A stretch of DNA of 64,000 nt. Origin: Hyaloraphidium curvatum SAG 235-1. Its lineage: Eukaryota; Fungi; Monoblepharomycota. This document shows, piece after piece, positions 1-64,000 of the stretch. Numbering within the stretch: the first letter of the stretch is position 1; every line of letters starts with the position of its first letter. The translations under genes were made by a program, and so were the position numbers. The notes beneath the pieces are model-generated. The model did no database searches, was not told the DNA's origin, and saw only the letters and a list, made by a program, of their open reading frames with translations. The stretch is taken from positions 372,001-436,000 of the forward strand of contig JAIVFI010000021.1 in the NCBI GenBank assembly GCA_025558095.1, read 5' to 3'.

Positions 1-1215
1 GCGGGAGCCTTGCAGCAGCACGCGTGCGACGGGTCCAATTTCGCGGACGGACGGCTCGCGGACTACCAGTTCGGATCGTGGGCCAACTTCCGGACTGCGC
101 CGAAACGCCTCAGGCAGCAGCTGTTTCGGTCTACCTTGGTAGACAACGTCGACCTGGAAATCTTTCGCGTCGTGAACGGCTCGCTCTCGGTAAAGAACTG
201 CCACGTCGATTCGGGGTGCCTGCGCGGCCTCAACGGCGGGCGACTCTACCTACCCCTGCTGCAATTCATCCTGGACACCGCACGGCACGCAGGTGTACGG
301 CTGCCGGACGTCCGCATCATGTTCTTCAGCACCGACGGGGTCGGTAGCGTCGGCCAGACGCACCCCATCGCCACTGCCTCCAAAGTGCAGGGAAGCAAGT
401 TCCTCCTGTTCCCCAACTGGGAGCACGCGGAAAAGCTCCTGAAGGCGCGCGATCGGAACGCGTGGGTAGCGACTTCGGCGTGGGAGGAGCGTGCCCCGGT
501 GGCGGTCTTTCGCGGAGGGTTGACGGGGCACGATTTTGGGCCCGCGGGGTTCGTCCCCCTGCAGCAAATACGAGTCAGCGTGGTGCGACAAGGCGCGCTG
601 TATCCGGATCTGATCGACGCCGCGTGCGACTGGAACTCCCCCGGGCTGCCGGCCAGGGGCTTTACGCCGGAGATGAGGGCCAACATCCTTGACAAGTACT
701 GCAAAAACGGCACTTTTCTATCCATGCAGGATGCCGCGAACCGCTACAGGTTCCAGGTGAGCACGGACGGATTCGGCGCCGCCTTCCGGACCTTTGCCGT
801 CCTCTCCTCCGGCGCTGTTCCCATGCTGCCGCGGGACGGGGCCTTCAGCGAGCACTACTACCCTCTGTTGAAGCCGTGGGTGCACTACGTGCCCACAGAG
901 TCTTTCCGGCTGCACGAGGCCGTGTCGTTCCTCAGATTGCACGACGGGCTCGCCCGGCGGATCGCAAAGGCCGCCCTGGCCTTTTCGCTGAGCAACCTGA
1001 CGCTCAAGGGCACGTTCTGCTACGTCCTCCAGATCTGGATGAGGCTGGCCGAGCTCCAGGAGGGCCTGGACTGGGAGGCCATCGAGCTCGAGTTCGCGGC
1101 GGAGATGCAAGACCGCCGCTGGCCTCCCATGGCGAACGCGACCGCGGATACCGGAGGCGCCGATGCGCGCGCCTTTGTGCCGTACTCTGTGTGGAAGCAG
1201 ATCATGAAGGAATAG
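1..1215 (+). CDS. Glycosyltransferase family 90 (CAP10/KDELC-like), 5' end probably outside the window
   Basis: Motifs W..R...AVFRGGLTG, YRFQVSTDGFGAAFR, L.SGAV and FSEHYYPLLKPWVHYVP are typical of Glyco_transf_90. The ORF is open to the window edge and has no introns. Confidence 0.85.
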   Translation, partial: AGALQQHACDGSNFADGRLADYQFGSWANFRTAPKRLRQQLFRSTLVDNVDLEIFRVVNGSLSVKNCHVDSGCLRGLNGGRLYLPLLQFILDTARHAGVRLPDVRIMFFSTDGVGSVGQTHPIATASKVQGSKFLLFPNWEHAEKLLKARDRNAWVATSAWEERAPVAVFRGGLTGHDFGPAGFVPLQQIRVSVVRQGALYPDLIDAACDWNSPGLPARGFTPEMRANILDKYCKNGTFLSMQDAANRYRFQVSTDGFGAAFRTFAVLSSGAVPMLPRDGAFSEHYYPLLKPWVHYVPTESFRLHEAVSFLRLHDGLARRIAKAALAFSLSNLTLKGTFCYVLQIWMRLAELQEGLDWEAIELEFAAEMQDRRWPPMANATADTGGADARAFVPYSVWKQIMKE

Positions 1216-1345
1216 ACTCCGTCCCCTCGGGACCGCACGGCTCGCGCATTCCCCCCCCCCAAAGAGGCATCGCAACTGTATTTACAATCGTGGGTATCGG
1301 GACATCGAAGCAACTCCGCCCAAGCAAACCAGCACCGCACCGCCT

Positions 1346-3148
1346 TCACTGCACCGGCGTCTGCGGATAGGGCGACGTCGACAGCCCCGAGAGGGGCCAC
1401 GTCGGCGTCGCTGGCGGCGACATGATCGCCGAAGAACCCCGCGAAAGGGAGCTCTTGCTGCTGTACGACGACGAGGTCCGGGAAAGCGAGGCCATCGAGC
1501 CGTTGGGCGGCCGGTCGCCCGGCGACAGCCACGGGTGCTGCCAGATGGCCTGGGACGTCAGCCTCCGCGAGGGATTGGGGGCCAGGATCTTGCGCACGAG
1601 ATCGCGCGCGGCTTCCGAGATCCTGGCCGGCTCCCTGGGGGGCGTCTGCTGCGGGGCCGCGGGGTCACCCGGGTCCGTCAGGGACCTCGCCAGCAGCCGC
1701 GGCGGCCGCTCGTCGGGGAAACGAAAGTCCGCGCGGCAGATTTTGGAGTAGAGCGACTTTGGCTTCTGGTTTGGGAGCAGCTGGAAAGGCAGCTGCCCGG
1801 TGAGGATGGCGAAACTGGGAAGCGGGGTCGGGATTGTGAGCGAAAGGGCTGCCGCGAAAGGTCGTCCGACCCACAGGATGACGCCGCACGCCCAGATGTC
1901 GACGCCGCGGGGATCGTACTCCTGTCCGAGGATCATTTCCGGTGCCGCGTACTCTTCGGACCCGCATCGCGTCGTCAGCCGCACGCCGGGCTCGAAGAAC
2001 CGCGAGAGTCCAAAATCGGCGATTTTGATGTGCGGCGGTTCCGCGGGTTCCGGTGCGGCGGCATCCGGCCCGGCGGGCGGGGCGAGGGAGGAGGGTTGCG
2101 GGGGGCGGGATGTGAGGAGGATGTTTTCCAGCTTGAGGTCGCGGTGCGTGACGTTGCGCGAATGCAGGTAGTCGACGCCTGGATCGCGTTCGCGCATATA
2201 AACAGCCGCGAATAGGGCGGCCGAAGGCAACGTACCCTCCAGGATCTCGGAGAATATGCGGCGAGCCTCCTGTTCCTCGAGGCCCGACCCGCGGGCCGCC
2301 TGCTCGCTCGCCACCCAGTCAAACAGCTCCCCGCCGGGCACGTATTCCATCACCAAGCACGAGCAGTCCTCCAGCTCCACCGTGTCCAGCAGCGAGATGC
2401 ACCGCGGGTGCGGGGTGATTGCGCGCAGCACGGCGATCTCGCGTTCCCACGAGGCCATCATGGCCTCGGACGCGAGCATCCTGCGGCGCGGGCGCGGCGT
2501 TGGCGGTGCGGCGGAGGAGGACGGTAGCGCGGCGGGCACCCACTTTTTCTGCACCGTCTTTATGGCGACCAGGCCGCCCGTGTCCGGATCGCGGCCCAGC
2601 TTGACCTTGGAGAAGGTGCCGACGCCGACGGTGCGCTCGATCAGGTAGCGCCCGACGTGCAACAGCCCGCCCTCGGGCGACGGCGGGGGCGAGCCGCCGT
2701 CCAGCGCGCGCGGCAGGTGTTTGGAGGGTTGCATGATGGCGGGTGTCATGCTGGTGAGCGACACGGCGCGCTCGACGTTCGGCGCTCCGGCCGCGAGGTT
2801 CGAACCCAGCGCCGAGTAGCTGCGGTGGCGCTGCAGCGCGGCGGGGTCGGGGCCGGCAGTGCCGGGCGACGAGTCGTCCGCGCTCTGCGGCGACGAGTCC
2901 GCGCCGCCGTCCGAGGCGGGGCCGCGCGCCCTGCGCATTGGCATTGCGGGCGCGCGGAGCGGCGGCGGCACCGGCGGGCCGGCGGGCGCGGCGCCGAGCG
3001 GTGCGGCGGGCCCGTCCGACACCGCGCGGCGCACAACCTCGAGCGGCGCAGACGCCGACGGCGGCGGCGGGCCGAGCAGCGCCGAGCCCGGCAGGGCCGC
3101 CGCCACGGACAGCCGGATCGCTGGCGGCCCCGGCCCGCCCGGTTCCAT
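1346..3148 (-). CDS. Ser/Thr protein kinase, CAMK group (SNF1/Nim1/Prr1-like)
   Basis: GVGTFSKV, VAIK, HRDLKLEN, DFG, TRCGSEEYAAPE and DIWACGVIL. Two in-frame GT-AG introns at 2179-2235 and 1815-1874. Likely ATG at 3148 (MEPGG). Confidence 0.92.
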   Translation of the reverse strand: MEPGGPGPPAIRLSVAAALPGSALLGPPPPSASAPLEVVRRAVSDGPAAPLGAAPAGPPVPPPLRAPAMPMRRARGPASDGGADSSPQSADDSSPGTAGPDPAALQRHRSYSALGSNLAAGAPNVERAVSLTSMTPAIMQPSKHLPRALDGGSPPPSPEGGLLHVGRYLIERTVGVGTFSKVKLGRDPDTGGLVAIKTVQKKWVPAALPSSSAAPPTPRPRRRMLASEAMMASWEREIAVLRAITPHPRCISLLDTVELEDCSCLVMEYVPGGELFDWVASEQAARGSGLEEQEARRIFSEILEGTLPSAALFAAVYMRERDPGVDYLHSRNVTHRDLKLENILLTSRPPQPSSLAPPAGPDAAAPEPAEPPHIKIADFGLSRFFEPGVRLTTRCGSEEYAAPEMILGQEYDPRGVDIWACGVILWVGRPFAAALSLTIPTPLPSFAILTGQLPFQLLPNQKPKSLYSKICRADFRFPDERPPRLLARSLTDPGDPAAPQQTPPREPARISEAARDLVRKILAPNPSRRLTSQAIWQHPWLSPGDRPPNGSMASLSRTSSSYSSKSSLSRGSSAIMSPPATPTWPLSGLSTSPYPQTPVQ

Positions 3149-3240
3149 GGCGGCGTGCTCCGCGTCCCGCGAGATCACACAACACCGCCTCGCCCCACCC
3201 CGCCCACCCCGCCATGCACGCCCCGCGGCACTCGGCCCGC

Positions 3241-5193
3241 ATGCGCACGCCGCTGCCCCGCGGGCTCGCCGTCGCGCTCGTCGCGCTCGCGATCCTCGCG
3301 CTGCTGGGAATCGCCGCCGCCCAGAACTCGACGGACTCCTCCGCGGCAACTTCGGCAACCCAGTCCACTCAGACCGCGTCATCGGCCTCCGCTGGCGCCA
3401 CGACATCAGAGACACCCTCCGCCACCTCATCGGCCGCGTCGTCGACCTCGGAAACAACAACGACCCCCTCCAGCTCGCCCACGACTTCGCCGACGCCCTC
3501 AACCACAACCACAACCACATTCGCCCCGCCCACGCCGGTCGGGACGCCCGTCTACTACGCCGCCGACGGTGCGGGCCTGCAGTGTGCCGCCGCGGGCTGC
3601 CAGATGGTCAGCGGCGGCGGCGACCCGTACCAGCGGCTGTGCTCGCCCTCGCTCTCGCCGGACTGCTCGCAGGTGCTCCTGCAAGGACCCTCGGGGAACT
3701 GCATCCTGGTGCCGATCGGCGGGAGCTCTTTGTCGGTCGGCCGCTGCCCCGGCTCGGCGCCGTCGCGCCTGCTGCAGCGGCTCTGGCGCCTGGTCCAGCG
3801 GCAACTCACTCCGGAAAACCTCCAATTCCTCTTTGCGGCCGGCGGCGGAGGCGACACGGCAATCCAGAGCGCGCTCACCAACCTGTGCATGCTGCACCCG
3901 GCCGGGGCCGGGGCCGTTTCGCTGGGGTCCTGCGGCTCGGCCGCGAGCCAGTTCGTGGCCCGCCAGGATCCGCCACCTCCCCCGACCACCACGGTAACCA
4001 CAACGGAACCGCCTACGACGACGTGGGTTTCAAGATGGGCCTGAATGAGCTCTGCTGCGGATTCTAATTGTCGCCAAAGCACGACCGCCGTTCCTACGAC
4101 GACCAGCAGCTCCGAAACGACGACATCGACGCAGTCAACGACGTGGGTCGCCTAATGCTTGTGTGCGTGACGCATCTGACGCCGCCTTTGCAGGACCACG
4201 TCTCCAACGACCACGTGGGGCCGTCGTGTTCCCGGCCTCGATCATGCTGACGTCTCGCTCCATTTGCAGAACAACAAGCAGTCCCACGACGTCCAGCTCC
4301 ACCGAAACGACCAGTTCGACGACCAGTTCCACGGCCTTGAGCACGACATCGAGCACCCTGTCCACGTTTGCGAGCACGTCCGTCTCGACCACGACTTCCC
4401 GGACGACTTCGGCATCGACGAGCTCCGGAACGGCCACGGCGACCCCTGCTCCCACGTCTGACGGCCTCTCCGCGGGCGCGATCGCCGGCATCGCCATAGG
4501 CGCCGCCGCGGGCGCCGCGCTCTTGGGCGTGGGAGCCTTCTACCTCATCAAAGCCCAACGGCCACCGGAAAAAATCGTCGTTCAGGGAATCTCCAACGAG
4601 GAATCGTACGGCGCGCAGTCCGCCAACCGCGCCTCGGCCGCAGGGCCTTCCCCGACGTCTTACGCCTCGGGCGCCTCGCAGGCCGCGGCCGCGTCCAACG
4701 GCGCGGGGTACGCCTCGGGGGTCGCGCCGGCCGCCGCGTTCGGCGCCGGGGCGGCAGCGGCGGGCACCGTGGCGGGGGAGAGCATCGCGATGGCGCCGAT
4801 CGTGCCCTACGGGCCGCCGGCGGCTGGCGAGGTGGCGACCGTCGTGCGGCCGCACATTCCCCAGCTCTCGGACGAGCTCCTCCTCAGCGTGAGTTCGCTG
4901 CCATCAACGTGGCCTTTTAAGCGGAATGCTGAATATGCCTGCACAGGTGGGCGACACGGTCACGATCCAGCGGGTCCACGACGACGGATGGGCAACGGGG
5001 TAAGCTTGTCGGAGCCTCTGACCGTTCAACAGCTAATCGGACCGGCTCGTCTACGCAGCATCAACAATGTTACGCGGGTGACCGGCGTCTGTGAGTTGCA
5101 ATGCTGCGCGCATGTATCCTCCTCTGACAGCACTGCGTGACGGCAGTCCCCATGGCATGCGTCTTCCGGTCGGGCGGTGCGCTTCCGCAATGA
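3241..5193 (+). CDS. Type I membrane protein: signal peptide, Ser/Thr-rich stalks, Cys-containing (ricin-B-like?) ectodomain, TM helix, C-terminal SH3
   Basis: Signal peptide MRTPLPRGLAVALVALAILALLGIAAA and TM segment LSAGAIAGIAIGAAAGAALLGVGAFYLI. The spliced C-terminus VVRPHIPQLSDELLLS/VGDTVTIQRVHDDGWATG/INNVTRVTGV/FPMACV is an SH3 domain. Several short introns (e.g. 4023-4079); stop at 5191-5193. Confidence 0.8.
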
Positions 5194-5365
5194 AGGGCAG
5201 GGTGATTCTAGACGACGTTTCACTAGGTGTAGAGCAACTAGTACTCTATTCAAGGCCGTGTGCTGCGCTGCGCTTGAAGTTGCGTCGACAAACGAGTCCC
5301 CTGCTACCCGTCCTGCAAGAGCTGCTGCGTCTCGTTGAGACGCTCTGCATGTTTACGAATGTCCC

Positions 5366-6761
5366 TTAGCGGTTCTGGAAGAGCTGTGGCAAAGGCCGAT
5401 GAGTTTTCGACCCCCGCGGAGCGAGGCCCGAGCACCTTACCAATTCGATCGCTGCCTCGACGTTGCCCCCCGTCAAAGTCAGCGCCCTCGTGTTTGCGGC
5501 CGCGTCCCACAGGCCCATATCATTGAGCTGCCTGAGCTGTGTCTGGAAGCGCTCCTCCGGGGGCCTCGTGTCGGCCGGGGGAGCCGGCAAGCCGGTGAGC
5601 ATCTGCATCATCTGCTGCATCCGCGCCGGATCCAACGGCGGCAGCGCGGGCGCACCGTCGGTGGGCAGTCCGCCGACGCCTGCATCCGCGCCGGCGGCGG
5701 GGGCGGAGGAGCCGGTGGTTGCCGTCGCGGTGGGGGCGGTGCCGGTCGCCGCGCCGAGCCCGCCAAGGCCTCCCATGCCTCCCAAACCGCCGAGACCGCC
5801 AAACGAAGGCATGCCGCCTGACTGCCGCAGCCGGGCCGACATCTGCATCATCGATCGCAGCGTTTCTGGGGTGCGCGAATCATGGTTCACACGTGTGTGG
5901 GGGGGGGGCGGAAAACACGGTTCACAAGCGTGGGGCACATTCGCACGCAAACAAGTCCGATCAGCATGGTCCACACTTCGCGAGCGCCGTGTACCTACCG
6001 GGGTTGCTGAACATGGTCTGCATCATCTGGCGCATCTGAGGGTTGGCGTTCGCGAGCATGGGGTTGGAGGCCATGACCATCTCCATGAATTGCGGGTTCT
6101 GCATCATCGTAGTCTGCAAAAGAGGAACAACGACAATCAGCTGGTCGCCAGAGGGGTCGCTCCGCCGCTGCAGGCCCACCATCTGCTGGAGAACCATGGG
6201 ATCGTTCATGAGCATCTCCATCGTCGCCTCGTCGGGCATGCCCCCCATGCCAAGCCCGCCCAGTCCTCCGAGGCCACCCAGTCCACCGAGACCGCCGAGC
6301 CCGCCCAACCCGGCCAGGGGGGGGAGGCCGCCCGCTGCGCCCGTCCCGCCTCCGGCACCCGCCCCCGCGCCGGCAAACATGTTGAACGGCGTCGCTGCCG
6401 CCCCAGCTCCGGTTCCCGGCGTCACGGGCGTGTTCTCCGGCGCGCTGGGCACGGCGGGGCTGGTCCCCGACGCGCTCGCCGGGCTGGCAGTGTCCTTCTT
6501 CTCCTCGGGCTTCGGCTTGTTCAGCTTCACGAGATGGACGGTGTGCCCATCGGCCATCTTGTACGATGCGATAGTTTCCTCGTCCTTGAGCACCCGCCCG
6601 GCGTAGATCAGGCGCTGCGAGTCGGCGGGGCACGGGCCGGCCGCGGTGTTTTCAATCGCATCGGCGACCTTGGACTTTAGCTCCGCGATGGTCGTCTCCG
6701 GCTCCGCCGACACGCTGAGCTTCGTGTCGTTCGAGCACTTTATGTTTAGATTGAGCGGCAT
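5366..6761 (-). CDS. DSK2: Ubiquilin (UBL-STI1-UBA proteasome shuttle factor)
   Basis: UBL motif QRLIYAGRVLKD...DGHTVHLV, Met/Gln/Pro-rich STI1 repeats and UBA PPEERFQTQLRQLNDMG...ALTLTGGNVEAAIE. Multiple introns. Confidence 0.93.
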
Positions 6762-6919
6762 CGTAGACCGATTGGACGGAGGATCAGTGAGAGTACGACG
6801 CCCAGTTCGAACAAAGGTTTGCTCAGCAGGGGCCATCAGCAACTTCACCCGGGGTCTAGCAGTCTGGCAGGGCACAGCAGGCTTCTTGGATACAATTCGC
6901 CGCGGAGAGCTCGGCTGCC

Positions 6920-8212
6920 ATGAGCGCCCGGGAGAGGGAACTCGCGACCGCAGAATCCGAACTCCATGCCGCGGAGGCCAGGTTGCTTGTGGCCAAGGAA
7001 GAGACGTCAGTTGCCGAAAGTTCCTTAAATTCAGTACGAAGCTCCGGAGATGCCGACGATATTGCTCGCGCCAAGCGCTTGTTGGACCTCTCCATTGACG
7101 CTCTTGCGACGCGCCAAAGCGAGGTCTCGAATCTCGTTACCATTGTGAACGAACTCCGCGCCTTGAGGGTCAAGGAAAGCAAGGTCTTCACGGAAACGAC
7201 CAGCGAGACTGGCTCATTGATTGCCAACGCAAGGTTGGCGTATCCGGACATATCTCCCAAACAGGAGGTTGTCCTCGCCACATCTACTATGATGGCAGAC
7301 TTTCGCAAGATCTTGCTTCGAGGACCGTTAGAAAGTCGCAAGATAGTGGAGTTCCGGCGCCGAATGGATGCCATCTTGAGCACATCTACCCGATGGCAAT
7401 TCACCTCCGAAACCGGCTTCGTGCTGGATGGACCTGTGACTGCGGAAGGGCAAGGAGCATCAAGCATCCTGTACGCTTATTCCGGTCCCTTGCTCATGTG
7501 CGCAAAACTCGGACCACGCGTCTTCCGCGAGCACGACGTGTCGGAAGCAGTCCATCGGGACTTCATCTGTCCCTCTGTCGTGCACATGACGAACAAGTTC
7601 CTCGTTGCGCGGACTGCGAGATCGGAGCAACCCCAGCAGTGCGTTGTGATGCCACTCTATCCACAGAGCGCTGCCGATGCTTCTCTTGCCTTTCGAGAAC
7701 AGGACCGCCAGTCACGAGAGCACCTGGCACACGCCATCCTTGTGTCTGGCCTTGCCGCAGTACAAGCCTTCTCGCAAGCAGGATGGGGTCACGGTGACAT
7801 AAAGCCCAGCAACCTTATGCTTACGAATGATGGTTCCGGCATCGTCGTGTTGGTCGACTTTGGAACGGCACAGCCCCTCGGCATGGACCACATGGAATCA
7901 TCGAAGTTCAACTGCGGGGCAACGGCCACTGCCAGTGAACATTATGATTTGGTCTGTCTCGGCAGCACGGTTGCACACGTTCTAGATCCTAGCGCCGCTC
8001 CGCGGGACTCACTGGAAGATTGCTTGGCTACACTATCGAAAATGGCCGAAGTGAAGCAATCCCCCATTACGGATGCGGCGTTGGCCTGCTTGAAAGGGTT
8101 CGAGTCTGCTGACACCATTGCAAAGACTCTTCAGTCGGGGATGCGGCTTCGTGGCTCCACCTGGCTACCTTCCCTCGACAGTGTTTGGCCGAGGTCCCGT
8201 GGTGCCCAATAG
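6920..8212 (+). CDS. Divergent intronless protein kinase with N-terminal coiled coil
   Basis: HGDIKPSNLML and VDFG catalytic motifs, CAK as the beta3 Lys, degenerate Gly loop and activation segment. The first ~90 aa are heptad-like helix. Confidence 0.75.
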   Translation: MSARERELATAESELHAAEARLLVAKEETSVAESSLNSVRSSGDADDIARAKRLLDLSIDALATRQSEVSNLVTIVNELRALRVKESKVFTETTSETGSLIANARLAYPDISPKQEVVLATSTMMADFRKILLRGPLESRKIVEFRRRMDAILSTSTRWQFTSETGFVLDGPVTAEGQGASSILYAYSGPLLMCAKLGPRVFREHDVSEAVHRDFICPSVVHMTNKFLVARTARSEQPQQCVVMPLYPQSAADASLAFREQDRQSREHLAHAILVSGLAAVQAFSQAGWGHGDIKPSNLMLTNDGSGIVVLVDFGTAQPLGMDHMESSKFNCGATATASEHYDLVCLGSTVAHVLDPSAAPRDSLEDCLATLSKMAEVKQSPITDAALACLKGFESADTIAKTLQSGMRLRGSTWLPSLDSVWPRSRGAQ

Positions 8213-8224
8213 ATGCCAGTTGCT

Positions 8225-9247
8225 CTAGTCGGCAGGCAGCGGGCAGTCGCGCTCCTTACACAGGCAGAATGTGCGCAGAGGGACCTCGCGAACGATTTCT
8301 TCCAGGGCTGCCTTGTGGCACCGGTTGCTGGCAAGAATTTGGACGCCTCCTCCCCATGCCTCGTAGAAAGCAACGATCTCCCTCACCGCTGGGGTGTAGT
8401 TGTACCCCCTGTTGGAGCCCATCTCGATGCTGATGTGGCGAAAGAGCGTCTTCTTGCGCCGCATTAGCGCCAGGAGGCTCTGTGCACAAAGCCATTCTGC
8501 GCCATCGATGTCGATTTTTATGAGCGCGTACGAGTCGATCGGCCTGGTGATCACGGTAGCCGCCGTCGACGCGAGCACGGAGACGACCTTGCCTCCGCCC
8601 CCGCTGCAGCGCGCCTCCTCCTCTTCGCTTTCGAGGATGTGTCCGTGGAGCGAGCCCCCCGGGATCGCGCAGAACTTGGCAGCGGCGGCCAGGAGCGTTC
8701 CATCGCCCCTATCCTTGGCAATGACGCGGTGCAGCAGCGTATCTCTCGGGGCGTCGTTCACCACAAGGGTGCTTTGAAGCCACGGAACAAGAGAGGGGCT
8801 CGCTTCGACGGCCACGAGCGTCCTATCGCTCTTTCCCCTCTGCAACTGCACGAAGAGGGTGCTGAAGATGCCCAGGTTGGCACCGAACTCCACAATGTGG
8901 CCCGGGCCGCGGGCAAAGGCGGCGTAGTAACTTTCGAGGTCCAAGTCCCATCCGTCCCCGGCACACAACCGTGCGATGAGCAGGAGCTCGTCCGACGGGA
9001 CAAAAACGCGTCTCCTGACGCCACTAGCGTCCCAGATGGCGAGAACAGAGTCCTTCAGCGATATGCACCGCGGCGGTTCGGGAATGCTCTCGAGCACTGT
9101 TCGAAGCACGGACGGGTCCGTCGCCTGCACGCTCGCTGCGGGCGCCGCCTCGCACGGCTCAGGCGAGGGACATGTCCTATTTCTCGACCATGCGGCGAGA
9201 GCCAGGACGAAAGAAAGGAGGGAGAGCGTCGAGCTCGGGAACCGCAT
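8225..9247 (-). CDS. FkbM-family SAM-dependent methyltransferase with signal anchor
   Basis: IVEFGANLGIFS, VAVEASP and LIKIDIDGAE motifs, plus a hydrophobic N-terminus. Intronless. Confidence 0.82.
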   Translation of the reverse strand: MRFPSSTLSLLSFVLALAAWSRNRTCPSPEPCEAAPAASVQATDPSVLRTVLESIPEPPRCISLKDSVLAIWDASGVRRRVFVPSDELLLIARLCAGDGWDLDLESYYAAFARGPGHIVEFGANLGIFSTLFVQLQRGKSDRTLVAVEASPSLVPWLQSTLVVNDAPRDTLLHRVIAKDRGDGTLLAAAAKFCAIPGGSLHGHILESEEEEARCSGGGGKVVSVLASTAATVITRPIDSYALIKIDIDGAEWLCAQSLLALMRRKKTLFRHISIEMGSNRGYNYTPAVREIVAFYEAWGGGVQILASNRCHKAALEEIVREVPLRTFCLCKERDCPLPAD

Positions 9248-9369
9248 GGCGCACAGGATGGGACGGCGCAGCAAGGTTTCCTGTCAATTTCCTCTTCCTT
9301 CTCGCCGTCAAAATGTGTGCTGATCCTCATCCTCATTAAATTCACCACAATGCAACATCTAATCGGTGG

Positions 9370-10434
9370 TCAGGTCGGCGGGGCCGGGCCGTGCTGCACC
9401 TTTCCCCCCGCGCGCAGCCTCCCGAACCTGAACCCCTGCAGCGGGCGGACCTCGATCCCCTTGAGGTTCATGACCGCCTTGAGGAACGTCTCGGCGTGCA
9501 GCGAGCCCTCGTAGTAGCCCTGGCTCTCGTTCACGACGCTCGGCACCGAGTGGTGCAGGTACAGCTCGGCGAGACGCATGCGGTGGCCGTAGAGGTCCAT
9601 CACCTCGGGCGTCCCGACCGCGAAGCGGTCGTTGACCCCCGAGTACGAGTCAAAGTCGGGGGCGTACAGCGTCCGCGGTGCGACGTCGGGCACGGGCAGC
9701 GGCGTATCGTACCACAGATCGGGGCGCAGGTACGTGACGGCGCCGTAATCGGCCCGGCGGGGCCACCACAGCTCCGACACGCGGTCCAGAGAGTGCTGCT
9801 GCAGCAGGAAGTTCCGCATGGACCGCCCGCCGGTGGTGGGCCACGGGTCGCCCCGGATGAGGTAGTAGTCGAGGCTGCGGAAGCCGGCGAGGGCCTCTTC
9901 GCGGGTCGAGAAGGACGCGGCGAGCAGCCGCACGCCTGCGGCGGCGAGCCCGTCCTTGAGCACGCGCAACGACCCGGCGACGTCGAGCCTGGCCTGGCGC
10001 TCGCCGTTCCGCGGGTTGTCGAAGCTGTCGAGCGCGAACGTGTGCAGATACGCGTCCAGACGGCCGCACCGGGCGGCCAGCGGCGCCAGCACGTTGTCTG
10101 CGAGGTTTGCGGCGTGCGAGGCGTTCAAGTTCTTTAGCTGGCCGAAGAAGCAGAGCGCGCACGGGCTGCCGCCGCCGTTGTCCGCCGGGGCGTCCAGCAG
10201 CGCGGCGGCCGCGGCCTCGAGCGCGGCCTTGAGCGCGGCGTCGGGCGGCAGCGCGGCGGGGGCGCGGCCGCACGCCGTCCGCGGCGGCTCGGGGCCGGCC
10301 ACCGTCGCCCGCCGCACCTCGGCCGCGAGCGCCTCACGGCAGCCGTCGCGCATCCGCGCGCCGCCGATCGCGCCGGCCCCGAGCAGCGCGAGCGCGGCCG
10401 CGGGCCAGAGCAGCCAGCGCCGCAGCCTCGCCAT
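9370..10434 (-). CDS. Putative glycosyltransferase-like type II membrane protein (ALCFxGQ...RPD...NDRFA family)
   Basis: Signal anchor followed by ALCFFGQLK, YLHTF, QQHSL, YLRPDL, GVNDRFAVG and HAETFL motifs. Intronless. Confidence 0.65.
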   Translation of the reverse strand: MARLRRWLLWPAAALALLGAGAIGGARMRDGCREALAAEVRRATVAGPEPPRTACGRAPAALPPDAALKAALEAAAAALLDAPADNGGGSPCALCFFGQLKNLNASHAANLADNVLAPLAARCGRLDAYLHTFALDSFDNPRNGERQARLDVAGSLRVLKDGLAAAGVRLLAASFSTREEALAGFRSLDYYLIRGDPWPTTGGRSMRNFLLQQHSLDRVSELWWPRRADYGAVTYLRPDLWYDTPLPVPDVAPRTLYAPDFDSYSGVNDRFAVGTPEVMDLYGHRMRLAELYLHHSVPSVVNESQGYYEGSLHAETFLKAVMNLKGIEVRPLQGFRFGRLRAGGKVQHGPAPPT

Positions 10435-10626
10435 AACTGGGCGGGACGGAGGGGAAAGGAGTGAGCGTCCCTCGGCGCCGCCCCATCATTCGCCGCCGCT
10501 ACCCCTTCGACGAGATTTGGAGACATTCGACCAAATCCTATCCTCCGGAACAGCGACCGACTACAGAAAAGCAAATGATTCATGTTCCACCGCCGCCGCG
10601 CCCGTCCGCCGCGCCGCACGCGCAGA

Positions 10627-12104
10627 TCATCCGTCCCCGCGGCGGTCCGCCTCGGCCTTGAGGCGGCGTGCGTGCGTGTTGGCGTGGCTCTTCATGTTGT
10701 CGATCCTGCGAAAGCAAGAACAGGAACGAGGTATCGGGGTGAGATACGGATCAAGGCGCCGCGGAGCACGGCGCACCGGTGAAAGCGGGCGCCGCATCCC
10801 TCGACGGGACACGCGTACGGTCGCAGGTCCAGGTGGATCCTGCGATGCCGGGAAAGGTGGCCCGACGACCCGAACACGCGCGGGCACGACGGACAGGGAT
10901 AGTCCCTGCGGGAGCGCGGGGCTGTCAGCGGGCCGGGCGGCGCGAGGCGACAAGCGACCGACTTTTTCTTCCCGCCCTTCTTCTTCTTGCGCTCCTCCTC
11001 GACGGCCTCGGGCTCCGGGCTGCGCGGGCTGTCCTCCTCGCTCTCCGCCTCCGAGTCCGCGTCGCGCATGGCAGCGTCCGCGGCGCCACCGCCCGACTGT
11101 GTCGGGCTGACGCCGTTCATCCTGAAGCCGGCCATGACGGCCACGGCGGCGCGCTCGGCCTCCTCGTCCGCGGCGGATGCGATCGAGCCCGACGACGGCG
11201 TGGTGGAGCCCGAGGGCGGGGCGCCGGTCGAGTTGATTGTCATTGTGGCCAGCGGCAGGTCCGCCGACACGGCGCGCAGGTGCGCCTGCGACGTCGCGGC
11301 GGCGGCGGCGGGGGGCAGGGGCGGCCCGTGCGGCGGCGTGGCCCACGGCACGGGCACGGGGCCCAGCGGGGACAGCGTGCCGGAGCCGGCGTAGCGCGCG
11401 GCGAGGTCCCAGTCCGAGCCCGCTGCGGACGAGCCGATGCTGGCGTCCGAGGCGTGCGAGCCGCGGTAGCCGCCGGCCGCGTCGTCCGCGAAGATGGGGC
11501 GCAGGCCGCCCGAGCCGCGCATCGCCGGCAGGCTCTTGTGGCCGAGCACCGACAGCGGCGCGCCGACGGTGCGCGCGGCGTGGGCCATTGCGTGCGCATG
11601 CGCGGGCGAGCGGGCGGGGCCGGGGCCGGTGGGCGTTGCCGGCCTGCGGATGTTTGTGTAGGGCGAGATGCCGATGCCGTGGCCGAGCGCGGCGTGCGCG
11701 TGCGGCGGCGGGTGCGGCGGGGCCAGCGGCAGCGGCTGCTGGAGCGCGTAGGCGCGCATCGGCTGCAGCGACTGGAAGCCGGCGAGCAGCGGCGGCGCGG
11801 GGGCGGCGGGCGGCAGCGGGCCGGGGAGGGCGGGCGGCGCGCGCGGGCCGTCCCACGCCGGCGCGGGCCACGGCGGCGCGGCTCCGCCACCCGCGCCCCA
11901 CGGCGGCGGCCGCGGCGCTCCGCCGCCCGGCCCGAACGCGCCCGCCGGCGGCTCGACCGGCGCCGGCCGCTCGGCTGCCCCGCCGGCCCCCGCGGCCCCC
12001 GCGCCCCCCGCAGCGGGCACCGCCGGCGGCGGCTCGGCGGCCAGCAGCGACATGACATCCATCTTGTGCCGCGCGGGCGCGCTGGCCGCGGGCGGCGCCT
12101 CCAT
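10627..12104 (-). CDS. C2H2 zinc-finger transcriptional repressor, Nrg1-like
   Basis: C-terminal pair YPCPSCPRVFGSSGHLSRHRRIH-LDLRP-YACPVEGCGARFHR/IDNMKSHANTH, with an intron inside finger 2. N-terminal MDVMSLL motif and Pro/Ala-rich body. Confidence 0.85.
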
Positions 12105-12995
12105 GTCGGATGTGGGGTGCACAGTCCCGCCGCCTGCCTGCGCCGCCTGCGCCGCCCCACCCCACCCCCCACCCGGACCCACCGACCCCGCCGCCGCGCC
12201 TGCTCCATCCATCCCCGCCACATAGCACAAGGCATTGGCCTCGCGGATACAAAGCTACACGCGCCGCGCCATCGGCCCCGCTCCCGATCCCTCCCGCAGC
12301 CGTCCGATGTCCGATGTCCGTCGGCCGCCCGGACCCTACGGCCACCCTTTCGTCCCACCTCCGCCCGCCCGCGGCCTCGGCATCGCTGGCTGCAGGTGGC
12401 CGCTTCCCGTCGTAACAGCCGTCTCGGGCAACTCACCGCACGAGACCACTCGCCAGCCGGGTGACGTAAGACTGGGCCGGTCCCCGTTCCCCCGCCCCGA
12501 GACCTCAGCTGCGCAACGCTCTTGCCCGGACGTTCGTCTCTGTGCTTCCCGAGTGCCCATGACCACGCCGGGCGTATCGGAAGACGGGCGCGGCGACCGA
12601 ACAGTGGCCGCTCCTCCGCCCCCGGCCTGGACCGGCCCCCGGCCCCGGACCGAACCTGCTGTAAGTCCGAACCCGAATCCGGTCGTTTCTCATACCTCAG
12701 CACCGTTCGGCTTTCGTTGGACTCTTGTCTCCTCGAGGCCGCCTTCCTCGGCGGACCCTCATCCCTGGGTCCCTTCAAAAGCCCGAGGGAGATCCCGTGC
12801 GTCCTACCTGCGATCCCCAGGACGGCTGTTTGAGGACTCCAGATTTGGCATGCCCGGCATCGGCTACAATCCAAATGGGGATTCCGAAAGATTCCGGGAA
12901 CTCAGGTGTAGTCTTTTGCCGCGCAGGCGGCGTAGGTGGGAAAGAGGCGCAATACAGGATGGAAAAGGAACTTCGGTCCGAGACCACCCGTCCAA

Positions 12996-13685
12996 TCAGC
13001 ACGGATCCCCGGCCTCCGGCCCGGCAAACGTCCAGGGGTACAGACCATGCACCGACCCCGCCTCCGCCGCCTCCCGCAGCACTTCCCGGATGGCCGCATC
13101 GTCCGCGTCCCCCGGGTCCCACGCCCCGCCGTCCTGCTGCGCGTCACCGCCGTCGCCATCCCACTGCCCTTCGCCGCAATGAAGTTCCGTCCCCAGCGGG
13201 CCCTGCGCCGCGCCGCCGCCGTGGTACGCGTCCCAGTCGCCCGCCCCGAAGCCCTCCTGCCCGTCCGGGCCCTCGAGCCCCTCTGTGTCCCCCGGTTCCC
13301 CGTGCTCTGCGGCCCCGGCATGGTGCTCCCGGTCCGCACGGCCCCGTACAGCCCCCGCTGCCGCCCCCGAGCGCAGGCCGCCCAGCGCCGCGCGCTCCGC
13401 GGCCAGCGCCGCCCGCGCCGCGCGCAGCCGCGCCTCCCGCGCGCGCAGCCGCAGCAGCAGCGAGTCGCCCGAGCGCGGGCCGCGCGCGGGGCCGCCCGGG
13501 GGCGCGCGGCGGGGCAGCGGCCGCGACGGCGGCAGCACCGCGACGTCCAGCGCGCCGATGCGCACGCGCCGCCCAGACGGCGGCGTCGGCGGCCGCCCCG
13601 GCGCCTCTGCCTCGGAGCCCGCGTGCGACGGCGGGGACACCGAGCCCGATCGCGTGTCGAGGCGCCGGTGGATGTGCCGGAGCAT
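12996..13685 (-). CDS. Hypothetical protein with short coiled coil
   Basis: ATG start, GC3-biased codons and LLLRLRAREARLRAARAALAAERAAL helix. No family recognised. Confidence 0.4.
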   Translation of the reverse strand: MLRHIHRRLDTRSGSVSPPSHAGSEAEAPGRPPTPPSGRRVRIGALDVAVLPPSRPLPRRAPPGGPARGPRSGDSLLLRLRAREARLRAARAALAAERAALGGLRSGAAAGAVRGRADREHHAGAAEHGEPGDTEGLEGPDGQEGFGAGDWDAYHGGGAAQGPLGTELHCGEGQWDGDGGDAQQDGGAWDPGDADDAAIREVLREAAEAGSVHGLYPWTFAGPEAGDPC

Positions 13686-13870
13686 CGCTCGCCGTTACGT
13701 GGGTTCCCGCTCTGGACTCCGGTCCATGTGGCGCGCCATTATTAGAGACCCGCACTCTCTTAAGCCGTCCCACGCGACAGCTGAAATCCTCGTTCTCTCT
13801 GTCGCTAACTCGGCATTACAGCCTCTATGCTCCGCCATCTTCACGTTCCTGATTGTGTCCGCAGGCTTTG

Positions 13871-13926
13871 CGGCCGCGCATACGTGGCACCGCCGGCCGC
13901 GCATACGTGGCACCCGCTTACGTGGC
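13871..13926. repeat. 21-nt direct duplication containing TACGTGGC (three copies of the core)
   Basis: cggccgcgcatacgtggcacc at 13871-13891 and 13894-13914, with a third tacgtggc at 13919-13926. Confidence 0.8.
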
Positions 13927-14853
13927 GTCCGCGAAAACTACAAAAGGCAGGGTGCATAGGCTCCCGCATCATCACCAAACGTCTCCTGCCCCGTGCGCTC
14001 ACCAGCATAGAGCCATGAGGGCCCGCAAGAAGCGCAAGAAGAGCTTCCCGGTCGCGCTCTCGCTGTTGGGGGCGCTGTCCTGGTGGGAGCGCGAGCGCCG
14101 CCTGCGCCCTGCCCCCGTCGCCTTCTCACCGCGGCATTTCCCATCTTTCGGCAGTGCCGCTGCCGTCACGCGCAGGACAACGGCCGTGGTCTCGGCTCAT
14201 CGAGAGAAGTAGGTCTCGCAACAAAGACGCGCCGGAACGACACACCGACCTGACGGTTCAGCAGCCATCTTATCCTCATTTTGTCGCTTCTTTCTCTCTG
14301 TTACTCGGCTACAACGACTGACGGGCGACGAGCGCACGGGCGCTGCGCGGCGCCGACGGCCGGAGACCGCCGATCGAATCGAGCTGGACTCCAAGTGCAC
14401 TCTCTTGCACCCCTCGGCATTGCGCGCGACTGTGGAGTTCGGAGCTCAACCAAGCCTACCTGCATGTGCATTATCCTGCCCGCCCGCCCATGGATCTCCA
14501 CCGTTGCAATGTGGTGGAACAACGTGTGGGTGGAGCCTGCATTCGCCTGCGATCGTGCCGGCCAACGTTCCCTTGCAGACTGATCTGGAGAATTCGTGGG
14601 CAGGGAAGGGATATCAGGTAGCAAGTTGTTGAGGACAGTAGCCAGAGAACTAGTAGCGGCGTCGAACCTGCGGAGTGCGGGTTTCTGATGTAGCCGCACT
14701 AGTGTTGTTTACATCTCCGTTCGGTCCTTGCAACGCGGGCCGCGGGTTCCAAAAACCGCGCCGCAGGAAGAGCGACGCGACTCGGACCAAAGCCGGAGCT
14801 CGGTCGGGCCGGAACGGACGATAGTCTTCTAGGGCGGGCCCACGACGGAGTCG

Positions 14854-15474
14854 ATGGAGGCGGGGAGCACGGCCAACCGCACCACCAGCTACAGATCCCT
14901 GCTGCTTCTCAGCATCTCCACGTGGATCCTCGCCGTCTCTTCGGTGCACACGTCGATGCTGCTCTTTGGACGCGACGTGCTCGCGCTGCCCTTCCTCGCC
15001 GGCCCCTACGTCTCGTTCGACGCCTGGTCCCTGGTGCACGTCCTCTTCTTCCACACCGTGGCCTACTCGTTCCCGAACAGGTTCTGGTACGCGATGGCGC
15101 TCGGCGTCGCGTGGGAGCTCGCCGAGGCCTGGTTCGCGGGCCTCGAGGCCGGCCTGGGCAGGGTGTGGGAGGAGCGCAGGCTCAACTCGCTGTGGGACGT
15201 GTACTTCAACGCCGCAGGGTACAGGCTGGGCGAGTGGCGCCTCGCGAGGCATCTGGCGCGCCCGGGAGGCGTGCGGTCGGCGTCGCCGTACCCGATCGTG
15301 TTTGCGTTCGCGGGCTTCTGCATGGCCGTGGGGGCGTGGGGCGTCGCAAACGGCAGGGATCCGGCGGCGTTCGTGACGGCGGCCGTCGGCTGCGCCGTGT
15401 GCGCCGCGGGGTGGTTCGCGGAAGGGGAAGGCGCTGGCAGCCCAGCTACCTTGGCCAGCGCAGCCGGTCGATAA
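14854..15474 (+). CDS. Small multi-pass membrane protein with D.WS..H / WE..E / N...D...N..G motifs
   Basis: FDAWSLVHVLFF, GVAWELAE and RLNSLWDVYFNAAGY, with about 5-6 hydrophobic segments. Intronless. Confidence 0.7.
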   Translation: MEAGSTANRTTSYRSLLLLSISTWILAVSSVHTSMLLFGRDVLALPFLAGPYVSFDAWSLVHVLFFHTVAYSFPNRFWYAMALGVAWELAEAWFAGLEAGLGRVWEERRLNSLWDVYFNAAGYRLGEWRLARHLARPGGVRSASPYPIVFAFAGFCMAVGAWGVANGRDPAAFVTAAVGCAVCAAGWFAEGEGAGSPATLASAAGR

Positions 15475-15548
15475 GACGCATTGATCAGTTGAAAGAACTC
15501 GTGAACAACCCGGGGCCTTCTTCGTCGGGGTACTAGAGTCGAACTGGG

Positions 15549-15815
15549 CCCAGGTGTTTCCGCAAAAGCTCACGACCATCTGCACATCACTTCAGCCGCC
15601 GCATACCTCCTTCAGGTCGGCCAGGAATTTCCGTATGTGAAGCGATTGCTACGCTTGGCACCGCATCCAGGCCATTGCAGGTTGCCAGGCGCGAGAACGC
15701 GCCAAACGTGATGCCCATGCAATCCAACTCCTTCAGCCGAGACAGGCAAGGACCAGTGGCATCTGAGCATTAGCGCGAGAGGCCCTTCCCGGTCGCTGCC
15801 GGTCGATTGCCGGTC
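15549..15815 (-). pseudogene. Phytochelatin synthase internal fragment (decayed copy of 25070-25345)
   Basis: Nucleotide-level match, e.g. aaaagctcacgaccatctgcacatcac and tccaggccattgcaggttgccaggcgcg occur at both loci. Encodes MQMVVSF and ATCNGLD remnants with indels. Confidence 0.85.
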
Positions 15816-15876
15816 ATCCAAAGACTTCATTACCGACCGGAGGACCACTCGCTCACATACGTTCACACCTGACGGC

Positions 15877-17145
15877 TCACCTACGAAGCTTATATACTCC
15901 AACACAATCAGTCAAACTATGATTCATGCCTGGTTGAGATGGGCAACTGCGAGGTGGCATCCATATTCTAAAATGCCTCTTATTGCTGGTATAGAGTGAG
16001 CAGTTCTCGACGCTATAGACAGTAGACGTTGGAGATGAAAGCGCATAAACAACGTGACTGAACGTCGATTCAGACATGGTGAGAATCTTTGTCTGCAGAC
16101 GAGACAAGATCAGTATCTCTTCCCACGCAGTGTGGACTGTTTGCGCCCGGAGGGATGGGGCATTCTCCATGGATGCTTGCAGTGAAACATTCAGATGCAG
16201 TAACCGATTGCTGAAATGCGAAACCATGTGGCGGCGAAAATCAATCGAATCTGTGGCGAGGAAGACATACTTCCATGTTCCTGCTTCAAGGAAAGTCCGC
16301 CTAATGCAATCTGCCGCCGCAACCGTATCCTTCACATAAACCACCCGCAAGTGTACCCCAAGAATGGCCGATGTGTCCCACTGGTCCATGCTTCCAAGCA
16401 GCTTCTCTTGCTGTTCTCGAATATGTTGCTGCACGGCCCCAGTGGGTGCAAGAAACGCGGCCGAAAGGTGCCCAATGATGCTATTTGTTGCGGGGAAGTA
16501 GCTTTCCAGCAAAGGCTTGACGTTCGGATTCTCAGCGAGGGAAGCAATGTAGTAGAGGTTCGATGAGATCGCCAGGTTCGGGCATTTGCTCAGTAACGGA
16601 TCTGAGGTGAAATTGGCGCAGGACAAGGCATTCCAGCAGCCATCCTTAGGCGATTGCTCCGGTGGGGCATATATCGATAACGTCCATTCACACTGCGCAG
16701 ATGGCAGCGGTTCGTTGGCCGGCCACCGGATGCTCGCTGGCAGATTAACGATGTCTGACAGATCCGCAAGTTCGGCCGCACCGTTCCATGCGTACCGAAA
16801 GGACCGCCGAAGAACTACAGACAAAGTCAAGGCCGAAACGAATTGCAGGATGTTGTTTCCCAATCCTTGCTTATTTCCTTTGAAAATAACAGTCCCCGCT
16901 GGAGTTGAAGGTAACTCGTTCAAACGGCGGAAGTCACGGAGGAAAGTGGAATTCTCGTCAACCGGAAAAGGAAAGAAGCCGAGATGTCCCACGTGAGCAG
17001 AAGAATTTAACGGACGTTGCAGGATCGAATGGCCAATCGTGTGTAGGGAGTCTGTCCGTTGGAAAGAGACGTGCAATGCGAAGAACACAAGGAGCACAAC
17101 AGAAGCCGGCATCAAAAGATCCGCGAGAATCTGCGTCCTCACCAT
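15877..17145 (-). CDS. Fucosyltransferase-like GT-B protein (GT23/GT37/NodZ-like), type II membrane
   Basis: QGLGNNIL, LGVHLR, VFLATDS and AWEEILILS...STFS motifs, plus an N-terminal signal anchor. Intronless. Confidence 0.8.
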   Translation of the reverse strand: MVRTQILADLLMPASVVLLVFFALHVSFQRTDSLHTIGHSILQRPLNSSAHVGHLGFFPFPVDENSTFLRDFRRLNELPSTPAGTVIFKGNKQGLGNNILQFVSALTLSVVLRRSFRYAWNGAAELADLSDIVNLPASIRWPANEPLPSAQCEWTLSIYAPPEQSPKDGCWNALSCANFTSDPLLSKCPNLAISSNLYYIASLAENPNVKPLLESYFPATNSIIGHLSAAFLAPTGAVQQHIREQQEKLLGSMDQWDTSAILGVHLRVVYVKDTVAAADCIRRTFLEAGTWKYVFLATDSIDFRRHMVSHFSNRLLHLNVSLQASMENAPSLRAQTVHTAWEEILILSRLQTKILTMSESTFSHVVYALSSPTSTVYSVENCSLYTSNKRHFRIWMPPRSCPSQPGMNHSLTDCVGVYKLRR

Positions 17146-17290
17146 GATGCATTGACTCCCGCACTACTGGGCATCCAATGTTTTAACGCATAGTTAATTG
17201 CTTCGAGGATAGACGGGTCGCTTCGTGCAGCTCGCACTACATTATTGGCCCCTATTGCTACGACACTTCTTGTTTCCATTCCAAATTCTC

Positions 17291-18247
17291 ATGTTCTCCG
17301 GCCGAACAATATCTATTGCCACTGCGATCTTCCTCGTCTTCTTGCTCTCCTCGTCTTTCGTCTTTTACCGCCCGCCATCGGGGACCGCTCATGTAGACGT
17401 AGAAAACCCCGCCACCCGATTCTGCATTCATCGCAGTCTTTCCAAGCAGATCGACGTAGCGTCTCTTCGTTCCTCGGTCGCCGCTGCGACGCGATTTTGG
17501 ACTCGTGGCATTGCACAAACGCTTCAATCGATGCTCGATTTAAACGAAACCGGAGGTTACCGGGATGGGACTGGCCCCACCGGGCACCACGTCTTCGACG
17601 TCCTGGGCCCCATTGGGCCACGCTGTAGACAGATCGACAGGTTGGGAACTGGAGACTTGGAGAAGAGAGTTTGTGGACTCCAGTCAATGATTGGTGACCA
17701 GGCAGCATGCCACGTAATCTCGGTCGGTGGCAACAATCAATGGGAGTTCGAAGCAGCAGTACATACTCGGACAAGCTGCAAAGTCCACACATTTGATTGC
17801 ACCGTTAATGGGACGGTCCCACAAGCGTTGCAAGACCGAGTGTTCTTTTACAAACTCTGCTTGGGAGCCAAAGACATGCCCGAAAACTCCAAGAGGCGCT
17901 TTGTAAACTGGGCAACGATGCTTCAAACCGCGGGGTTAGATCGATCTCCGTCGTACGTGAAGATGGATATCGAGGGTTACGAATTTCCCGCTCTCCGGAG
18001 CATTTTGGACAGCAACAGGAGCCTTCTGCCTCTCCAGATAGCTATGGAGATACATTACATGACACATGGTCACCTGATCGACTTACCAATGCACAATCGG
18101 CTGCTCACTCCGGGAGAAATCGCCCTTTTCATGATGGAGCTCTTCCACACTGGCCAGTACCTGCTTCTGGACCGGAATGACAACCCTTTCTGCCAACATT
18201 GTAGTGAAGTACTCCTTGCAAGATTCGCGTGTGACTCCACTACATAA
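17291..18247 (+). CDS. Methyltransferase, Methyltransf_22/METTL24-like, signal anchor
   Basis: GDLEKRVC, CHVISVGGNNQWEFE, VHTFD, VKMDIEGYEF, QIAMEIH and NPFCQHCSE. ATG at 17291. Confidence 0.82.
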   Translation: MFSGRTISIATAIFLVFLLSSSFVFYRPPSGTAHVDVENPATRFCIHRSLSKQIDVASLRSSVAAATRFWTRGIAQTLQSMLDLNETGGYRDGTGPTGHHVFDVLGPIGPRCRQIDRLGTGDLEKRVCGLQSMIGDQAACHVISVGGNNQWEFEAAVHTRTSCKVHTFDCTVNGTVPQALQDRVFFYKLCLGAKDMPENSKRRFVNWATMLQTAGLDRSPSYVKMDIEGYEFPALRSILDSNRSLLPLQIAMEIHYMTHGHLIDLPMHNRLLTPGEIALFMMELFHTGQYLLLDRNDNPFCQHCSEVLLARFACDSTT

Positions 18248-19204
18248 TGGGGCTTGGCGGTCCCTCACGCTTAGTCACGGGCGGCACCTTTTCGTCGGTG
18301 ATGCTGCGGCCCATAGTCGCACGCAATGCAGATTCGACACCGGCCGCCCCGTTCACGGCCCCACTACACTCGGCAGCATTGCGATGCTCCGAACAGTCTC
18401 CTCTTGTGAGGCTCCGACAAGGAGACAATCACACCACCTTTCGGTCCATCTCCTCAGGCAAAGTGTCTGCGAATCCTGCTAATTTTGATACAACAAGGGC
18501 GATCCGGGAATGAAGTACGCTGGATAATCGGGAGGCAAGCTCGTCCGTGTTGTTTGCATACCAAGTAAAGGATCCTTGAAGAAACTGGCCAAGCTCTCTT
18601 CGGCGTTTATGCACCCGATTCGTTCAAGGGGCACGATTCCAGCGCGCGAACGAAGCCGTCGAGCATATAATCAACAGAGGTCCGGCGGACTGAATCGAAA
18701 GTTGATTGGGTCCAGCGCCCTAGATACGGGTTGGCGACGCAATCTGCGGCCGTGGTGACAGAGACGAACGTGAGACTACTTGAGTCGGAGCGCAATGCGA
18801 AGAGGAAGTCGGCCGACAAGCGATGACAGTCCAAGTACAACTGTCCTGGGATCCGGTGCCAATTTTGCAGTCGACCACAGGCTACGGTTTGGACCTTCTT
18901 TAGTCAATCACGGAAGCCAAATGGAGCAAGTAGCTACCAGCACGAACAGCCGAGCCAGCTGGATCGAGCGAGAACGGCAGAGACACTAGATCATGTTGGA
19001 TGGATTGAAAGGCATTGAATTGAAATGCGGTTCCTTGCGAAAAACGCACTGACGGCCCGAGGGGACCGGCATAGAAGTTGATCTTCAACTACGGTTGCTT
19101 GCGATTGAAGTAGTCCGCGCGAGTAAAAGTGATGGAAACGAAACATCGCCGAATTCCCGAGTCGTTCCGTCCCGAGGACCGTACTATTCTGAAGTTCAAC
19201 TACC

Positions 19205-21163
19205 ATGAATGTCACAGAGGATGAATTCGACAGCACTCTGTTCGGCTTCAAGGTTGGGCGATTGTCAGCGACGGCTTCGGGGGACCAGAGCTCCATCATC
19301 ATGGCAGCCCTGCAGAAGGCGCATTCGGACGGGTTCCACCTCATCTACATCTTTGGTCCAACCCTAAAAGACACGGCGCAAGAGTCGCATGCCGGCTCAA
19401 CGGTACCAGGTTTCAAGGTCGATGTCAGAACCGAGTTCTCGTGTAGACTACGGGACCTCGACCCCAAGGCGCTGGTAAAGGCCGCGTACCTCTCTCCAAC
19501 CATAAGAGTCGTGAACATGTGCGAAGATTCCGCGGCTCTGAGGAAGATTGCGCTTGCCGCGGGAGAATGGTCGCGCTACCGTACGGACCCTTGGCTGCCC
19601 AAGAGCGCCTTTCACGACATGTACGAGCAAATGCTGACGAACTCCATCAACCGCTCGTTTGCCGACGAGATGTTCGTGGCCCGGAATGTGGAAAATGGCC
19701 AGGAAGCCGGCTTGATCACTGTGAAAACCAAGGGCTCAAATGTTCAGATCGGCCTCCTTGCTGTTTTACCCGAGTACCGCCAACAGGGCATTGGTTCTAT
19801 GCTGCTGAGTCGCGCTGCTTTGTGGGCGTTGGAGAACATTGGATGGCAGCCTGAAGCCACCATTTCAGTGATCACACAGGGCCGGAACTACCCCGCTTGC
19901 CAGTTGTACCGCAAGTTTGGCCTGCACGTGGTCGGACAGCAGGACGTGCACCATGCTTGGTTGCCCCAGCATCTAATGGAACCTCTTTCACGCGGTGATA
20001 CCGGGCCTGTACCGTTCTGTAGGCAGCACATCGTCGGCCAGGAGGCAACGTATGTAGCGCAGGTGCTGTCCACAGGACTGGACAGTGCTTCTCGCTTCAC
20101 CAATATGTGCGCCTCTCGTGTGCAAAGTCTTCTCGGTCCCGAGAGCTCCCGAGTGCTTATCACTCCGTCATGTACCGCAGCTCTGGAAATGGCTGCCCTC
20201 CTGTGCGATTTGCAGCCGGGTGACGAGGTCATCATGCCCTCCTTCACATTCTCGTCAACGGCAAATGCGTTCGTTCTCCGCGGAGCTGTACCCGTATTCG
20301 TTGACGTCCGCGCCGATACGCTTAACATTGATGAGGCTCTCATAGATGCGGCAGTTACAGCAAAGACACGCGCAATATGCTGCGTTCACTACGCAGGCGT
20401 CCCGTGTGAGATGGATGCCATCTGTAGCATTGCACGGCGACATGGTTTGCTGGTAGTGGAGGATGCCGCACAGGGTTTTCTTTCCACGTACAAGGGTCGT
20501 CAGCTTGGCTCGATTGGAGACTTCGGATGCATCTCCTTTCATTACACCAAGAATGTTATTTGTGGAGAAGGGGGCGCGCTGTCGATCAATCGATCAAGTG
20601 AGCGAGCCCGACGAGCGCTGCTAGTGTGGGAGAAAGGAACAAACCGCTACGATTTCCTCATGGGAAAGATCGACAAGTACGAATGGGTGGATGTTGGGTC
20701 ATCGCACGTCCCAAATGAAGTTTCTTGTGCCATCTTGAATGCGCAGCTGGAGCGGTGCGAGGAAATCACGGCCAAGAGGGTGGCCAATCACGCGCGATAC
20801 CTTGAAGGCTTCAAGGATCTCATAGCGCAGGGTGTCTTTCGTGTCCCCCACGTGCCGCCTGGATGTACGATCAACGGCCACATTTTCTTCCTGGTTTTCC
20901 CTTCCACGGACGTCAAGGAACAGTTTGCAGCGGGCTTGAAGGCTGCTGGCATCACGGCATTTTCGCATTATTCGCCGTTGCACAGTTCAGTAGCAGGCTT
21001 GAAATATGGCCGAGCATCAGGAAGGATGGAAATTACAAGCAGCGTGCACGCGAGATTGCTGAGGCTTCCTATGTGGCCAGGGCTTTCGAGCGTAGAAGCT
21101 GCTTCGATCATTGATATGGTGCACAAACTTTCCGCGCGCTTCGTGCAGTCCAGAACGAGCTGA
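19205..21163 (+). CDS. wecD-wecE: Fusion of WecD-like GNAT acetyltransferase and WecE-like dTDP-4-amino-4,6-dideoxygalactose transaminase
   Basis: N-half: FDSTLFG, SRYRTDP, IGLLAVLPEYRQQGIG and TQGRNYPACQLYRKFG. From aa 269: VPF, TPSCTAALEMAALL, GDEVIMPSFTFSSTANAFVLRGA, VEDAAQG, SFHYTKN (PLP Lys449), EKGTNR, DKYEWVDVGSS and HYSPLHSS. 652 aa, intronless. Confidence 0.92.
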   Translation: MNVTEDEFDSTLFGFKVGRLSATASGDQSSIIMAALQKAHSDGFHLIYIFGPTLKDTAQESHAGSTVPGFKVDVRTEFSCRLRDLDPKALVKAAYLSPTIRVVNMCEDSAALRKIALAAGEWSRYRTDPWLPKSAFHDMYEQMLTNSINRSFADEMFVARNVENGQEAGLITVKTKGSNVQIGLLAVLPEYRQQGIGSMLLSRAALWALENIGWQPEATISVITQGRNYPACQLYRKFGLHVVGQQDVHHAWLPQHLMEPLSRGDTGPVPFCRQHIVGQEATYVAQVLSTGLDSASRFTNMCASRVQSLLGPESSRVLITPSCTAALEMAALLCDLQPGDEVIMPSFTFSSTANAFVLRGAVPVFVDVRADTLNIDEALIDAAVTAKTRAICCVHYAGVPCEMDAICSIARRHGLLVVEDAAQGFLSTYKGRQLGSIGDFGCISFHYTKNVICGEGGALSINRSSERARRALLVWEKGTNRYDFLMGKIDKYEWVDVGSSHVPNEVSCAILNAQLERCEEITAKRVANHARYLEGFKDLIAQGVFRVPHVPPGCTINGHIFFLVFPSTDVKEQFAAGLKAAGITAFSHYSPLHSSVAGLKYGRASGRMEITSSVHARLLRLPMWPGLSSVEAASIIDMVHKLSARFVQSRTS

Positions 21164-21580
21164 GGGAGCGGGACGCTCAAAGGCTAGCTTTCGGGCTGCG
21201 TCGCTGTGACCGATGGCACTAGCGGGATGACGCATGAACTCTAAGGGGATGGGGCTGATCCGGACCGTGTGGCGACGCTGCTGACCGTCGCGGTGGGCAT
21301 GTTTGGGCTGATTGGGGGCGCGGGGGTGCACCTGACTGTTGCATGAGGATGAGGAGTGTGCATAGCTAGAGCTAGCAAAGCAAAGGGAAATAGACCTCCA
21401 CATTGTAGACCCACGTCCCAACAGTTCATTTACTAGCCTTCGCTGAACAGCCTTTCTAGGTTGGCGGCTGCGAAAGTCGACGCTCCGGCAGTCTCCTGGG
21501 GCCGGCTCACGATTTCGAAAGAATTAGACGAATGATCAGACATCAAACGAGGCCGTTCTCGCTTCGTTTATTGGTGATTG

Positions 21581-22816
21581 TCAGCAACCATGACTGGGAA
21601 GACAGTAGGGAGGTTGCTGGAGCACCGAATTCGGCCAGAGGACAGAAGACCATTCAAATGGCCTACGTGGATTCCATGTCCAGTCTAGCGACTTTGGGGA
21701 TGTTGGTACCTTGTACGCTTTGAAGGTTTGCGTCCAGGGCATGGAAAAGTTCTGTGAGCAAGAGCTCTCATTTTTGACATTTTCACAGTTTGCTTGGTGC
21801 TGGATAGGAAGAAGGAGTTGTGTGGTTTGGTTTGCATTCAAAAAAAAAGATGTCAGCAGGTACAGGTGCGGATCGCCCCACCGGTGCTTAAATGCACCGT
21901 GGACGTTATCAAAATGCCACACGGTGTTCAGGTATGCGGGCGAACGGGCGAAAGCGGTATCAAATATGAAAGCGAACCCGTACCACGTCCAATACTTGGG
22001 CTTTCGATTCACATCCTGAAGGGGCTTTAGCTGATTGTACCTCAACAAGTCTTCCGCAGTTTCATATAGATTCACGACCACGTGGGGTTGATCGATGACC
22101 TCAACTACATATGCCGCCATAATATTACGCCTCTTCAGATGTTCAAACACGTCGAAATCGATCCGTTCCACTAGAGCCGCGTCTGCATCCAGTTTAAAGA
22201 TGTATCGGTATCCAAAGAAAGCCCGATGCAATGGCCAGCGGTAGATGTTTGTTCGAATCATATGCAGGTATTCGGGATACCAATTGAACAATTTGTATCC
22301 AGTCCGATTAAAGACTGCAAGATACTCCTCATCGATCAAGGCACGGCCAACGAACTCGATTCTGGAACGCGTCCAAGATCTGATGGTATCAATAGTCTGT
22401 TGAGGAAGATCCTCGTGGAGCAAAATCACGGGATAGTGAAACTGGTCGTTGAACGAGACGTCAAGAGATTGCAAACATCTCTTCAACAAGTGTGCCCGGT
22501 CGTCATCATGGTGGCTCCACAATATCATGAAAGCGCCCAGGCCGGATGTTGGGAAGTCTGCACTGTTTTGTAACGCGGAGCCCCAGACATTAGCTTCAAC
22601 GCTACGAGAGTAGAACTTATAGAAGTCTTGAATAAACGGATTATCGTTCGTCTCTCTCCTCTTCTCTTCTGCAACGTCCGCTTTTTCGCAAAAGCTGGCA
22701 ACTTCCCCGGGATTCGAGTGATCCAAAGCGGAAACCAAGAATGCAACGATGGCCAAAGGAAGAAGGACCTTAACATTCAAAGCTCGCTGTACTTCGGCGC
22801 TCAAGGGCATGGTCAA
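21581..22816 (-). CDS. Glycosyltransferase family 15 (Kre2/Ktr-like alpha-1,2-mannosyltransferase)
   Basis: Signal anchor followed by SLDVSFNDQFHYPVILLHE, YLHMIR, YRYIFKLDAD and HRWGDP. Confidence 0.85.
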   Translation of the reverse strand: MTMPLSAEVQRALNVKVLLPLAIVAFLVSALDHSNPGEVASFCEKADVAEEKRRETNDNPFIQDFYKFYSRSVEANVWGSALQNSADFPTSGLGAFMILWSHHDDDRAHLLKRCLQSLDVSFNDQFHYPVILLHEDLPQQTIDTIRSWTRSRIEFVGRALIDEEYLAVFNRTGYKLFNWYPEYLHMIRTNIYRWPLHRAFFGYRYIFKLDADAALVERIDFDVFEHLKRRNIMAAYVVEVIDQPHVVVNLYETAEDLLRYNQLKPLQDVNRKPKYWTWYGFAFIFDTAFARSPAYLNTVWHFDNVHGAFKHRWGDPHLYLLTSFFLNANQTTQLLLPIQHQANCENVKNESSCSQNFSMPWTQTFKAYKVPTSPKSLDWTWNPRRPFEWSSVLWPNSVLQQPPYCLPSHGC

Positions 22817-23018
22817 TGCTTTCCGCTGACAACCAAATCCTGGGAAGAGTGCAGAAGATTCATGGTCTACAAACAGTTAAGTTGTATGGCGGCCGGAACC
22901 GCACTTCCGCCTTTCGCGAGGGCCGGACAACTCAAGGGTTACAACTCAAGGGTTCGAGGGTTATGAGATGATGAGAGCGAATAATCGACACTTGAATCAC
23001 AGCTCGTCCGCAACCTCA

Positions 23019-24142
23019 ATGACCCGAGTCTGCATCGTCGGCACCGGAGCAATCGGCTCGTTCGTCGCGGCCAAGTTGGCCTTGACTGCCGTGAACCCGC
23101 CGACTGTCACGGTGGTTGCGCGAGGCGCGAACCTGGAAGCGATCCGCTCAGGTGGCATCTCGCTCCTGGACCATGACGGCGTGGAAATTGGTCGTGCCCG
23201 CAACGTGGTTGCCGTCGAATCGACAAAGGAAGCGGGGCCGCAGGATGTCGTCGTGCTGGCAGTCAAGGCGCACCAGGTTGGAGACGTCGCGGACTCGCTC
23301 GCGAATCTGTACACCGACAACACCGTGGTGGTGACCATGCAGAATGGGTATGTCGTGTGGCGCGTCTCCAACCGCGATTTGTGCTGAACGGACTCACCAT
23401 GTGAAGGATTCCGTTCTGGTACTTTCGGAACCTCTCGGCGCGGCCGGATCTCGCGTCGACCGCCATCCGGACCGTGGATCCCGACGGCACGCTCGCAGAC
23501 AGGGTGCAGGTGGAGCGCATCATCGGGTGCGTTGTGTACCCGGCAACCGATCGGCCCGCTCCGGGGTTCGTGCGCCACATCGAAGGGGACAGGTTCCCGG
23601 TCGGAGAACTGGACGGTCGCCTGACGCCGCGGGTCCGAATGGTGTCGGATCTGTTGCAGGCAGCCGGGCTGAAGGCACCAGTATTCCACCACGATTCCGA
23701 CAAGGCGGGGACGAAGGACATTCGCGACGAGATCTGGCTCAAGCTGTGGGGCAACCTGTCCTTCAACCCGATCTCGGCGCTCACGCACGCAACGCTTGTT
23801 GATCTCTGCACGTTCCCCTTGACGAGGGAACTGGCGGCTGCAATGATGAGGGAAGCTCAGGGGGTAGCGGAGAGCCTGGGTGCGCACTTCAGGGTGACAC
23901 TGGAAAAGCGAATCGCCGGGGGCGCTGCGGTCGGCAAGCACAAGACATCCACACTCCAAGACGTGGAGGTGGGAAACGACCCAGAGGTAGATGCTCTTGT
24001 CGGCGCTGTGGCGGAGCTCGGGACAGTGGCCGGATTGCCCACGCCGCATATTGACGCGGTTTTCGCCTGCGTGAAGCTGCTTGCCAAGGTCATGGCGGAG
24101 GAGAAGAGCGCATGTAGGATGGTTCCAGTCGTCGTACAATGA
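23019..24142 (+). CDS. panE: 2-dehydropantoate 2-reductase family (PanE/ApbA), bacterial-type
   Basis: IVGTGAIG and VLAVKAHQ. QNG/IPFWYF is joined by one intron (23348-23406). Also WLKLWGNLSFNPISALT and HKTSTLQD...EVDALVG. Confidence 0.9.
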
Positions 24143-24147
24143 GACTT

Positions 24148-25376
24148 TTACTGGCAATCGCAAGTCTGCTGTGTTTTGGCCTCCCACTCCAACCTCCAGT
24201 TCTCCACAGCGGCCCGCAGAACGGGCCATCCCTCGGTGCTGCGCGCGCTTTCGACGAGCTCGTACATATTCGGGAACGCAGAAAGGATCAACGGCTTGAA
24301 GCAGGCCGGTGGTAGCGCCAAAAGCAGCAGTGCGAATCGCTCGCTTTCGACTCCGAAGTCCGAACCCGCCTCGAACACCAACGACGAAACGTCTTTGAAG
24401 AGGGGATGCTGGCGGACCGTCGCATCAATTAGAGGTGTCGTCCTCGGAAGGAACATGTCCATAATGGAGGCAGGCAAATCTGACACATGGCTGACCACCG
24501 TGGTGACGGCGAGGTCTATGACGGATCGCAGCGTCGGCGATGTCGTGAATTCCATCGCCTCTCGCTGTTCCGCGGCACTCAGGTGGTTGACAGGAGGGTA
24601 CAATTGCCGAAAAGCGTCCGGGATCACCTGTGAAATGAGCGTGTCCAGTCCAGCCCGCTTCACACCAAGTGACGGGGCGGAAGTGAGGTCAATGTTGAGC
24701 TCCTCATTTGCAGTTGCCATGCTCTCGCCCAGCTTGCAGACCGACATGCTCGACTTCCGCATAGGCACGGGAGTCCCCGGAGCAGACGCTTGCGACAATG
24801 TTTGATTGCCCTTCGCCTTACGAAGTAAGTACCAGCCGCGCGACAGGCCCGTTTCGCGGTCGATCTGCTTCATGGCTTCGAAAAGCAGCCGTGCAGGGGC
24901 AAAATAGGCTGGCCACAACGGTCCCGTGAGCGTGAGTCCTGCTTGCGCAATGCGAACGCCTACCTGGATACTTGAACCGAGCAACATCAAGCACCAGAGC
25001 ATACGGCTCTGATCCATCGGCCGGCTCGTACAGGGCAGCCACGGGACTGAAGTGCCCATCGCCCGTCTGACCCAGGTGCTTCCGCGAAAAGCTCACGACC
25101 ATCTGCACATCACCGGAGCCACTGCACACCTCCTTCAGGTCAGCAAGGAAGTCTGCGTATGTGAAGCGATCACCACGCTTGGCCACCACGTCCAGGCCAT
25201 TGCAGGTTGCCAGGCGCGCAAAAGCGCCGAAAGTAATGCCCCTGCCATGTAATTCCTCCAGCGGAGATAGGCAAGAAAGAGTTGCGTCCGACCACCAGCG
25301 CCAGACCCCCTTCCAAGGTCGTTGTGGGTCGATCGCCAGCGCGTTAAGTGCCATCGCCAGTGCAGCCGGCCCGCAG
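24148..25376 (-). CDS. Phytochelatin synthase copy B (lacks an adjacent canonical 5' exon)
   Basis: An acceptor CAG is followed by CGPAALAMALNALAIDPQRPWKGVWRWW, GQTGDGHFSP and LVLDVARFKYP. After intron 24909-24963 comes AYFAP...DRETGLSRG and a long C-terminal tail. The Cys-His-Asp triad is present. Confidence 0.75.
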
Positions 25377-25387
25377 CTGCGGCACGC

Positions 25388-26590
25388 TCAAACAGCACCA
25401 CGGAGTGCCGTCATCAGGAAGCGAGAGCATGCATTGACCACGCCCGCCAGAGTCGAAGTGGCCGTGGTTGATCTACGCCAAGCTGCAGTTGAAAGTGATG
25501 ATGCTAAGCTGGCATGGATGATTGAACTCGACGGTGTCGAACTCGACCATGTCCGCGAGAGCGCAGGGACGTGAACACGGGGTCGGCAGCTAAGTCGATG
25601 GATGGGAAGCACGTTTGACCCCGGCGGTAATAGCGCCCTAGCTCCGAGGACGGCGCTGCCAGCGCAGACATCCCGTTCTCCGCTTGTCATAAAGTGCCCC
25701 CGCTTCTCCACCAAATTGAGTCCAAATTTCCGGCGAGTGAATGCGCTTTTCGAAAAATGGCGGGAAAAAAACGTGGTCCCGCCAAGGGAGGTCACGCGTG
25801 GCCCCGTGGGCTTTGCAGGCGATGTGAAGTCAGCCCCACCTGAAGGAGGGACAAAAAGTGGCGGTGGATCTGACGCCCGCGATAGGACCGCGAAACCCCT
25901 AGGCTTGCCAGTCACGCTGTCTAGTTTGCCCAGAGATGCCCACAGGGTGGAAATGTCGGCCCAGTACGTGGGGTATTTGAATCTGGCGACGTCCAGAACC
26001 AGAACGCGATCGTCCTGAGGAGAATAGCCACCCAAAGGGGAGAAGTGGCCATCACCTGTCTGACCTAGCGTTGCCCGGTCGTAAGCAACGCAGAGCACAG
26101 CCGGCATCCCGGTGCCGATGGTGGAGAAGGACGAAGTGAGCGCGATGGCCCTCCGGAACTCGTCTTCCGAAGACGAGTCAGCCCGAAAAACGTCCGCCCT
26201 GAGCCCGTTGCACCCCGCAAGGCAGGCAAACTCGTCCAAAGTGAGGCCTTTCTCCCGCACCGTCTCGAGCGGTCGGCAGCAGTCAAGCAGAGTCTCGTCG
26301 TAGTGACGCCAAACCCCCTTCCACGGTCTCCCTGGGTCTACCTCGAGAGCGTTGAGAACGGTGGCAAGGGTGCCAAGGCCGCAGAACGCGGGTTCGGATT
26401 GGGTCACGAGGTGCGTAACGAGAAGGAAGAAAGCGTCGAGATAGGAGGAGGGGCGGCCGGAGGATGCCTCGGCAGGGAATGGCAGGTCTGAGGAGCCCGC
26501 GGCCATCGCGCGGCCAAAAATCGCGCGGCCCTCTGATGAGCTGAACGGGACCAGAGAGGGCGGGAGCGGCCGTCTGTAGAATGTCTGCAT
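25388..26590 (-). CDS. PCS: Phytochelatin synthase copy A (glutathione gamma-glutamylcysteinyltransferase)
   Basis: TFYRRPLP, TQSEPAFCGLGTL, DPGRPWKGVWR, LDCC, GQTGDGHFSPLGGY, LDVARFKYP and DSVTGKPRGF form a complete catalytic domain to ~25880. The C-terminal 160 codons are of uncertain origin. Confidence 0.92.
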   Translation of the reverse strand: MQTFYRRPLPPSLVPFSSSEGRAIFGRAMAAGSSDLPFPAEASSGRPSSYLDAFFLLVTHLVTQSEPAFCGLGTLATVLNALEVDPGRPWKGVWRHYDETLLDCCRPLETVREKGLTLDEFACLAGCNGLRADVFRADSSSEDEFRRAIALTSSFSTIGTGMPAVLCVAYDRATLGQTGDGHFSPLGGYSPQDDRVLVLDVARFKYPTYWADISTLWASLGKLDSVTGKPRGFAVLSRASDPPPLFVPPSGGADFTSPAKPTGPRVTSLGGTTFFSRHFSKSAFTRRKFGLNLVEKRGHFMTSGERDVCAGSAVLGARALLPPGSNVLPIHRLSCRPRVHVPALSRTWSSSTPSSSIIHASLASSLSTAAWRRSTTATSTLAGVVNACSRFLMTALRGAV

Positions 26591-28456
26591 GGTGGATTCC
26601 CCTTTGCGGCACACGATGCGGCGCGGCTGATGCTGATCGTTGGGCGCCGACCTAATCATGGCCGGAACCATGCTACGAGCGGACACTTTTTAATTATTTC
26701 GGGTCAGGGGGGCGGAGCCCCCCGGTTTTATTCATTTTGAGGCCATTTTCGGCTTCCGGACATTTGAATGTCGCTGTCTGCGGTTGTCGATCGCGGAGTC
26801 CCGGAGTCCGAAGTGAAGCGGGTTCGAGGCGTCTCCGACCAAGCATGGAGAAAGTGACGCACGTTATCAAAAAGTGCTGCGACTCGATGAACACAATGGA
26901 TGCCGCCGTGGTGACCTCACTGCTGGTCAGGTCGCGGTCTTGCGGGGCACCTCGATTGTGCTGTTCGCCGGAGCCCCACGCTTCAGCGCTGCTGTCTCCG
27001 GCGTCTGAGTCTAGGCATGGCGCTGCCCATCACTAATCTAGGGGCCTGGTGGCCCACCAATCAGCGAATCGCCAATCATGGTGCACACGTTGAACGGGCA
27101 ACCTGGAGCCTGACTCTTCGAAGGCCGGTGGGCACGGCGGCCGCGGCTTAAACCCGGTCGTCACGTTGATACGCCCGCTCTGTACGACGCAATGTAGTTC
27201 AGATGCCCTCCAGCTCAGGGACCCCGCCGGCACGCTCGCCGCCGATGATCCCCATCTCCAGGCGCTCAAGCACGCCACCGGAACAGTTCCAACTTCCAAA
27301 AACGGAAAGCGTTCCAAACACATAGCAGCCCTCGGCGCTGTCGGATCTCCTTTGAGCCATGGTTCGCGTCTGATGTCTGGAGAGCGATTGCGCAAGGAGT
27401 TCCAGAATTGCTCGATCCAGTGGCTTGGTCACCCCAGTTCTCTACCGTCGACGGCAACGATAATCTTCATTAACTTGTTTTTTGGGCCAGAATCACGTTC
27501 CTGAAGCTCCGCTCCACGTACGGCACGGGGGCGGGCACGCGAGCACAGAAGGGGTCCTCGGGCGACACCAACAGCTGCAGCCATGGCTCCGCATGCGACT
27601 CAATGAAATGCCACAATAGTGAAACACTGGAGGCGGCCACGATTGGCGAGGCGACAGAGCTCTGGACTCCGTCGGCAGCGCGGAGACCGCGTCGGTCGGG
27701 ACGACCTTTGAACGACTGCCGCTCCCCAAACAGAGCTTGTGCGGCCAAATCCCGTCGTCCACTGCTTCCAAGCACATAGTAGACGGAGCTGAAGGGCGGG
27801 AAATCGGACCCTTCGGCTCCAGTGCGTGGGGAAAAGGTGTGTAGACCGATGCCATGCCAGCCAGTAGTTTGGTACGCCAAAGCCTGGTAGACCGATGCCA
27901 GCCAATTTCGAATTTCTCATCCTGCGGTGCGTCCCGGGCCCGGCGCCCCGCATGCCGCGGCTGCGGCCATGTTTCCGGCCGTTAGGACTGCTGCTCTTAA
28001 CTTTACGCACCAGGATTTGCTTCTCTCCCTGAATGGGAAGCGCCATTTCGCGAAGAAGTGAATCGAAAGAAGATCCGAATCATCGAGAGAAGACCGCGGT
28101 AGAGATCCCACCGACAGGTCATTATCGCCCGTCAAGAGAGCACTACGTGGAGCTCTCAACCCCCGCGCCAACGTCAACATCGAGTCTCGGTCGAAATTGG
28201 TGGATTCGCCACCATCCTTCGTGCGACCAGCAGATCCTTGCTCTTTGTTCAGGCAGCTTTCGCTGTACATCCATTCTAGTTGGCATCTACCGCGTCCATC
28301 CATCCATCGAATAAATCCACCTTCCTCCTCGCCTATGCCCTATTCCGGCATCGTTCCGTCGGCATGTTGGGAGAGGCCGTGGGGTGAGGGCCTTGACCCG
28401 TCAATTGTCTTGTCTACCAACACCCAAACTTTGTCCACTTACCATCGCCGCCCTCA

Positions 28457-29493
28457 ATGCCCGAGGACGAGGAGACGAAGCGGACGGGCGAGAATGTGGC
28501 GCAGGCTGCATCGGGCCAGGTGGTCTGCGTGGAGGAACCGGAATCGGGGCATCGTGCGCTCCACGGCTGTCCGGTCCGCGGCGAGCAGCGTATGTGTCGT
28601 AGCACACATACGCATCGCCCACGGCCTTACCGTGTTGTTGCCGTCGTTCAGCCGCTCACCCGGCGGACCTGAACCTCGAAGCCCGCCCGAGCCCGCTGCC
28701 CGGTTCCGCTTCCGTCGCGGAGGCCGTCGAGGACCTCCTGCCGTCGTCGACCGATTTCCGGCACGGGATGGCTGATGTTGCAGCCATCAAGCAGAAACTG
28801 TCGATCCTTGGCGCCGTTGTAGCCGAGGTAAACCAGTTCAATGGTCAGACGAAGGCATTTGTGTCCAGCATGCTCTCGGACCTGCGGGACAGGTACTCGA
28901 AGAAGGCCGCCAGGGCAGATGCGGACGAAACCATCTCCCGGAACCTGCGCGGGCAGGTGCCCAACGACGCGCCCGCAGCTTTCACTGCTCGCCAGGCGGA
29001 AGAGATCAAGGCACCTCTGATGGGACGGGCAATGTACAACACCATCCTGGTCAAGGAGCGGCTCGCGGACGGAACTTTTCAGTGCAAGCTCATGAAGCGC
29101 TCTCTGACCGTGGTTCCAAAGCCGCCTAAATCTCCAAAGAAGAAGGGAGACATCAACAAAGGCAAAAATGTTCTGCGCCCCGAGGACAGTGGCGGCGCAG
29201 ACGCGGAGGGCGAGGATGGCGAAGGTGCGGAAGAAGGACAGGCTGGATATGCCAAAGATGGGAATGAAGAGGACGATGACATGGGATACGCAGTCCCAGC
29301 TGCCACCCTGGCAGAGTATCTCGTTGAACGGAGGCTTTGCCTCCCGATGCGCAGGGACCCCGATCTGGCGGGCTCGGCCTTGATCCAGGGGCACCCTGAC
29401 TTCATCACCATGTTCAGTATGTCGATGTTGCGGTCCGTGGGCGACAAATTATGTCTCACTCTCCTCCGAGGGAGATGCCTTCTGGGACGGTGA
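28457..29493 (+). CDS. Hypothetical protein (orphan; Lys-rich and acidic patches)
   Basis: Exon 1 MPEDEETK... splices via intron 28590-28651 in frame into ORF 28768-29493. The 3' end is uncertain (possible further intron near 29417). Confidence 0.55.
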
Positions 29494-31013
29494 AGTCCGG
29501 GAGCGGAAGGTATCTATCCGGCGGAGTCCAGGGGAAGAAGGTCCGCGGCGGCAGCCGAGAAGGCGGCGTTCTTGGCGCCAGCTGCCCCGACTTCTTCTTG
29601 TTCTTCAGCGCGGGCATGATGAGGGTGAAGCTGGGAGTAGGAGGAGCATGCGGCTCTGGCTGCGGCTGCGGCAGTCATCACCTCCGCACCCAATCAATCG
29701 CGCCCACGGAAAATGCTTCAGGGGCCCGAAATCCACTCGGATTGGACCAAAAATGATCGCAACAGATTTATTTGGATGACAGCTACAGCGTATGGTCCGT
29801 ACTACAGCGATCGGACGGGAAGGTGCCGCGTCGGTCCCGTCCGCAGCTGGGAGCTTTGGACGGCGCGGCAGGCACCGCCAGACCGAATAACCGGCCGGAA
29901 ACCGGAACGATGTGGGCCGGCGCATGCCGCCAACCGTCAAAACTGGCCGCAGAGGTGGGAGAGAGCGGCAAATCGAGCGAAGATTTGGGGAGGGAGGGCA
30001 AGAGCGCCGCGCGCGCGCTGTTCCAAGGCACAAACAGCGTCGTCAGACCTTCTGCTTTGCAGCGACGAATACCGACTCACGACGTCGTAGGCGACAAAAT
30101 TACCCCAAGGAGGCAGCTGAGCGGGGTCGAAGCGGTGCGACGACCACGGTTCGATGGCGTCGCTGTTCCGCGCCGCTGTCCCGCGCCGTCGGGGGGCAGC
30201 GTCCTGGCCCTGGAGCCCAAAAAGACCGGGACGGCTCGGGGAAATCGGCCAAAAAGACCGAGGAAGTCGGGCGGCGAACACCCGGGGCCCGAACCCGGGA
30301 ATCGGGTAGACAACAGACGCCGACCGGTGCTAGGACTTTTAGGCCAGCCATCGACGATGACTCACGGAGTGTCTGCTGGGTCCGAGGACCGTCCCCGGGC
30401 TTGGCAGAGCCCAAGAGGGAGCAGACCACGACCCCTGCGAACGGTAGAACCACAGGCATAAGGAATAGCACGTTCGAAAAACGCGAACAGCCGTGCTTGA
30501 GGTAAGAGCAGGATCTCCAAAATCGGAGAAGCACTCACGGAAGGCTTCACAGGAACGGCCAACGCGATACGCCGATCGCCCTCGCACCGCGTCGGCATCC
30601 CGTCCGCCCCATCCCGGCCCTCCTCGCCGTCCGCAGCCTCGGGAACGTCACATGACGTTCCTAACCCGCGTGTTTGGCCTGTCCCGGATCGCGGGAAATC
30701 GGACACGAGCTTCACGCGTCGAATGTTCGTATAGTGAGTTGCACAAGCTCGTTCCCTTCTCCCCTCTCAACGTTTTGCAGCTCGCCGGCGGCACTGATTC
30801 GCACGGACTCGGCCCCTGCAGCCGGGCCGTCACGACCCTACGGGACGCCTGCCAGTGGCCCGCCCCTCGCACGGCGCCCCGGCTCGACGCGCGAGAGGCC
30901 GCGGACTGCGGAGGAACCGGCCCGGGCCGGCGGTCCCCGCGCGGTCCAGGTACGGCCATGGGCCGCTGCGGCGAGGCGGATCTCATCGAGATCGACTGCC
31001 AGGCATTTCAATC

Positions 31014-34000
31014 ATGACGAAGCCCGCTGGAAGACCCATTGCGGTTCAGCGCATGGGCTTAGCTCCTGTGGTGGAAACGTACCACACATGGTACACGGAG
31101 CTAGGACGGCCCGCTGATCTGAAGGATCCAGAATGCCGTGGGTTGAAGATGCTGCTGCCAACTCTGGCTTTTCTGCTGATTGGGTTTACAGCCGTTTGGG
31201 AATACGCCGCAAGGGGCATTCCGGTCTTCTACATGGCCCACCGATTCTACGACGTCGACGAGTCGCTATCGCTGTTCCTGAATAGGGATTGCAACAAGAA
31301 GTACGAGACTAAGCCGCATGCCCGGGTCGTCTTTTATCCGAAGGAGGTATGGAGCAGCTCGTTTGCCCTTTCCATGGATGCGCATCCCTGATCTCCTTTC
31401 GGTCACAGCATGCAGCATTTCTGGCTCCCAAGTCGGTCTCCCCTCGCATGACTGTGGCGTATTGGTGCTGATCTTCCCCCAGCGTCGTCGAACGAGCTAC
31501 AAAGAAGAAGGACAAGGTTTCTTTCTGGGTCCCGACCATCAGTGAGTTTCCAGTCGCATTTCCCCGAGCAGCTCTGACAGAAACTCCCAGCTGCCAAGCA
31601 TTACATCGACGCGGACTACACGTTGTTATACAACAGCATGGTCATCAAGTCTCTCGACGACGAAGAAGTGCTCGCGTTCTTCGACAAACATTGCACGAAG
31701 ACCTTTCCCGCAGGGCAAAGGAGGGTGAATTACCGGCCCAAGGACGTGAGTGCAGCTGCTCCAAGACATCATCCTTTACTCAGCGTCGCTTCATCCTCAT
31801 CGTCGCCTCTTCCCCTGCATCATTGTCTGGTTTTGAAGCCAACTGCGCCCACCCCAAGGTCTGGCTCGACAGTTCAGTTCTCTGTGCTTGGCAAAACTGA
31901 CGCATTCTTCCATCCACCATCTCCTGCATACCAGTGGCCTCAACCGAGCCCTGATTGATTTGCAGGATAGGCTTCCCAAGAATCGAAGGGAACGGCGCGA
32001 CGCGGGTCGCAGGGCAAGAACTCCAACGGAGCAGGAGACGGAGCAGGAGCCGCCCGCAGGTCAACAAGGTAGAGTAGATGCTTGCAGTGCAGTGCAAACG
32101 ACCTAACTTCTGCACCACCATCCGCAGCAGCTCGTATCGGGAACCCTCAAGCAGCTTCAGAAACGAACGAGCCGGCGCAGAGCGGTATAGTGCAACTAGG
32201 TGCAGCCATGCTGCACTACTGAGCCTTCCTCCGCCTTTCTCCGCTGCAGATGACTGGGAACTGCCCCACCCGTCGACGATCGCCATGCCCAACCCGTCCC
32301 CCACCCCCGCGCCGCAATTCAAGGCACGGCAGGTCGGCGACGGCCACGGTCGCACCAAGCCGTCGGAACCATGTGGGAATGCTCCGGCTCGTGCTTCCGG
32401 AGCCCGTCCTGGTGCGGCCACGGCCACGGACTTGGACTTGGACGACGACGACGACTTGAAGGCGGGTTTCAGTTAAGATTCGCTTCGTTTCGGATCCTCA
32501 TCCTAGTACAGATCGTGGACTGCGCGTCCGACACCAAGCCTCCTTCTTCGGCCGAAGCCAAGCCCACCAAGGCTAAGTCGAAACCCAAGACGACCAAGTC
32601 GGATATCGTTCACGTGGTAGGTGATGTCGGACTCTCGCGAGTTTGTGCGTGACTGGCTTGCATTTCCACAAAGCTCGACGATGACGAAGATCTTGTTGAT
32701 CACGTCGACCAAGCCAAGCAGGTCAACCAGGTGCTTGCTCACTTCCCCTTTGCGTATGCGGAAGACGCCGTCAAGATGTTGGCCAAGCACGGGACGGTGG
32801 ACGCCGCCATCAAGGCGCTTGAATTCGTAAGGTCCCGTTCGGCTCCAGCTATTCTGCGACCTGATGATTTGGGCAGGTCGAGTTGGACCGCGACGTGGCG
32901 CGACTGTACCACGAATTCGCGGCCATCTCAAATGAGCAAATTCAAGACCTAGTCGCTCGGTCTGACGGTGACCCCAGGGCTGCGAGGATGATGGTTGCGG
33001 AGCTAAAAGAGAGCCTGACAATGTCGAAGGTGAGGTTCATTCTCGCGCTCTGCAACCAGCAGCGGCCTCTGATGTCACGCCAAGGAGAAACCAAAGCACG
33101 TGGAAGTATTCGCAATCCCGGATTCGGAACCCGAGGAGCAGGAGCAGCCGGACGAGTTCGCGATCAACATGCAGGTAAGCACGATGTGCAACTGCACACG
33201 ATTATCCCGTGCTGACCTAATGCTACAGAAGAGCTTCGAGGACGAGGAGAAGCCTCTCGATGGACGTTCGATTGGCATGGTAAGCATGCGCGGTCACTTT
33301 CATGCACGTCCTTGCTTGGAGGATTCACGATCCATTGCAGAGAAGCAAACTCGAGCCTCTGAAGGAGGAGGAACAGCAGCAGACGATCAAGGGGAAGCAG
33401 CAGCAGACCTTCCTCGGTCAGATTGTCAAGCATGCGCGTGATCGGCAAACTACCACTCCAGCAGGTCTCAAGCCGAACTTTTTCAATGGCAAGTTCCATG
33501 GACTCTACGACAACGACGGCAAAGACTTGGAAGACATGGCAGACGAAGATTACCGGGAGGCGAGCAGGCTTCTTCTGTGCACGTCGTGCCTGCAACCATT
33601 GACCATCATCGGCACTTCAGATCAGCATGGACATTCGGGCGACGGTCGACGATATGGAGGAGGACGAAGAGGAGATTATTCGCCGCCGCTCTACGGTCCG
33701 GCCCTTTCTGCGACGTTCAAGGCAAGCTTCTAACAACTTCATTCTCCGGCAGAAGAAGCGGAAGATTTCGGCCTTGGACTCGGACGACGACGTCGACCTA
33801 CCGGCAGGTGACACATCACGTTGTTACTACCCTTTGCACTTCAGTTTGTGCTGACTCTTCTTCCCAAACAGTCACCGCAACGGCCGCGGATTCGAGTGTG
33901 TCTGCACAGGTAGCAGGTTTTGCTGGCAACTTGGCATCCGCGCGAGTGCTAACTGGCGCATGTGCTACAGGCGCCTCGAAAGAAGCAGCGAGGTCGGCCG

Positions 34001-37000
34001 AAAAAGACCGACAATGTCGACGGTGCCGAGAGCAAGAACAAGAAGAAACCCAACGGCCGGTATGAGCGCATCATAAAGGAAGACACTGAGGGTACGAACA
34101 AGCTGGGCTGGTCAATATGCTGCACTCATTCACCCCATGATCCATCCAGCTGGGCGAGGACAATACGCCTTCTGCAACTTGACCAAGTACGCGCTCGCAA
34201 GATTCATGGTTGACGCAGTCTCGAATGGATCAACCAAGGACGAGGCAGTTAAAGCCGCCTCCAACTTCTTCTTCGACGGCAAGGTCTCGCACTCGCAGCT
34301 TCTCATAGTTTACGGAGCCAACCAAGTGAGTTTCCCCTCTCATCTGTTGCGGCATCCTTTGAACAAGGCCTGTAATCCGGACAGTCCTCACCAATGACGT
34401 GGGAATCAGCGCAGACCCTGGCGCGCTGTCTTTACTGTCGCCAAGAGGTGCAGTTTATCGAAGATTTCTGGAGCTCTAGAGAAGACTTGAGGAAAAGAGT
34501 CGGCACAAGCAAGACAATTCCTCTGGACATTCGCCGTCAGCTCGTCACTTACATGCAAGACCGCCTACCATTCCAGTTTTCGATAAACGACGTGCGGTAC
34601 AGTAAATCCAAGCTGTTGAGGCCCAACCCCCAGGACTACGAGGAAGGCAGCTGGGCGGTGCTCAACATGGAGAATTTGTGCAGCTTTATGCAGGAGGAGC
34701 ACTTCAAGGAGACTCCGGAAGCACCGACCATTATCCTGCGCATCTCCAGCGAAGAATCCAAGGCCATCTTGGACACCTTCTGGAAGCAGGTCAAGGAGGT
34801 TCGCATGGACATCCCGTGAGTGCCAGCCCTCATCCAAGCCGTTATTGTCTAAGTCTGAGCTGGACAACAGTGAAATCCAGCAGGCTGCGTTTGAAGTGCA
34901 GGGCAATACCTTCTCGGACTTTGGAATCTCATGTCATCTGAACACGAAGACTGGCGGATTCAAGGCCAACTTGTCAGCGGACGATTATAAGAAAGCATAC
35001 AACGAAAGGTTGGCATCAAGTTGTGCACCATTGCTCCAGTGTTGACGTTTCGTCGTCGCCAGTCATTCCAAGGGCTTGAAAAGGTAAGCGCCATGGAAGC
35101 AGTCTCTCTGAGCCCGTTCTGAAGCCATCTGCCCCAGATACTATGCATCGGAAGCCGGACAAGCCAAGCAGAAGGAGAAAAACGCCAAGATCAGCGCGGG
35201 TCACCTGAAGTAAGGACGCACACGAGAGAACCGATGCGGCCGTTACTCACCCTCCTTGTAGGCATAATGCATCGGAGGCAGTTCAGGTGACCAAGGAGAA
35301 GAGAAGCGCCGGTCTCAAGAAGTGAGCAGCACACCAGCTTGGAGTCCCTTCGTCCCTGACTCGCATCTTCTCAGGTTTCATGCTTCGGAAGCCGGGCAGG
35401 TGGCCAGGGAAAAGTGGAGCAAGGACCGGCTTGAGTGAGCACGAGTCAAAGTCTAAGTTGCAAAGACCGCACCTGAGCTGTCTCGCTTCCACCTCAGGTA
35501 CTATGCAACCGAAGCAGGGAAGGAGTCAACTGAGAAGAGCCGTGCAGGCCTAAAGGAGTGAGTGAGCACGGCAAATTCGCGAGGCCGCACGCAAACAACT
35601 CAATGCCCAGGTATCATGCTTCGGAGAAAGCACGGGCCGTCAGGAAAGATGTGAACGAAAAGATCAGCTCGGGGCTTAAGAAGTGAGGAAACGGAACGCT
35701 CGCTCTGGCCTGCTTGACAGACATTCTTCATCGGGCCCTAGTACTACACTTCGGAGGCAGGGCAGGCTGCGAAGCCGCAGAGGATCCAAAGCCGTCGAGA
35801 GTGAGCAAGGAGAAGCCTCGATGAGCATGTGTTTGGCTGACCCTGTTCTGTTTCAGCTATTACGACACAGCAGCCGGACAAACTACGAAGGACAAGATCA
35901 GCAAAAGCCTTCGAGAGTGAGTGGCCAAGAAGAGCGTGGACTTTTAACTTACACCCACGTTAGGTTCAATCAATCTGCACAGGGCATCGTCAACCGTCTC
36001 CGACACTCCGCAAACATGAAGCTGTAAGTCTGATGGCGGCTTGACAAGCAGTTCAGTCTGCTAATCGCAACCCCAGGATGTGGTCAAGCATGAGCGACGA
36101 GGAACGAGACCAAGCAAGGGCGCGGCTTTACGTTCGTGGAGGTGGAAAGGTAGCACTCAACCTCCCTCCTGCCTAAAGACTGCTGATGACATCTTGCTCC
36201 CTAGCTCACCCCCATCACCATCACCGTGGACGGCGACGACATTACCTGTTTCGTCGCCGGCTGGGAGGGCAGGACGCTGTCCTTCTTCGAGTTCCTGCTC
36301 GGTGAAGGCTTTGCTGAGCTGCATGTCAAGAATGACCTCTATCTCCCCGGGACCTCCGAGGAGATCAACACGAGGGTCCCGAGATCGTTTGATGAGCACC
36401 GAACGGCCTATACTTCCTACACCCTCGATGACGAGATGTTCGGGCACCGACTTGATCATCAGGTGAGTCGGAGGTACGACGATGCATATGTTTGAATCTA
36501 ACGTAATGCATGATCAGGTCTCCGGGAACGTTGTGCCTCTGCTCCAGAAGCTCCTTGGTGCAACGACCGAGCAAGAAGTCCGCAAGCGCCTTCTCCCTAG
36601 CCTCTCGAGCCTCGGACTGGCCCACAACTTCGATCTTTCGCAAGCTCAGTGGGAGACGAAATGTCTCTTTCAAGTGGTGCGAGGTGGAGCCCGAGGCGTA
36701 CAAGTCTTCTGGGAAAAGGGCGCCGGGGCTATTCGGCAGCTTCGGCAGCCATACTTTGCGATCGATTGGGCTCACAAGAGTGCTTACATCGCTGTGCCAA
36801 CCATCTACGAGGGGGAGAAGGTGTGGGAGGTGCTGGCAATCATCCTTGACAGCGACTTCCTGGCTACCCCTGATAACATCCGGTCTGTTCGACTATCGTC
36901 TCCGTTGAGATCTTTTGCTCACAGTCATTTCAGAACGTTTCGCCAACACGGCCGATATCTGGAGAACCGCTGCGACAAGGAGGTGATCGCAGTCCCCAAG

Positions 37001-37606
37001 ATCTTCCTCAACGAGGTCGCGGCGCAGACGGCCGGCGTGCACGAGCAGACCCCGCTCGAATGGGCACTTGAGGGCTGCCCGGGCGTGCCTCCCGACCGGC
37101 GCCCCAAGATCATTCGCATGGACGGTCTCTTTGCCGCGTGCCCCGTCAACGACCGTGCTCGCCGCGTCGTTCGGGCCAAGGCCATGAACCCCAGGACCAT
37201 GCGAGTCGTGTTGGAAGAGGCAGAGGGAGAGGGAAGGGGCGCGAGTGAGGAGCAGCTCATGGGCGAGGAGCAGGGCGAGCGCGAGGGCAGGGAGCAGGGC
37301 GAGCGCGAGGGCGAGGAGCAGATCGAAAGCGACTTCGAGGAGCAGTCCGAGGGCGGGAAGGAGTTCGACCCCGAGGAGCAGTTCGATTTCGAGGAGCAGT
37401 TGGGCGGGGAGCAGTTCGATTTCGAGGAGCAGTTGGGCGGGGAGCAGTTCGATTTCGAGGAGCAGTTGGGCGGGGAGGAGTTCGACTCCGAGGGGGAGCA
37501 GGGCGGGGAGGAGTTCGACTCCGAGGACGAGTTCGACACCGGGGACTTGGGAGAACCTCGGCGATCTGTACTAGAAGCCAATGAGAGACCACTGGTGCTG
37601 TACTAG
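31014..37606 (+). CDS. Large multi-exon orphan gene: CUE/UBA-like helices, AT-hook, exon-encoded NUMOD3-like repeat array, novel globular domains, acidic repeat tail
   Basis: More than 20 short GT-AG introns link the + strand ORF fragments. VLAHFPF...AVKMLAKHGTVDAAI and LYHEFAAISNEQIQDLVARSDGD are CUE-like, RGRPKK lies at ~33989 and the repeat exons span 35138-36149. It may be two genes. Confidence 0.6.
35138..36149 (+). repeat. Tandem array of symmetric phase-2 exons (60/72 nt) separated by dissimilar 47-63 nt introns
   Basis: Exons 35138-35209 (72), 35262-35321 (60), 35375-35434 (60), 35498-35557 (60), 35611-35682 (72), 35742-35800 (59), 35857-35916 (60), 35964-36023 (60) and cap exon 36077-36149. 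All are flanked by YAG and GT donors. Confidence 0.9.
37376..37530 (+). repeat. 33-nt coding minisatellite (EQFDFEEQLGG)
   Basis: GAGCAGTTCGATTTCGAGGAGCAGTTGGGCGGG occurs three times perfectly at 37376-37474, with degenerate flanking copies. Confidence 0.9.
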
Positions 37607-37828
37607 GTGCAGAGGCAAGAGTATTGGTCTTGATTCGGACCATGAGGAATGAAAGAGAGTCCATGGAATCCCGTCCATTATGAAACAATAGGCTCCCTTC
37701 CGAGGCACAACCCCGATGTCAAAGGGCGAGAACAATTCCCGTCCGGCCTCGATGCTCAATCGAGGGAGCCCGCACGTGGCGTCCACAACGCAGACATCAT
37801 CCAGAGAAGCGTCTGGAAAGTGGAAAGC

Positions 37829-38131
37829 TCAACGTTCTAGTAGCCCGGAGAGTCCGTCTCCGAGCGCCTTCTTGAACATGGCCTTGCCTCGGTCCGATTC
37901 GAAGGCAATGAGATGGGGCGGCAGGGGTCGGCGATAAAACGTGCGCGCAAGGAGCTCCGCTGCAACATTGGCAGGCGAGCGCTGCTTAGGCGACGGCGGC
38001 GGCGACGGCGGCGATGGCTTCGGAACGGGGCTCGGGAGCTGCGGCGCCCCTTTGCGGATCATTGTCTGTGTCTGCCCGCCGGAAGCCTGCCGCCGCATCG
38101 CAGGCACCGGCTGCGCGACACGATGAGCCAT
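37829..38131 (-). pseudogene. Phytochelatin synthase 5' fragment
   Basis: ARTFYRRPLPPHLIAFESDRGKAMFKKALGDG matches the PCS N-terminus and is followed by a stop. No catalytic Cys region follows. Confidence 0.8.
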
Positions 38132-38354
38132 CGCTGAGCACACCGTGACCGCCGTACGGTGCTTCATGGCCGAGAGAGGGCGAGCGGTTGTGGAACCCGA
38201 CGATGACTGATCGGAAATCGGAACCCACACAAGTCCAACGCGCCATCAACTTCCGTCACTCGGAAGCAAGTCGAAGAGACGTCCGAAACGCAGCAAACGG
38301 ACTACAACAGCGGCGCGGAACACATGATCGCCTCCCTTTGCGCGATACAACTGC

Positions 38355-40774
38355 CTAGATCCCCCCGTTGGCCTTCTCCTCCTCCCCATCTTTCACCTCC
38401 TCCGTTGTTTCGCCCACAGCGCGCTCACTGTGGATCCGCTCGCGCTCATCGTACCAGTTCCAGTCATCCATGATGCACGTCTTGGAGCGGTACTCGCTGA
38501 AGATCCGGAGCATCTCACGGCCAACGTCCGGAGGAAGCTCCTGCGTGTCGCGCGAGTTCGTCACGGGCTTGTTCTCGTTCGATCTGGGAAGGGGTGTCAG
38601 CCGCCCTCGAACTGGCAATCGATTCTCGAACGACTCACGCGACGCGCAGGTGCCTCAGGGCACCGTTGGGCACGTCCTTGACAAAGATCCACTTGACCCC
38701 GAACACCCCTTTCCACTTGCCGTCCTGGGCCCAGACGCTCGAGTTCTTGTTCCAATCCACGCGCGTCAGCATTTCCGCGACGCCGCAAAAATGTCCCGAA
38801 GCGTTGACCGAGTAGAAGAGATAAATTGGGCCCACCCCGTGGTTCTCCATGAATGCTGCGTCGAGGCGGCGGTTTCCGATCTCGGTCGAGGCCCAGATGG
38901 AGTACTTTAGCGACTTGTGAACGTCGTCCTCCGTGTAGGATTTGATGACGAAGAACTTGGCCTGCAGAGTGGGAAACAATGGTCAAGGTGACCCAAACAC
39001 ATCGATTCCTGCTGCCGATGGTACTCACGGCAGACGGCTTGGTGTTGAAGACTTTGGGATTAATCCCCCGCTCGGCAAACATCTCGGAAGTCTTCGTCTT
39101 CGCATCATCCGTGCGCCTGGGACCCACCGTCAGCACGGGACCCGTGGCAGCAGTGGTCCTTGAAGCCATCGAAGCCCAGGAAGACGGAGCCGTCCTAGGT
39201 GCCGGGATAGCGCCATTGGTGGCGGCCACCCGTGTCGCAGGCGCAGCAGTAGGCGCGACGACCTTTTCCGCAGGCTTGGGGGGATTCTTTGCGATGGCAG
39301 CCCAGGACATTGGCTTCTTGGAATCCGGCGCCCCGGTGCCTTCAGCGACTTCGGGGACTTCCGCTGCTGCCACCAAAGTCCCCGTCGCAGCTGTCGGGGC
39401 AATAGAAGACGCGGGAACAGTGATAGCGCCGTCCTTATCCCGCGGTCGTCCCGTGCCGGAAACTCGCGTCGAGGCAGAAGAGTCGATTCCAATCTCTTCC
39501 AGGCCCTCCGCTAGGTTCTGCACTGAAGCACTGACGTCCGGAGCAAATGGACCATCCCCCGTAGCAATCGTGCCGCCGAGGGACCCGATCGAAGTGCCCC
39601 AGGAGGGCAACTGGAAAACGGCATCCCCATTGGCTGACAGCGGCCCGCTCGCAAGCTCCGCCGCCGGCGGCCCGGACGCAAGCGGCACTTCTGGCGCCGG
39701 AAACTTTTCGGGAGCAGATAGAACATTGATGTCCGCGAGCGAGCCGGTCCGCGCGGAGAAGGGAGGTGCGGAAGTGGCCACCGACGGGCCAAGGCCTGGC
39801 GGAGGTCCCGAGGTCACGCCAGATGCGGCTGCCATTGAACCGGTCGGCCCCATGGGAGCGGCTCCCGCAAGCAACTGGTTGGCGGACAGGGTCGTGCGTG
39901 CGTCGTCGGCAGAAATGACGCCCGTGCCGAGCCCGCCAAGTAGGTCATCCAAACCGAACCTTGCCTCGTAGTCTTTCCATTCGATTTGGTCCTCTTCGTG
40001 AGTGCTGGCGCCGACTCCAGCAGCTCCCCCCTGCGCATCGAGAGCGGCATCTGACTTGAGACCACCGCGAGCCCCGTCCGCACCGTAATAGGACGGGTAG
40101 TCCACCCCGCCGAAGAAAACGCTCGCGCCGAAAGGTGACACCTGTTTGCCTGGCGCCACGCCGGTTGCGTCTGATCCAGGAGCCGCGACTTCGGCGCCGC
40201 TGCCGGAGGCAGCAGCGGAAGCAGACCCCCTTTCGGTGTTTGTGGCCGGCCCCTTGAAACCGCCTTCGATCTCAACGTCCAAGCCTTCCGCAGGAGAAGC
40301 GACCGGCGATGCGGCCTCGCGGTCGAGCTTCGGCGAAAGAGGCCCTTCAGGCGGCGAAGCCAGATCAGAAGGGGGCGCTGCATGCTTTACCCCGCCGGAA
40401 GCGTCTTGCTGGGCACCGGCTTTGCTGAGCGCGGCGGCCGCGAGCGCCTGAGCGTGCGGACCTGCTTGGCCCTGCGCCTGCGGCACCGCGGGATACGCGG
40501 CGGCGAACGGCGATCCATAGGGGGAGCCGTACACCGCGTAGGCGGCCTGCGAGGGGTACTGCTGCGCGTACTGCTGGCCGTAGCCAAAGTAGCCGTCCCA
40601 TCCGGCGGGCGCGGCTACCGGCGCGCCGGCGAAGCCGCCGTAGTAGCCCGACGCCGGCAGCACGTACGCTCCGTAGCCCGACGGCGGCGCGTAGCCGTAG
40701 ACATCGCCCCACGCCGCGGCAGCCGCGGGCCGCCCGCGCGGCGCGCCGGGCGCGTGGGGCGGCGGCGCGGACAT
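38355..40774 (-). CDS. YTH-domain m6A RNA reader (YTHDF/Pho92-like)
   Basis: [50 protein letters not shown] and [14 protein letters not shown]. Tyr/Gly/Pro/Gln-rich N-terminus, SWAAIA motif and two introns. Confidence 0.95.
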
Positions 40775-41392
40775 TGGATCTGCGCGCTGTCGCCGCTGAT
40801 GCTTGCTGTCTGCGGGTGCGTCGGACGTGCAACCGCGCCCCTTTTGCTAGCAGCCTGCGCAGGCGTTGATCATGCAATCATGCGACCGATGCCCTCTCTC
40901 TTCATATCCACCCTCCTTCCCCCCCGCCTCCAGCATCCTTCTTCTTCTCCTATATTCGAGGACTGTGCCGTATCAATCCATTCGTCAAAGCACGCATCCA
41001 ATCGTGCTTCCAATCGTCCATCGCTGATCGACAGCGATCTCATAGCTCGACAGAGCGGGGCAACGACTGATTAATCATCCACGATCATCTCCGATTAGAA
41101 TCCAGACGAAGGTTGCTGCGCATAATTGAAACGCTGACGAGAGCAGCAGGGGAGGGGAGAAGGGAGGGACGCCCCCGAGCCGAAGGGGCATCCGATCACC
41201 ACCCCAACGTCACGACGTACTGCCGAGCGCTACACAGGCGCAGATTCAAGACTGCCGTCAGTTGTTAGTTGCCGGAAGCAGACCACACCTTCTCTCTTCG
41301 GTCTCCGCGGAAGGCAGCGCTCCAGAGCAATCCATTGCCCGCGATTCTGCCCCTTGGACTCTCGTTATGCTGCCTTGCCCCAGGTGGCTCTG

Positions 41393-43468
41393 ATGGCCAC
41401 GCCACCATCGCTCTTTTCGACCGTTCCGGTACCGGCGCTGTTGGAGGGACTCGTGCAAGTACCGACGATGGCGCCAGCCGCGGGGGTTGCCACCGCGGAG
41501 CTTCTTGCGGTGGAGGAGGGCCGTCGCAAACGCGCTGAATACCGATGCATCAAAGTTATTGGCTCCGGCACCCAAGGCACAGTGAAGCTGGCGGTTCACC
41601 TGCCCACGGGCCTCGAGGTTGCGTTGAAATCCGTGCGCAAGCCGCACGGCACCGGGCGGGCAAAATCGCAGCGCGAGACCACGGCAAACGAGGTCCGGCG
41701 CGAGGTTGCGATTCTGCGCTCGTTCAACCACGAGCATCTGTGCCGGTTCATCGACGCTTTCGAGACCAACAGCAAATTCTACATTTCGATGGCGCTCTGC
41801 ACCGGAGGGTCGCTTTTTGAGCGGATCCAGACGCTCGGCTTCTTTGATGAGACTGCTGCAGCGGTTTGCGTGGCCACGATCGTCAATGCAGTCATGTACC
41901 TACATGATCATGGTATTGCGCACAGGTTAGTCTGTCGCGGTGCGGCTGTTCTTTCTCGGCTTAGTCTTTTCTGTGCCTCCATTTGCGCAGGGATCTCAAG
42001 CCCGAAAACCTTCTGTTTCGGGACAAAAGCCCCAACAGTCCCCTGATTCTCGTTGACTTTGGCGTTGCTGGGGTCTCGCGTTCCAAGTCCGATGACCAAG
42101 GAATGCGCACGATCGCGGGCACGCCCTTTTTCTTGGCCCCGGAGCTAGTCACGGGGTCCAACAATAGGACCTACACCAATAAAATCGACATCTGGAGCAT
42201 AGGTGGTGAGTTCAAATGATTCCGCGTCGACCACACTACAGCTTCAGTGCCCCAGTGATCACGTACCAGCTCCTCGTCGGCACGACGCCATTCCAGGATT
42301 CGCAGTCTTTCGGGGAGCTCTGTGAGGTGTTGTTCCGTCCTATTCATTCGTTACTCACATCTCGTCCGCAGATCGACGTATCAGCACGGCACAGTTCGAC
42401 ATTCCCACGAGCTCACCGCTCTCCCCCCTGGCCCGCGACTTTATTCGCACCCTCCTGCAACCTAATCCCGACTTGCGGCCCACCGCATACCAAGCTCTTC
42501 GTCACCCATGGATCATGGCCTACTGCCCGCGATCGTACATCCTCTTGTTGGGGGAATTCAACGTGGAAGCTGACCCTGCAATGTATGCCAATGCCGCCTG
42601 GGATGGCAAACCGCCAGATCCCGAAGATCCCGACGTTGCCGGAGCCGAACGATGGCTAGGACCACAAATTCTGCCGACTGATGAAGGCGAGACGGGAACT
42701 AATCTTCTGGAGTACTTGGCTCATCGAGCCGCGCGGGCCGACGGGCTGCCTGCGCAGGAGGTGCCCTTTAGTCAGCCCAACTTGCTCTCATCGGGCCGGC
42801 TTCCACTGGCCGGCACCGGGGAGCTTTTGGGGAGCAACTGGCTACATGATGCAGATAGCGGCGTCGCACGCACGGACAGCGCGACATCGGTTGAAAGCAG
42901 TGCGAGCAGCGGCGCGGGCGATTCCAGCCAGACTCTCGGTAGCAGTCCCCTTCTTAGTGGCGCTGCTTCGTCGGATGGTCTTCAGATTGCGGTCTACGGA
43001 AGTTCGCCCAGCGCACTCTCCGGGCAGCCAGAAACGCTGTGGGACATGTTGACCACGCGCCGGGACAGCAAACGTCGCCAACACACGTTGGGCGGTCTGA
43101 ACTCCGGCATGGATGCAATGAAGCGAGAGCTTGAGCGGGCGCCGAAACCCAGGAACGAAACGGACATCTTTGTTCCGGATAGCACGGTGCACGATGGGCG
43201 ATCATTAGGATCGCGCTTTGCAAGCCTGCCGCGGCGTGCTAGGCACACCAGCACCCCGCCGGCGGGTGCCGACGAGTCAGGGGCCGACGTCGCGATCAGG
43301 ATGAGATCTCTGGGGGACATTTCGGACCTCAGGTGTGCTGCAGAGCCCGATGTCAGCGGTACAACAAATGACCCGGGGATGGACTCCGCGCCGACCCCTT
43401 CGGCTCAGGCCAGGATGCGCAAAATGATTGGACTAATGGCTTCCGAAGGTGTTGCACGGCAAGGGTAG
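41393..43468 (+). CDS. Calcium/calmodulin-dependent protein kinase-like (CMK-type)
   Basis: IGSGTQGTV, VALK, TGGSLFERI, HR/DLKPENLL, DFG, AGTPFFLAPE and DIWSIG. Several introns; the start may lie further upstream. Confidence 0.9.
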
Positions 43469-43551
43469 ATGCAAGACAGGCTGTGGTGTCTACTAAATGA
43501 TTTGTGCGCCCGGATGGCACCATTACACTCTGATTCACGCTCGAGAGAAAA

Positions 43552-45834
43552 TCAGCCCCCATAAACGAAACCGTTCCAAAGCCGCGACAGCCAAGACCTC
43601 TTTACCCGCCTCCCCTCAAAGTCCAGCTGGCCGACGGCCTCGCTTGCGATGCGCGACCGATTGACGTTCCAGAAGCTCCGACGTAGCCCGTCGCAGTCGC
43701 CCGGGGCATATAGGAAGCATTTACCATACCGCTGCTGGCAGCCGCACCCGCACCACTCGAAGCCATCGTTGCCTCCGTCATTCTGGCAGAATCCACCCGC
43801 TGAACAGCAGATTCCATCGGGACAGCGCGTTCCAAACACCGATCCGCCTGGGGGGCCGGCAAGGTGAGCGTGCGATGAAGCCAGCGATGAAAGGAAACCC
43901 ACATCGCCCGTTCGTGGAGACAGGCAGGCTCGCGTCGGCGGTCGAAGTGGCCGTCGGATAGGGCAGCACGGTCAGCGACGTCGTTGCGCTCGTCTCCTGT
44001 CCCGGGCACGTGTTTGGCTCGTAGAGGAAGCACTTGCCGAAGCCAAACTGGCACCCGCATCCACACCACGGGAACCCGTCGTTCCCACCGTCGTTCTGGC
44101 AAAAGCTGGCCGCCGAACAGCACAGGTTGTTTGGGCACCGCAGGCCGTTCCCCTCGCCGATGCCGCACCGGAGGTTGTTTGCCGTGGGGATGTTCAGATC
44201 CGGCATAACGATGCCCGTGGGAGTCGGCGTGGCCGTAGAAGTCGTCGTAAACGTCGCGTTGCACACTTCCGGTCCGTAGCCTGCGAGGCGAGGTTAGTTT
44301 TGCGTGCAGGACACCCGCATGCGATGAATCCTACCCTCAAAGCACTTGCCGTAACCCCTCTGACAATCGCATCCGCACCACGCAGGGCCGTCTGTGGCGC
44401 CACTGTCCTCGCAGAACCCACTTCCACCGCAGCAGATGTTGGCGGGGCAGGACCCGATGCCCGGGCCGCACTCCTGGCCGCGCCGGACAAACGCCGCGAA
44501 GCAGATGCCAAAGTTCTGCTGGCACCCGATGCCGCACGGGCCGAGGGCAACCGCCGTGTCGTTGAAGGTGCCGTTAACTGGTGGGAAGAAACACGTCGAG
44601 TCGCCGCTGCAGCAGCCGGGCCTGGTGTTGTTTCCGCAGCGCGTGTTGCCATAGTCGGGCCCGCATCGCCCGTCCAGCGAGGTCGGGTACGATGTATCCA
44701 CCCGGAAGGTGGCAGTCACGTACTGGGTGCCAAAGTCGGGCGGTAGTGTGAGGGTCGAGGTCGTCGTCGGGCCCCCGGACGTCGTGCTCGTGAGGATGGA
44801 CAGCGTTGTCGTGGTCCGGTTCGTGGTCGGCACTGTGAGCGTGGTCGTGCTGGGCCTGGAGGTCGTGGGGACCGCAGTCTTGGTCGTCGTCGGAGGGTTG
44901 GTCGTCGGCGGGACTTGGCTGGTGGTGGTCGTGGGCCGAGATGTGGACGCCGACACCGTGACCGTGACGGTGGAAAGAACCGTCGTAAAGCACGTCGGTG
45001 CGCAGGTGGCAGCCGTCGACGTTGCGTGAGCCGTGATAAAGGTGTAGGTCGGTGTGGCGGCCGTCGGCGCAATGTCGAGGCGGCACGGAATGACGGCCAT
45101 GGTGCCGTTGTCTGCCGGGCCCGAACGCATCAGCTTTACAACCCGTGGGGAGGCATGAAGAAAGGAGAGACGGACCGTCGCATCCGCCGTACCCGAGCTG
45201 GCAACCCTTGCCGCAGTAGCTTGCACGCTGGCCCATGCTCGAGCGCGGGTCCCAGCAGTAGTTGTACTCGGAGCAGCAGCTCACCCACTGAGTGCCGCCG
45301 ACATCGTAGGTTGGGCACCGCGCAAAGCCAAAGAGCTTGCCGCAGCGCCCGTCGGTGCTCGTCGGGTAGTTTGGGCACGATGGAAGCGTGGCGGGCACAA
45401 CGGGAGTCGGCGTCGGCTGCAGCAGCGACCACGTGCCGGTAGCGGCGGGCGGGTCCCTGCAGAACACATCGACCGTAGAAGAGCTGTTGTACGAAACTGG
45501 GGACGTGCACTGGCCGTAACCTGGGACAGTGTCAGGGGGTTACCGACGCGGGGGGACAGCGAGCGCACACACCCAGCTGGCAGCCCGCGCCGCAGTACTT
45601 GTCCGCGGGATCGGGCGAGTCGGCGGCGGAGCACCAGTTCCACTGGCTGCAGCAGCTTCCGGGGGGGCAGCGCGCGTAGCCGAACAGCTTGCCGCAGCGG
45701 CCGTCGGTCGACAGCGGGTAGGCCGGGCACCACGGCGTGAGCGCGCTGCGCGTCGCCTCGCGGGGCACGAGCCCAGCTGCTGCCGGCGCGCACGCCGCCG
45801 CCAGGAGAAGCAGCACGGACGCGAGCCGGGCCAT
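43552..45834 (-). CDS. Secreted multi-hevein (CBM18) chitin-binding protein with Thr-rich linker
   Basis: Signal peptide MARLASVLLLLAAACAPAAA and about six modules of type RCG...C...CCS...C...CG.GCQ..YG.C across spliced exons. No catalytic domain seen. Confidence 0.88.
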
Positions 45835-45933
45835 TGATGGAGCGGGGGATCGTTTAGGTGATGACCGCAGTCCTCGGTTTCGCTGCCAAGCCACATGCAG
45901 CTGCGCCCTCCTCTCCCTTCCTGCAGTCGCGCG

Positions 45934-48190
45934 ATGCGCGTCGGCATCGACGTGGAGCCCGCCGAGGCGACCGTGGGCGACGTCCTGAATGCATTAAGCA
46001 AGCTCGGAGCGGACTTTGTTAGCTTGCCCATCGCCCGGCACGAAGCGCGTCTCGCGCGTGCGCGGGGGACGGTCCGGGACGCGTTCCTGGATCCGCGCGA
46101 ACTGCTGGTCCCGGATCCCACGGACACGGGTGCGGTGTCTTCGTAGCGTCGGCCGGAGCAAGTGCTCATACTGGCTCGCTCCAAGGCTTGTCCGCGGCCG
46201 CCCTTCTCGGAAAGATCTACAGCCTCGGGGAGGACTCTGAGCCGCACCGTGTCGGCCGCTCGACAGATCGCCTGCTGGAGGTAGGGCGCCGAGCTCTAGC
46301 GCGTCCCGGGCGTCAGCTCATGTCCAGAAGCTGGTACAAGTGGAGTTGTCCTGGGCTACGCACATTGGAATGGAAGCCGTCCTCTTGGACGTGGCAGACT
46401 TTTCCATCGACGTCTGCCGCCTTGTGAACCAGTTCCTGCATTCGGAAAGCCAAACGCAAATCTGGGTTCGAGTGTCTATGGACGGGGAGGCGGCTCCGAC
46501 GCGGTGGGACAATTGGAACCGTGTTCGCAACGTCTTGTCTACGTCCAAGAGGCTTGGAGTAGGTTCGGATGACATCCAAGCTCTAATCATGCTTTGGTTG
46601 ACTGCGTTCCCCTCAAAGCACTGGAGCTTGGCGCCGAACTTCCGATACCTTTCTTTCTTCGGCAGTGGCTCGCGGAACCGGTCCGGGTCGTTCTCATTCC
46701 CACCGACCTGTTTACGAGCAACGCGAAGGGGTATCCCGTGTTGAGCCGCTCGCACCAGGACTTTCTGCGGCAGCTGTTCCGCCGGTCATGCAACGCAGCT
46801 CTTCGGGTGCCGGATGCAGTCAGCATTGCGAGCGTCGACGTTTCCGATCGCCTGATGTACATGAGGCATTTGTCCAGGACTGCCCGCGCTGACGAGGAAC
46901 GTGACCAGATCCTCGCCGTGGCCTACCATGATGTTCTGCAGGCTCCGCTTCAGGTGAGTTAGCGCCCTTCTGCATTGCAGTCTGCGCTCTAGCTCCGCTC
47001 GTGCAGCCCCTCGCGCGCGACCTCGACTCCAGCACGTACCAGGTCTTCGAAACGGACAAGGTAAAGTATGCGATGTACGGCGAGGTGAGGGCATCTCTCT
47101 CACGCTTTTGAACGCTGCTCATACGTACAAGGCCATGCTGCAGGCATTACACGCCCTTGGGCCGTCGAATGCCGGCGCTGAACCAAGGTACCTCTTTGCC
47201 TCTCTCCCCCCCTCCTGCCCCCCGCCCATTGACGCACGCGCCAGAATGATAGCGGTTGTCGGTGCCGGACGGGGTCCCTTGGTACAAGGAGCTCTGGAGG
47301 CGTGCGCACGGGCAGGCGTCCACGCGCACGTTGTCGCCATTGAGAAGAACGGGAATGCGGTTACTCAGTAGGTTGCATCCCGCGTTCAGATACACCTAGG
47401 AACAACTTCCGTAGGCTCCGGAATCGGAAAAGGTCCGCTTGGGGCGATTTCGTGACAGTGGTGCACGCCGACGTCAGGTCTTTGGTGGATTCATGGCCGA
47501 AGAAGTTCGATCTCGTTGTAAGCGAGCTCTTGGGTTCTTTTGGGGGTGAGCGCCCGTGTGTCACACTGCTTCAATGCTTCGTCTGATCACAACGCCTGTG
47601 CAGACAACGAGCTTTCGCCAGAGTGCCTCGACGCTGCATGCAGGATCATGAAGGACGGCGGCTTCTGCATTCCGGCAAGCTACCGTGCGTATATTGCTCC
47701 CCTCTCGGCCCCAAGTCTGCATGCGGAATGCTCGGCCTTCAACGACTTGGTGCACTTGGAGACTCCCTATGTGGTCCAACTTCGCCAAGCCCACGTGCTC
47801 GCGCGCCCCAAGTTTCTTTGGGAGTTCAGGCACCCGTCTAGCCATCCACTTGAATACGCGAGTTCAAACGATCGGAGTGCAGGCGTTGATTTCAAAGTGG
47901 AGTATCAAACGATTGTGCACGGACTCGCTGGTTTCTTTGACGCGACACTGTGGCCCAAGATCATGCTCAGCACTCTGCCGGAGGCGCACACGCCAAACAT
48001 GTTCAGCTGGTTCCCGATGGTCTTTCCAATCCGCTACCCCATTGACATTGCGTCGGGAGCGACGCTGGGTATTCACTTCTGGCGCCTCTCGGACACGCGC
48101 AGGGTTTGGTACGAATGGTGCGCCGGAGTTTCGGGACGCTGGGGCACCATCCACAATTGCGGCGGTGCAAGCTGGTCTATGGGACTATGA
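45934..48190 (+). CDS. PRMT5: Protein arginine N-methyltransferase 5 (Skb1/Hsl7)
   Basis: LQAPLQ/PLARDLDSSTYQVFETDKVKY, VVGAGRGPLV, IEKN, VSELLGSFG/DNELSPECLD, ETPYVV and HTPNMFSWFP. Multiple introns. Confidence 0.93.
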
Positions 48191-48216
48191 CTCCAAACGT
48201 GACGGACAACAGATCT

Positions 48217-50564
48217 CTATAGCGGGCCCTCGGCGGTTTCGAGCCCTCTGCGGGGCTTGACGTACGTCCGCATCGTCGTGAAGCCCTCGTTGTCGAGTCC
48301 CACGCCGCCAACACTTCCGTTCGTCCCCAGAGCCGACGGGCTTGCAAACAAGTTCGTCGCAGGTAGTGCGGGCACCGGGATGGTTCGCGAAAGTGGCGCC
48401 AGGAGCGGGTGCGCTGAAGCCGACGGGGATGCCGAAGGCTCGGGAAGGTTCGCCGGAACGGTTGCCCCTGCTCCAGGAGTGGAGCTGTGGTTCGCGCTGA
48501 CGTCTGTACTGTTGTGCGACCGCAATCCAGTCGCGCCGTGAGTTTCTTGTTCATTTTCCGCAGCTCGGGTCGGTGGAGCGCATGGGTCCGCCGACGAGTG
48601 GGTGCCAGCACCCGCTCCAAGGCTTTCCAGCAAAGCCTCCACGGCACCAACGTCGTCCTGAAACGCTGCCGCATTGGGTGCGCTCGGCAAATCGGCTGGC
48701 TGTGGCGCTGCCGCGGTCGCGTCGACCCACTCGCCGTCCTCTGACGCTACGGCATCAGTCGCGGGCTTCAGAATAGCCCGGATGCCGTTGAGGATCCGCA
48801 CGGCTTCTTCCACCGCTTTATCCGTTACTGGTTGCACGCTGAGGACGTGCAGTGCAGTCTCCAGGCTGGCGTCTAGTATATCCTTGTCAAGGTTGGTTCC
48901 GGACACCGTATGCGCTTGATGATTTTTCTCTGTAACCGCGGCTGGTCCCCCCATCGGTTCCTTGATCTGACCAGCCAGCGACTCCGACCTGGCAAAGGGA
49001 ATACCACCGGTTGGTGCTCCGCCAAGCATCCAGAGGTTCTTGATTGGGCTGGCGCGGGCGCTCCGCACGAAGCCCTGCACTAGAGAGTCCAATCGTTTCC
49101 CGACGGTGCCGTCGGGGAACAACGATGCCGGTGCGGATGTCGCCGGTTGCGCGCTTTCGGCCCGCAAGTCCGCAGCATAGATCGGCGAGCCCTCCACGCT
49201 GTTTGCCACCGGTGGCTTGGGTGACTCCTGAGGGTCCCCGTTGCTACGGGTACGGACAGGGCCGCCCGGTTCCAGATCGGAAATGTGATTCAGGGCACGC
49301 AGGACAAAGCGTGCTGGATGAAGCGCATCGAGAGGTGCAGGGGGCGTGTACTTTAGCAGGGCATGGAGCGCAGCCGTTGGGTCGGCGGAGCTGCTAAGGA
49401 CTTCAACTGCGTCAAGACCGATGGGACTCTTCAAACGGCGGGCAAGCACCCACTTTTGTCCCGAACGCTGATTAGCATCTCCACTGCCGTCCACTCAATC
49501 ACGCTCCGGCCGGTCTCTTCCCATACGCCTTGCCCAAGACCCGCGGCGGCAAAGATGCAGGTCCACATTTCGCAAATCTTTCTCAGAGTTCTTGCCGTCC
49601 GCCAACCCTCCACGTCGTCTTCCACGGCTCCGTTGAAGCCATCGGCAGCGACTTCGCGAGAAAAGAGAAGGCGCAGCCAGCGCACGCCCCACACCTGTTC
49701 CTCGACGCCGCAATGCCTTAACGCGCGGTAAAGCTGGGGATCTGTGCGTGCCAGGTGCTCGTGAAATATCCGGGCCGACGTTACCAGTAACGGCGTCGGT
49801 CGCGTTGGCGACTTTGGCAGCGAATCCACGGCGAGAGCTGTTCCGAGCGCCGTTGCGACGGGAGGCGCACGGTGGCGGTAAAAGGGCAGCAGCAGCAGCG
49901 ACATGATGAGCGAGAAGAGCGTGTGCACGTCTGCTTCAATGTTCGCCGGGTCCGGCGACTCCAGCAGCGACCACACGTCGGGGCGCTCGTCGTCCTCGGT
50001 TGGCGGTAGAGCGACCCCACCGCGTTCCTCCAGCAGCATCCAAAGCGCGACGGCAGCGACCTCGTGCATGCCCTGGCGGTAGCCGACGTCCGCGTTCTGC
50101 CGCGACCACACGAACAGCACGTCGCCCAGCGTCGCCAGGACATCCGGACGGCGGAACAGAGGCAGGTCCTGGAACGTGCGCGCAGTGTCCTGCGCGATGA
50201 GCGAGCGCAGTGCAGCATCGGCATGCATGCGGTCCCATGCCGGCGACAGCGGGTCTGCCGGCGGACGTGCGGCGAGCGCGGCCTTTACGTCCGCGTATCT
50301 GGCGCGGAGAGCCGCGACCAGTGGCGCCATGCGTCCGGCCAGGAGCTCATCCAGCGGCGCCGGCGGCGTCTGTAGCCCCGGGTGCAGCAGCAGCAGCCAC
50401 AGCACCCCTCGTCGCGACAAGACGCGCGCAGCGGCCGGGCCCGCCGCGGCGGCGCCCCACGCGCGGTATCGCACCGCTGCGCTCGCGGCTCGGGCTGCAT
50501 CGGCAAGCACCGCGCGTCTTAGAGCGCCCACGGCGTCCTCCGCGTCGGGCTCGCGGGGATCCAT
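48217..50564 (-). CDS. TBC-domain Rab GTPase-activating protein (TBC1D5/Gyp6-like)
   Basis: IAQDTART, YRQGMHEV, EADVHTLF and WGVRWLRLLFSRE. An intron near 49400-49452 joins the two ORFs. Confidence 0.88.
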
Positions 50565-50696
50565 TATGGCAGCGCACCGGCGCAGGATCGAGTGATCGTG
50601 ATCCACGCATGCGATGGCTCTGCGGTTGTCGCGCGCCCCCCGCGCGCACGACTACGCTTGTCACAGTTGGACCCCCCCCCCCGGCGTACACAGGGA

Positions 50697-53300
50697 ATGC
50701 CACGCTTGCACATGTTGCGGCGCCTTGGCTCCCCCGTGCTGCTGGCGCTGGCGGTCGCTGCGCTGGCCCTCGCGACCCTCGGCGTTGCCGGGCCTAGCGA
50801 GCCCGGCGTTTCCTACCGTAACCTTTCCCCGGCTGCTCGCCTATGGGACACAACTTTCGGCGCCAACTGGACAATGTGGCCCGGGGGCTTCTGTCGCGCG
50901 GGACGCAGTCTCCTGCCGGACGTGCCCGACTGGGTGTGCGAGCGCCAGGAGTGCCTGCGTGCCCCGAACGTGAACCGCATCGTGGTCTTGGACGACCTGC
51001 TGCGCGGCACCGCCTGGAAGCGCAAGGAGAATAGGTCTGCGGTTTGCGAGCCTCCTAGGGGCGGCCAGCGGAAGCAGGCGGGCGTTGGGTCCGCCGGCCC
51101 TGTTGTGAGCTTCATTTTTACTCTGCACAACAAGCCGCTTATGGCAGCCGTCTCGATTCTGGACGCATTTCGGTCCGCACGAGAACTCTCGAGCGCTGAG
51201 TTTGTCATTTTGGACGACGCGAGCAGCGACGACATGTCGCTGGTGTCAATACTTTGCGCCAACTTGCGAAACCTGTTCGGGGCCGACGTCACGATGCTCA
51301 GGAACAGGGTGTCCGCGGGATACGGCGCCAGCAACAATGCTGCCCTGTCTTACGCACGGGGAGAGTTGGCACTGCTTCTGAATAGCGACCTCAGCCTCCT
51401 CCCGGGAGCCCTAACCCTGCTGCTTCGCACCATGCGGTCTTTCCCAAGGGCTGGCATGGTGGGACCACTCATGGTTTCGCCGCAAGGCACAGTCATGGAG
51501 GCAGGAGGGACTGTCTTCCGCTATGCGGTGCCGGCCAATTTTGGACGGGGTTCGATGCCGGCGGAGCTCCCGCTTCAGCATGCACGTGCTGTGGACTACA
51601 TCAGCGCTGCCTGCCTGCTAGTCCGCCGCAAACTTTTCCTCGGTCTGGGCCTGTTCGACAAGCAGTTTGAGCCCGCATATTACGAGGACACGGACGCGGC
51701 ATTCACGCACCTTCGGTCGGGCTACCTGACTGTCCTGCAGCCCCTGGCGCTCGCCGTTCACGCGGAAGGCTCCAGCTACAGCGATGCTTCGAAAACGACC
51801 CTCATGAACTCGCGCCAGCGGCTTTTCCATGCGAAGCACCGCGACGTTTTGGACAGCTATTGTCCCACGCTTGAACCCGATTGCCAGGACGTGACTTACA
51901 CTGAGGCCATGGTTTACTCTAGTGTCACGCGGCAACCTGCACAGATACTGGTGCTCGAAGACATTGTTCCGGAACCGGACCGGGACTCGGGATCGATTCG
52001 TTTGGCAGAAACCCTCAGGATCCTCGTGTCTCTTGGATATTCGGTTTCGTTCGAGGCGCAGACCGGAGCAGTCTCCCGTGGAGTGAGGTACATGCTTCCC
52101 CTGGTCGCGGATGGAGTGAATGTGCTTCCGCCTGGCTCAGTGAAGGATGTTTCGAAGCGTGCTTCCTTCAAGGGGTCTCAGCCGGAGACGATGGTTAATG
52201 AAGAACGTCGCTGCCCTTGGAAAATCATATGGATTGCTCGGCGAGGAGTTTTCCGCCAGCACATCGATACTGTGCGCAAATTGTGCCCCGGCACTCCCAT
52301 TGTGTATGACACGATCGACCTCCACTTTCTGAGGGAAAGGAGAGCCTTTGAATTGGACTTGCAGGCACAGTCTGGCAAAGGAAATGGTCACCTTGTCATG
52401 AAGGACAAGGAGCTTGGCGACAGCGAAGCCGTGGAGCTGGGCTTTGTCAAAATGTCAAACACCACGATTGTCGTCAGCCCAAGCGAGGCCACGATCCTAG
52501 CGCAGAAAGTACCAGGTTCCAACGTTGTGCTTCTGTCAAACATCTATCCGGACCCTGTAAAGACCCCAGGTAACTTCTCCGGCCGACAAGGCGCACTCTT
52601 TGTGGGCAATATGTGCCATCCGCCCAACAGGGATGCGGTTCGCTTCATTGTCGAGGACATCCTTAAGCAAGGACCTTCGCCCAAGTGGGACCCGGGATTC
52701 CGGATGCATTTTGTTTGGTCAAACAGTCGCGGGTGCCCCGACCCCGTTCTCGAAGCTGCAGAGGCACATCCATTGGTCCGCGTTCATCGGGACGTGTCTG
52801 ATCAAGAGCTCATTGACATTCACTCAAAAGTTCTGATGCTGGTGGCACCGTTACGCTACGGTGCGGGCGTCAAGGGCAAAGTGAACTTCGCCTTGCTGCA
52901 GGGGTTACCCGTGGTCGGCAGTCGCATGGCAATCGAGGGCATGTTCCTCGTGGATGGAGAGAGTGCGCTGGTCGCTGAGACTGGTGGGGATTTCCGAGGA
53001 GCAATGGACCGGCTCTCGAATAATCGGGATCTCTGGAGCAAGCTGAGGGAGGGTGGATGGGCCGTGATGAAGAAGCACTTCAGCAGAGATGTGGCTGCCT
53101 CCACATTGACACGGTTGCTCTCGGATCTCGGGGCGCCGCCTCCTATCGCTCACAACGGTTCTCTTGCTCGGCCCTGCCAGGTGGACCTCGCGGCACCGCT
53201 GCCAGATTCATGCGGCAGCTGCTGGCACTGTTCCCAGAATCCTCTGTATTTTCCGCCGCCCCTGCTGCCCTTTACCGACCCACGCTACTTTGCATATTAA
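50697..53300 (+). CDS. Bifunctional GT2 + GT4-like glycosyltransferase, bacterial architecture with added signal anchor
   Basis: GT2 half: ILDDASSD, GYGASNN, LLNSD, EAGG, VDYISAACL and PAYYEDTD. GT-B half: PEPDRDSGS, YDTIDLHFLRE, FVGNM.HPPNRDAV and APLRYGAGVKGKV. Intronless. Confidence 0.9.
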   Translation: MPRLHMLRRLGSPVLLALAVAALALATLGVAGPSEPGVSYRNLSPAARLWDTTFGANWTMWPGGFCRAGRSLLPDVPDWVCERQECLRAPNVNRIVVLDDLLRGTAWKRKENRSAVCEPPRGGQRKQAGVGSAGPVVSFIFTLHNKPLMAAVSILDAFRSARELSSAEFVILDDASSDDMSLVSILCANLRNLFGADVTMLRNRVSAGYGASNNAALSYARGELALLLNSDLSLLPGALTLLLRTMRSFPRAGMVGPLMVSPQGTVMEAGGTVFRYAVPANFGRGSMPAELPLQHARAVDYISAACLLVRRKLFLGLGLFDKQFEPAYYEDTDAAFTHLRSGYLTVLQPLALAVHAEGSSYSDASKTTLMNSRQRLFHAKHRDVLDSYCPTLEPDCQDVTYTEAMVYSSVTRQPAQILVLEDIVPEPDRDSGSIRLAETLRILVSLGYSVSFEAQTGAVSRGVRYMLPLVADGVNVLPPGSVKDVSKRASFKGSQPETMVNEERRCPWKIIWIARRGVFRQHIDTVRKLCPGTPIVYDTIDLHFLRERRAFELDLQAQSGKGNGHLVMKDKELGDSEAVELGFVKMSNTTIVVSPSEATILAQKVPGSNVVLLSNIYPDPVKTPGNFSGRQGALFVGNMCHPPNRDAVRFIVEDILKQGPSPKWDPGFRMHFVWSNSRGCPDPVLEAAEAHPLVRVHRDVSDQELIDIHSKVLMLVAPLRYGAGVKGKVNFALLQGLPVVGSRMAIEGMFLVDGESALVAETGGDFRGAMDRLSNNRDLWSKLREGGWAVMKKHFSRDVAASTLTRLLSDLGAPPPIAHNGSLARPCQVDLAAPLPDSCGSCWHCSQNPLYFPPPLLPFTDPRYFAY

Positions 53301-53588
53301 ATCTGCTAGATCTGTATTGTAACAACCTCCCCGTGTGTATTGCAGGGTACATACTACTTGTGCGTCGCGCGTCCCAACTTCCACCACTCACAACACCGCC
53401 ATGTCGGACCCCGGTAACCGAGCAGGGGCTACCGGGGAAACGCTCGTCGTCCCCCTGCGGTTCTTGCTCGTTGGGGAGGAGGTCGAGAGCGGCGGTTTCT
53501 CGCTGCGCGTCACTACACAGCGCTCCGCCTAGTCGTTCCTCGGGACCACCGTCTCTCTTGCCCCGACACCGGCGCGTAACATCGCACG

Positions 53589-55841
53589 ATGCGGTTGGCC
53601 AAACCGAGGTTATTGCTCCTGTTCCTTGCGGCGCTTCTCTTTGGACTCTACCGTCTATTGCGGCTGAGGACCCCGGACGACCGGCCACGCTATGCCCCGT
53701 GCGGCGGTTTGGGAGGCAGTGCTCCTCCATCCTTACGCATTTTCAAGCCGTTGATTCCAGCAAGGAAGCAAACGGATCTTTCTCCCGCTGACTTCATTCC
53801 TGCCGAGCTCTTTTATGTCATGGGACAGCAGTCGGACTTGAGACCCGACGACGTCACTGCACTGGCCGACAGTTTGCATTCCTTGGGAGTCAACACCTCA
53901 TCTTCTATGGTGTTTTTTGCCTTCCTAGAAAATTTCCGGCGCGACTATGGATTTGCTACTCCGGAAGCTGCGCTGCAGTCGATACGCGAGGTTTCGACGA
54001 CGCCAAAGTCCAAGTGGTTCTGGCGCTACTTCTGCTACCGCTTTCTAAACCAGGCAAGCTTGCTGGATCTCCCTGCCGTTGAGCTGCAATCTCGCTATGA
54101 AGCGGTTTTCCTGGAGTTTCGTCCGCTTCCCCATGTCGAGTTCGTCATCCGGAACACTTTTCGCAACCTCGGACCGGGGTGGATGCTGCGACTCGTGTGC
54201 GGCCACAGGAGCTGTGAGCTCCTGCGAGATATTGCTGCTCGCGTATCGCCTCATGTTGTCGTTGCACATCACGACATTGACGAAAAGGACGTGAATGGCT
54301 ACAACGACTTGCTTCTTTCCCAAGAATTCTGGGAAAGCTTGGAAGGCGAAAAGATCCTTATTTTTCAGGAGGACAGCATCGTATTCCGGCCCGGCGTGCA
54401 CCGATTCATGAGCTATGACTTTGTCGGCAGCCCTTGGCCACGAGACGTCAACGATACCCCTGGGGCTGTAGGTAACGGCGGCATCTCGCTCCGAACGCGT
54501 TCGAAAATGCTTGATGCGTTGAAGCGGATCCGATTTGAAGACTTGAGGCTCTCTCCTGGTACGGCGACCTATGTGAGAAAGGTTGGACTACAGCGACCCC
54601 CAGAGGACGTATTCTTTGCGCAGGCTCTCTCTGTTTATGGAGTGGGGCATTTGGCCCCGCGAGAGATCGCCATGTCGTGGATAGAGAGCCACGACAGCAA
54701 CTTTCCCTTCGCCGGCCACGACTTTTGGCAGACGAAATCGGATTGGGTGCCGTTTCTCGACCTTTCTTTCATCGTTCGCATGTCTTTCCCTACGGTCAGC
54801 CGGTTGGAGGTTCATGACGATAACACCCGTGGTACACATCTGCGAAGTGCCGTTCCTTCTGTATCTGCAATCTCTTCTGGAAACGGCATCCGCAACTCCT
54901 GGTCTCGTGTTCTGCGTCGCATGGCCGAGTTCGAGCTTTTCTCATCCTCAGAATCGCCCTTGAACCCGTCGAGGTACGCTCTTGTGGATTCGCTGGACAT
55001 TTTTGTGGCACCATCGGTGGCTGCACCGCCCGAATCCCGCATTATCGCATTTTTCCATGGCGTTGAATCTGCTCGTCCAATCAACGGAATTTGCACTGTT
55101 GAACAGCTGTGGAAAAGCGAAAGCTTCCTCGCTGCCTTGCCTCGTATCGATCTCATAATGACCTTCACTGAGCACGTCGCAGATGTCATACGAGCCACAA
55201 TTCTCGCTACTAAAGGAGCGATTGCAAGAGTGCGTGTTGTGCCTTTTCCTATTACAGACATGGACCGAGTGAAAATCGGCGAGAATGCTGTTCCTGAACG
55301 CCCAGAGAACAGATCAGTGCTGACGGTTGCATCAAGCTTGACCTTCGTTTCTTCCATTTATCGTCTCATTGCTCCAGAGTGGACGAAGGTCGTTGCTATT
55401 CCCGGTGATTTTGCAGCAGATCAGACAACTTACCTGGGAAGAGTGAGGCAGGAGCTGCGAAACTGGAAAGTGGACGAAAGCATCGTTGACGTTTCGCATG
55501 TGCAAGTGCGACTGGCTCAGAATCCTAGCGACTTTGTCTTGGGCTGTCAGGTTCTTTTCCTCCACTTTCGAACATTGAATTACTTTCCACTTCTTCTGGA
55601 AGCTGTTGCATTTCAAACGCCTATCCTTGTGAACAGGCACCCCGCTGTCGAGGAACTTCTTGGTTCTTCCTATCCTTTGTTTTTCGAGACACTCGATGAA
55701 GCGTCCTCGCTGTTGCAGTCCCTGACTGGAGAGGTCATTGCCTGTGTTAAGAGGCACTTTCAAGACATCTCGAAGCGGCGCACGCTCAATAATTTCGTTC
55801 TTCAAGTCTACAACGTTGTCCACGATGTAATGGCATTGTAA
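53589..55841 (+). CDS. DUF5672-like GT-A domain fused to a C-terminal GT-B-like domain, signal anchor
   Basis: AVFLEFR, YNDLLLSQEFW, ILIFQEDS, YDFVGSPW, VGNGGISLR and PEDVFF. C-terminal TPILVNRHPAVEELLG..YPLFF. Intronless. Confidence 0.75.
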   Translation: MRLAKPRLLLLFLAALLFGLYRLLRLRTPDDRPRYAPCGGLGGSAPPSLRIFKPLIPARKQTDLSPADFIPAELFYVMGQQSDLRPDDVTALADSLHSLGVNTSSSMVFFAFLENFRRDYGFATPEAALQSIREVSTTPKSKWFWRYFCYRFLNQASLLDLPAVELQSRYEAVFLEFRPLPHVEFVIRNTFRNLGPGWMLRLVCGHRSCELLRDIAARVSPHVVVAHHDIDEKDVNGYNDLLLSQEFWESLEGEKILIFQEDSIVFRPGVHRFMSYDFVGSPWPRDVNDTPGAVGNGGISLRTRSKMLDALKRIRFEDLRLSPGTATYVRKVGLQRPPEDVFFAQALSVYGVGHLAPREIAMSWIESHDSNFPFAGHDFWQTKSDWVPFLDLSFIVRMSFPTVSRLEVHDDNTRGTHLRSAVPSVSAISSGNGIRNSWSRVLRRMAEFELFSSSESPLNPSRYALVDSLDIFVAPSVAAPPESRIIAFFHGVESARPINGICTVEQLWKSESFLAALPRIDLIMTFTEHVADVIRATILATKGAIARVRVVPFPITDMDRVKIGENAVPERPENRSVLTVASSLTFVSSIYRLIAPEWTKVVAIPGDFAADQTTYLGRVRQELRNWKVDESIVDVSHVQVRLAQNPSDFVLGCQVLFLHFRTLNYFPLLLEAVAFQTPILVNRHPAVEELLGSSYPLFFETLDEASSLLQSLTGEVIACVKRHFQDISKRRTLNNFVLQVYNVVHDVMAL

Positions 55842-56148
55842 TGTGAAAATGAAAGTTGATTCAATTGAACCCTGGCGAGCGAGTTTCCCAGAAGTGTCCC
55901 GAAACCAAGGCGCTGAATAAACTGAGGCGGGTGATTCGTGACGCTCAACGGCATGGGCACCCAACCCTCTGGAACACAGTACGGTAGGTCACCACGGCGG
56001 GTACTCGAACTGCTGTGAAGGGGGGGCCTCTTTGTGCGCGAAACTTCGCCGAAGTCTTTTTCGTGCACATTGAGTGACCAGACAAGTTTGATTCGCCGAG
56101 GCTCCTTCAGCCCTGACTCACCCTCGCTCACACCAATAACATCATCCT

Positions 56149-58131
56149 ATGACTAAAGCGCATCGCCAGCCGCAGGGCGACCGAGGATTAGCTGAAAGCA
56201 GATACGCCGGTCCTATTGTGGTCGCCATCGCATGCGCGCTGGTTGCCTGCAGGACCATGGCCTGCCAGCAGGTCCTGGGGTCGCCCATCATTCCGAATGC
56301 CACGTACAGCCCGCTTCTCGATACGCGCGGCGTCACAGAATCACGCGTAAGGGTCACGGCAACTACTGTGCTTCCCTTCGCCGGTGTAGCCGCCGTCCTC
56401 GCAAGCGGTCGCCACGGGACCCTTTCATGGTTTCGTGACCGCCTAGCTCTTTCTTGACTGACTCTAACATCCGGCTGCCCGTCGCAGCTCTGGAGCAGTC
56501 GTCGCAGCCGCCTCCGGCCGTCTCACGCTGCTGACGGCTGCGAGCTGTCTCTACTACAAGAAAATCGGCAACTCAGCCTTCGTTGACAGCGTTGTTGCCA
56601 CTCCCGCAAGAAACGGTGCCTCTGCACCCTTTGGTGCGCTGCGTGGAACGGTGTTGTATATTCCTCGGGCGTACACCACTGCCCTGAAGAACGGTAACAT
56701 GTTGGTTGCCTCCCGGCATGATTATGCCTTAGGTGGGTCCCGCCAGACGTTTTTTCTACCAAACCAACGCGTCAGGGCAGTGTCACTTTCAGCCACGTCA
56801 CGCCGACCTGCAACCTTCCAACTGTGGAGCCAATCCCGTCGCCAAACGACCATTGTGACCACCGCAGGCTACCCCATTGACACCGGTGGCTCACTGATGT
56901 GGAAACATCAATGCAGGACCGTTCTGGATCCTGCGAGGCCTACGTTTTCTGCCCCGTGCAACATCACAGCAGGTGAAACCGGAGCACCTCTTTGGATTGT
57001 TGAAACAGGCCCCAGGACGTCTTCAGGCAGTGAGGGTTTACCGTGTCGCGATTTGGGCCACTTTGACCCGTTTAAGCAGTCCGTCTAGTTGGTGTCTGGA
57101 CGTCATTTGCTAACGGTACTTCGGAGAGCCAAGCGCGCATTGCAAATGGGGATGTTGCTAGCTTCTTGGGGGCCGCCGATCGCCTCGGCCCGTCCCCTTG
57201 CGGCAGTCACTGCTCTCGTGATGCCGTGTGCACCTCAGATGGGCAATCTGCAACCTGCATCTGCAAGGCAGGCTTTGCAGGCAACGGCTTAGTCTGTAAG
57301 CGCAAGCCAAATCCCTGCCTCGTCAACAACGGCGGCTGCCGACCCGAGGCAACTTGCACAAACTCGTTTGGTGAGGCCCAATGCCAGTGCAAGCCTGGCT
57401 ATTTTGCCCGGGCCGGGATTTGCGTCCGTACAAACCCTTGCCTTGTGGAGCACGGTGGCTGCAGCTTTAATGCAACTTGTGATAACGTTTCCCCAGGTAC
57501 GGCTCGTTGCAGCTGCAAACCTGGTTTTGCTGGAAATGGCCGGGCTTGCGCCTTTGTGGACGCCTGCCAGTATGAGCAGTACAATGGCCGGCCCTGTGCG
57601 CCAAATGCAACGTGTGCCAACCTCGGCATGGATGCAGTTTGCACCTGCAAACCTGGCTTTGTCGGAGACGGGAAGACCAAGTGCTTCCCTGACCCGTGCA
57701 TAGATGGCGGAGGCTGTTCAGCCAACGCAACGTGCTCCTGGAATTCAACGACAGGCGTTGCCCGTTGCGCATGCAACCCCGATTGGGTCGGTGACGGCCA
57801 GACCTGCTTTGAGGATCTCTGCACGCCAGATAGGATTAATGCTACGTGCGGGATCCCCGAGTTTTACTCGTCGTGTTCGACGGATCCAGCAACGGGTGCT
57901 CCGAGCTGCGTGTGCGTTCAACCAGGGCAGGAAAATCCTTACTCACTCCCGAAGTGCCGGTGCTCCTACGGCACGGAACCCAAGCGGGACCCAATCACGG
58001 GCAACATTAACTGCGAGACGGTTTATGTTTGCTGCCAGATATTTCGTCCGCCGGCACCCTCACTGTCGTGCCGAAGCATGGTTTCCTGCTTGCACCCGGC
58101 ACCTGACTTGGGGTGTTGTAGTGGCGGTTAA
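56149..58131 (+). CDS. Secreted V8/trypsin-like protease homologue followed by EGF-like repeats
   Basis: Spliced N-part CSGAVV...LLTAASCLY...PARNG..PFG...HDYAL, TAGYP and AGETGAPLW. Then about six EGF units (NPC....GGC...ATC......C.CKPG(F/Y).G.G..C). The 3' end may extend to ~58273. Confidence 0.75.
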
Positions 58132-58329
58132 AGTTCCTCTCAGTTCAACTGACGCATTAGCTGCTGCTTGTAGCAACAAATGCGTGGTCGCGTCGAATAC
58201 TTCTCCATTGCAGCACGAGCGGGGCCACGGTCCGATATGGCCCGTGCTTGTGGCCCGCCATGATCCAACCTAAGAAGCCACCATCCAACTCCGCATCCGA
58301 TGATGCCGCGTGCGCGAGGGCGTCCCAAC

Positions 58330-60200
58330 TACAGCAACGCACATGCCCACTGGGGGTCCATCAGCCCGCGATGCCACCGCGCATCGGGGTCAGAGAGTCC
58401 GCGCGTGCCTGCTTGTCCATGACCTCGGTCGTCGCGTCCAAGAAGACAAGAGTTGTTCATCCAGTCCGCGATATGCAGCCATCCGTGCGCACTTCGACAC
58501 GTCGAGCCCAGGGGTCCACAGTCGCGCTGTTGCTCCTCAACGCTGTCAGCTGCGTCTGCCTCAGCAGCCTCCAGCCCGTCGACGATGAACATTCTCGGAA
58601 ATCCAAAGAGGCCAAATCCAACACGACGAATCGGCCTTCGCCGCTCCAGGATGTTAAGATGACTCGGAACTCTTCCCAAGCATCTCGTGGCGATCCCTGA
58701 CCTCAAGACAAGCGCATCGCCGTGTCGGCCGTCCAGCATACTCAAGAATTAGGCGAGAAGAGGTGGAGCAGGGAGATATCGCCGGAGAGCCGCGTCAGCA
58801 CCACCTCGGCACCGTGCCGAGTCGCGTGTTCGTCGCACCCATGCCCCGCCTGATCCTCTCACGCGGACGGTTACCTCGGAGTCAGCAGCCTGAGGGGCAG
58901 CGGCACACTGGGGACTAGATCTGCCACTTTCACGGGCTTGGTTTGAAAAGCTGCTCGCCAGCCTCCATTTCCTCGGACAACGTCGCGCTGGCCAGCGAAT
59001 CACCACTGGAAAGCAGTAGCGGAAAGATGAAATAGAATGAGCGTTCCAACGCGGTCGCGGGGGCCGACCAGGCCTTTGTCGGACAAGATCTGGCCAAAAA
59101 CTTGCTCACACAACCTCCTTCGCTGCTGACAGGGCACCAGATCAAGCTCGATATGCGGATCAAGGTGGCTCCGACGCGCGGTAGCGACCGTTACATGCGT
59201 GGGACGTCATTGCAGCGTCTAGTGGGTGCGAACAGACTGATCTCGCGACTCCGGCGTGTGGAAGGTGCAGACTTCTCTCGTCGATGCCATGGCCGGCACT
59301 CGCATGGCTGCCGTTTTGGCGGCGCTCCCGCCCGACTCCCGCCACCGTGCGAACTGGCTCAGCTGTTCTGGGCCCCATGCCGGCGCTGCATTCGGCGCCT
59401 TCGCCACGCATCGCGATCTGGGGATGCCCGACGATGCGTTCGTCACCGAGGCCTGTCTCTGCCTGGATGTCGATCCCGGGTGGGCGCTGCCTCTCCGTGG
59501 CCACCCTTGCCCTCGTGGCTGTGGGCATACCTTGCCTTCTGGCCTTATCCTGTCGCATGCCCTGTCGTGCGGCACACTCGTGGACTTCACCCTTCGCGCT
59601 AAGATCATAGAACGGGCGTTGGCTGCCGAACTTCGTGCTGGTCTCTCCCGCCTCGGTGCTCACGTCACTACCGGCTCGGCCGTCGAATATGTTCGCTATG
59701 GACTCGTCCCTCATCAACCTCTACCCAACTCGGACGGGCACCGCGATATCTCGCAGGACAAGTCGGACATCGTGATCACCGAGCCGGGCCGGCGACCGAT
59801 CATCATTGACCACACGGTGTGCCTCCCGTCTATTTCGCAGTGTCTGGATGCGGCGCACGAGCCTGGGGGTGACGGCCGCGGACGCTGAGGCTAAGAAGGT
59901 GGAATGTTTCAACGGTCGCTTTGCGATCCCGGACCCGGCTCCGGTGGACATGTTCCTCTCGGCCAAGAGACCCACGGTCGGCTCGGACCCGCGGCAGCAG
60001 CCTTCATCCCACGGATCGCCCGACGCGCGCACCCCCGTGGAAGGATCAGACGGTAAGGAATGGGACGTGGGGGGTCTGATGGCACGGTACACGGCTCGCC
60101 TTCGCGCACGGATTCAAATAGCGCGGGCCATGGGCAATGACATCCTTTTTCAGGCGTTGCGTGAGGGCAAGCCCCGGCCGAGGCGGCGGTAGCGGTCTTT
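58330..60200 (+). mobile_element. Decayed 3' part of a non-LTR retrotransposon with restriction-like endonuclease (CRE-like)
   Basis: RANWLSCSGPHAGA, zinc knuckle CPRGCG...SHALSC and KSDIVI...IIIDHTV..P...AA..AEAKK (PD-(D/E)xK-like). Frameshift near 59870; the upstream RT part is degenerate. Confidence 0.72.
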
Positions 60201-60607
60201 GATTTGTATACGCACTGGAGCCCAACACGACTCCGTACCGCAAAGCCTGTTGCGGCAGCACCCTCGTGTCCTCGACATAAAGGAGCAACGTTGAGTATTG
60301 CCATTCGCGCCCAGGACCAACAAATCGCCCTAGCAAGGCTGATCGAGACGAGGAAGCGCTGACCAGCGGCTCCATCTCCGTTTCCATCATCCATCTGTAG
60401 ATTTGTACGTTAGCAGCATCACAAATCTCAAAGATAAGACTCGGACAAAGTTCTTGGTTTCCGAAAGGGTGTCCCAACATAACTGTATCACCCCGTCTTT
60501 CTTCCCGCATATTGCGGGCGCATGGAATGGAAATATAGTAATCCCGTCGTACACTTGGTTTTTCATTCCGCGGCATATCAAGGCGAACCATCAATTGGTT
60601 CGACCAC

Positions 60608-62054
60608 ATGCTGTCGCGTTCGGAAGCGCTTTTCACTGGCTCCACACGTTGGACGCCAGCCAAATTGGCGTTCCTGGCAATTCTGCTCGTCACAGCTCAT
60701 GCGACGTTTTCCCGCTTCCATGTGTATACAGGGGCAGGGGTGCAGTTTAGCCCGTTCTTGTTACGAGAGAACCCCCTTTCTTCCAGGCAGATGCCGGTAA
60801 AGGGCAGTCAAGTACTGCCTGGGACATGGGAGTGGGCACTGCAGTTCAACATGGCCCAGTCGCGGGCCTGCTTGGCAGAACGCAGGCATGCATTGGATCT
60901 GCAGGTGGTAGACGCCCATTTCAATGGAACAAACCACTGTCTAGCCTTGCTTCAATTTCAAAAAGGACGGGTAAAGGCAGTTCACCACACTGGATCCCAT
61001 TGCCAGGCCGTCATCATTCGGAGCCTCACTGCAGAGGTTGCCTTTGAGCACATTGTCAACGCTTCTTCCTCACTATTTGAGGTTAACCATCCCTTCCAAA
61101 TTTGGCTATATGAAGCAGATCATGCAATCCTCAGCCAGAAGGACTACGATGTGCTGGGACTACCTGTTCTCTGTCCCGGTGTTAGGCACGGAGATCCATG
61201 TGGCATCCCTGTCCCGGAGCTGTACTTCTACTTTGCTGTTGTGGGCTCCACTGATTCTCTTTTGGGCGCATTCACAGCACGGCATGGCGAACGTGCGGTT
61301 GCTGTTCAGGGCTTTGCACAGATGATGCATAAGACTTTCGCCTTCATGCCCACCCTTGGGAACGTCTCCTGGTCTGCGAAGCAAAGCAAAGCTGTATACC
61401 GGGGCAGTTGCTTTCCGACAGCCGATTCGGAGAAGCACGGTGAATACTTGTTTCTGCGCGGGGACACATGCTTGGCTGCAAGCCTCGACAGAGATCTCTT
61501 TGACATTGGGACTCCTATAGTGCCTCAATTTGCAACAGGAGCGGAGGGATATTGTGCAGGCCCATTCTTTGCACAGCTATGCAGTCGTTGTCAGCCTTGC
61601 AATGAGTCTGTACCACTAAGCAGGGACGAAATGGCTCAGCAGTACAGATTTCAGATCAGCATCGATGGGTATGGTCCAACATTTGATGCAATGTAAGTGA
61701 CGAAGATCAAGTGCTCCAGAAAAAGTGATTAAATGTACTTTCAGGTATTGGAAACTGGCAAGCAACAGTGTGGTGCTCCACATAGGTCCACAAGACAGAA
61801 ATGGCAAGAGCAACTTCTTCCAATGGTTCTCGCCTCTCTTGATTCCGTGGGTTAACTACGTGCCGTCGACTGCCGAGAGTTTAGTCAGGGACGTCAAGGC
61901 ATGCTTGAGGGAGGATGAGAGATGCAAATCAATTGCTCAAGCAGGCAGAGAACTCTTCTTACGTGCCATGAGGCTGCAGCATCAACAGAAGTACATCGAA
62001 AACGTCCTGCACATCTTGCATAATGCCTCTGGGTCAATCGATGCTCATACTTAA
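60608..62054 (+). CDS. Glycosyltransferase family 90 (CAP10-like), second copy
   Basis: Signal anchor, SWSAKQSKAVYRGS, YRFQISIDGYG, YWKLASNSVV and QWFSPLLIPWVNYVP. One intron at 61693-61744. Confidence 0.85.
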
Positions 62055-62369
62055 GATTTCGTCACTTCATCCATTACATCCGCTAGGCTAGGTTGTGTGT
62101 TCAAACCTTCTCCGGCGACATGCCGTGATTCAAGCACTGTTGACCACACATCACCTGGGCTTTGCGCACATAGCGCTAGACCATCCTTTGAACGCATACG
62201 CTCCATCCCAGCGGCAGCCTGATATCTTCCAGGTGCGCGATTGGGACGTCACGAATTAGCAATGGAGAACAGGGTACGGTCATTTTAGCCACCCCCTGTC
62301 CATCTTGGATACCGCAGTTCTCACTGTCAGGAGCACAGCACTGAATGCCGCAGTCCGTGGCGATTCTGG

Positions 62370-62940
62370 TCAGGCCTCTGGTGGCGGCCCGGCAAATGCT
62401 GCTAACACGATGTGTACAACGACTTTTACCGACCTCCCCAGTAGACCGAGTTTCTGAAGTTCACTGTCGATGGATTGCACGTTAGAGCGTTGCGGCTCAA
62501 AGCAATAAATGGTCCGCAGTCTATCATTGTCGGTTCCAGTAACGATGGATGGGTGCTAGACTTCGTTGACCTGTAAACACGTGCGTGCCCCACGGCTGCT
62601 TAACCGGTTGAATCGTGCTAGACTTTTGGATTCCGGTGTACGGTGCCCAGTAGCCGAGCCACCCGTTGCGGCCAATGTTGCAAGCGATTAGCACGAGCGT
62701 CTTGTCTAATCGCGGATCCAGATCATGCAATTTCCGAAGAAGCAGGGAAGTCGGGTACTTGTTACCATCAACTAGGGTTTCTCTCGATATGTTGCGAAAG
62801 CGGGATGCGAGCGTTGCCGCGTCGCCTCGCGAGCAGTTTCTTTTCGTTGGACGAAGGGGTGGAGGAGGCGGAGCGAGCTTCACAGCTCGCCACCAGGCAA
62901 GAACCACGACAGCTGTAAAAAGCTTGGTAAGATGCGGCAC
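62370..62940 (-). pseudogene. FkbM-like methyltransferase pseudogene
   Basis: Signal anchor and VLIACNIG..WL..W.P. After a frameshift at ~62540 comes RTIYCFEPQRSNV, then a premature stop. Confidence 0.5.
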
Positions 62941-63046
62941 TGTCTAGCATTTTGGCCGGTCAGAAGTTGTGAATTCAGAAGAACGTGTGAAATCGATTCC
63001 GTGGCGCCAAGGGAAGTGCTGTCCAACCGCCCCATTATCATTCAGA

Positions 63047-64000
63047 ATGCAAGGCGGTTTGAGGGAATGGAAGCACGCCGTCGTGGCGACAGGCTGCATT
63101 ATTCTCTTGGTCTTCACTACGTACTCCGGGCGTCCCTACGAAGTTTCGGAGCCGATGGCGTCCATGGAAATGCCTTCTGCCTTTGTACGCTATGTTCCTT
63201 CGCTCTGGGAACGGAACTGGGCCGAGTACGTGGGAGCCACCAACACGACGGATCCCTGCCGCAGGCTCCAAGAGGCCACAGAGCAGGAGCGCGTTCGGGC
63301 TTATCTAGCCAGCGCCGGTGCTATCAACAACGGACTGCGGCCGATACACACAGAAAACACGGACGAAGACATCATCCTGTCAAAACTGATCTACCGCCGC
63401 GCTGACGGGTCAAAGTACGCAAGATTCTTAGAGCCCTTGATTGGTGGACTCCGTCATCCGGACATGTGCCTCCCTGGCCAGGTGGAGCAGAATGCCAACA
63501 GGTCCTTTATCATCTATGATTGGAGGGCAAATGGCCAGGAGTCCTTCAAGACGGGGAACAAAAGCTGCTCGGACCAGGTGTTTTACTTTGACATGGGGGC
63601 CAGTACGTGGGCCTCTGGCGGAGGTGGTCCCTCTATTTCCTGGTTTTACGAAATCTACCGCGACCGCGGACTAAAGTTCTCGCGCATGTTTCTATGGGAA
63701 GCCGGTAAACTGGATCCGGTTCCGCTCTTTGCGCAATTCCCAGAGGATGTACGGCCGTTTGTACACTACTACAACATACCTGTGGATCGGGAATCAAACG
63801 GAATGTTCAACAGCTTCAACGCTATTCTGGCAACAGCGACCGAAAAGGACTACGTCGTGGTCAAACTTGACATTGACAACGCTGCCGTCGAAGATGCAGT
63901 AGCCAGCCAGTTGATGGGTTCCCCACAGCTCGCGTCTTTGGTGGATGAGTTCTATTATGAGCACCACACAAATTATAACCCCATGGCCCAGCGGTGGGGC
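63047..64000 (+). CDS. FkbM-related methyltransferase-like protein, runs off the window (absent from the ORF track)
   Basis: Open frame from ATG 63047: signal anchor, YVPSLWERNW, FLEPLIGGLRHP, YFDMGASTW..G.GGPS, FLWEA, YVVVKLDID and LVDEFYYEHH. Confidence 0.82.
   Translation, partial: MQGGLREWKHAVVATGCIILLVFTTYSGRPYEVSEPMASMEMPSAFVRYVPSLWERNWAEYVGATNTTDPCRRLQEATEQERVRAYLASAGAINNGLRPIHTENTDEDIILSKLIYRRADGSKYARFLEPLIGGLRHPDMCLPGQVEQNANRSFIIYDWRANGQESFKTGNKSCSDQVFYFDMGASTWASGGGGPSISWFYEIYRDRGLKFSRMFLWEAGKLDPVPLFAQFPEDVRPFVHYYNIPVDRESNGMFNSFNAILATATEKDYVVVKLDIDNAAVEDAVASQLMGSPQLASLVDEFYYEHHTNYNPMAQRWG

Follow-up and report, generated by a model that had tools for sequence, protein, structure and literature searches.

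How a fungus came to carry a bacterial-type sugar aminotransferase and an acetyltransferase in one intronless reading frame, and what such a protein would make, are the questions raised by this locus of Hyaloraphidium curvatum SAG 235-1. The gene lies in a stretch of 64,000 nucleotides (the window) and is located at ~391 kb of its contig. Hyaloraphidium was long mistaken for a colourless alga, and 4-amino-4,6-dideoxyhexoses such as Fuc4NAc and viosamine are regarded as bacterial and giant-virus sugars. An earlier note on this DNA had proposed that this eukaryote acquired a bacterial wecD-wecE pair horizontally and that the two genes, once fused, provided it with a two-step enzyme. The bacterial ancestry and the fusion in operon order are borne out by prokaryotic pairs arranged in the same order, but the capture by this particular eukaryote is not, as the same fusion was found in chrysophytes, a eustigmatophyte, green algae and environmental contigs.

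Results

Architecture of the fused gene

The reading frame opens at the first ATG, four codons past an in-frame stop, and contains no internal stops. ORF analysis, Pfam and NCBIfam agreed on the arrangement described earlier, a 652-aa ORF with a WecD-type GNAT domain followed by WecE from nt ~20009 (Table 1). Pfam assigned GNAT domains to aa 143-239 and DegT_DnrJ_EryC1 to aa 280-639 (E 1.4e-76).

Table 1. Features of the fused gene and its immediate neighbours (positions within the window).
Feature	Position	Strand	Evidence
422-aa intronless ORF, weak borderline match to GT37 (xyloglucan fucosyltransferase), 23.3 bits vs cut-off 23.4; GC3 0.56	15877..17145	-	
Methyltransf_22/FkbM-like methyltransferase ORF; GC3 0.59	17225..18247	+	
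Whole fused gene, intronless, 652 codons plus stop	19205..21163	+	ORF, Pfam, NCBIfam, Logan contig
WecD-type half, aa 1-256, N-terminal subdomain and GNAT core	19205..19972	+	Profile, PDB search, fold
Linker, aa 257-268, behind the conserved H-x-W-L-P-x-H-L motif that closes the GNAT half	19973..20008	+	Alignment
WecE-type PLP-dependent sugar 4-aminotransferase half, aa 269-652	20009..21160	+	NCBIfam PRK11706, TIGR02379; 4PIW
Y447-T448-K449, PLP Schiff-base lysine and family-specific Tyr	20543..20551	+	Alignment to 4PIW, fusions, prokaryotic loci
GT15-like (alpha-1,2-mannosyltransferase family) ORF; GC3 0.56	21581..22816	-	

The C-terminal half scored 478.1 bits on the WecE equivalog model PRK11706 (NCBIfam NF008687; cut-off 375) and 448.9 bits on TIGR02379 (cut-off 434.85), both matches starting at aa 269. 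It resembles E. coli WecE (RffA, dTDP-4-amino-4,6-dideoxygalactose transaminase, PDB 4PIW/4ZAH) in fold type and over its full length (360 bits against 4PIW). The PLP lysine is intact, as had been stated before: K449 (nt 20549-20551) lies in the motif S-F-H-Y-T-K-N, which aligned with S-F-H-E-T-K-N of the E. coli enzyme, and this lysine was invariant in all 21 fusions aligned. Apart from its fusion to an acetyltransferase, the window protein differs from E. coli WecE in carrying Tyr447 in place of the Glu that prokaryotic WecE has two residues before the lysine. The change from FHETK to FHYTK had been noticed earlier as a feature of this gene; the change itself is real, but it is not peculiar to Hyaloraphidium, since Tyr occupies this position in 42 of 47 fusions compared to one of 80 prokaryotic loci, 77 of which have Glu. 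The Tyr-for-Glu exchange is thus a signature of the eukaryotic fusion family. A Tyr-type WecE is also carried by a 4.6-kb contig that is binned to a gammaproteobacterial MAG. The spacing between the lysine and G-E-G-G was considered as a second signature and discarded, because it amounts to four residues in eukaryotes and most prokaryotes alike.

For the N-terminal half, the best acetyltransferase model was WecD PRK10975 (NF008212) with 68 bits, below the cut-off of 219, and TIGR02382 (WecD/RffC) gave 49.6 bits, below the cut-off of 195.1. E. coli WecD (RffC, TDP-fucosamine N-acetyltransferase, PDB 2FS5/2FT0) was nevertheless the best match in the PDB by sequence (2FS5, E 2.7e-17) as well as by fold. 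The AlphaFold model of this half (pLDDT 92) showed the two-subdomain layout of WecD, an N-terminal domain and a GNAT core, and 2FS5_A obtained the top TM-scores in the list (0.69/0.78 over 256 columns). Further common features are the motifs S-R-F and T-Q-x-x-N-x-x-A-x-x-x-Y and the position directly before WecE. Tyr235, invariant across the fusions, aligned with its counterpart in the N-x-x-A-x-x-x-Y segment of E. coli WecD, and R192-Q-Q-G195-I-G197 (nt 19778-19795) fits the acetyl-CoA motif Q/R-x-x-G-x-G/A of GNAT proteins. With only ~20% identity to E. coli WecD, this half falls within a wide group of non-enterobacterial WecD-like proteins: a profile built from 21 N-terminal halves matched stand-alone WecD-like proteins of ~240 aa end to end. 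A word-based search with the GNAT half alone returned only fragments of fusions; the stand-alone relatives came from the profile search. Judged by sequence and model, the N-terminal half represents a complete WecD-type GNAT acetyltransferase unit.

The deposited gene model consists of 395 aa and comprises the WecE half only, the acetyltransferase half being absent. Its start, Met258 (nt 19976-19978), falls exactly in the linker, of which aa 259-264 had a pLDDT below 50 in the full-length model. Both the annotation and the position of this methionine would fit a cell that makes the WecE half alone and leaves the GNAT frame unused or translates it separately. However, the 257 upstream codons are open, retain every family-invariant residue and fold into a confident WecD-like model, and the predicted start of the long frame aligned with the N-termini of the homologues, all of which are single-frame. 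Production of the WecE half alone is therefore unlikely, and by these comparisons the deposited model should be extended upstream by 257 codons.

An old family of eukaryotic fusions

Approximately 50 full-length homologues with the same architecture were detected, showing 40-57% identity at 97-99% query coverage. They derive from chrysophytes, Nannochloropsis (a eustigmatophyte), Tetradesmus, two prasinophytes and dozens of environmental eukaryotic contigs, and the homologues either bear eukaryotic names or have eukaryotic genes beside them on their contigs (among them Nup98, Yju2, U3 snoRNP, TRM10, BCS1, MYST and adaptin). The window protein carries the features of this family, i.e., a single ORF, the order GNAT then DegT, the H-x-W-L-P-x-H-L junction and S-F-H-Y-T-K. 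Domain order, linker and Tyr motif are common to the fusions of Tetradesmus obliquus (WIA14774), Nannochloropsis oceanica (KAM3572724), Pycnococcus (XRB07638), and Epipyxis and Spumella in EukProt, and the window protein is the sole member from a named fungus among the sequences found. Database entries for these proteins bear automatic names only, and we found neither a functional nor an evolutionary description of them.

Among the 80 prokaryotic loci examined, no fusion within one ORF was present. Prokaryotic wecD and wecE are separate genes, adjacent or overlapping by 4-20 nt, in the same order as in the fusion; the position of wecD directly upstream of wecE, which had been described for Enterobacterales, was seen in Erwinia, Pantoea and Hafnia and also in distant phyla. 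The survey of eukaryotes and giant viruses suggested by the earlier note gave no fused gene in viral contigs, as none of the best 80 of 311 confirmed viral matches starts before residue 253. A viral origin was considered and rejected; the viral matches among these best 80 are stand-alone WecE-like proteins that lack the WecD half.

Phylogenies of each half, likewise suggested beforehand, were congruent and set the eukaryotic copies apart from prokaryotes. In the tree of the WecE half (24 eukaryotic and 26 prokaryotic rows), one branch divided the two groups with support of 98/80 (UFBoot 98) and occurred in 100% of 200 bootstrap trees, with prokaryotes of more than 10 phyla on the other side. 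The window protein fell inside clade A, the chrysophyte type, with support of 95/97 for the WecE half, 99 for the WecD half and 99 for the full length. In the full-length tree (34 rows), the window copy and a second Hyaloraphidium paralogue were sisters (support 94), and the nearest relative of this pair comes from SRR23967301. All trees are unrooted. An attempt to root the WecE tree on a remote DegT paralogue from the same genome was abandoned as a long-branch artefact, the outgroup having a branch length of 10 and drawing in the GC-rich paralogue. These data argue that the fusion represents a long-standing gene family common to many eukaryotes and not a one-off capture by Hyaloraphidium. The clade may go back to a single bacterial-to-eukaryote transfer, followed either by vertical inheritance or by transfer from one eukaryote to another. 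The earlier note had named a broad, vertically inherited and already described eukaryotic clade as what would speak against a capture by this fungus: a broad eukaryotic clade with the fusion does exist, whereas a description of a WecD-WecE fusion was not found in the open-access literature searched.

Setting in the genome

The genome is of fungal type, as had been supposed: its chitin synthase genes are interrupted by short introns, and it encodes at least 96 Zn2Cys6 domains. The flagellar marker Radial_spoke had no match in the genome; the control genomes of this search were all prokaryotes, which makes this negative uninformative. The searched contig reaches at least 553 kb. The window gene lies in an island of lower GC (GC3 0.63 compared to 0.86-0.91 for other genes). 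The second fused copy, on another contig, is GC-rich and typical of the host in composition, and the presence of this sister paralogue indicates that the fusion predates the duplication in the lineage of the fungus.

Recent uptake of a wecD-wecE pair directly from bacteria by this fungus, with fusion in situ, would agree with an intronless gene in an intron-containing genome, with the lower-GC island and with the lack of any other named fungal protein among the best 120 matches. It is nevertheless very unlikely: the nearest relatives are not bacteria but eukaryotic fusions that are 50-57% identical across 98% of the length, the supported branch between eukaryotes and prokaryotes in the WecE-half tree and the congruent WecD-half tree oppose it, the window protein has the Tyr motif and the linker in common with the algal copies, and the sister paralogue is compositionally ameliorated. 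That the nearest named relatives are algae might also raise the suspicion of a chimeric assembly or a contaminating algal or bacterial contig. Such an artefact is, however, extremely improbable. Zn2Cys6 genes and an intron-bearing dehydratase are situated on the same contig, genes for a kinase and for a phytochelatin synthase flank the fused gene within the window, and the paralogue with typical host GC is on another contig. In addition, an independently built Logan contig, derived from a single run of apparently genomic DNA (27 Mb of contigs), covers 18906-22000 and beyond with zero differences from the window, which establishes local contiguity only.

The three immediate neighbours of the fused gene (Table 1) might suggest a glycan cluster, a connection that rests on weak domain matches. 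Since the upstream ORFs at 5.4-15.6 kb had no Pfam matches, such a cluster would be limited to these three genes. Neither the paralogue nor any of eight homologue loci has a neighbour in common with the window gene.

Discussion

Substrate and reaction

The six-frame search of the genome detected no RmlA above the cut-off, and genes for UDP-glucose-4,6-dehydratase-like proteins and for an RmlD-type reductase are present. The dehydratase exon, which like the HSP90 exons was searched singly and not as part of a joined spliced model, had its best PDB match in 6VLO, which we take to be Mimivirus R141. These observations render plausible the earlier suggestion that UDP-4-keto-6-deoxyglucose feeds the enzyme, although the feed is inferred only. 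As the host appears to lack RmlA, a dTDP substrate like that of E. coli WecE is improbable, and the substrate is probably UDP-linked, a nucleotide carrier deduced solely from the absence of RmlA in the six-frame search. A further difference from E. coli is that no ECA gene cluster surrounds the window gene.

We therefore regard it as quite probable that the locus encodes a bifunctional NDP-sugar enzyme of an old eukaryotic family born from a fused bacterial wecD-wecE pair. The product would be a cytosolic nucleotide-sugar enzyme whose WecE-type domain, using PLP on K449 and glutamate, would convert an NDP-4-keto-6-deoxyhexose to the NDP-4-amino-4,6-dideoxyhexose, and whose WecD-type GNAT domain would transfer the acetyl group of acetyl-CoA onto the 4-amino group. 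The resulting NDP-4-acetamido-4,6-dideoxyhexose would be of the Fuc4NAc type if the stereochemistry of WecE is kept. The carrier would most likely be UDP, with UDP-4-keto-6-deoxyglucose supplied by the UDP-glucose 4,6-dehydratase, and glycosyltransferases would presumably take the product into a wall or secreted glycan. As to its origin, the two genes of a bacterial operon, adjacent or overlapping in this order, probably merged into one frame before the gene arrived in the fungal lineage, where it was later duplicated.

The same architecture might also serve another chemistry, yielding N-acetylviosamine, the gluco epimer known from Mimivirus, using a different NDP-keto-sugar or transferring an acyl group other than acetyl. 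The Glu-to-Tyr exchange so close to the catalytic lysine could reflect a different keto-sugar or stereochemistry, the WecD half stays under its equivalog cut-off, and the known eukaryote-associated pathway yields UDP-viosamine. By contrast, the WecE half exceeds two curated WecE cut-offs and scores far lower on PseC, ArnB, DesI and other models. A different chemistry is thus possible but the less favoured outcome.

Two known systems are instructive for the bifunctional enzyme proposed here. Mimivirus produces UDP-viosamine with the R141 dehydratase, the L136 aminotransferase, which forms the gluco epimer and whose sequence identity to the known viosamine-forming enzymes of bacteria is described as low, and the L142 N-acetyltransferase (PMC4691112). 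It follows the same reaction logic outside bacteria, with a UDP carrier and a eukaryote-type UDP-glucose 4,6-dehydratase; the likeness is one of pathway logic alone, and the virus uses three separate genes in place of the one fused gene of the fungus. For the evolutionary course, Karenia brevis offers a precedent in its MviM-'WecE' fusion, formed from a bacterial operon pair with a sugar aminotransferase that was fused after transfer into eukaryotes and then spread among them (Nosenko & Bhattacharya 2007, PMC2064935), but its partner is a GFO/IDH/MocA dehydrogenase and its aminotransferase belongs to another subfamily (FdtB/QdtB-like 3-aminotransferase).

Implications

Tentatively, Hyaloraphidium, a non-flagellate monoblepharid, may have received a bacterial-style toolkit for rare sugars from other eukaryotes, including two WecD-WecE fusions, an FdtA-DegT fusion and a DegT-SDR fusion, and may use it for a surface glycan with UDP-linked 4-acetamido-4,6-dideoxyhexose; in the wider family, the Tyr-for-Glu switch might suit UDP-sugars. 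To our knowledge, a surface glycan of this kind is unknown in Fungi.

If the predicted activities hold, the fused enzyme would be a compact one-gene tool for producing 4-amino-4,6-dideoxyhexoses. The locus also represents a clear case of an operon pair that became one eukaryotic gene and was then presumably passed among eukaryotes. The fused two-step enzyme is conserved in chrysophytes, eustigmatophytes, green algae and one fungus, and this breadth implies that such sugars may be made by many microbial eukaryotes. In the fungi, it suggests that an early-diverging lineage has a wall glycan or secreted glycan that had gone unrecognised.

The fused gene

A single uninterrupted ORF of 652 codons occupies positions 19205-21163 of the forward strand, with its frame opening 4 codons upstream of the ATG. 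Pfam places GNAT acetyltransferase domains ahead of an aminotransferase domain (see table), and both the NCBIfam WecE equivalog PRK11706 (478 bits, cut-off 375) and the WecE subfamily model TIGR02379 (449 bits, cut-off 434.85) matched the protein from aa 269 onwards. This residue corresponds to nt 20009, exactly where the domain boundary had been proposed (nt ~20009), and the Pfam and NCBIfam matches bear out the earlier note's description of one frame encoding a GNAT domain followed by a WecE-type aminotransferase. The whole of the C-terminal half could be aligned with E. coli WecE (PDB 4PIW, 360 bits). The PLP lysine, previously described as intact, was confirmed in this alignment as K449 (nt 20549-20551), and the FHETK-to-FHYTK change was likewise found, as the motif reads S-F-H-Y-T-K-N in the fusion whereas E. 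coli WecE has S-F-H-E-T-K-N.

The deposited protein model of this gene (P0001, 395 aa, window 19976-21163) begins at Met258 and thus misses the acetyltransferase half entirely. Judged by homology, the 652-aa ORF rather than this shorter model is the probable protein. In addition, an independently assembled contig (one run, probably of this very genome) spans 18906-22000 and extends further with zero differences, which argues against a local mis-join.

Features of the fusion protein, of the window and of related loci (G000, fungal assembly under study; C5, C23, C24 and C44, its contigs; aa, positions in the fusion protein; plain numbers, window positions)
Feature	Position	Strand	Remarks
GNAT acetyltransferase domains	aa 143-239		Pfam
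DegT_DnrJ_EryC1 aminotransferase	aa 280-639		Pfam, E 1.4e-76
Phytochelatin-synthase-like segments, tandem	24959-25420, 25652-26590	-	match of the upstream segment contains a TGA
Phytochelatin synthase paralogue	G000:C23:689597-690963		further copy
902-aa ORF with GT2 and GT1 domains	50592-53300	+	intronless
750-aa DUF5672 protein	53589-55841	+	3' of the 902-aa ORF, intronless, GC3 0.57 (low)
EGF_3 ORF	57166-58131	+	at least 5 EGF_3 domains; domain type uncommon in fungi
DegT gene L005	G000:C24:605087-609001, frame 376-2451	+
DegT gene L006	G000:C5:902950-906588, frame 100-2715	-
LacZ-type GH2 beta-galactosidase	L104:3-2222		adjoins the homologue P0024
GH2 counterpart	G000:C44:102064-104364		intronless, 61% identical

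The WecD half

The top NCBIfam acetyltransferase model for the N-terminal half was WecD PRK10975, with 68 bits against a cut-off of 219. A profile of this half built from 21 fusions was searched against 1.84 billion representative proteins and matched 2063 of them below 1e-30, the majority being stand-alone proteins of ~240 aa that align end-to-end over profile positions 3-261. For all seven of the stand-alone matches sampled, WecD was the best NCBIfam model over the full length, below the enterobacterial cut-off. Among solved structures, E. coli WecD (2FS5) was the top match of the profile (E 2.7e-17), and the two have the motifs S-R-F and T-Q-x-x-N-x-x-A-x-x-x-Y in common. The AlphaFold model of aa 1-256 (pLDDT 92, pTM 0.87) is confident and likewise resembled 2FS5 most among PDB chains, all 256 columns being compared (TM-scores 0.69/0.78). 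The GNAT half also contains the acetyl-CoA motif R192-Q-Q-G-I-G197. Modelled at full length, the protein would comprise two well-folded domains, and because the linker between them (aa 259-264) is of low confidence, the model does not fix their relative orientation. On profile and model comparison the N-terminal half is predicted to be a complete WecD unit, more than a GNAT core.

Host genome and neighbourhood

The assembly comprises 31.9 Mb in 55 contigs. It contains at least 96 Zn2Cys6 (Zn_clus) domains, of which the prokaryotic control genomes have none. Introns of ~55-60 nt interrupt its HSP90 gene and each of several chitin synthase genes; light-harvesting-complex genes were not found in it. 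Among named proteins, the phytochelatin synthase of the window has a single outstanding relative, from Hyaloraphidium curvatum, and this protein maps to contig C23 of the assembly at 689.6-691.0 kb. The genome is accordingly that of H. curvatum or of a very close organism (Monoblepharomycota), which bears out the description of a fungal-type genome. An intronless gene is notable in such a genome.

The fusion gene is flanked by three further intronless ORFs with matches of glycan type, namely a borderline GT37-like ORF, a Methyltransf_22 ORF and a GT15-like ORF. The block at ~16-24 kb has a GC content of 0.52-0.55 compared to 0.60-0.76 around it. GC3 is 0.55-0.63 for the four intronless genes at ~16000-24000, 0.86 for the kinase at 1349-3520 and 0.91 for a second fusion copy on contig C39. 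The genes of this low-GC island could have arrived later, be weakly expressed or be subject to another mutational regime. The other loci with the fusion have none of these neighbours, and the C39 region shows only GH114, with a GT34 ~10 kb away.

Distribution of the fusion

A full-length search detected ~50 proteins of 640-720 aa carrying both domains (97-99% query coverage, 40-57% identity) in other eukaryotes, which contradicts the idea of a private invention of this fungus. The holders include the chrysophytes Epipyxis, Spumella and Ochromonadaceae CCMP2298 as well as Nannochloropsis oceanica, Tetradesmus obliquus, Pycnococcus and Pseudoscourfieldia; the best 120 matches included no further protein from a named fungus. 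Further fusions, each a single uninterrupted ORF, lie on eukaryotic contigs amid housekeeping genes (Nup98 and Yju2; U3 snoRNP and a mitochondrial carrier; TRM10 and BCS1; MYST acetyltransferase and adaptin on a TARA Oceans scaffold). An alignment of 21 fusions demonstrated conservation of the N-terminus, the GNAT core, the junction H-x-W-L-P-x-H-L and the entire WecE half. On a 54-kb JGI metagenome contig (L096), a fusion of 646 aa that belongs to the green-alga/Nannochloropsis type has GT25, GT2-like, two UDP-GlcNAc 2-epimerase-like, FkbM-type methyltransferase and sulfotransferase genes as neighbours; this is a glycan gene cluster of a eukaryote or giant virus. Viruses had also been considered as holders, but among the best 80 of 311 matches WecE-like genes on viral contigs are stand-alone only.

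No description of a eukaryotic WecD-WecE fusion was found in the open-access literature. The Karenia fusion of an MviM dehydrogenase with an FdtB/QdtB-like aminotransferase (Nosenko & Bhattacharya 2007, PMC2064935) differs from it, and a 2026 paper reporting multi-copy "WecE" in Pseudoscourfieldia, frequent in Mamiellophyceae viruses, does not mention the fusion.

Origin of the fusion

None of the best 80 prokaryotic loci has both domains in one ORF, and 11 carry a WecD-like gene just upstream of WecE. The two ORFs overlap by 20 nt in a Pseudomonadales MAG and by 4 nt in an Omnitrophota MAG, and are 13 nt apart in another MAG, so a small indel would be enough to fuse them. At the position of Tyr447 (S-F-H-x-T-K), Tyr is present in 42 of 47 fusions (Phe in four, Arg in the C39 copy), and Glu in 77 of the 80 prokaryotic loci. 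Tyr occurs in one of these, the sole prokaryote-labelled WecE with S-F-H-Y-T-K (L144, JANQIS010000153.1), located on a 4.6-kb contig of a gammaproteobacterial MAG that starts inside the WecE gene, so that any GNAT half would lie beyond its end. This sequence forms a long branch between the eukaryotic and prokaryotic groups of the WecE-half tree; it may be related to the donor, or be a eukaryotic fragment that was mis-binned.

The careful WecE-half tree, which is unrooted, comprised 24 eukaryotic and 26 prokaryotic sequences (Enterobacterales, Betaproteobacteria, Firmicutes, Bacteroides, Planctomycetota, Omnitrophota, Nitrospira, Chloroflexi and others). Eukaryotes are parted from prokaryotes by a single branch (UFBoot 98, SH-aLRT 80, 100% of 200 bootstrap trees), and the window protein falls into a chrysophyte-type clade (95/97) beside ochromonad and Epipyxis sequences. 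A larger, quick tree agreed, whereas a distant outgroup led to long-branch artefacts. The WecD-half tree again placed the window gene in the chrysophyte-type clade (99), next to a green-alga/Nannochloropsis clade, a prasinophyte clade and a separate bacterial cluster. Since these are the same groups, both halves appear to share one history, as would be expected if the fusion is old. With unrooted trees, the simplest reading is a single bacterial-to-eukaryote transfer in which the genes fused once, and there may have been up to three events.

The C39 copy is 49% identical to the window copy and has the motif S-F-H-R-T-K. In the full-length tree the two are sisters (94), joined by P0024, their closest homologue (80). 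The LacZ-type GH2 beta-galactosidase next to P0024 has a counterpart in the fungal genome, which is unusual for fungi and hints that the source of P0024 may be a distant relative of the fungus, or that a transfer was shared.

Predicted function

The WecE domain would aminate C4 of an NDP-4-keto-6-deoxyhexose, and the WecD domain would N-acetylate the resulting 4-amino product. No glucose-1-phosphate thymidylyltransferase scored over the cut-off in the genome (best match 39.6 bits vs. 361), yet 4,6-dehydratase-like genes, one exon of which best matches PDB 6VLO, and an RmlD-type reductase gene are present, which is compatible with a UDP-rhamnose-type route. Its UDP-4-keto-6-deoxyglucose could feed the fusion; Mimivirus channels this intermediate in just such a way via R141, L136 and L142 (PMC4691112). 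We infer the carrier nucleotide, the stereochemistry and the acyl donor alike. The N-terminus is without a hydrophobic stretch, consistent with a presumably cytosolic nucleotide-sugar synthesis.

Five further DegT aminotransferase genes (L003-L007) were observed, each within a long open frame. An FdtA/WxcM-like 3,4-ketoisomerase is the fusion partner in one of them, giving an FdtA-FdtB-type pair in one ORF, and an NAD epimerase/dehydratase in another, while three have N-terminal extensions of 240-470 aa with no Pfam match. These genes suggest a broader toolkit of bacterial type for amino-deoxy-sugars, repeatedly present as fusions. Attached DegT domains have been described for some fungal chitin synthases (Gonçalves et al. 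2016). The fungal WecD-WecE fusion, with its two copies, is a member of a widespread eukaryotic family of bacterial ancestry.

Follow-up and report, generated by a model that had tools for sequence, protein, structure and literature searches.

A probable tandem exon-duplication array in a single-copy, lineage-specific gene of a fungal-type genome

Introduction

In animals, the triple-helix exons of collagen and the repeat exons of nebulin and titin are known products of tandem exon duplication, in which each repeat of the protein corresponds to one symmetric exon. A different modular layout is that of the HMGA-like proteins, chromatin proteins that combine AT-hooks with acidic tails. Short repeated modules are also found in homing endonucleases, where NUMOD3 is present in tandem copies in I-BmoI (PMC3664794). 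For fungi, splicing by intron definition and low levels of exon skipping have been reported (PMC6142364, PMC3925392).

Here, we analyzed a locus in a fungal-type genome at which the initial annotation had described an array of eight exons, each encoding one basic helical module likened to NUMOD3, and had proposed that the number of modules could be tuned by splicing. The locus was compared with each of these systems. Throughout, "the window" is the whole 64-kb stretch of DNA that was analyzed.

Results

Structure of the repeat-exon array

The eight exons span positions 35138-36023 of the window, and their coordinates were checked base by base (Table 1). Their sizes of 60 or 72 nt (59 nt in one case), their 2-2 phase, the GT..AG borders and the lengths of the intervening introns (47-63 nt) were verified as first described, and translation of the exons reproduced exactly the eight peptides given in the initial annotation. 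Intron position and phase (2) are identical in every unit, seven of the eight exons measure 60 or 72 nt while E6 measures 59 nt, and all array introns start with GTAAG or GTGAG and end with CAG or TAG.

Because the introns are in phase 2 and their donors read GTGAG or GTAAG, an in-frame TGA or TAA lies one codon past each exon. This explains why ORF lists overlook the array, an omission that had already been pointed out for the ORF track of the window. By the same token, retention of any single array intron leads to an immediate in-frame stop. The mini-exon that precedes the array may represent the latter half of a degenerate unit 0 that was split, its likeness to the repeat tail being one seen by eye only.

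Table 1 Features of the repeat-exon array and of its putative host gene (positions in the window).
Feature	Position	Strand	Properties
Candidate upstream exon, AT-hook-like	33971..34091	+	R-G-R-P core flanked by K/R
Largest upstream exon, orphan domain	34385..34815	+	143 aa
Exon directly before mini-exon and array	34871..35008	+	ends in phase 2; frame continuity, GT..AG borders
Mini-exon	35063..35083	+	21 nt; encodes an x-S-x-G-L-K tail
Repeat exon E1	35138..35209	+	72 nt, phase 2-2; leave-one-out E 4.7e-4
Repeat exon E2	35262..35321	+	60 nt, phase 2-2; leave-one-out E 6.4e-7
Repeat exon E3	35375..35434	+	60 nt, phase 2-2; leave-one-out E 1.1e-5
Repeat exon E4	35498..35557	+	60 nt, phase 2-2; leave-one-out E 0.053 (marginal)
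Repeat exon E5	35611..35682	+	72 nt, phase 2-2, 4-residue insert; leave-one-out E 9.8 (weak)
Repeat exon E6	35742..35800	+	59 nt, first base absent; leave-one-out E 1e-3 (own frame)
Repeat exon E7	35857..35916	+	60 nt; leave-one-out E 5.2e-5; unit nearest the NUMOD3 core
Exon E8	35964..36023	+	60 nt, size and phase as in the other units; repeat membership not demonstrable
Non-repeat exon	36077..36149	+	73 nt; brings the frame back to phase 0
Nine phase-2 introns, overall	35084..36076	+	GT..AG borders
Array introns, individually	35084-35137, 35210-35261, 35322-35374, 35435-35497, 35558-35610, 35683-35741, 35801-35856, 35917-35963, 36024-36076	+	54, 52, 53, 63, 53, 59, 56, 47, 53 nt, in order
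Exon opening the C-terminal region	36205..36462	+	86 codons
Last exon	36518..37606	+	orphan C-terminal domain, acidic-aromatic repeat tail, stop codon

Seven of the eight units are homologous, and the duplications are old

To relate the units to one another, leave-one-out HMMs were run on the whole window translated in all six frames. For repeats 1, 2, 3, 6 and 7, the left-out repeat was the best non-training match. E4 was marginal, and E5 scored weakly because of its 4-residue insert; E5 does have DNA blocks in common with other units. In the same six-frame translation, repeat 8 was not recovered by the profile of the others, and E8 shares 15% identity with E1. The demonstrably homologous units are seven of the eight, each of 20-24 residues and encoded by one phase-2 exon, and the eight-module array first described is to be reduced by one.

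At the DNA level, repeat families recur across the units with a spacing of 112-125 nt. Tandem Repeats Finder did not detect the array, which implies that the duplications are old. Among repeats 1-7, identity was 0.605 at first, 0.61 at second and 0.443 at third codon positions, against a random expectation of ~0.30. The array introns showed no likeness to each other beyond the splice signals (intron-intron identity of 0.53 versus 0.50 for shuffles), in agreement with the earlier view that they are unrelated. This gradient over codon positions, combined with introns at the level of shuffled sequence, indicates that the peptide has been under selection and, again, that the duplications are old. 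Base composition also switches at each exon/intron boundary, T making up 14% of the exons and 21% of the introns.

The flanking exons and the putative host gene

The array probably lies within a longer gene (Table 1). On the most distal upstream exon, the AT-hook model (PF02178) scored 14.9 bits (E 0.023), below the Pfam cut-off of 17.4. This exon may belong to the array gene, the link being an exon chain taken from heuristic gene models. Two dynamic-programming gene models are in conflict upstream of ~33970 and are not reliable, and this disagreement at the 5′ end counts against the explanation that we prefer below.

The domain encoded by the largest upstream exon had no Pfam match, no homologue in a length-limited word-indexed protein search or in metagenome contigs, and no match in the ESM Atlas; its AF2 single-sequence model had a pLDDT of 53. 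Downstream, the frame of the last exon runs for 379 codons without a stop and ends in an acidic-aromatic tail (~37250-37545) built from 33-nt repeats (93% matches). The C-terminal domain that precedes this tail had 0 matches in 1.84e9 protein representatives and none in metagenome contigs, and its AF2 single-sequence model had a pLDDT of 45. The ESM Atlas returned weak GAF and HTH_17 look-alikes for it (score 0.90, 149 shared features), which are leads only. The AT-hook score under the Pfam cut-off and these low-confidence AF2 models, which give no fold for a nuclear or DNA-binding role, likewise count against the preferred explanation.

When the 31.9-Mb genome was searched with the repeat profile, the matches were the eight array exons only, and neither the upstream nor the C-terminal orphan domain had a second copy. 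Paralogues differing in exon number or order, which the initial annotation had suggested looking for, were thus found in this genome neither for the repeat nor for the flanking domains.

Several other candidates were discarded. Rfam gave no credible RNA gene over 33500-38000, snoRNAs in the array introns were rejected because these introns are too short, and the minus strand has no competing ORF. The KGG model (PF10685) produced three sub-threshold matches genome-wide, all on other contigs, and the Con-6 model (PF10346) none in the genome. A sub-threshold SUV3_C match on exon 5 was taken as noise.

Composition of the units

A, E, K, S, G and Q are abundant in the units, which contain two glycines each. 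Their net charge is merely 0 to +4 per unit, which means that the modules, initially called basic, are moderately so and no more than that. This composition, along with a 20-residue period that we presume to resemble that of KGG/GsiB-type repeats, would suit a hydrophilic, largely disordered spacer or a stress-type repeat (hydrophilin, LEA, KGG or Con-6) with no role in nucleic-acid binding. However, neither the KGG nor the Con-6 model matched at the array, and Pfam reported nothing on the exons. The conserved aromatic pair and the fixed glycines of the units suggest a structured unit, and the AT-hook-like motif and the acidic tail would point to a nuclear protein. We therefore consider a spacer or stress-type repeat unlikely, although it should be kept in view.

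Exon 6 and the reading frame

Compared with the sister units, E6 has its acceptor shifted downstream by one base. Its borders are canonical, and no AG or GT nearby would give a 60-nt exon. Inclusion of E6 shifts the frame, which then runs into a TGA at 36017-36019, inside E8. The proposal that any subset of the exons can be skipped in frame holds arithmetically for seven of them but fails for this one. As assembled, the full-length protein requires either E6 skipping or a correction of the sequence. This break in the frame counts against the preferred explanation, as the gene could have been recently inactivated.

Recent disablement into a pseudogene, or a gene that yields only a truncated product, would account for these observations. 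Splicing by intron definition would include E6, translation would end at the TGA within E8, and the C-terminal domain would be lost. On the other hand, the 379-codon downstream frame is intact, and E6, read in its own frame, still scores as a repeat (Table 1), from which it follows that the change either arose very recently, is being bypassed or reflects a single-base error in the assembly. Inactivation or truncation of the gene seems to us distinctly unlikely.

Comparison with NUMOD3

The likeness to NUMOD3 (PF07460; gathering score of 20.4 bits) was examined in both directions. The full NUMOD3 motif reads G-K-x-H-S-E-E-T-K-x-K-I-S-x-A-x-K-G. The C-terminal half of the array unit matches its core locally, in a weak and order-dependent patch of 10 residues (K-x-K-I-S-x-x-L-K), but the S-E part of the unit is out of register by 3-8 residues. 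With a custom NUMOD3 HMM, for which 259 instances were used, E7 scored highest at 9.2 bits, with only model positions 8-17 aligned. The Pfam model, for which true NUMOD3 proteins used as positive controls scored 30-86 bits and I-TevI 19.3, had no match at E<=10, either exon by exon or across the whole genome. No PDB chain was matched by the repeat profile, and hhalign gave probabilities of 0.4% against I-TevI and 2.6% against the NUMOD3 alignment (11 columns). No GIY-YIG or HNH domain was found by Pfam in the stop-free segments of the gene, and the sole GIY-YIG match in the genome lies elsewhere, on contig C28.

Permutation controls nevertheless favored the local match. The summed NUMOD3 score of 23.4 bits was reached by 0/1000 residue shuffles and 4/2000 column permutations (P ~0.002), and in the reverse direction 8/8 matches of at least 3 bits fell within NUMOD3 segments, to which 24% of the endonuclease residues belong, with 56 reverse matches against 19 ± 4 in within-segment shuffles; as the units within each family are interrelated and NUMOD3 was picked after viewing the sequence, these tests amount to one motif-level comparison chosen post hoc. 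The K-x-K-I-S patch is a weak, motif-level likeness and not proof of descent. Of the resemblance first reported, the local core likeness stands, whereas membership in the NUMOD3 family does not.

The array could in principle consist of NUMOD3-type minor-groove helices derived from a homing-endonuclease module, with their number tuned by cassette-exon skipping. The core match is reproducible and beats both kinds of permutation, the reverse matches are confined to NUMOD3 segments, tandem NUMOD3 copies have a precedent in I-BmoI, and a possible AT-hook, likewise a minor-groove binder, lies upstream. In addition, seven of the exons are symmetric, and the full-length protein, as assembled, needs E6 to be skipped. 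Set against this are the lack of any Pfam NUMOD3 match per exon or genome-wide, the very low hhalign probabilities, a best exon far below true NUMOD3 proteins and I-TevI, the S-E half out of register, the lack of GIY-YIG at the locus, and the single, post hoc nature of the motif comparison.

Exon skipping is also uncommon in fungi. Given the intron definition expected for short fungal introns and the stop that follows any retained intron, the array exons would normally all be spliced together, and splice tuning of the array, being at odds with low skipping and intron definition, would be uncommon a priori. A NUMOD3 origin combined with tuning by skipping is accordingly improbable in our judgment. 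Still more so, to the point of being a long shot, is a version in which domesticated NUMOD3-like minor-groove helices form an exon-modular DNA-reading array, with the module count set by exon skipping and E6 acting as a frameshifting switch, its inclusion truncating the protein and its skipping yielding a full-length product that retains both the C-terminal domain and the acidic tail.

That the array is a chance pattern or misread non-coding DNA and the locus contains no gene is hardly credible: protein and metagenome searches did return no homologue, but eleven successive canonical short introns hold one frame, the leave-one-out profiles are significant, conservation follows codon position, composition switches at each boundary and the minus strand offers no competing ORF.

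Discussion

The feature is real, tidy and ordinary in kind. It is probably an old array of tandemly duplicated exons within a nuclear gene of a fungal-type eukaryote, a gene that is rich in introns, specific to its lineage and present in one copy. The array would have grown as a unit consisting of an exon and an intron (~107-131 nt) was repeatedly duplicated in tandem long ago. Selection has preserved the peptide, and the introns have diverged to saturation. The array would encode a moderately basic segment in which A, E, K, S and G abound, flanked upstream by a probable AT-hook and an orphan domain and downstream by a further orphan domain that carries an acidic-aromatic tail. This predicted arrangement is consistent with a nuclear protein that binds chromatin or nucleic acids. 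That the array itself binds nucleic acids is a serious possibility, though one that we lean somewhat against.

The locus provides a clean fungal case of repeat growth via tandem exon duplication in a gene of restricted taxonomic distribution, and it illustrates selection on exons versus introns at one locus. It should also help in annotating genes, since callers based on ORFs overlook the whole array. If the repeat exons were skipped in a regulated manner, with E6 as a frameshifting switch, and if DNA binding by the array depended on module number, the array would be a natural splice-programmable DNA-binding scaffold in a lineage where skipping is thought rare.

With the NUMOD3 modules of GIY-YIG and HNH homing endonucleases (I-TevI, I-BmoI, I-HmuI), the array shares short tandem basic modules and the K-x-K-I-S-x-x-L/x-K patch, a sequence-level likeness. 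However, the array scores far under the family threshold and its counterpart of the H-S-E-E-T half is not in register, no nuclease domain is present, and the array gene would be nuclear and full of spliceosomal introns. Hydrophilin repeats (KGG, Con-6) are likewise hydrophilic tandem units of ~20 residues with a high content of A, E, K, G and S, but the array has no profile match to either. HMGA-like proteins are similar in layout, as one predicted protein would combine a candidate AT-hook (R-G-R-P) with a basic middle region and a C-terminal tail that is acidic, although here the AT-hook is under the Pfam cut-off, the domains are mostly orphans and the membership of the AT-hook exon in the gene comes from the exon chain.

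Compared with the exon arrays of animals, this one belongs to a fungal-type genome and has introns of 47-63 nt, for which intron definition and low skipping are expected, and it encodes an unclassified basic motif of 20-24 residues that has no known relatives and has lost its symmetry at E6. Like the collagen, nebulin and titin arrays, it has one unit per exon, a constant intron position and phase, and lengths divisible by three that allow units to be gained or lost in frame, with exons that are conserved and introns that drift.

A compact array of phase-2 exons

The genome containing the window (31.9 Mb, 55 contigs) has a gene structure of the fungal type. The borders of the array were read directly over 34700-36500, and each was then checked by script. 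The initial annotation had described eight exons (E1 to E8, or units 1 to 8) in phase 2-2, separated by introns of 47-63 nt. Every border was borne out and translation reproduced its eight peptides exactly, so its observation as a whole is confirmed, while its interpretation, a splice-tunable array of NUMOD3-like modules, is partly supported.

Features of the exon chain and its flanking regions (window coordinates)
Feature	Position	Strand	Length	Remark
AT-hook-like region	33971-34091			candidate upstream exon
Mid domain	34385-34815		143 aa	exon upstream of the array
Mini-exon	35063-35083	+	21 nt	upstream of E1-E8
E1	35138-35209	+	72 nt	
E2	35262-35321	+	60 nt	
E3	35375-35434	+	60 nt	
E4	35498-35557	+	60 nt	
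E5	35611-35682	+	72 nt	
E6	35742-35800	+	59 nt	
E7	35857-35916	+	60 nt	
E8	35964-36023	+	60 nt	
Non-repeat exon after array	36077-36149	+	73 nt	restores phase 0
Downstream exon	36205-36462	+		continues the exon chain
Last exon	36518-37606	+		chain ends at stop codon
Acidic-aromatic tail	37250-37545			33-nt units

All the introns flanking E1-E8 start with GTAAG or GTGAG and end with CAG or TAG, and every intron of the array is in phase 2. Because of this phase and these starts, read-through into any of the nine phase-2 introns (35084-36076) meets TGA or TAA as the next codon. This explains why the array is absent from the ORF lists, as had been noticed, and means that retention of any array intron would stop translation at once.

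Seven homologous units of old origin

Leave-one-out HMMs were run on the whole window translated in six frames; the left-out unit was the top non-training match for units 1, 2, 3, 6, and 7 (E 1e-3 to 6e-7). Unit 4 was marginal (E 0.05), unit 5, which carries a 4-residue insert, was weak (E 9.8), and unit 8 was not recovered in this translation. The array consists of seven homologous units and one same-sized exon, E8, that is not demonstrably a member. The unit runs from an aromatic pair through small residues and S/T-E-A-G to K-E-K-x-S-x-G-L-K, with a net charge of 0 to +4.

A repeat search found DNA blocks common to the exons at a spacing of 112-125 nt; Tandem Repeats Finder did not detect the array. 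With splice signals removed, intron identity was 53%, compared with 50% in shuffles, in agreement with the earlier description of the introns as unrelated. Identity among units 1-7 was 0.605 at codon position 1, 0.61 at position 2, and 0.443 at position 3, for a random expectation of ~0.30. A gradient of this kind next to saturated introns is the mark of duplications that are old and of a peptide that, read in this frame, has since been under selection. The array thus arose long ago by tandem duplication of an exon together with its intron, and it encodes a conserved unit of 20-24 residues. The minus strand has no competing ORF in the array region, and Rfam gave no credible match there.

Exon 6 and exon skipping

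The proposal that any subset of the exons could be skipped in frame holds for the seven symmetric exons (E1-E5, E7, and E8) but fails for E6, which with canonical borders is asymmetric: its inclusion puts translation out of frame and leads it to a TGA (36017-36019) within E8. At the E6 acceptor (35735-35745) the sequence is CCCTAG|T, whereas the sister units, aligned in register, show a junction of the CAG|G type; the AG of E6 in effect lies one base downstream, which gives the 59-nt exon. Acceptor-moving substitutions, a one-base deletion, or a one-base assembly error are possible causes. As the leave-one-out HMM still recognises E6 as a unit when it is read in its own frame, and the downstream frame of 379 codons is intact, the change is recent, bypassed, or artefactual. 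Published surveys report low levels of exon skipping in fungi, and intron definition has been proposed as their prevalent splicing mode (PMC6142364, PMC3925392), which lowers the prior for an array tuned by skipping.

Comparison with NUMOD3

The units had also been likened by eye to NUMOD3 (Pfam PF07460), a DNA-binding motif of homing endonucleases. Searched exon by exon, none of the eight matched Pfam NUMOD3 at E<=10, nor did the model match anywhere in the genome, and the repeat profile matched no PDB chain. The hhalign probability was 0.4% for T4 I-TevI and 2.6% when seven true NUMOD3 segments were aligned and used for the comparison. With a custom HMM based on 259 instances of the motif from 109 GIY-YIG endonucleases, E7 scored best (9.2 bits), followed by 5.1 bits, with E6 and E8 negative and a window background of 3-5 bits; true NUMOD3 proteins scored 30-86 bits and I-TevI 19.3 bits. 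No nuclease domain was found at the locus. On these tests, membership of the NUMOD3 family is not supported.

What stands of the likeness is a short local patch. In each of five units the corresponding segment aligns with the same ten positions of the NUMOD3 HMM (K-x-K-I-S-x-x-x-K), with a summed score of 23.4 bits reached by 0/1000 residue shuffles and 4/2000 alignment-column permutations; in the reverse search of the array profile against endonucleases, 8/8 matches of at least 3 bits fell inside NUMOD3 segments (24% of residues), with 56 matches versus 19 ± 4 in within-segment shuffles, and both directions count as one motif-versus-motif comparison, because members within each family are related, with NUMOD3 chosen after the sequence had been seen. 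The S-E half of the motif is out of register in the array units. Judged on sequence, the likeness is not imaginary: the K-x-K-I-S patch appears to be a short shared basic-helix-like element, compatible with convergence or very remote kinship, and is no evidence of membership.

An orphan gene and its possible role

The repeat profile matched only E1-E8 in the whole genome, where the flanking domains are single-copy. The C-terminal domain (241 residues, within the last exon) had no relative in 1.84 billion protein representatives or in metagenome contigs, and the mid domain (143 residues) had none in metagenome contigs or in a length-limited protein search, which longer relatives escape. Single-sequence AlphaFold models of these domains were too poor for use, and the ESM Atlas gave weak leads only. 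Across the gene segments, the sole Pfam match was a sub-threshold AT-hook with an R-G-R-P core, upstream of the array. Tandem Repeats Finder detected the 33-nt units of the tail with 93% matches; this repeat is recent, much younger than the exon array.

Other features were observed in the window. A protein-like frame at 33753-33776 reads K-K-R-K-I-S-A-L followed by an acidic run. The stretch is similar in appearance to a nuclear localisation signal and, by eye, to the K-I-S tail of the repeats; neither repeat profile picked it up. Two short exon-like stretches at 32722-33029 read like UBA/CUE-type three-helix motifs, with no Pfam match. Positions 10001-14000 have a G+C content of 0.72-0.76, versus 0.52-0.66 in the rest of the window, with a strongly negative GC skew at 12-14 kb.

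The repeat exons would be spliced constitutively into one moderately basic segment, placed between the AT-hook-like region and the acidic tail. This layout tentatively points to a nuclear protein that binds chromatin or nucleic acids, a prediction we hold to be plausible though somewhat short of probable; its main functional rival is a hydrophilic spacer. cDNA showing regulated exon choice would lift the array above modest significance. As it stands, the array is a known kind of feature, here in an orphan gene.
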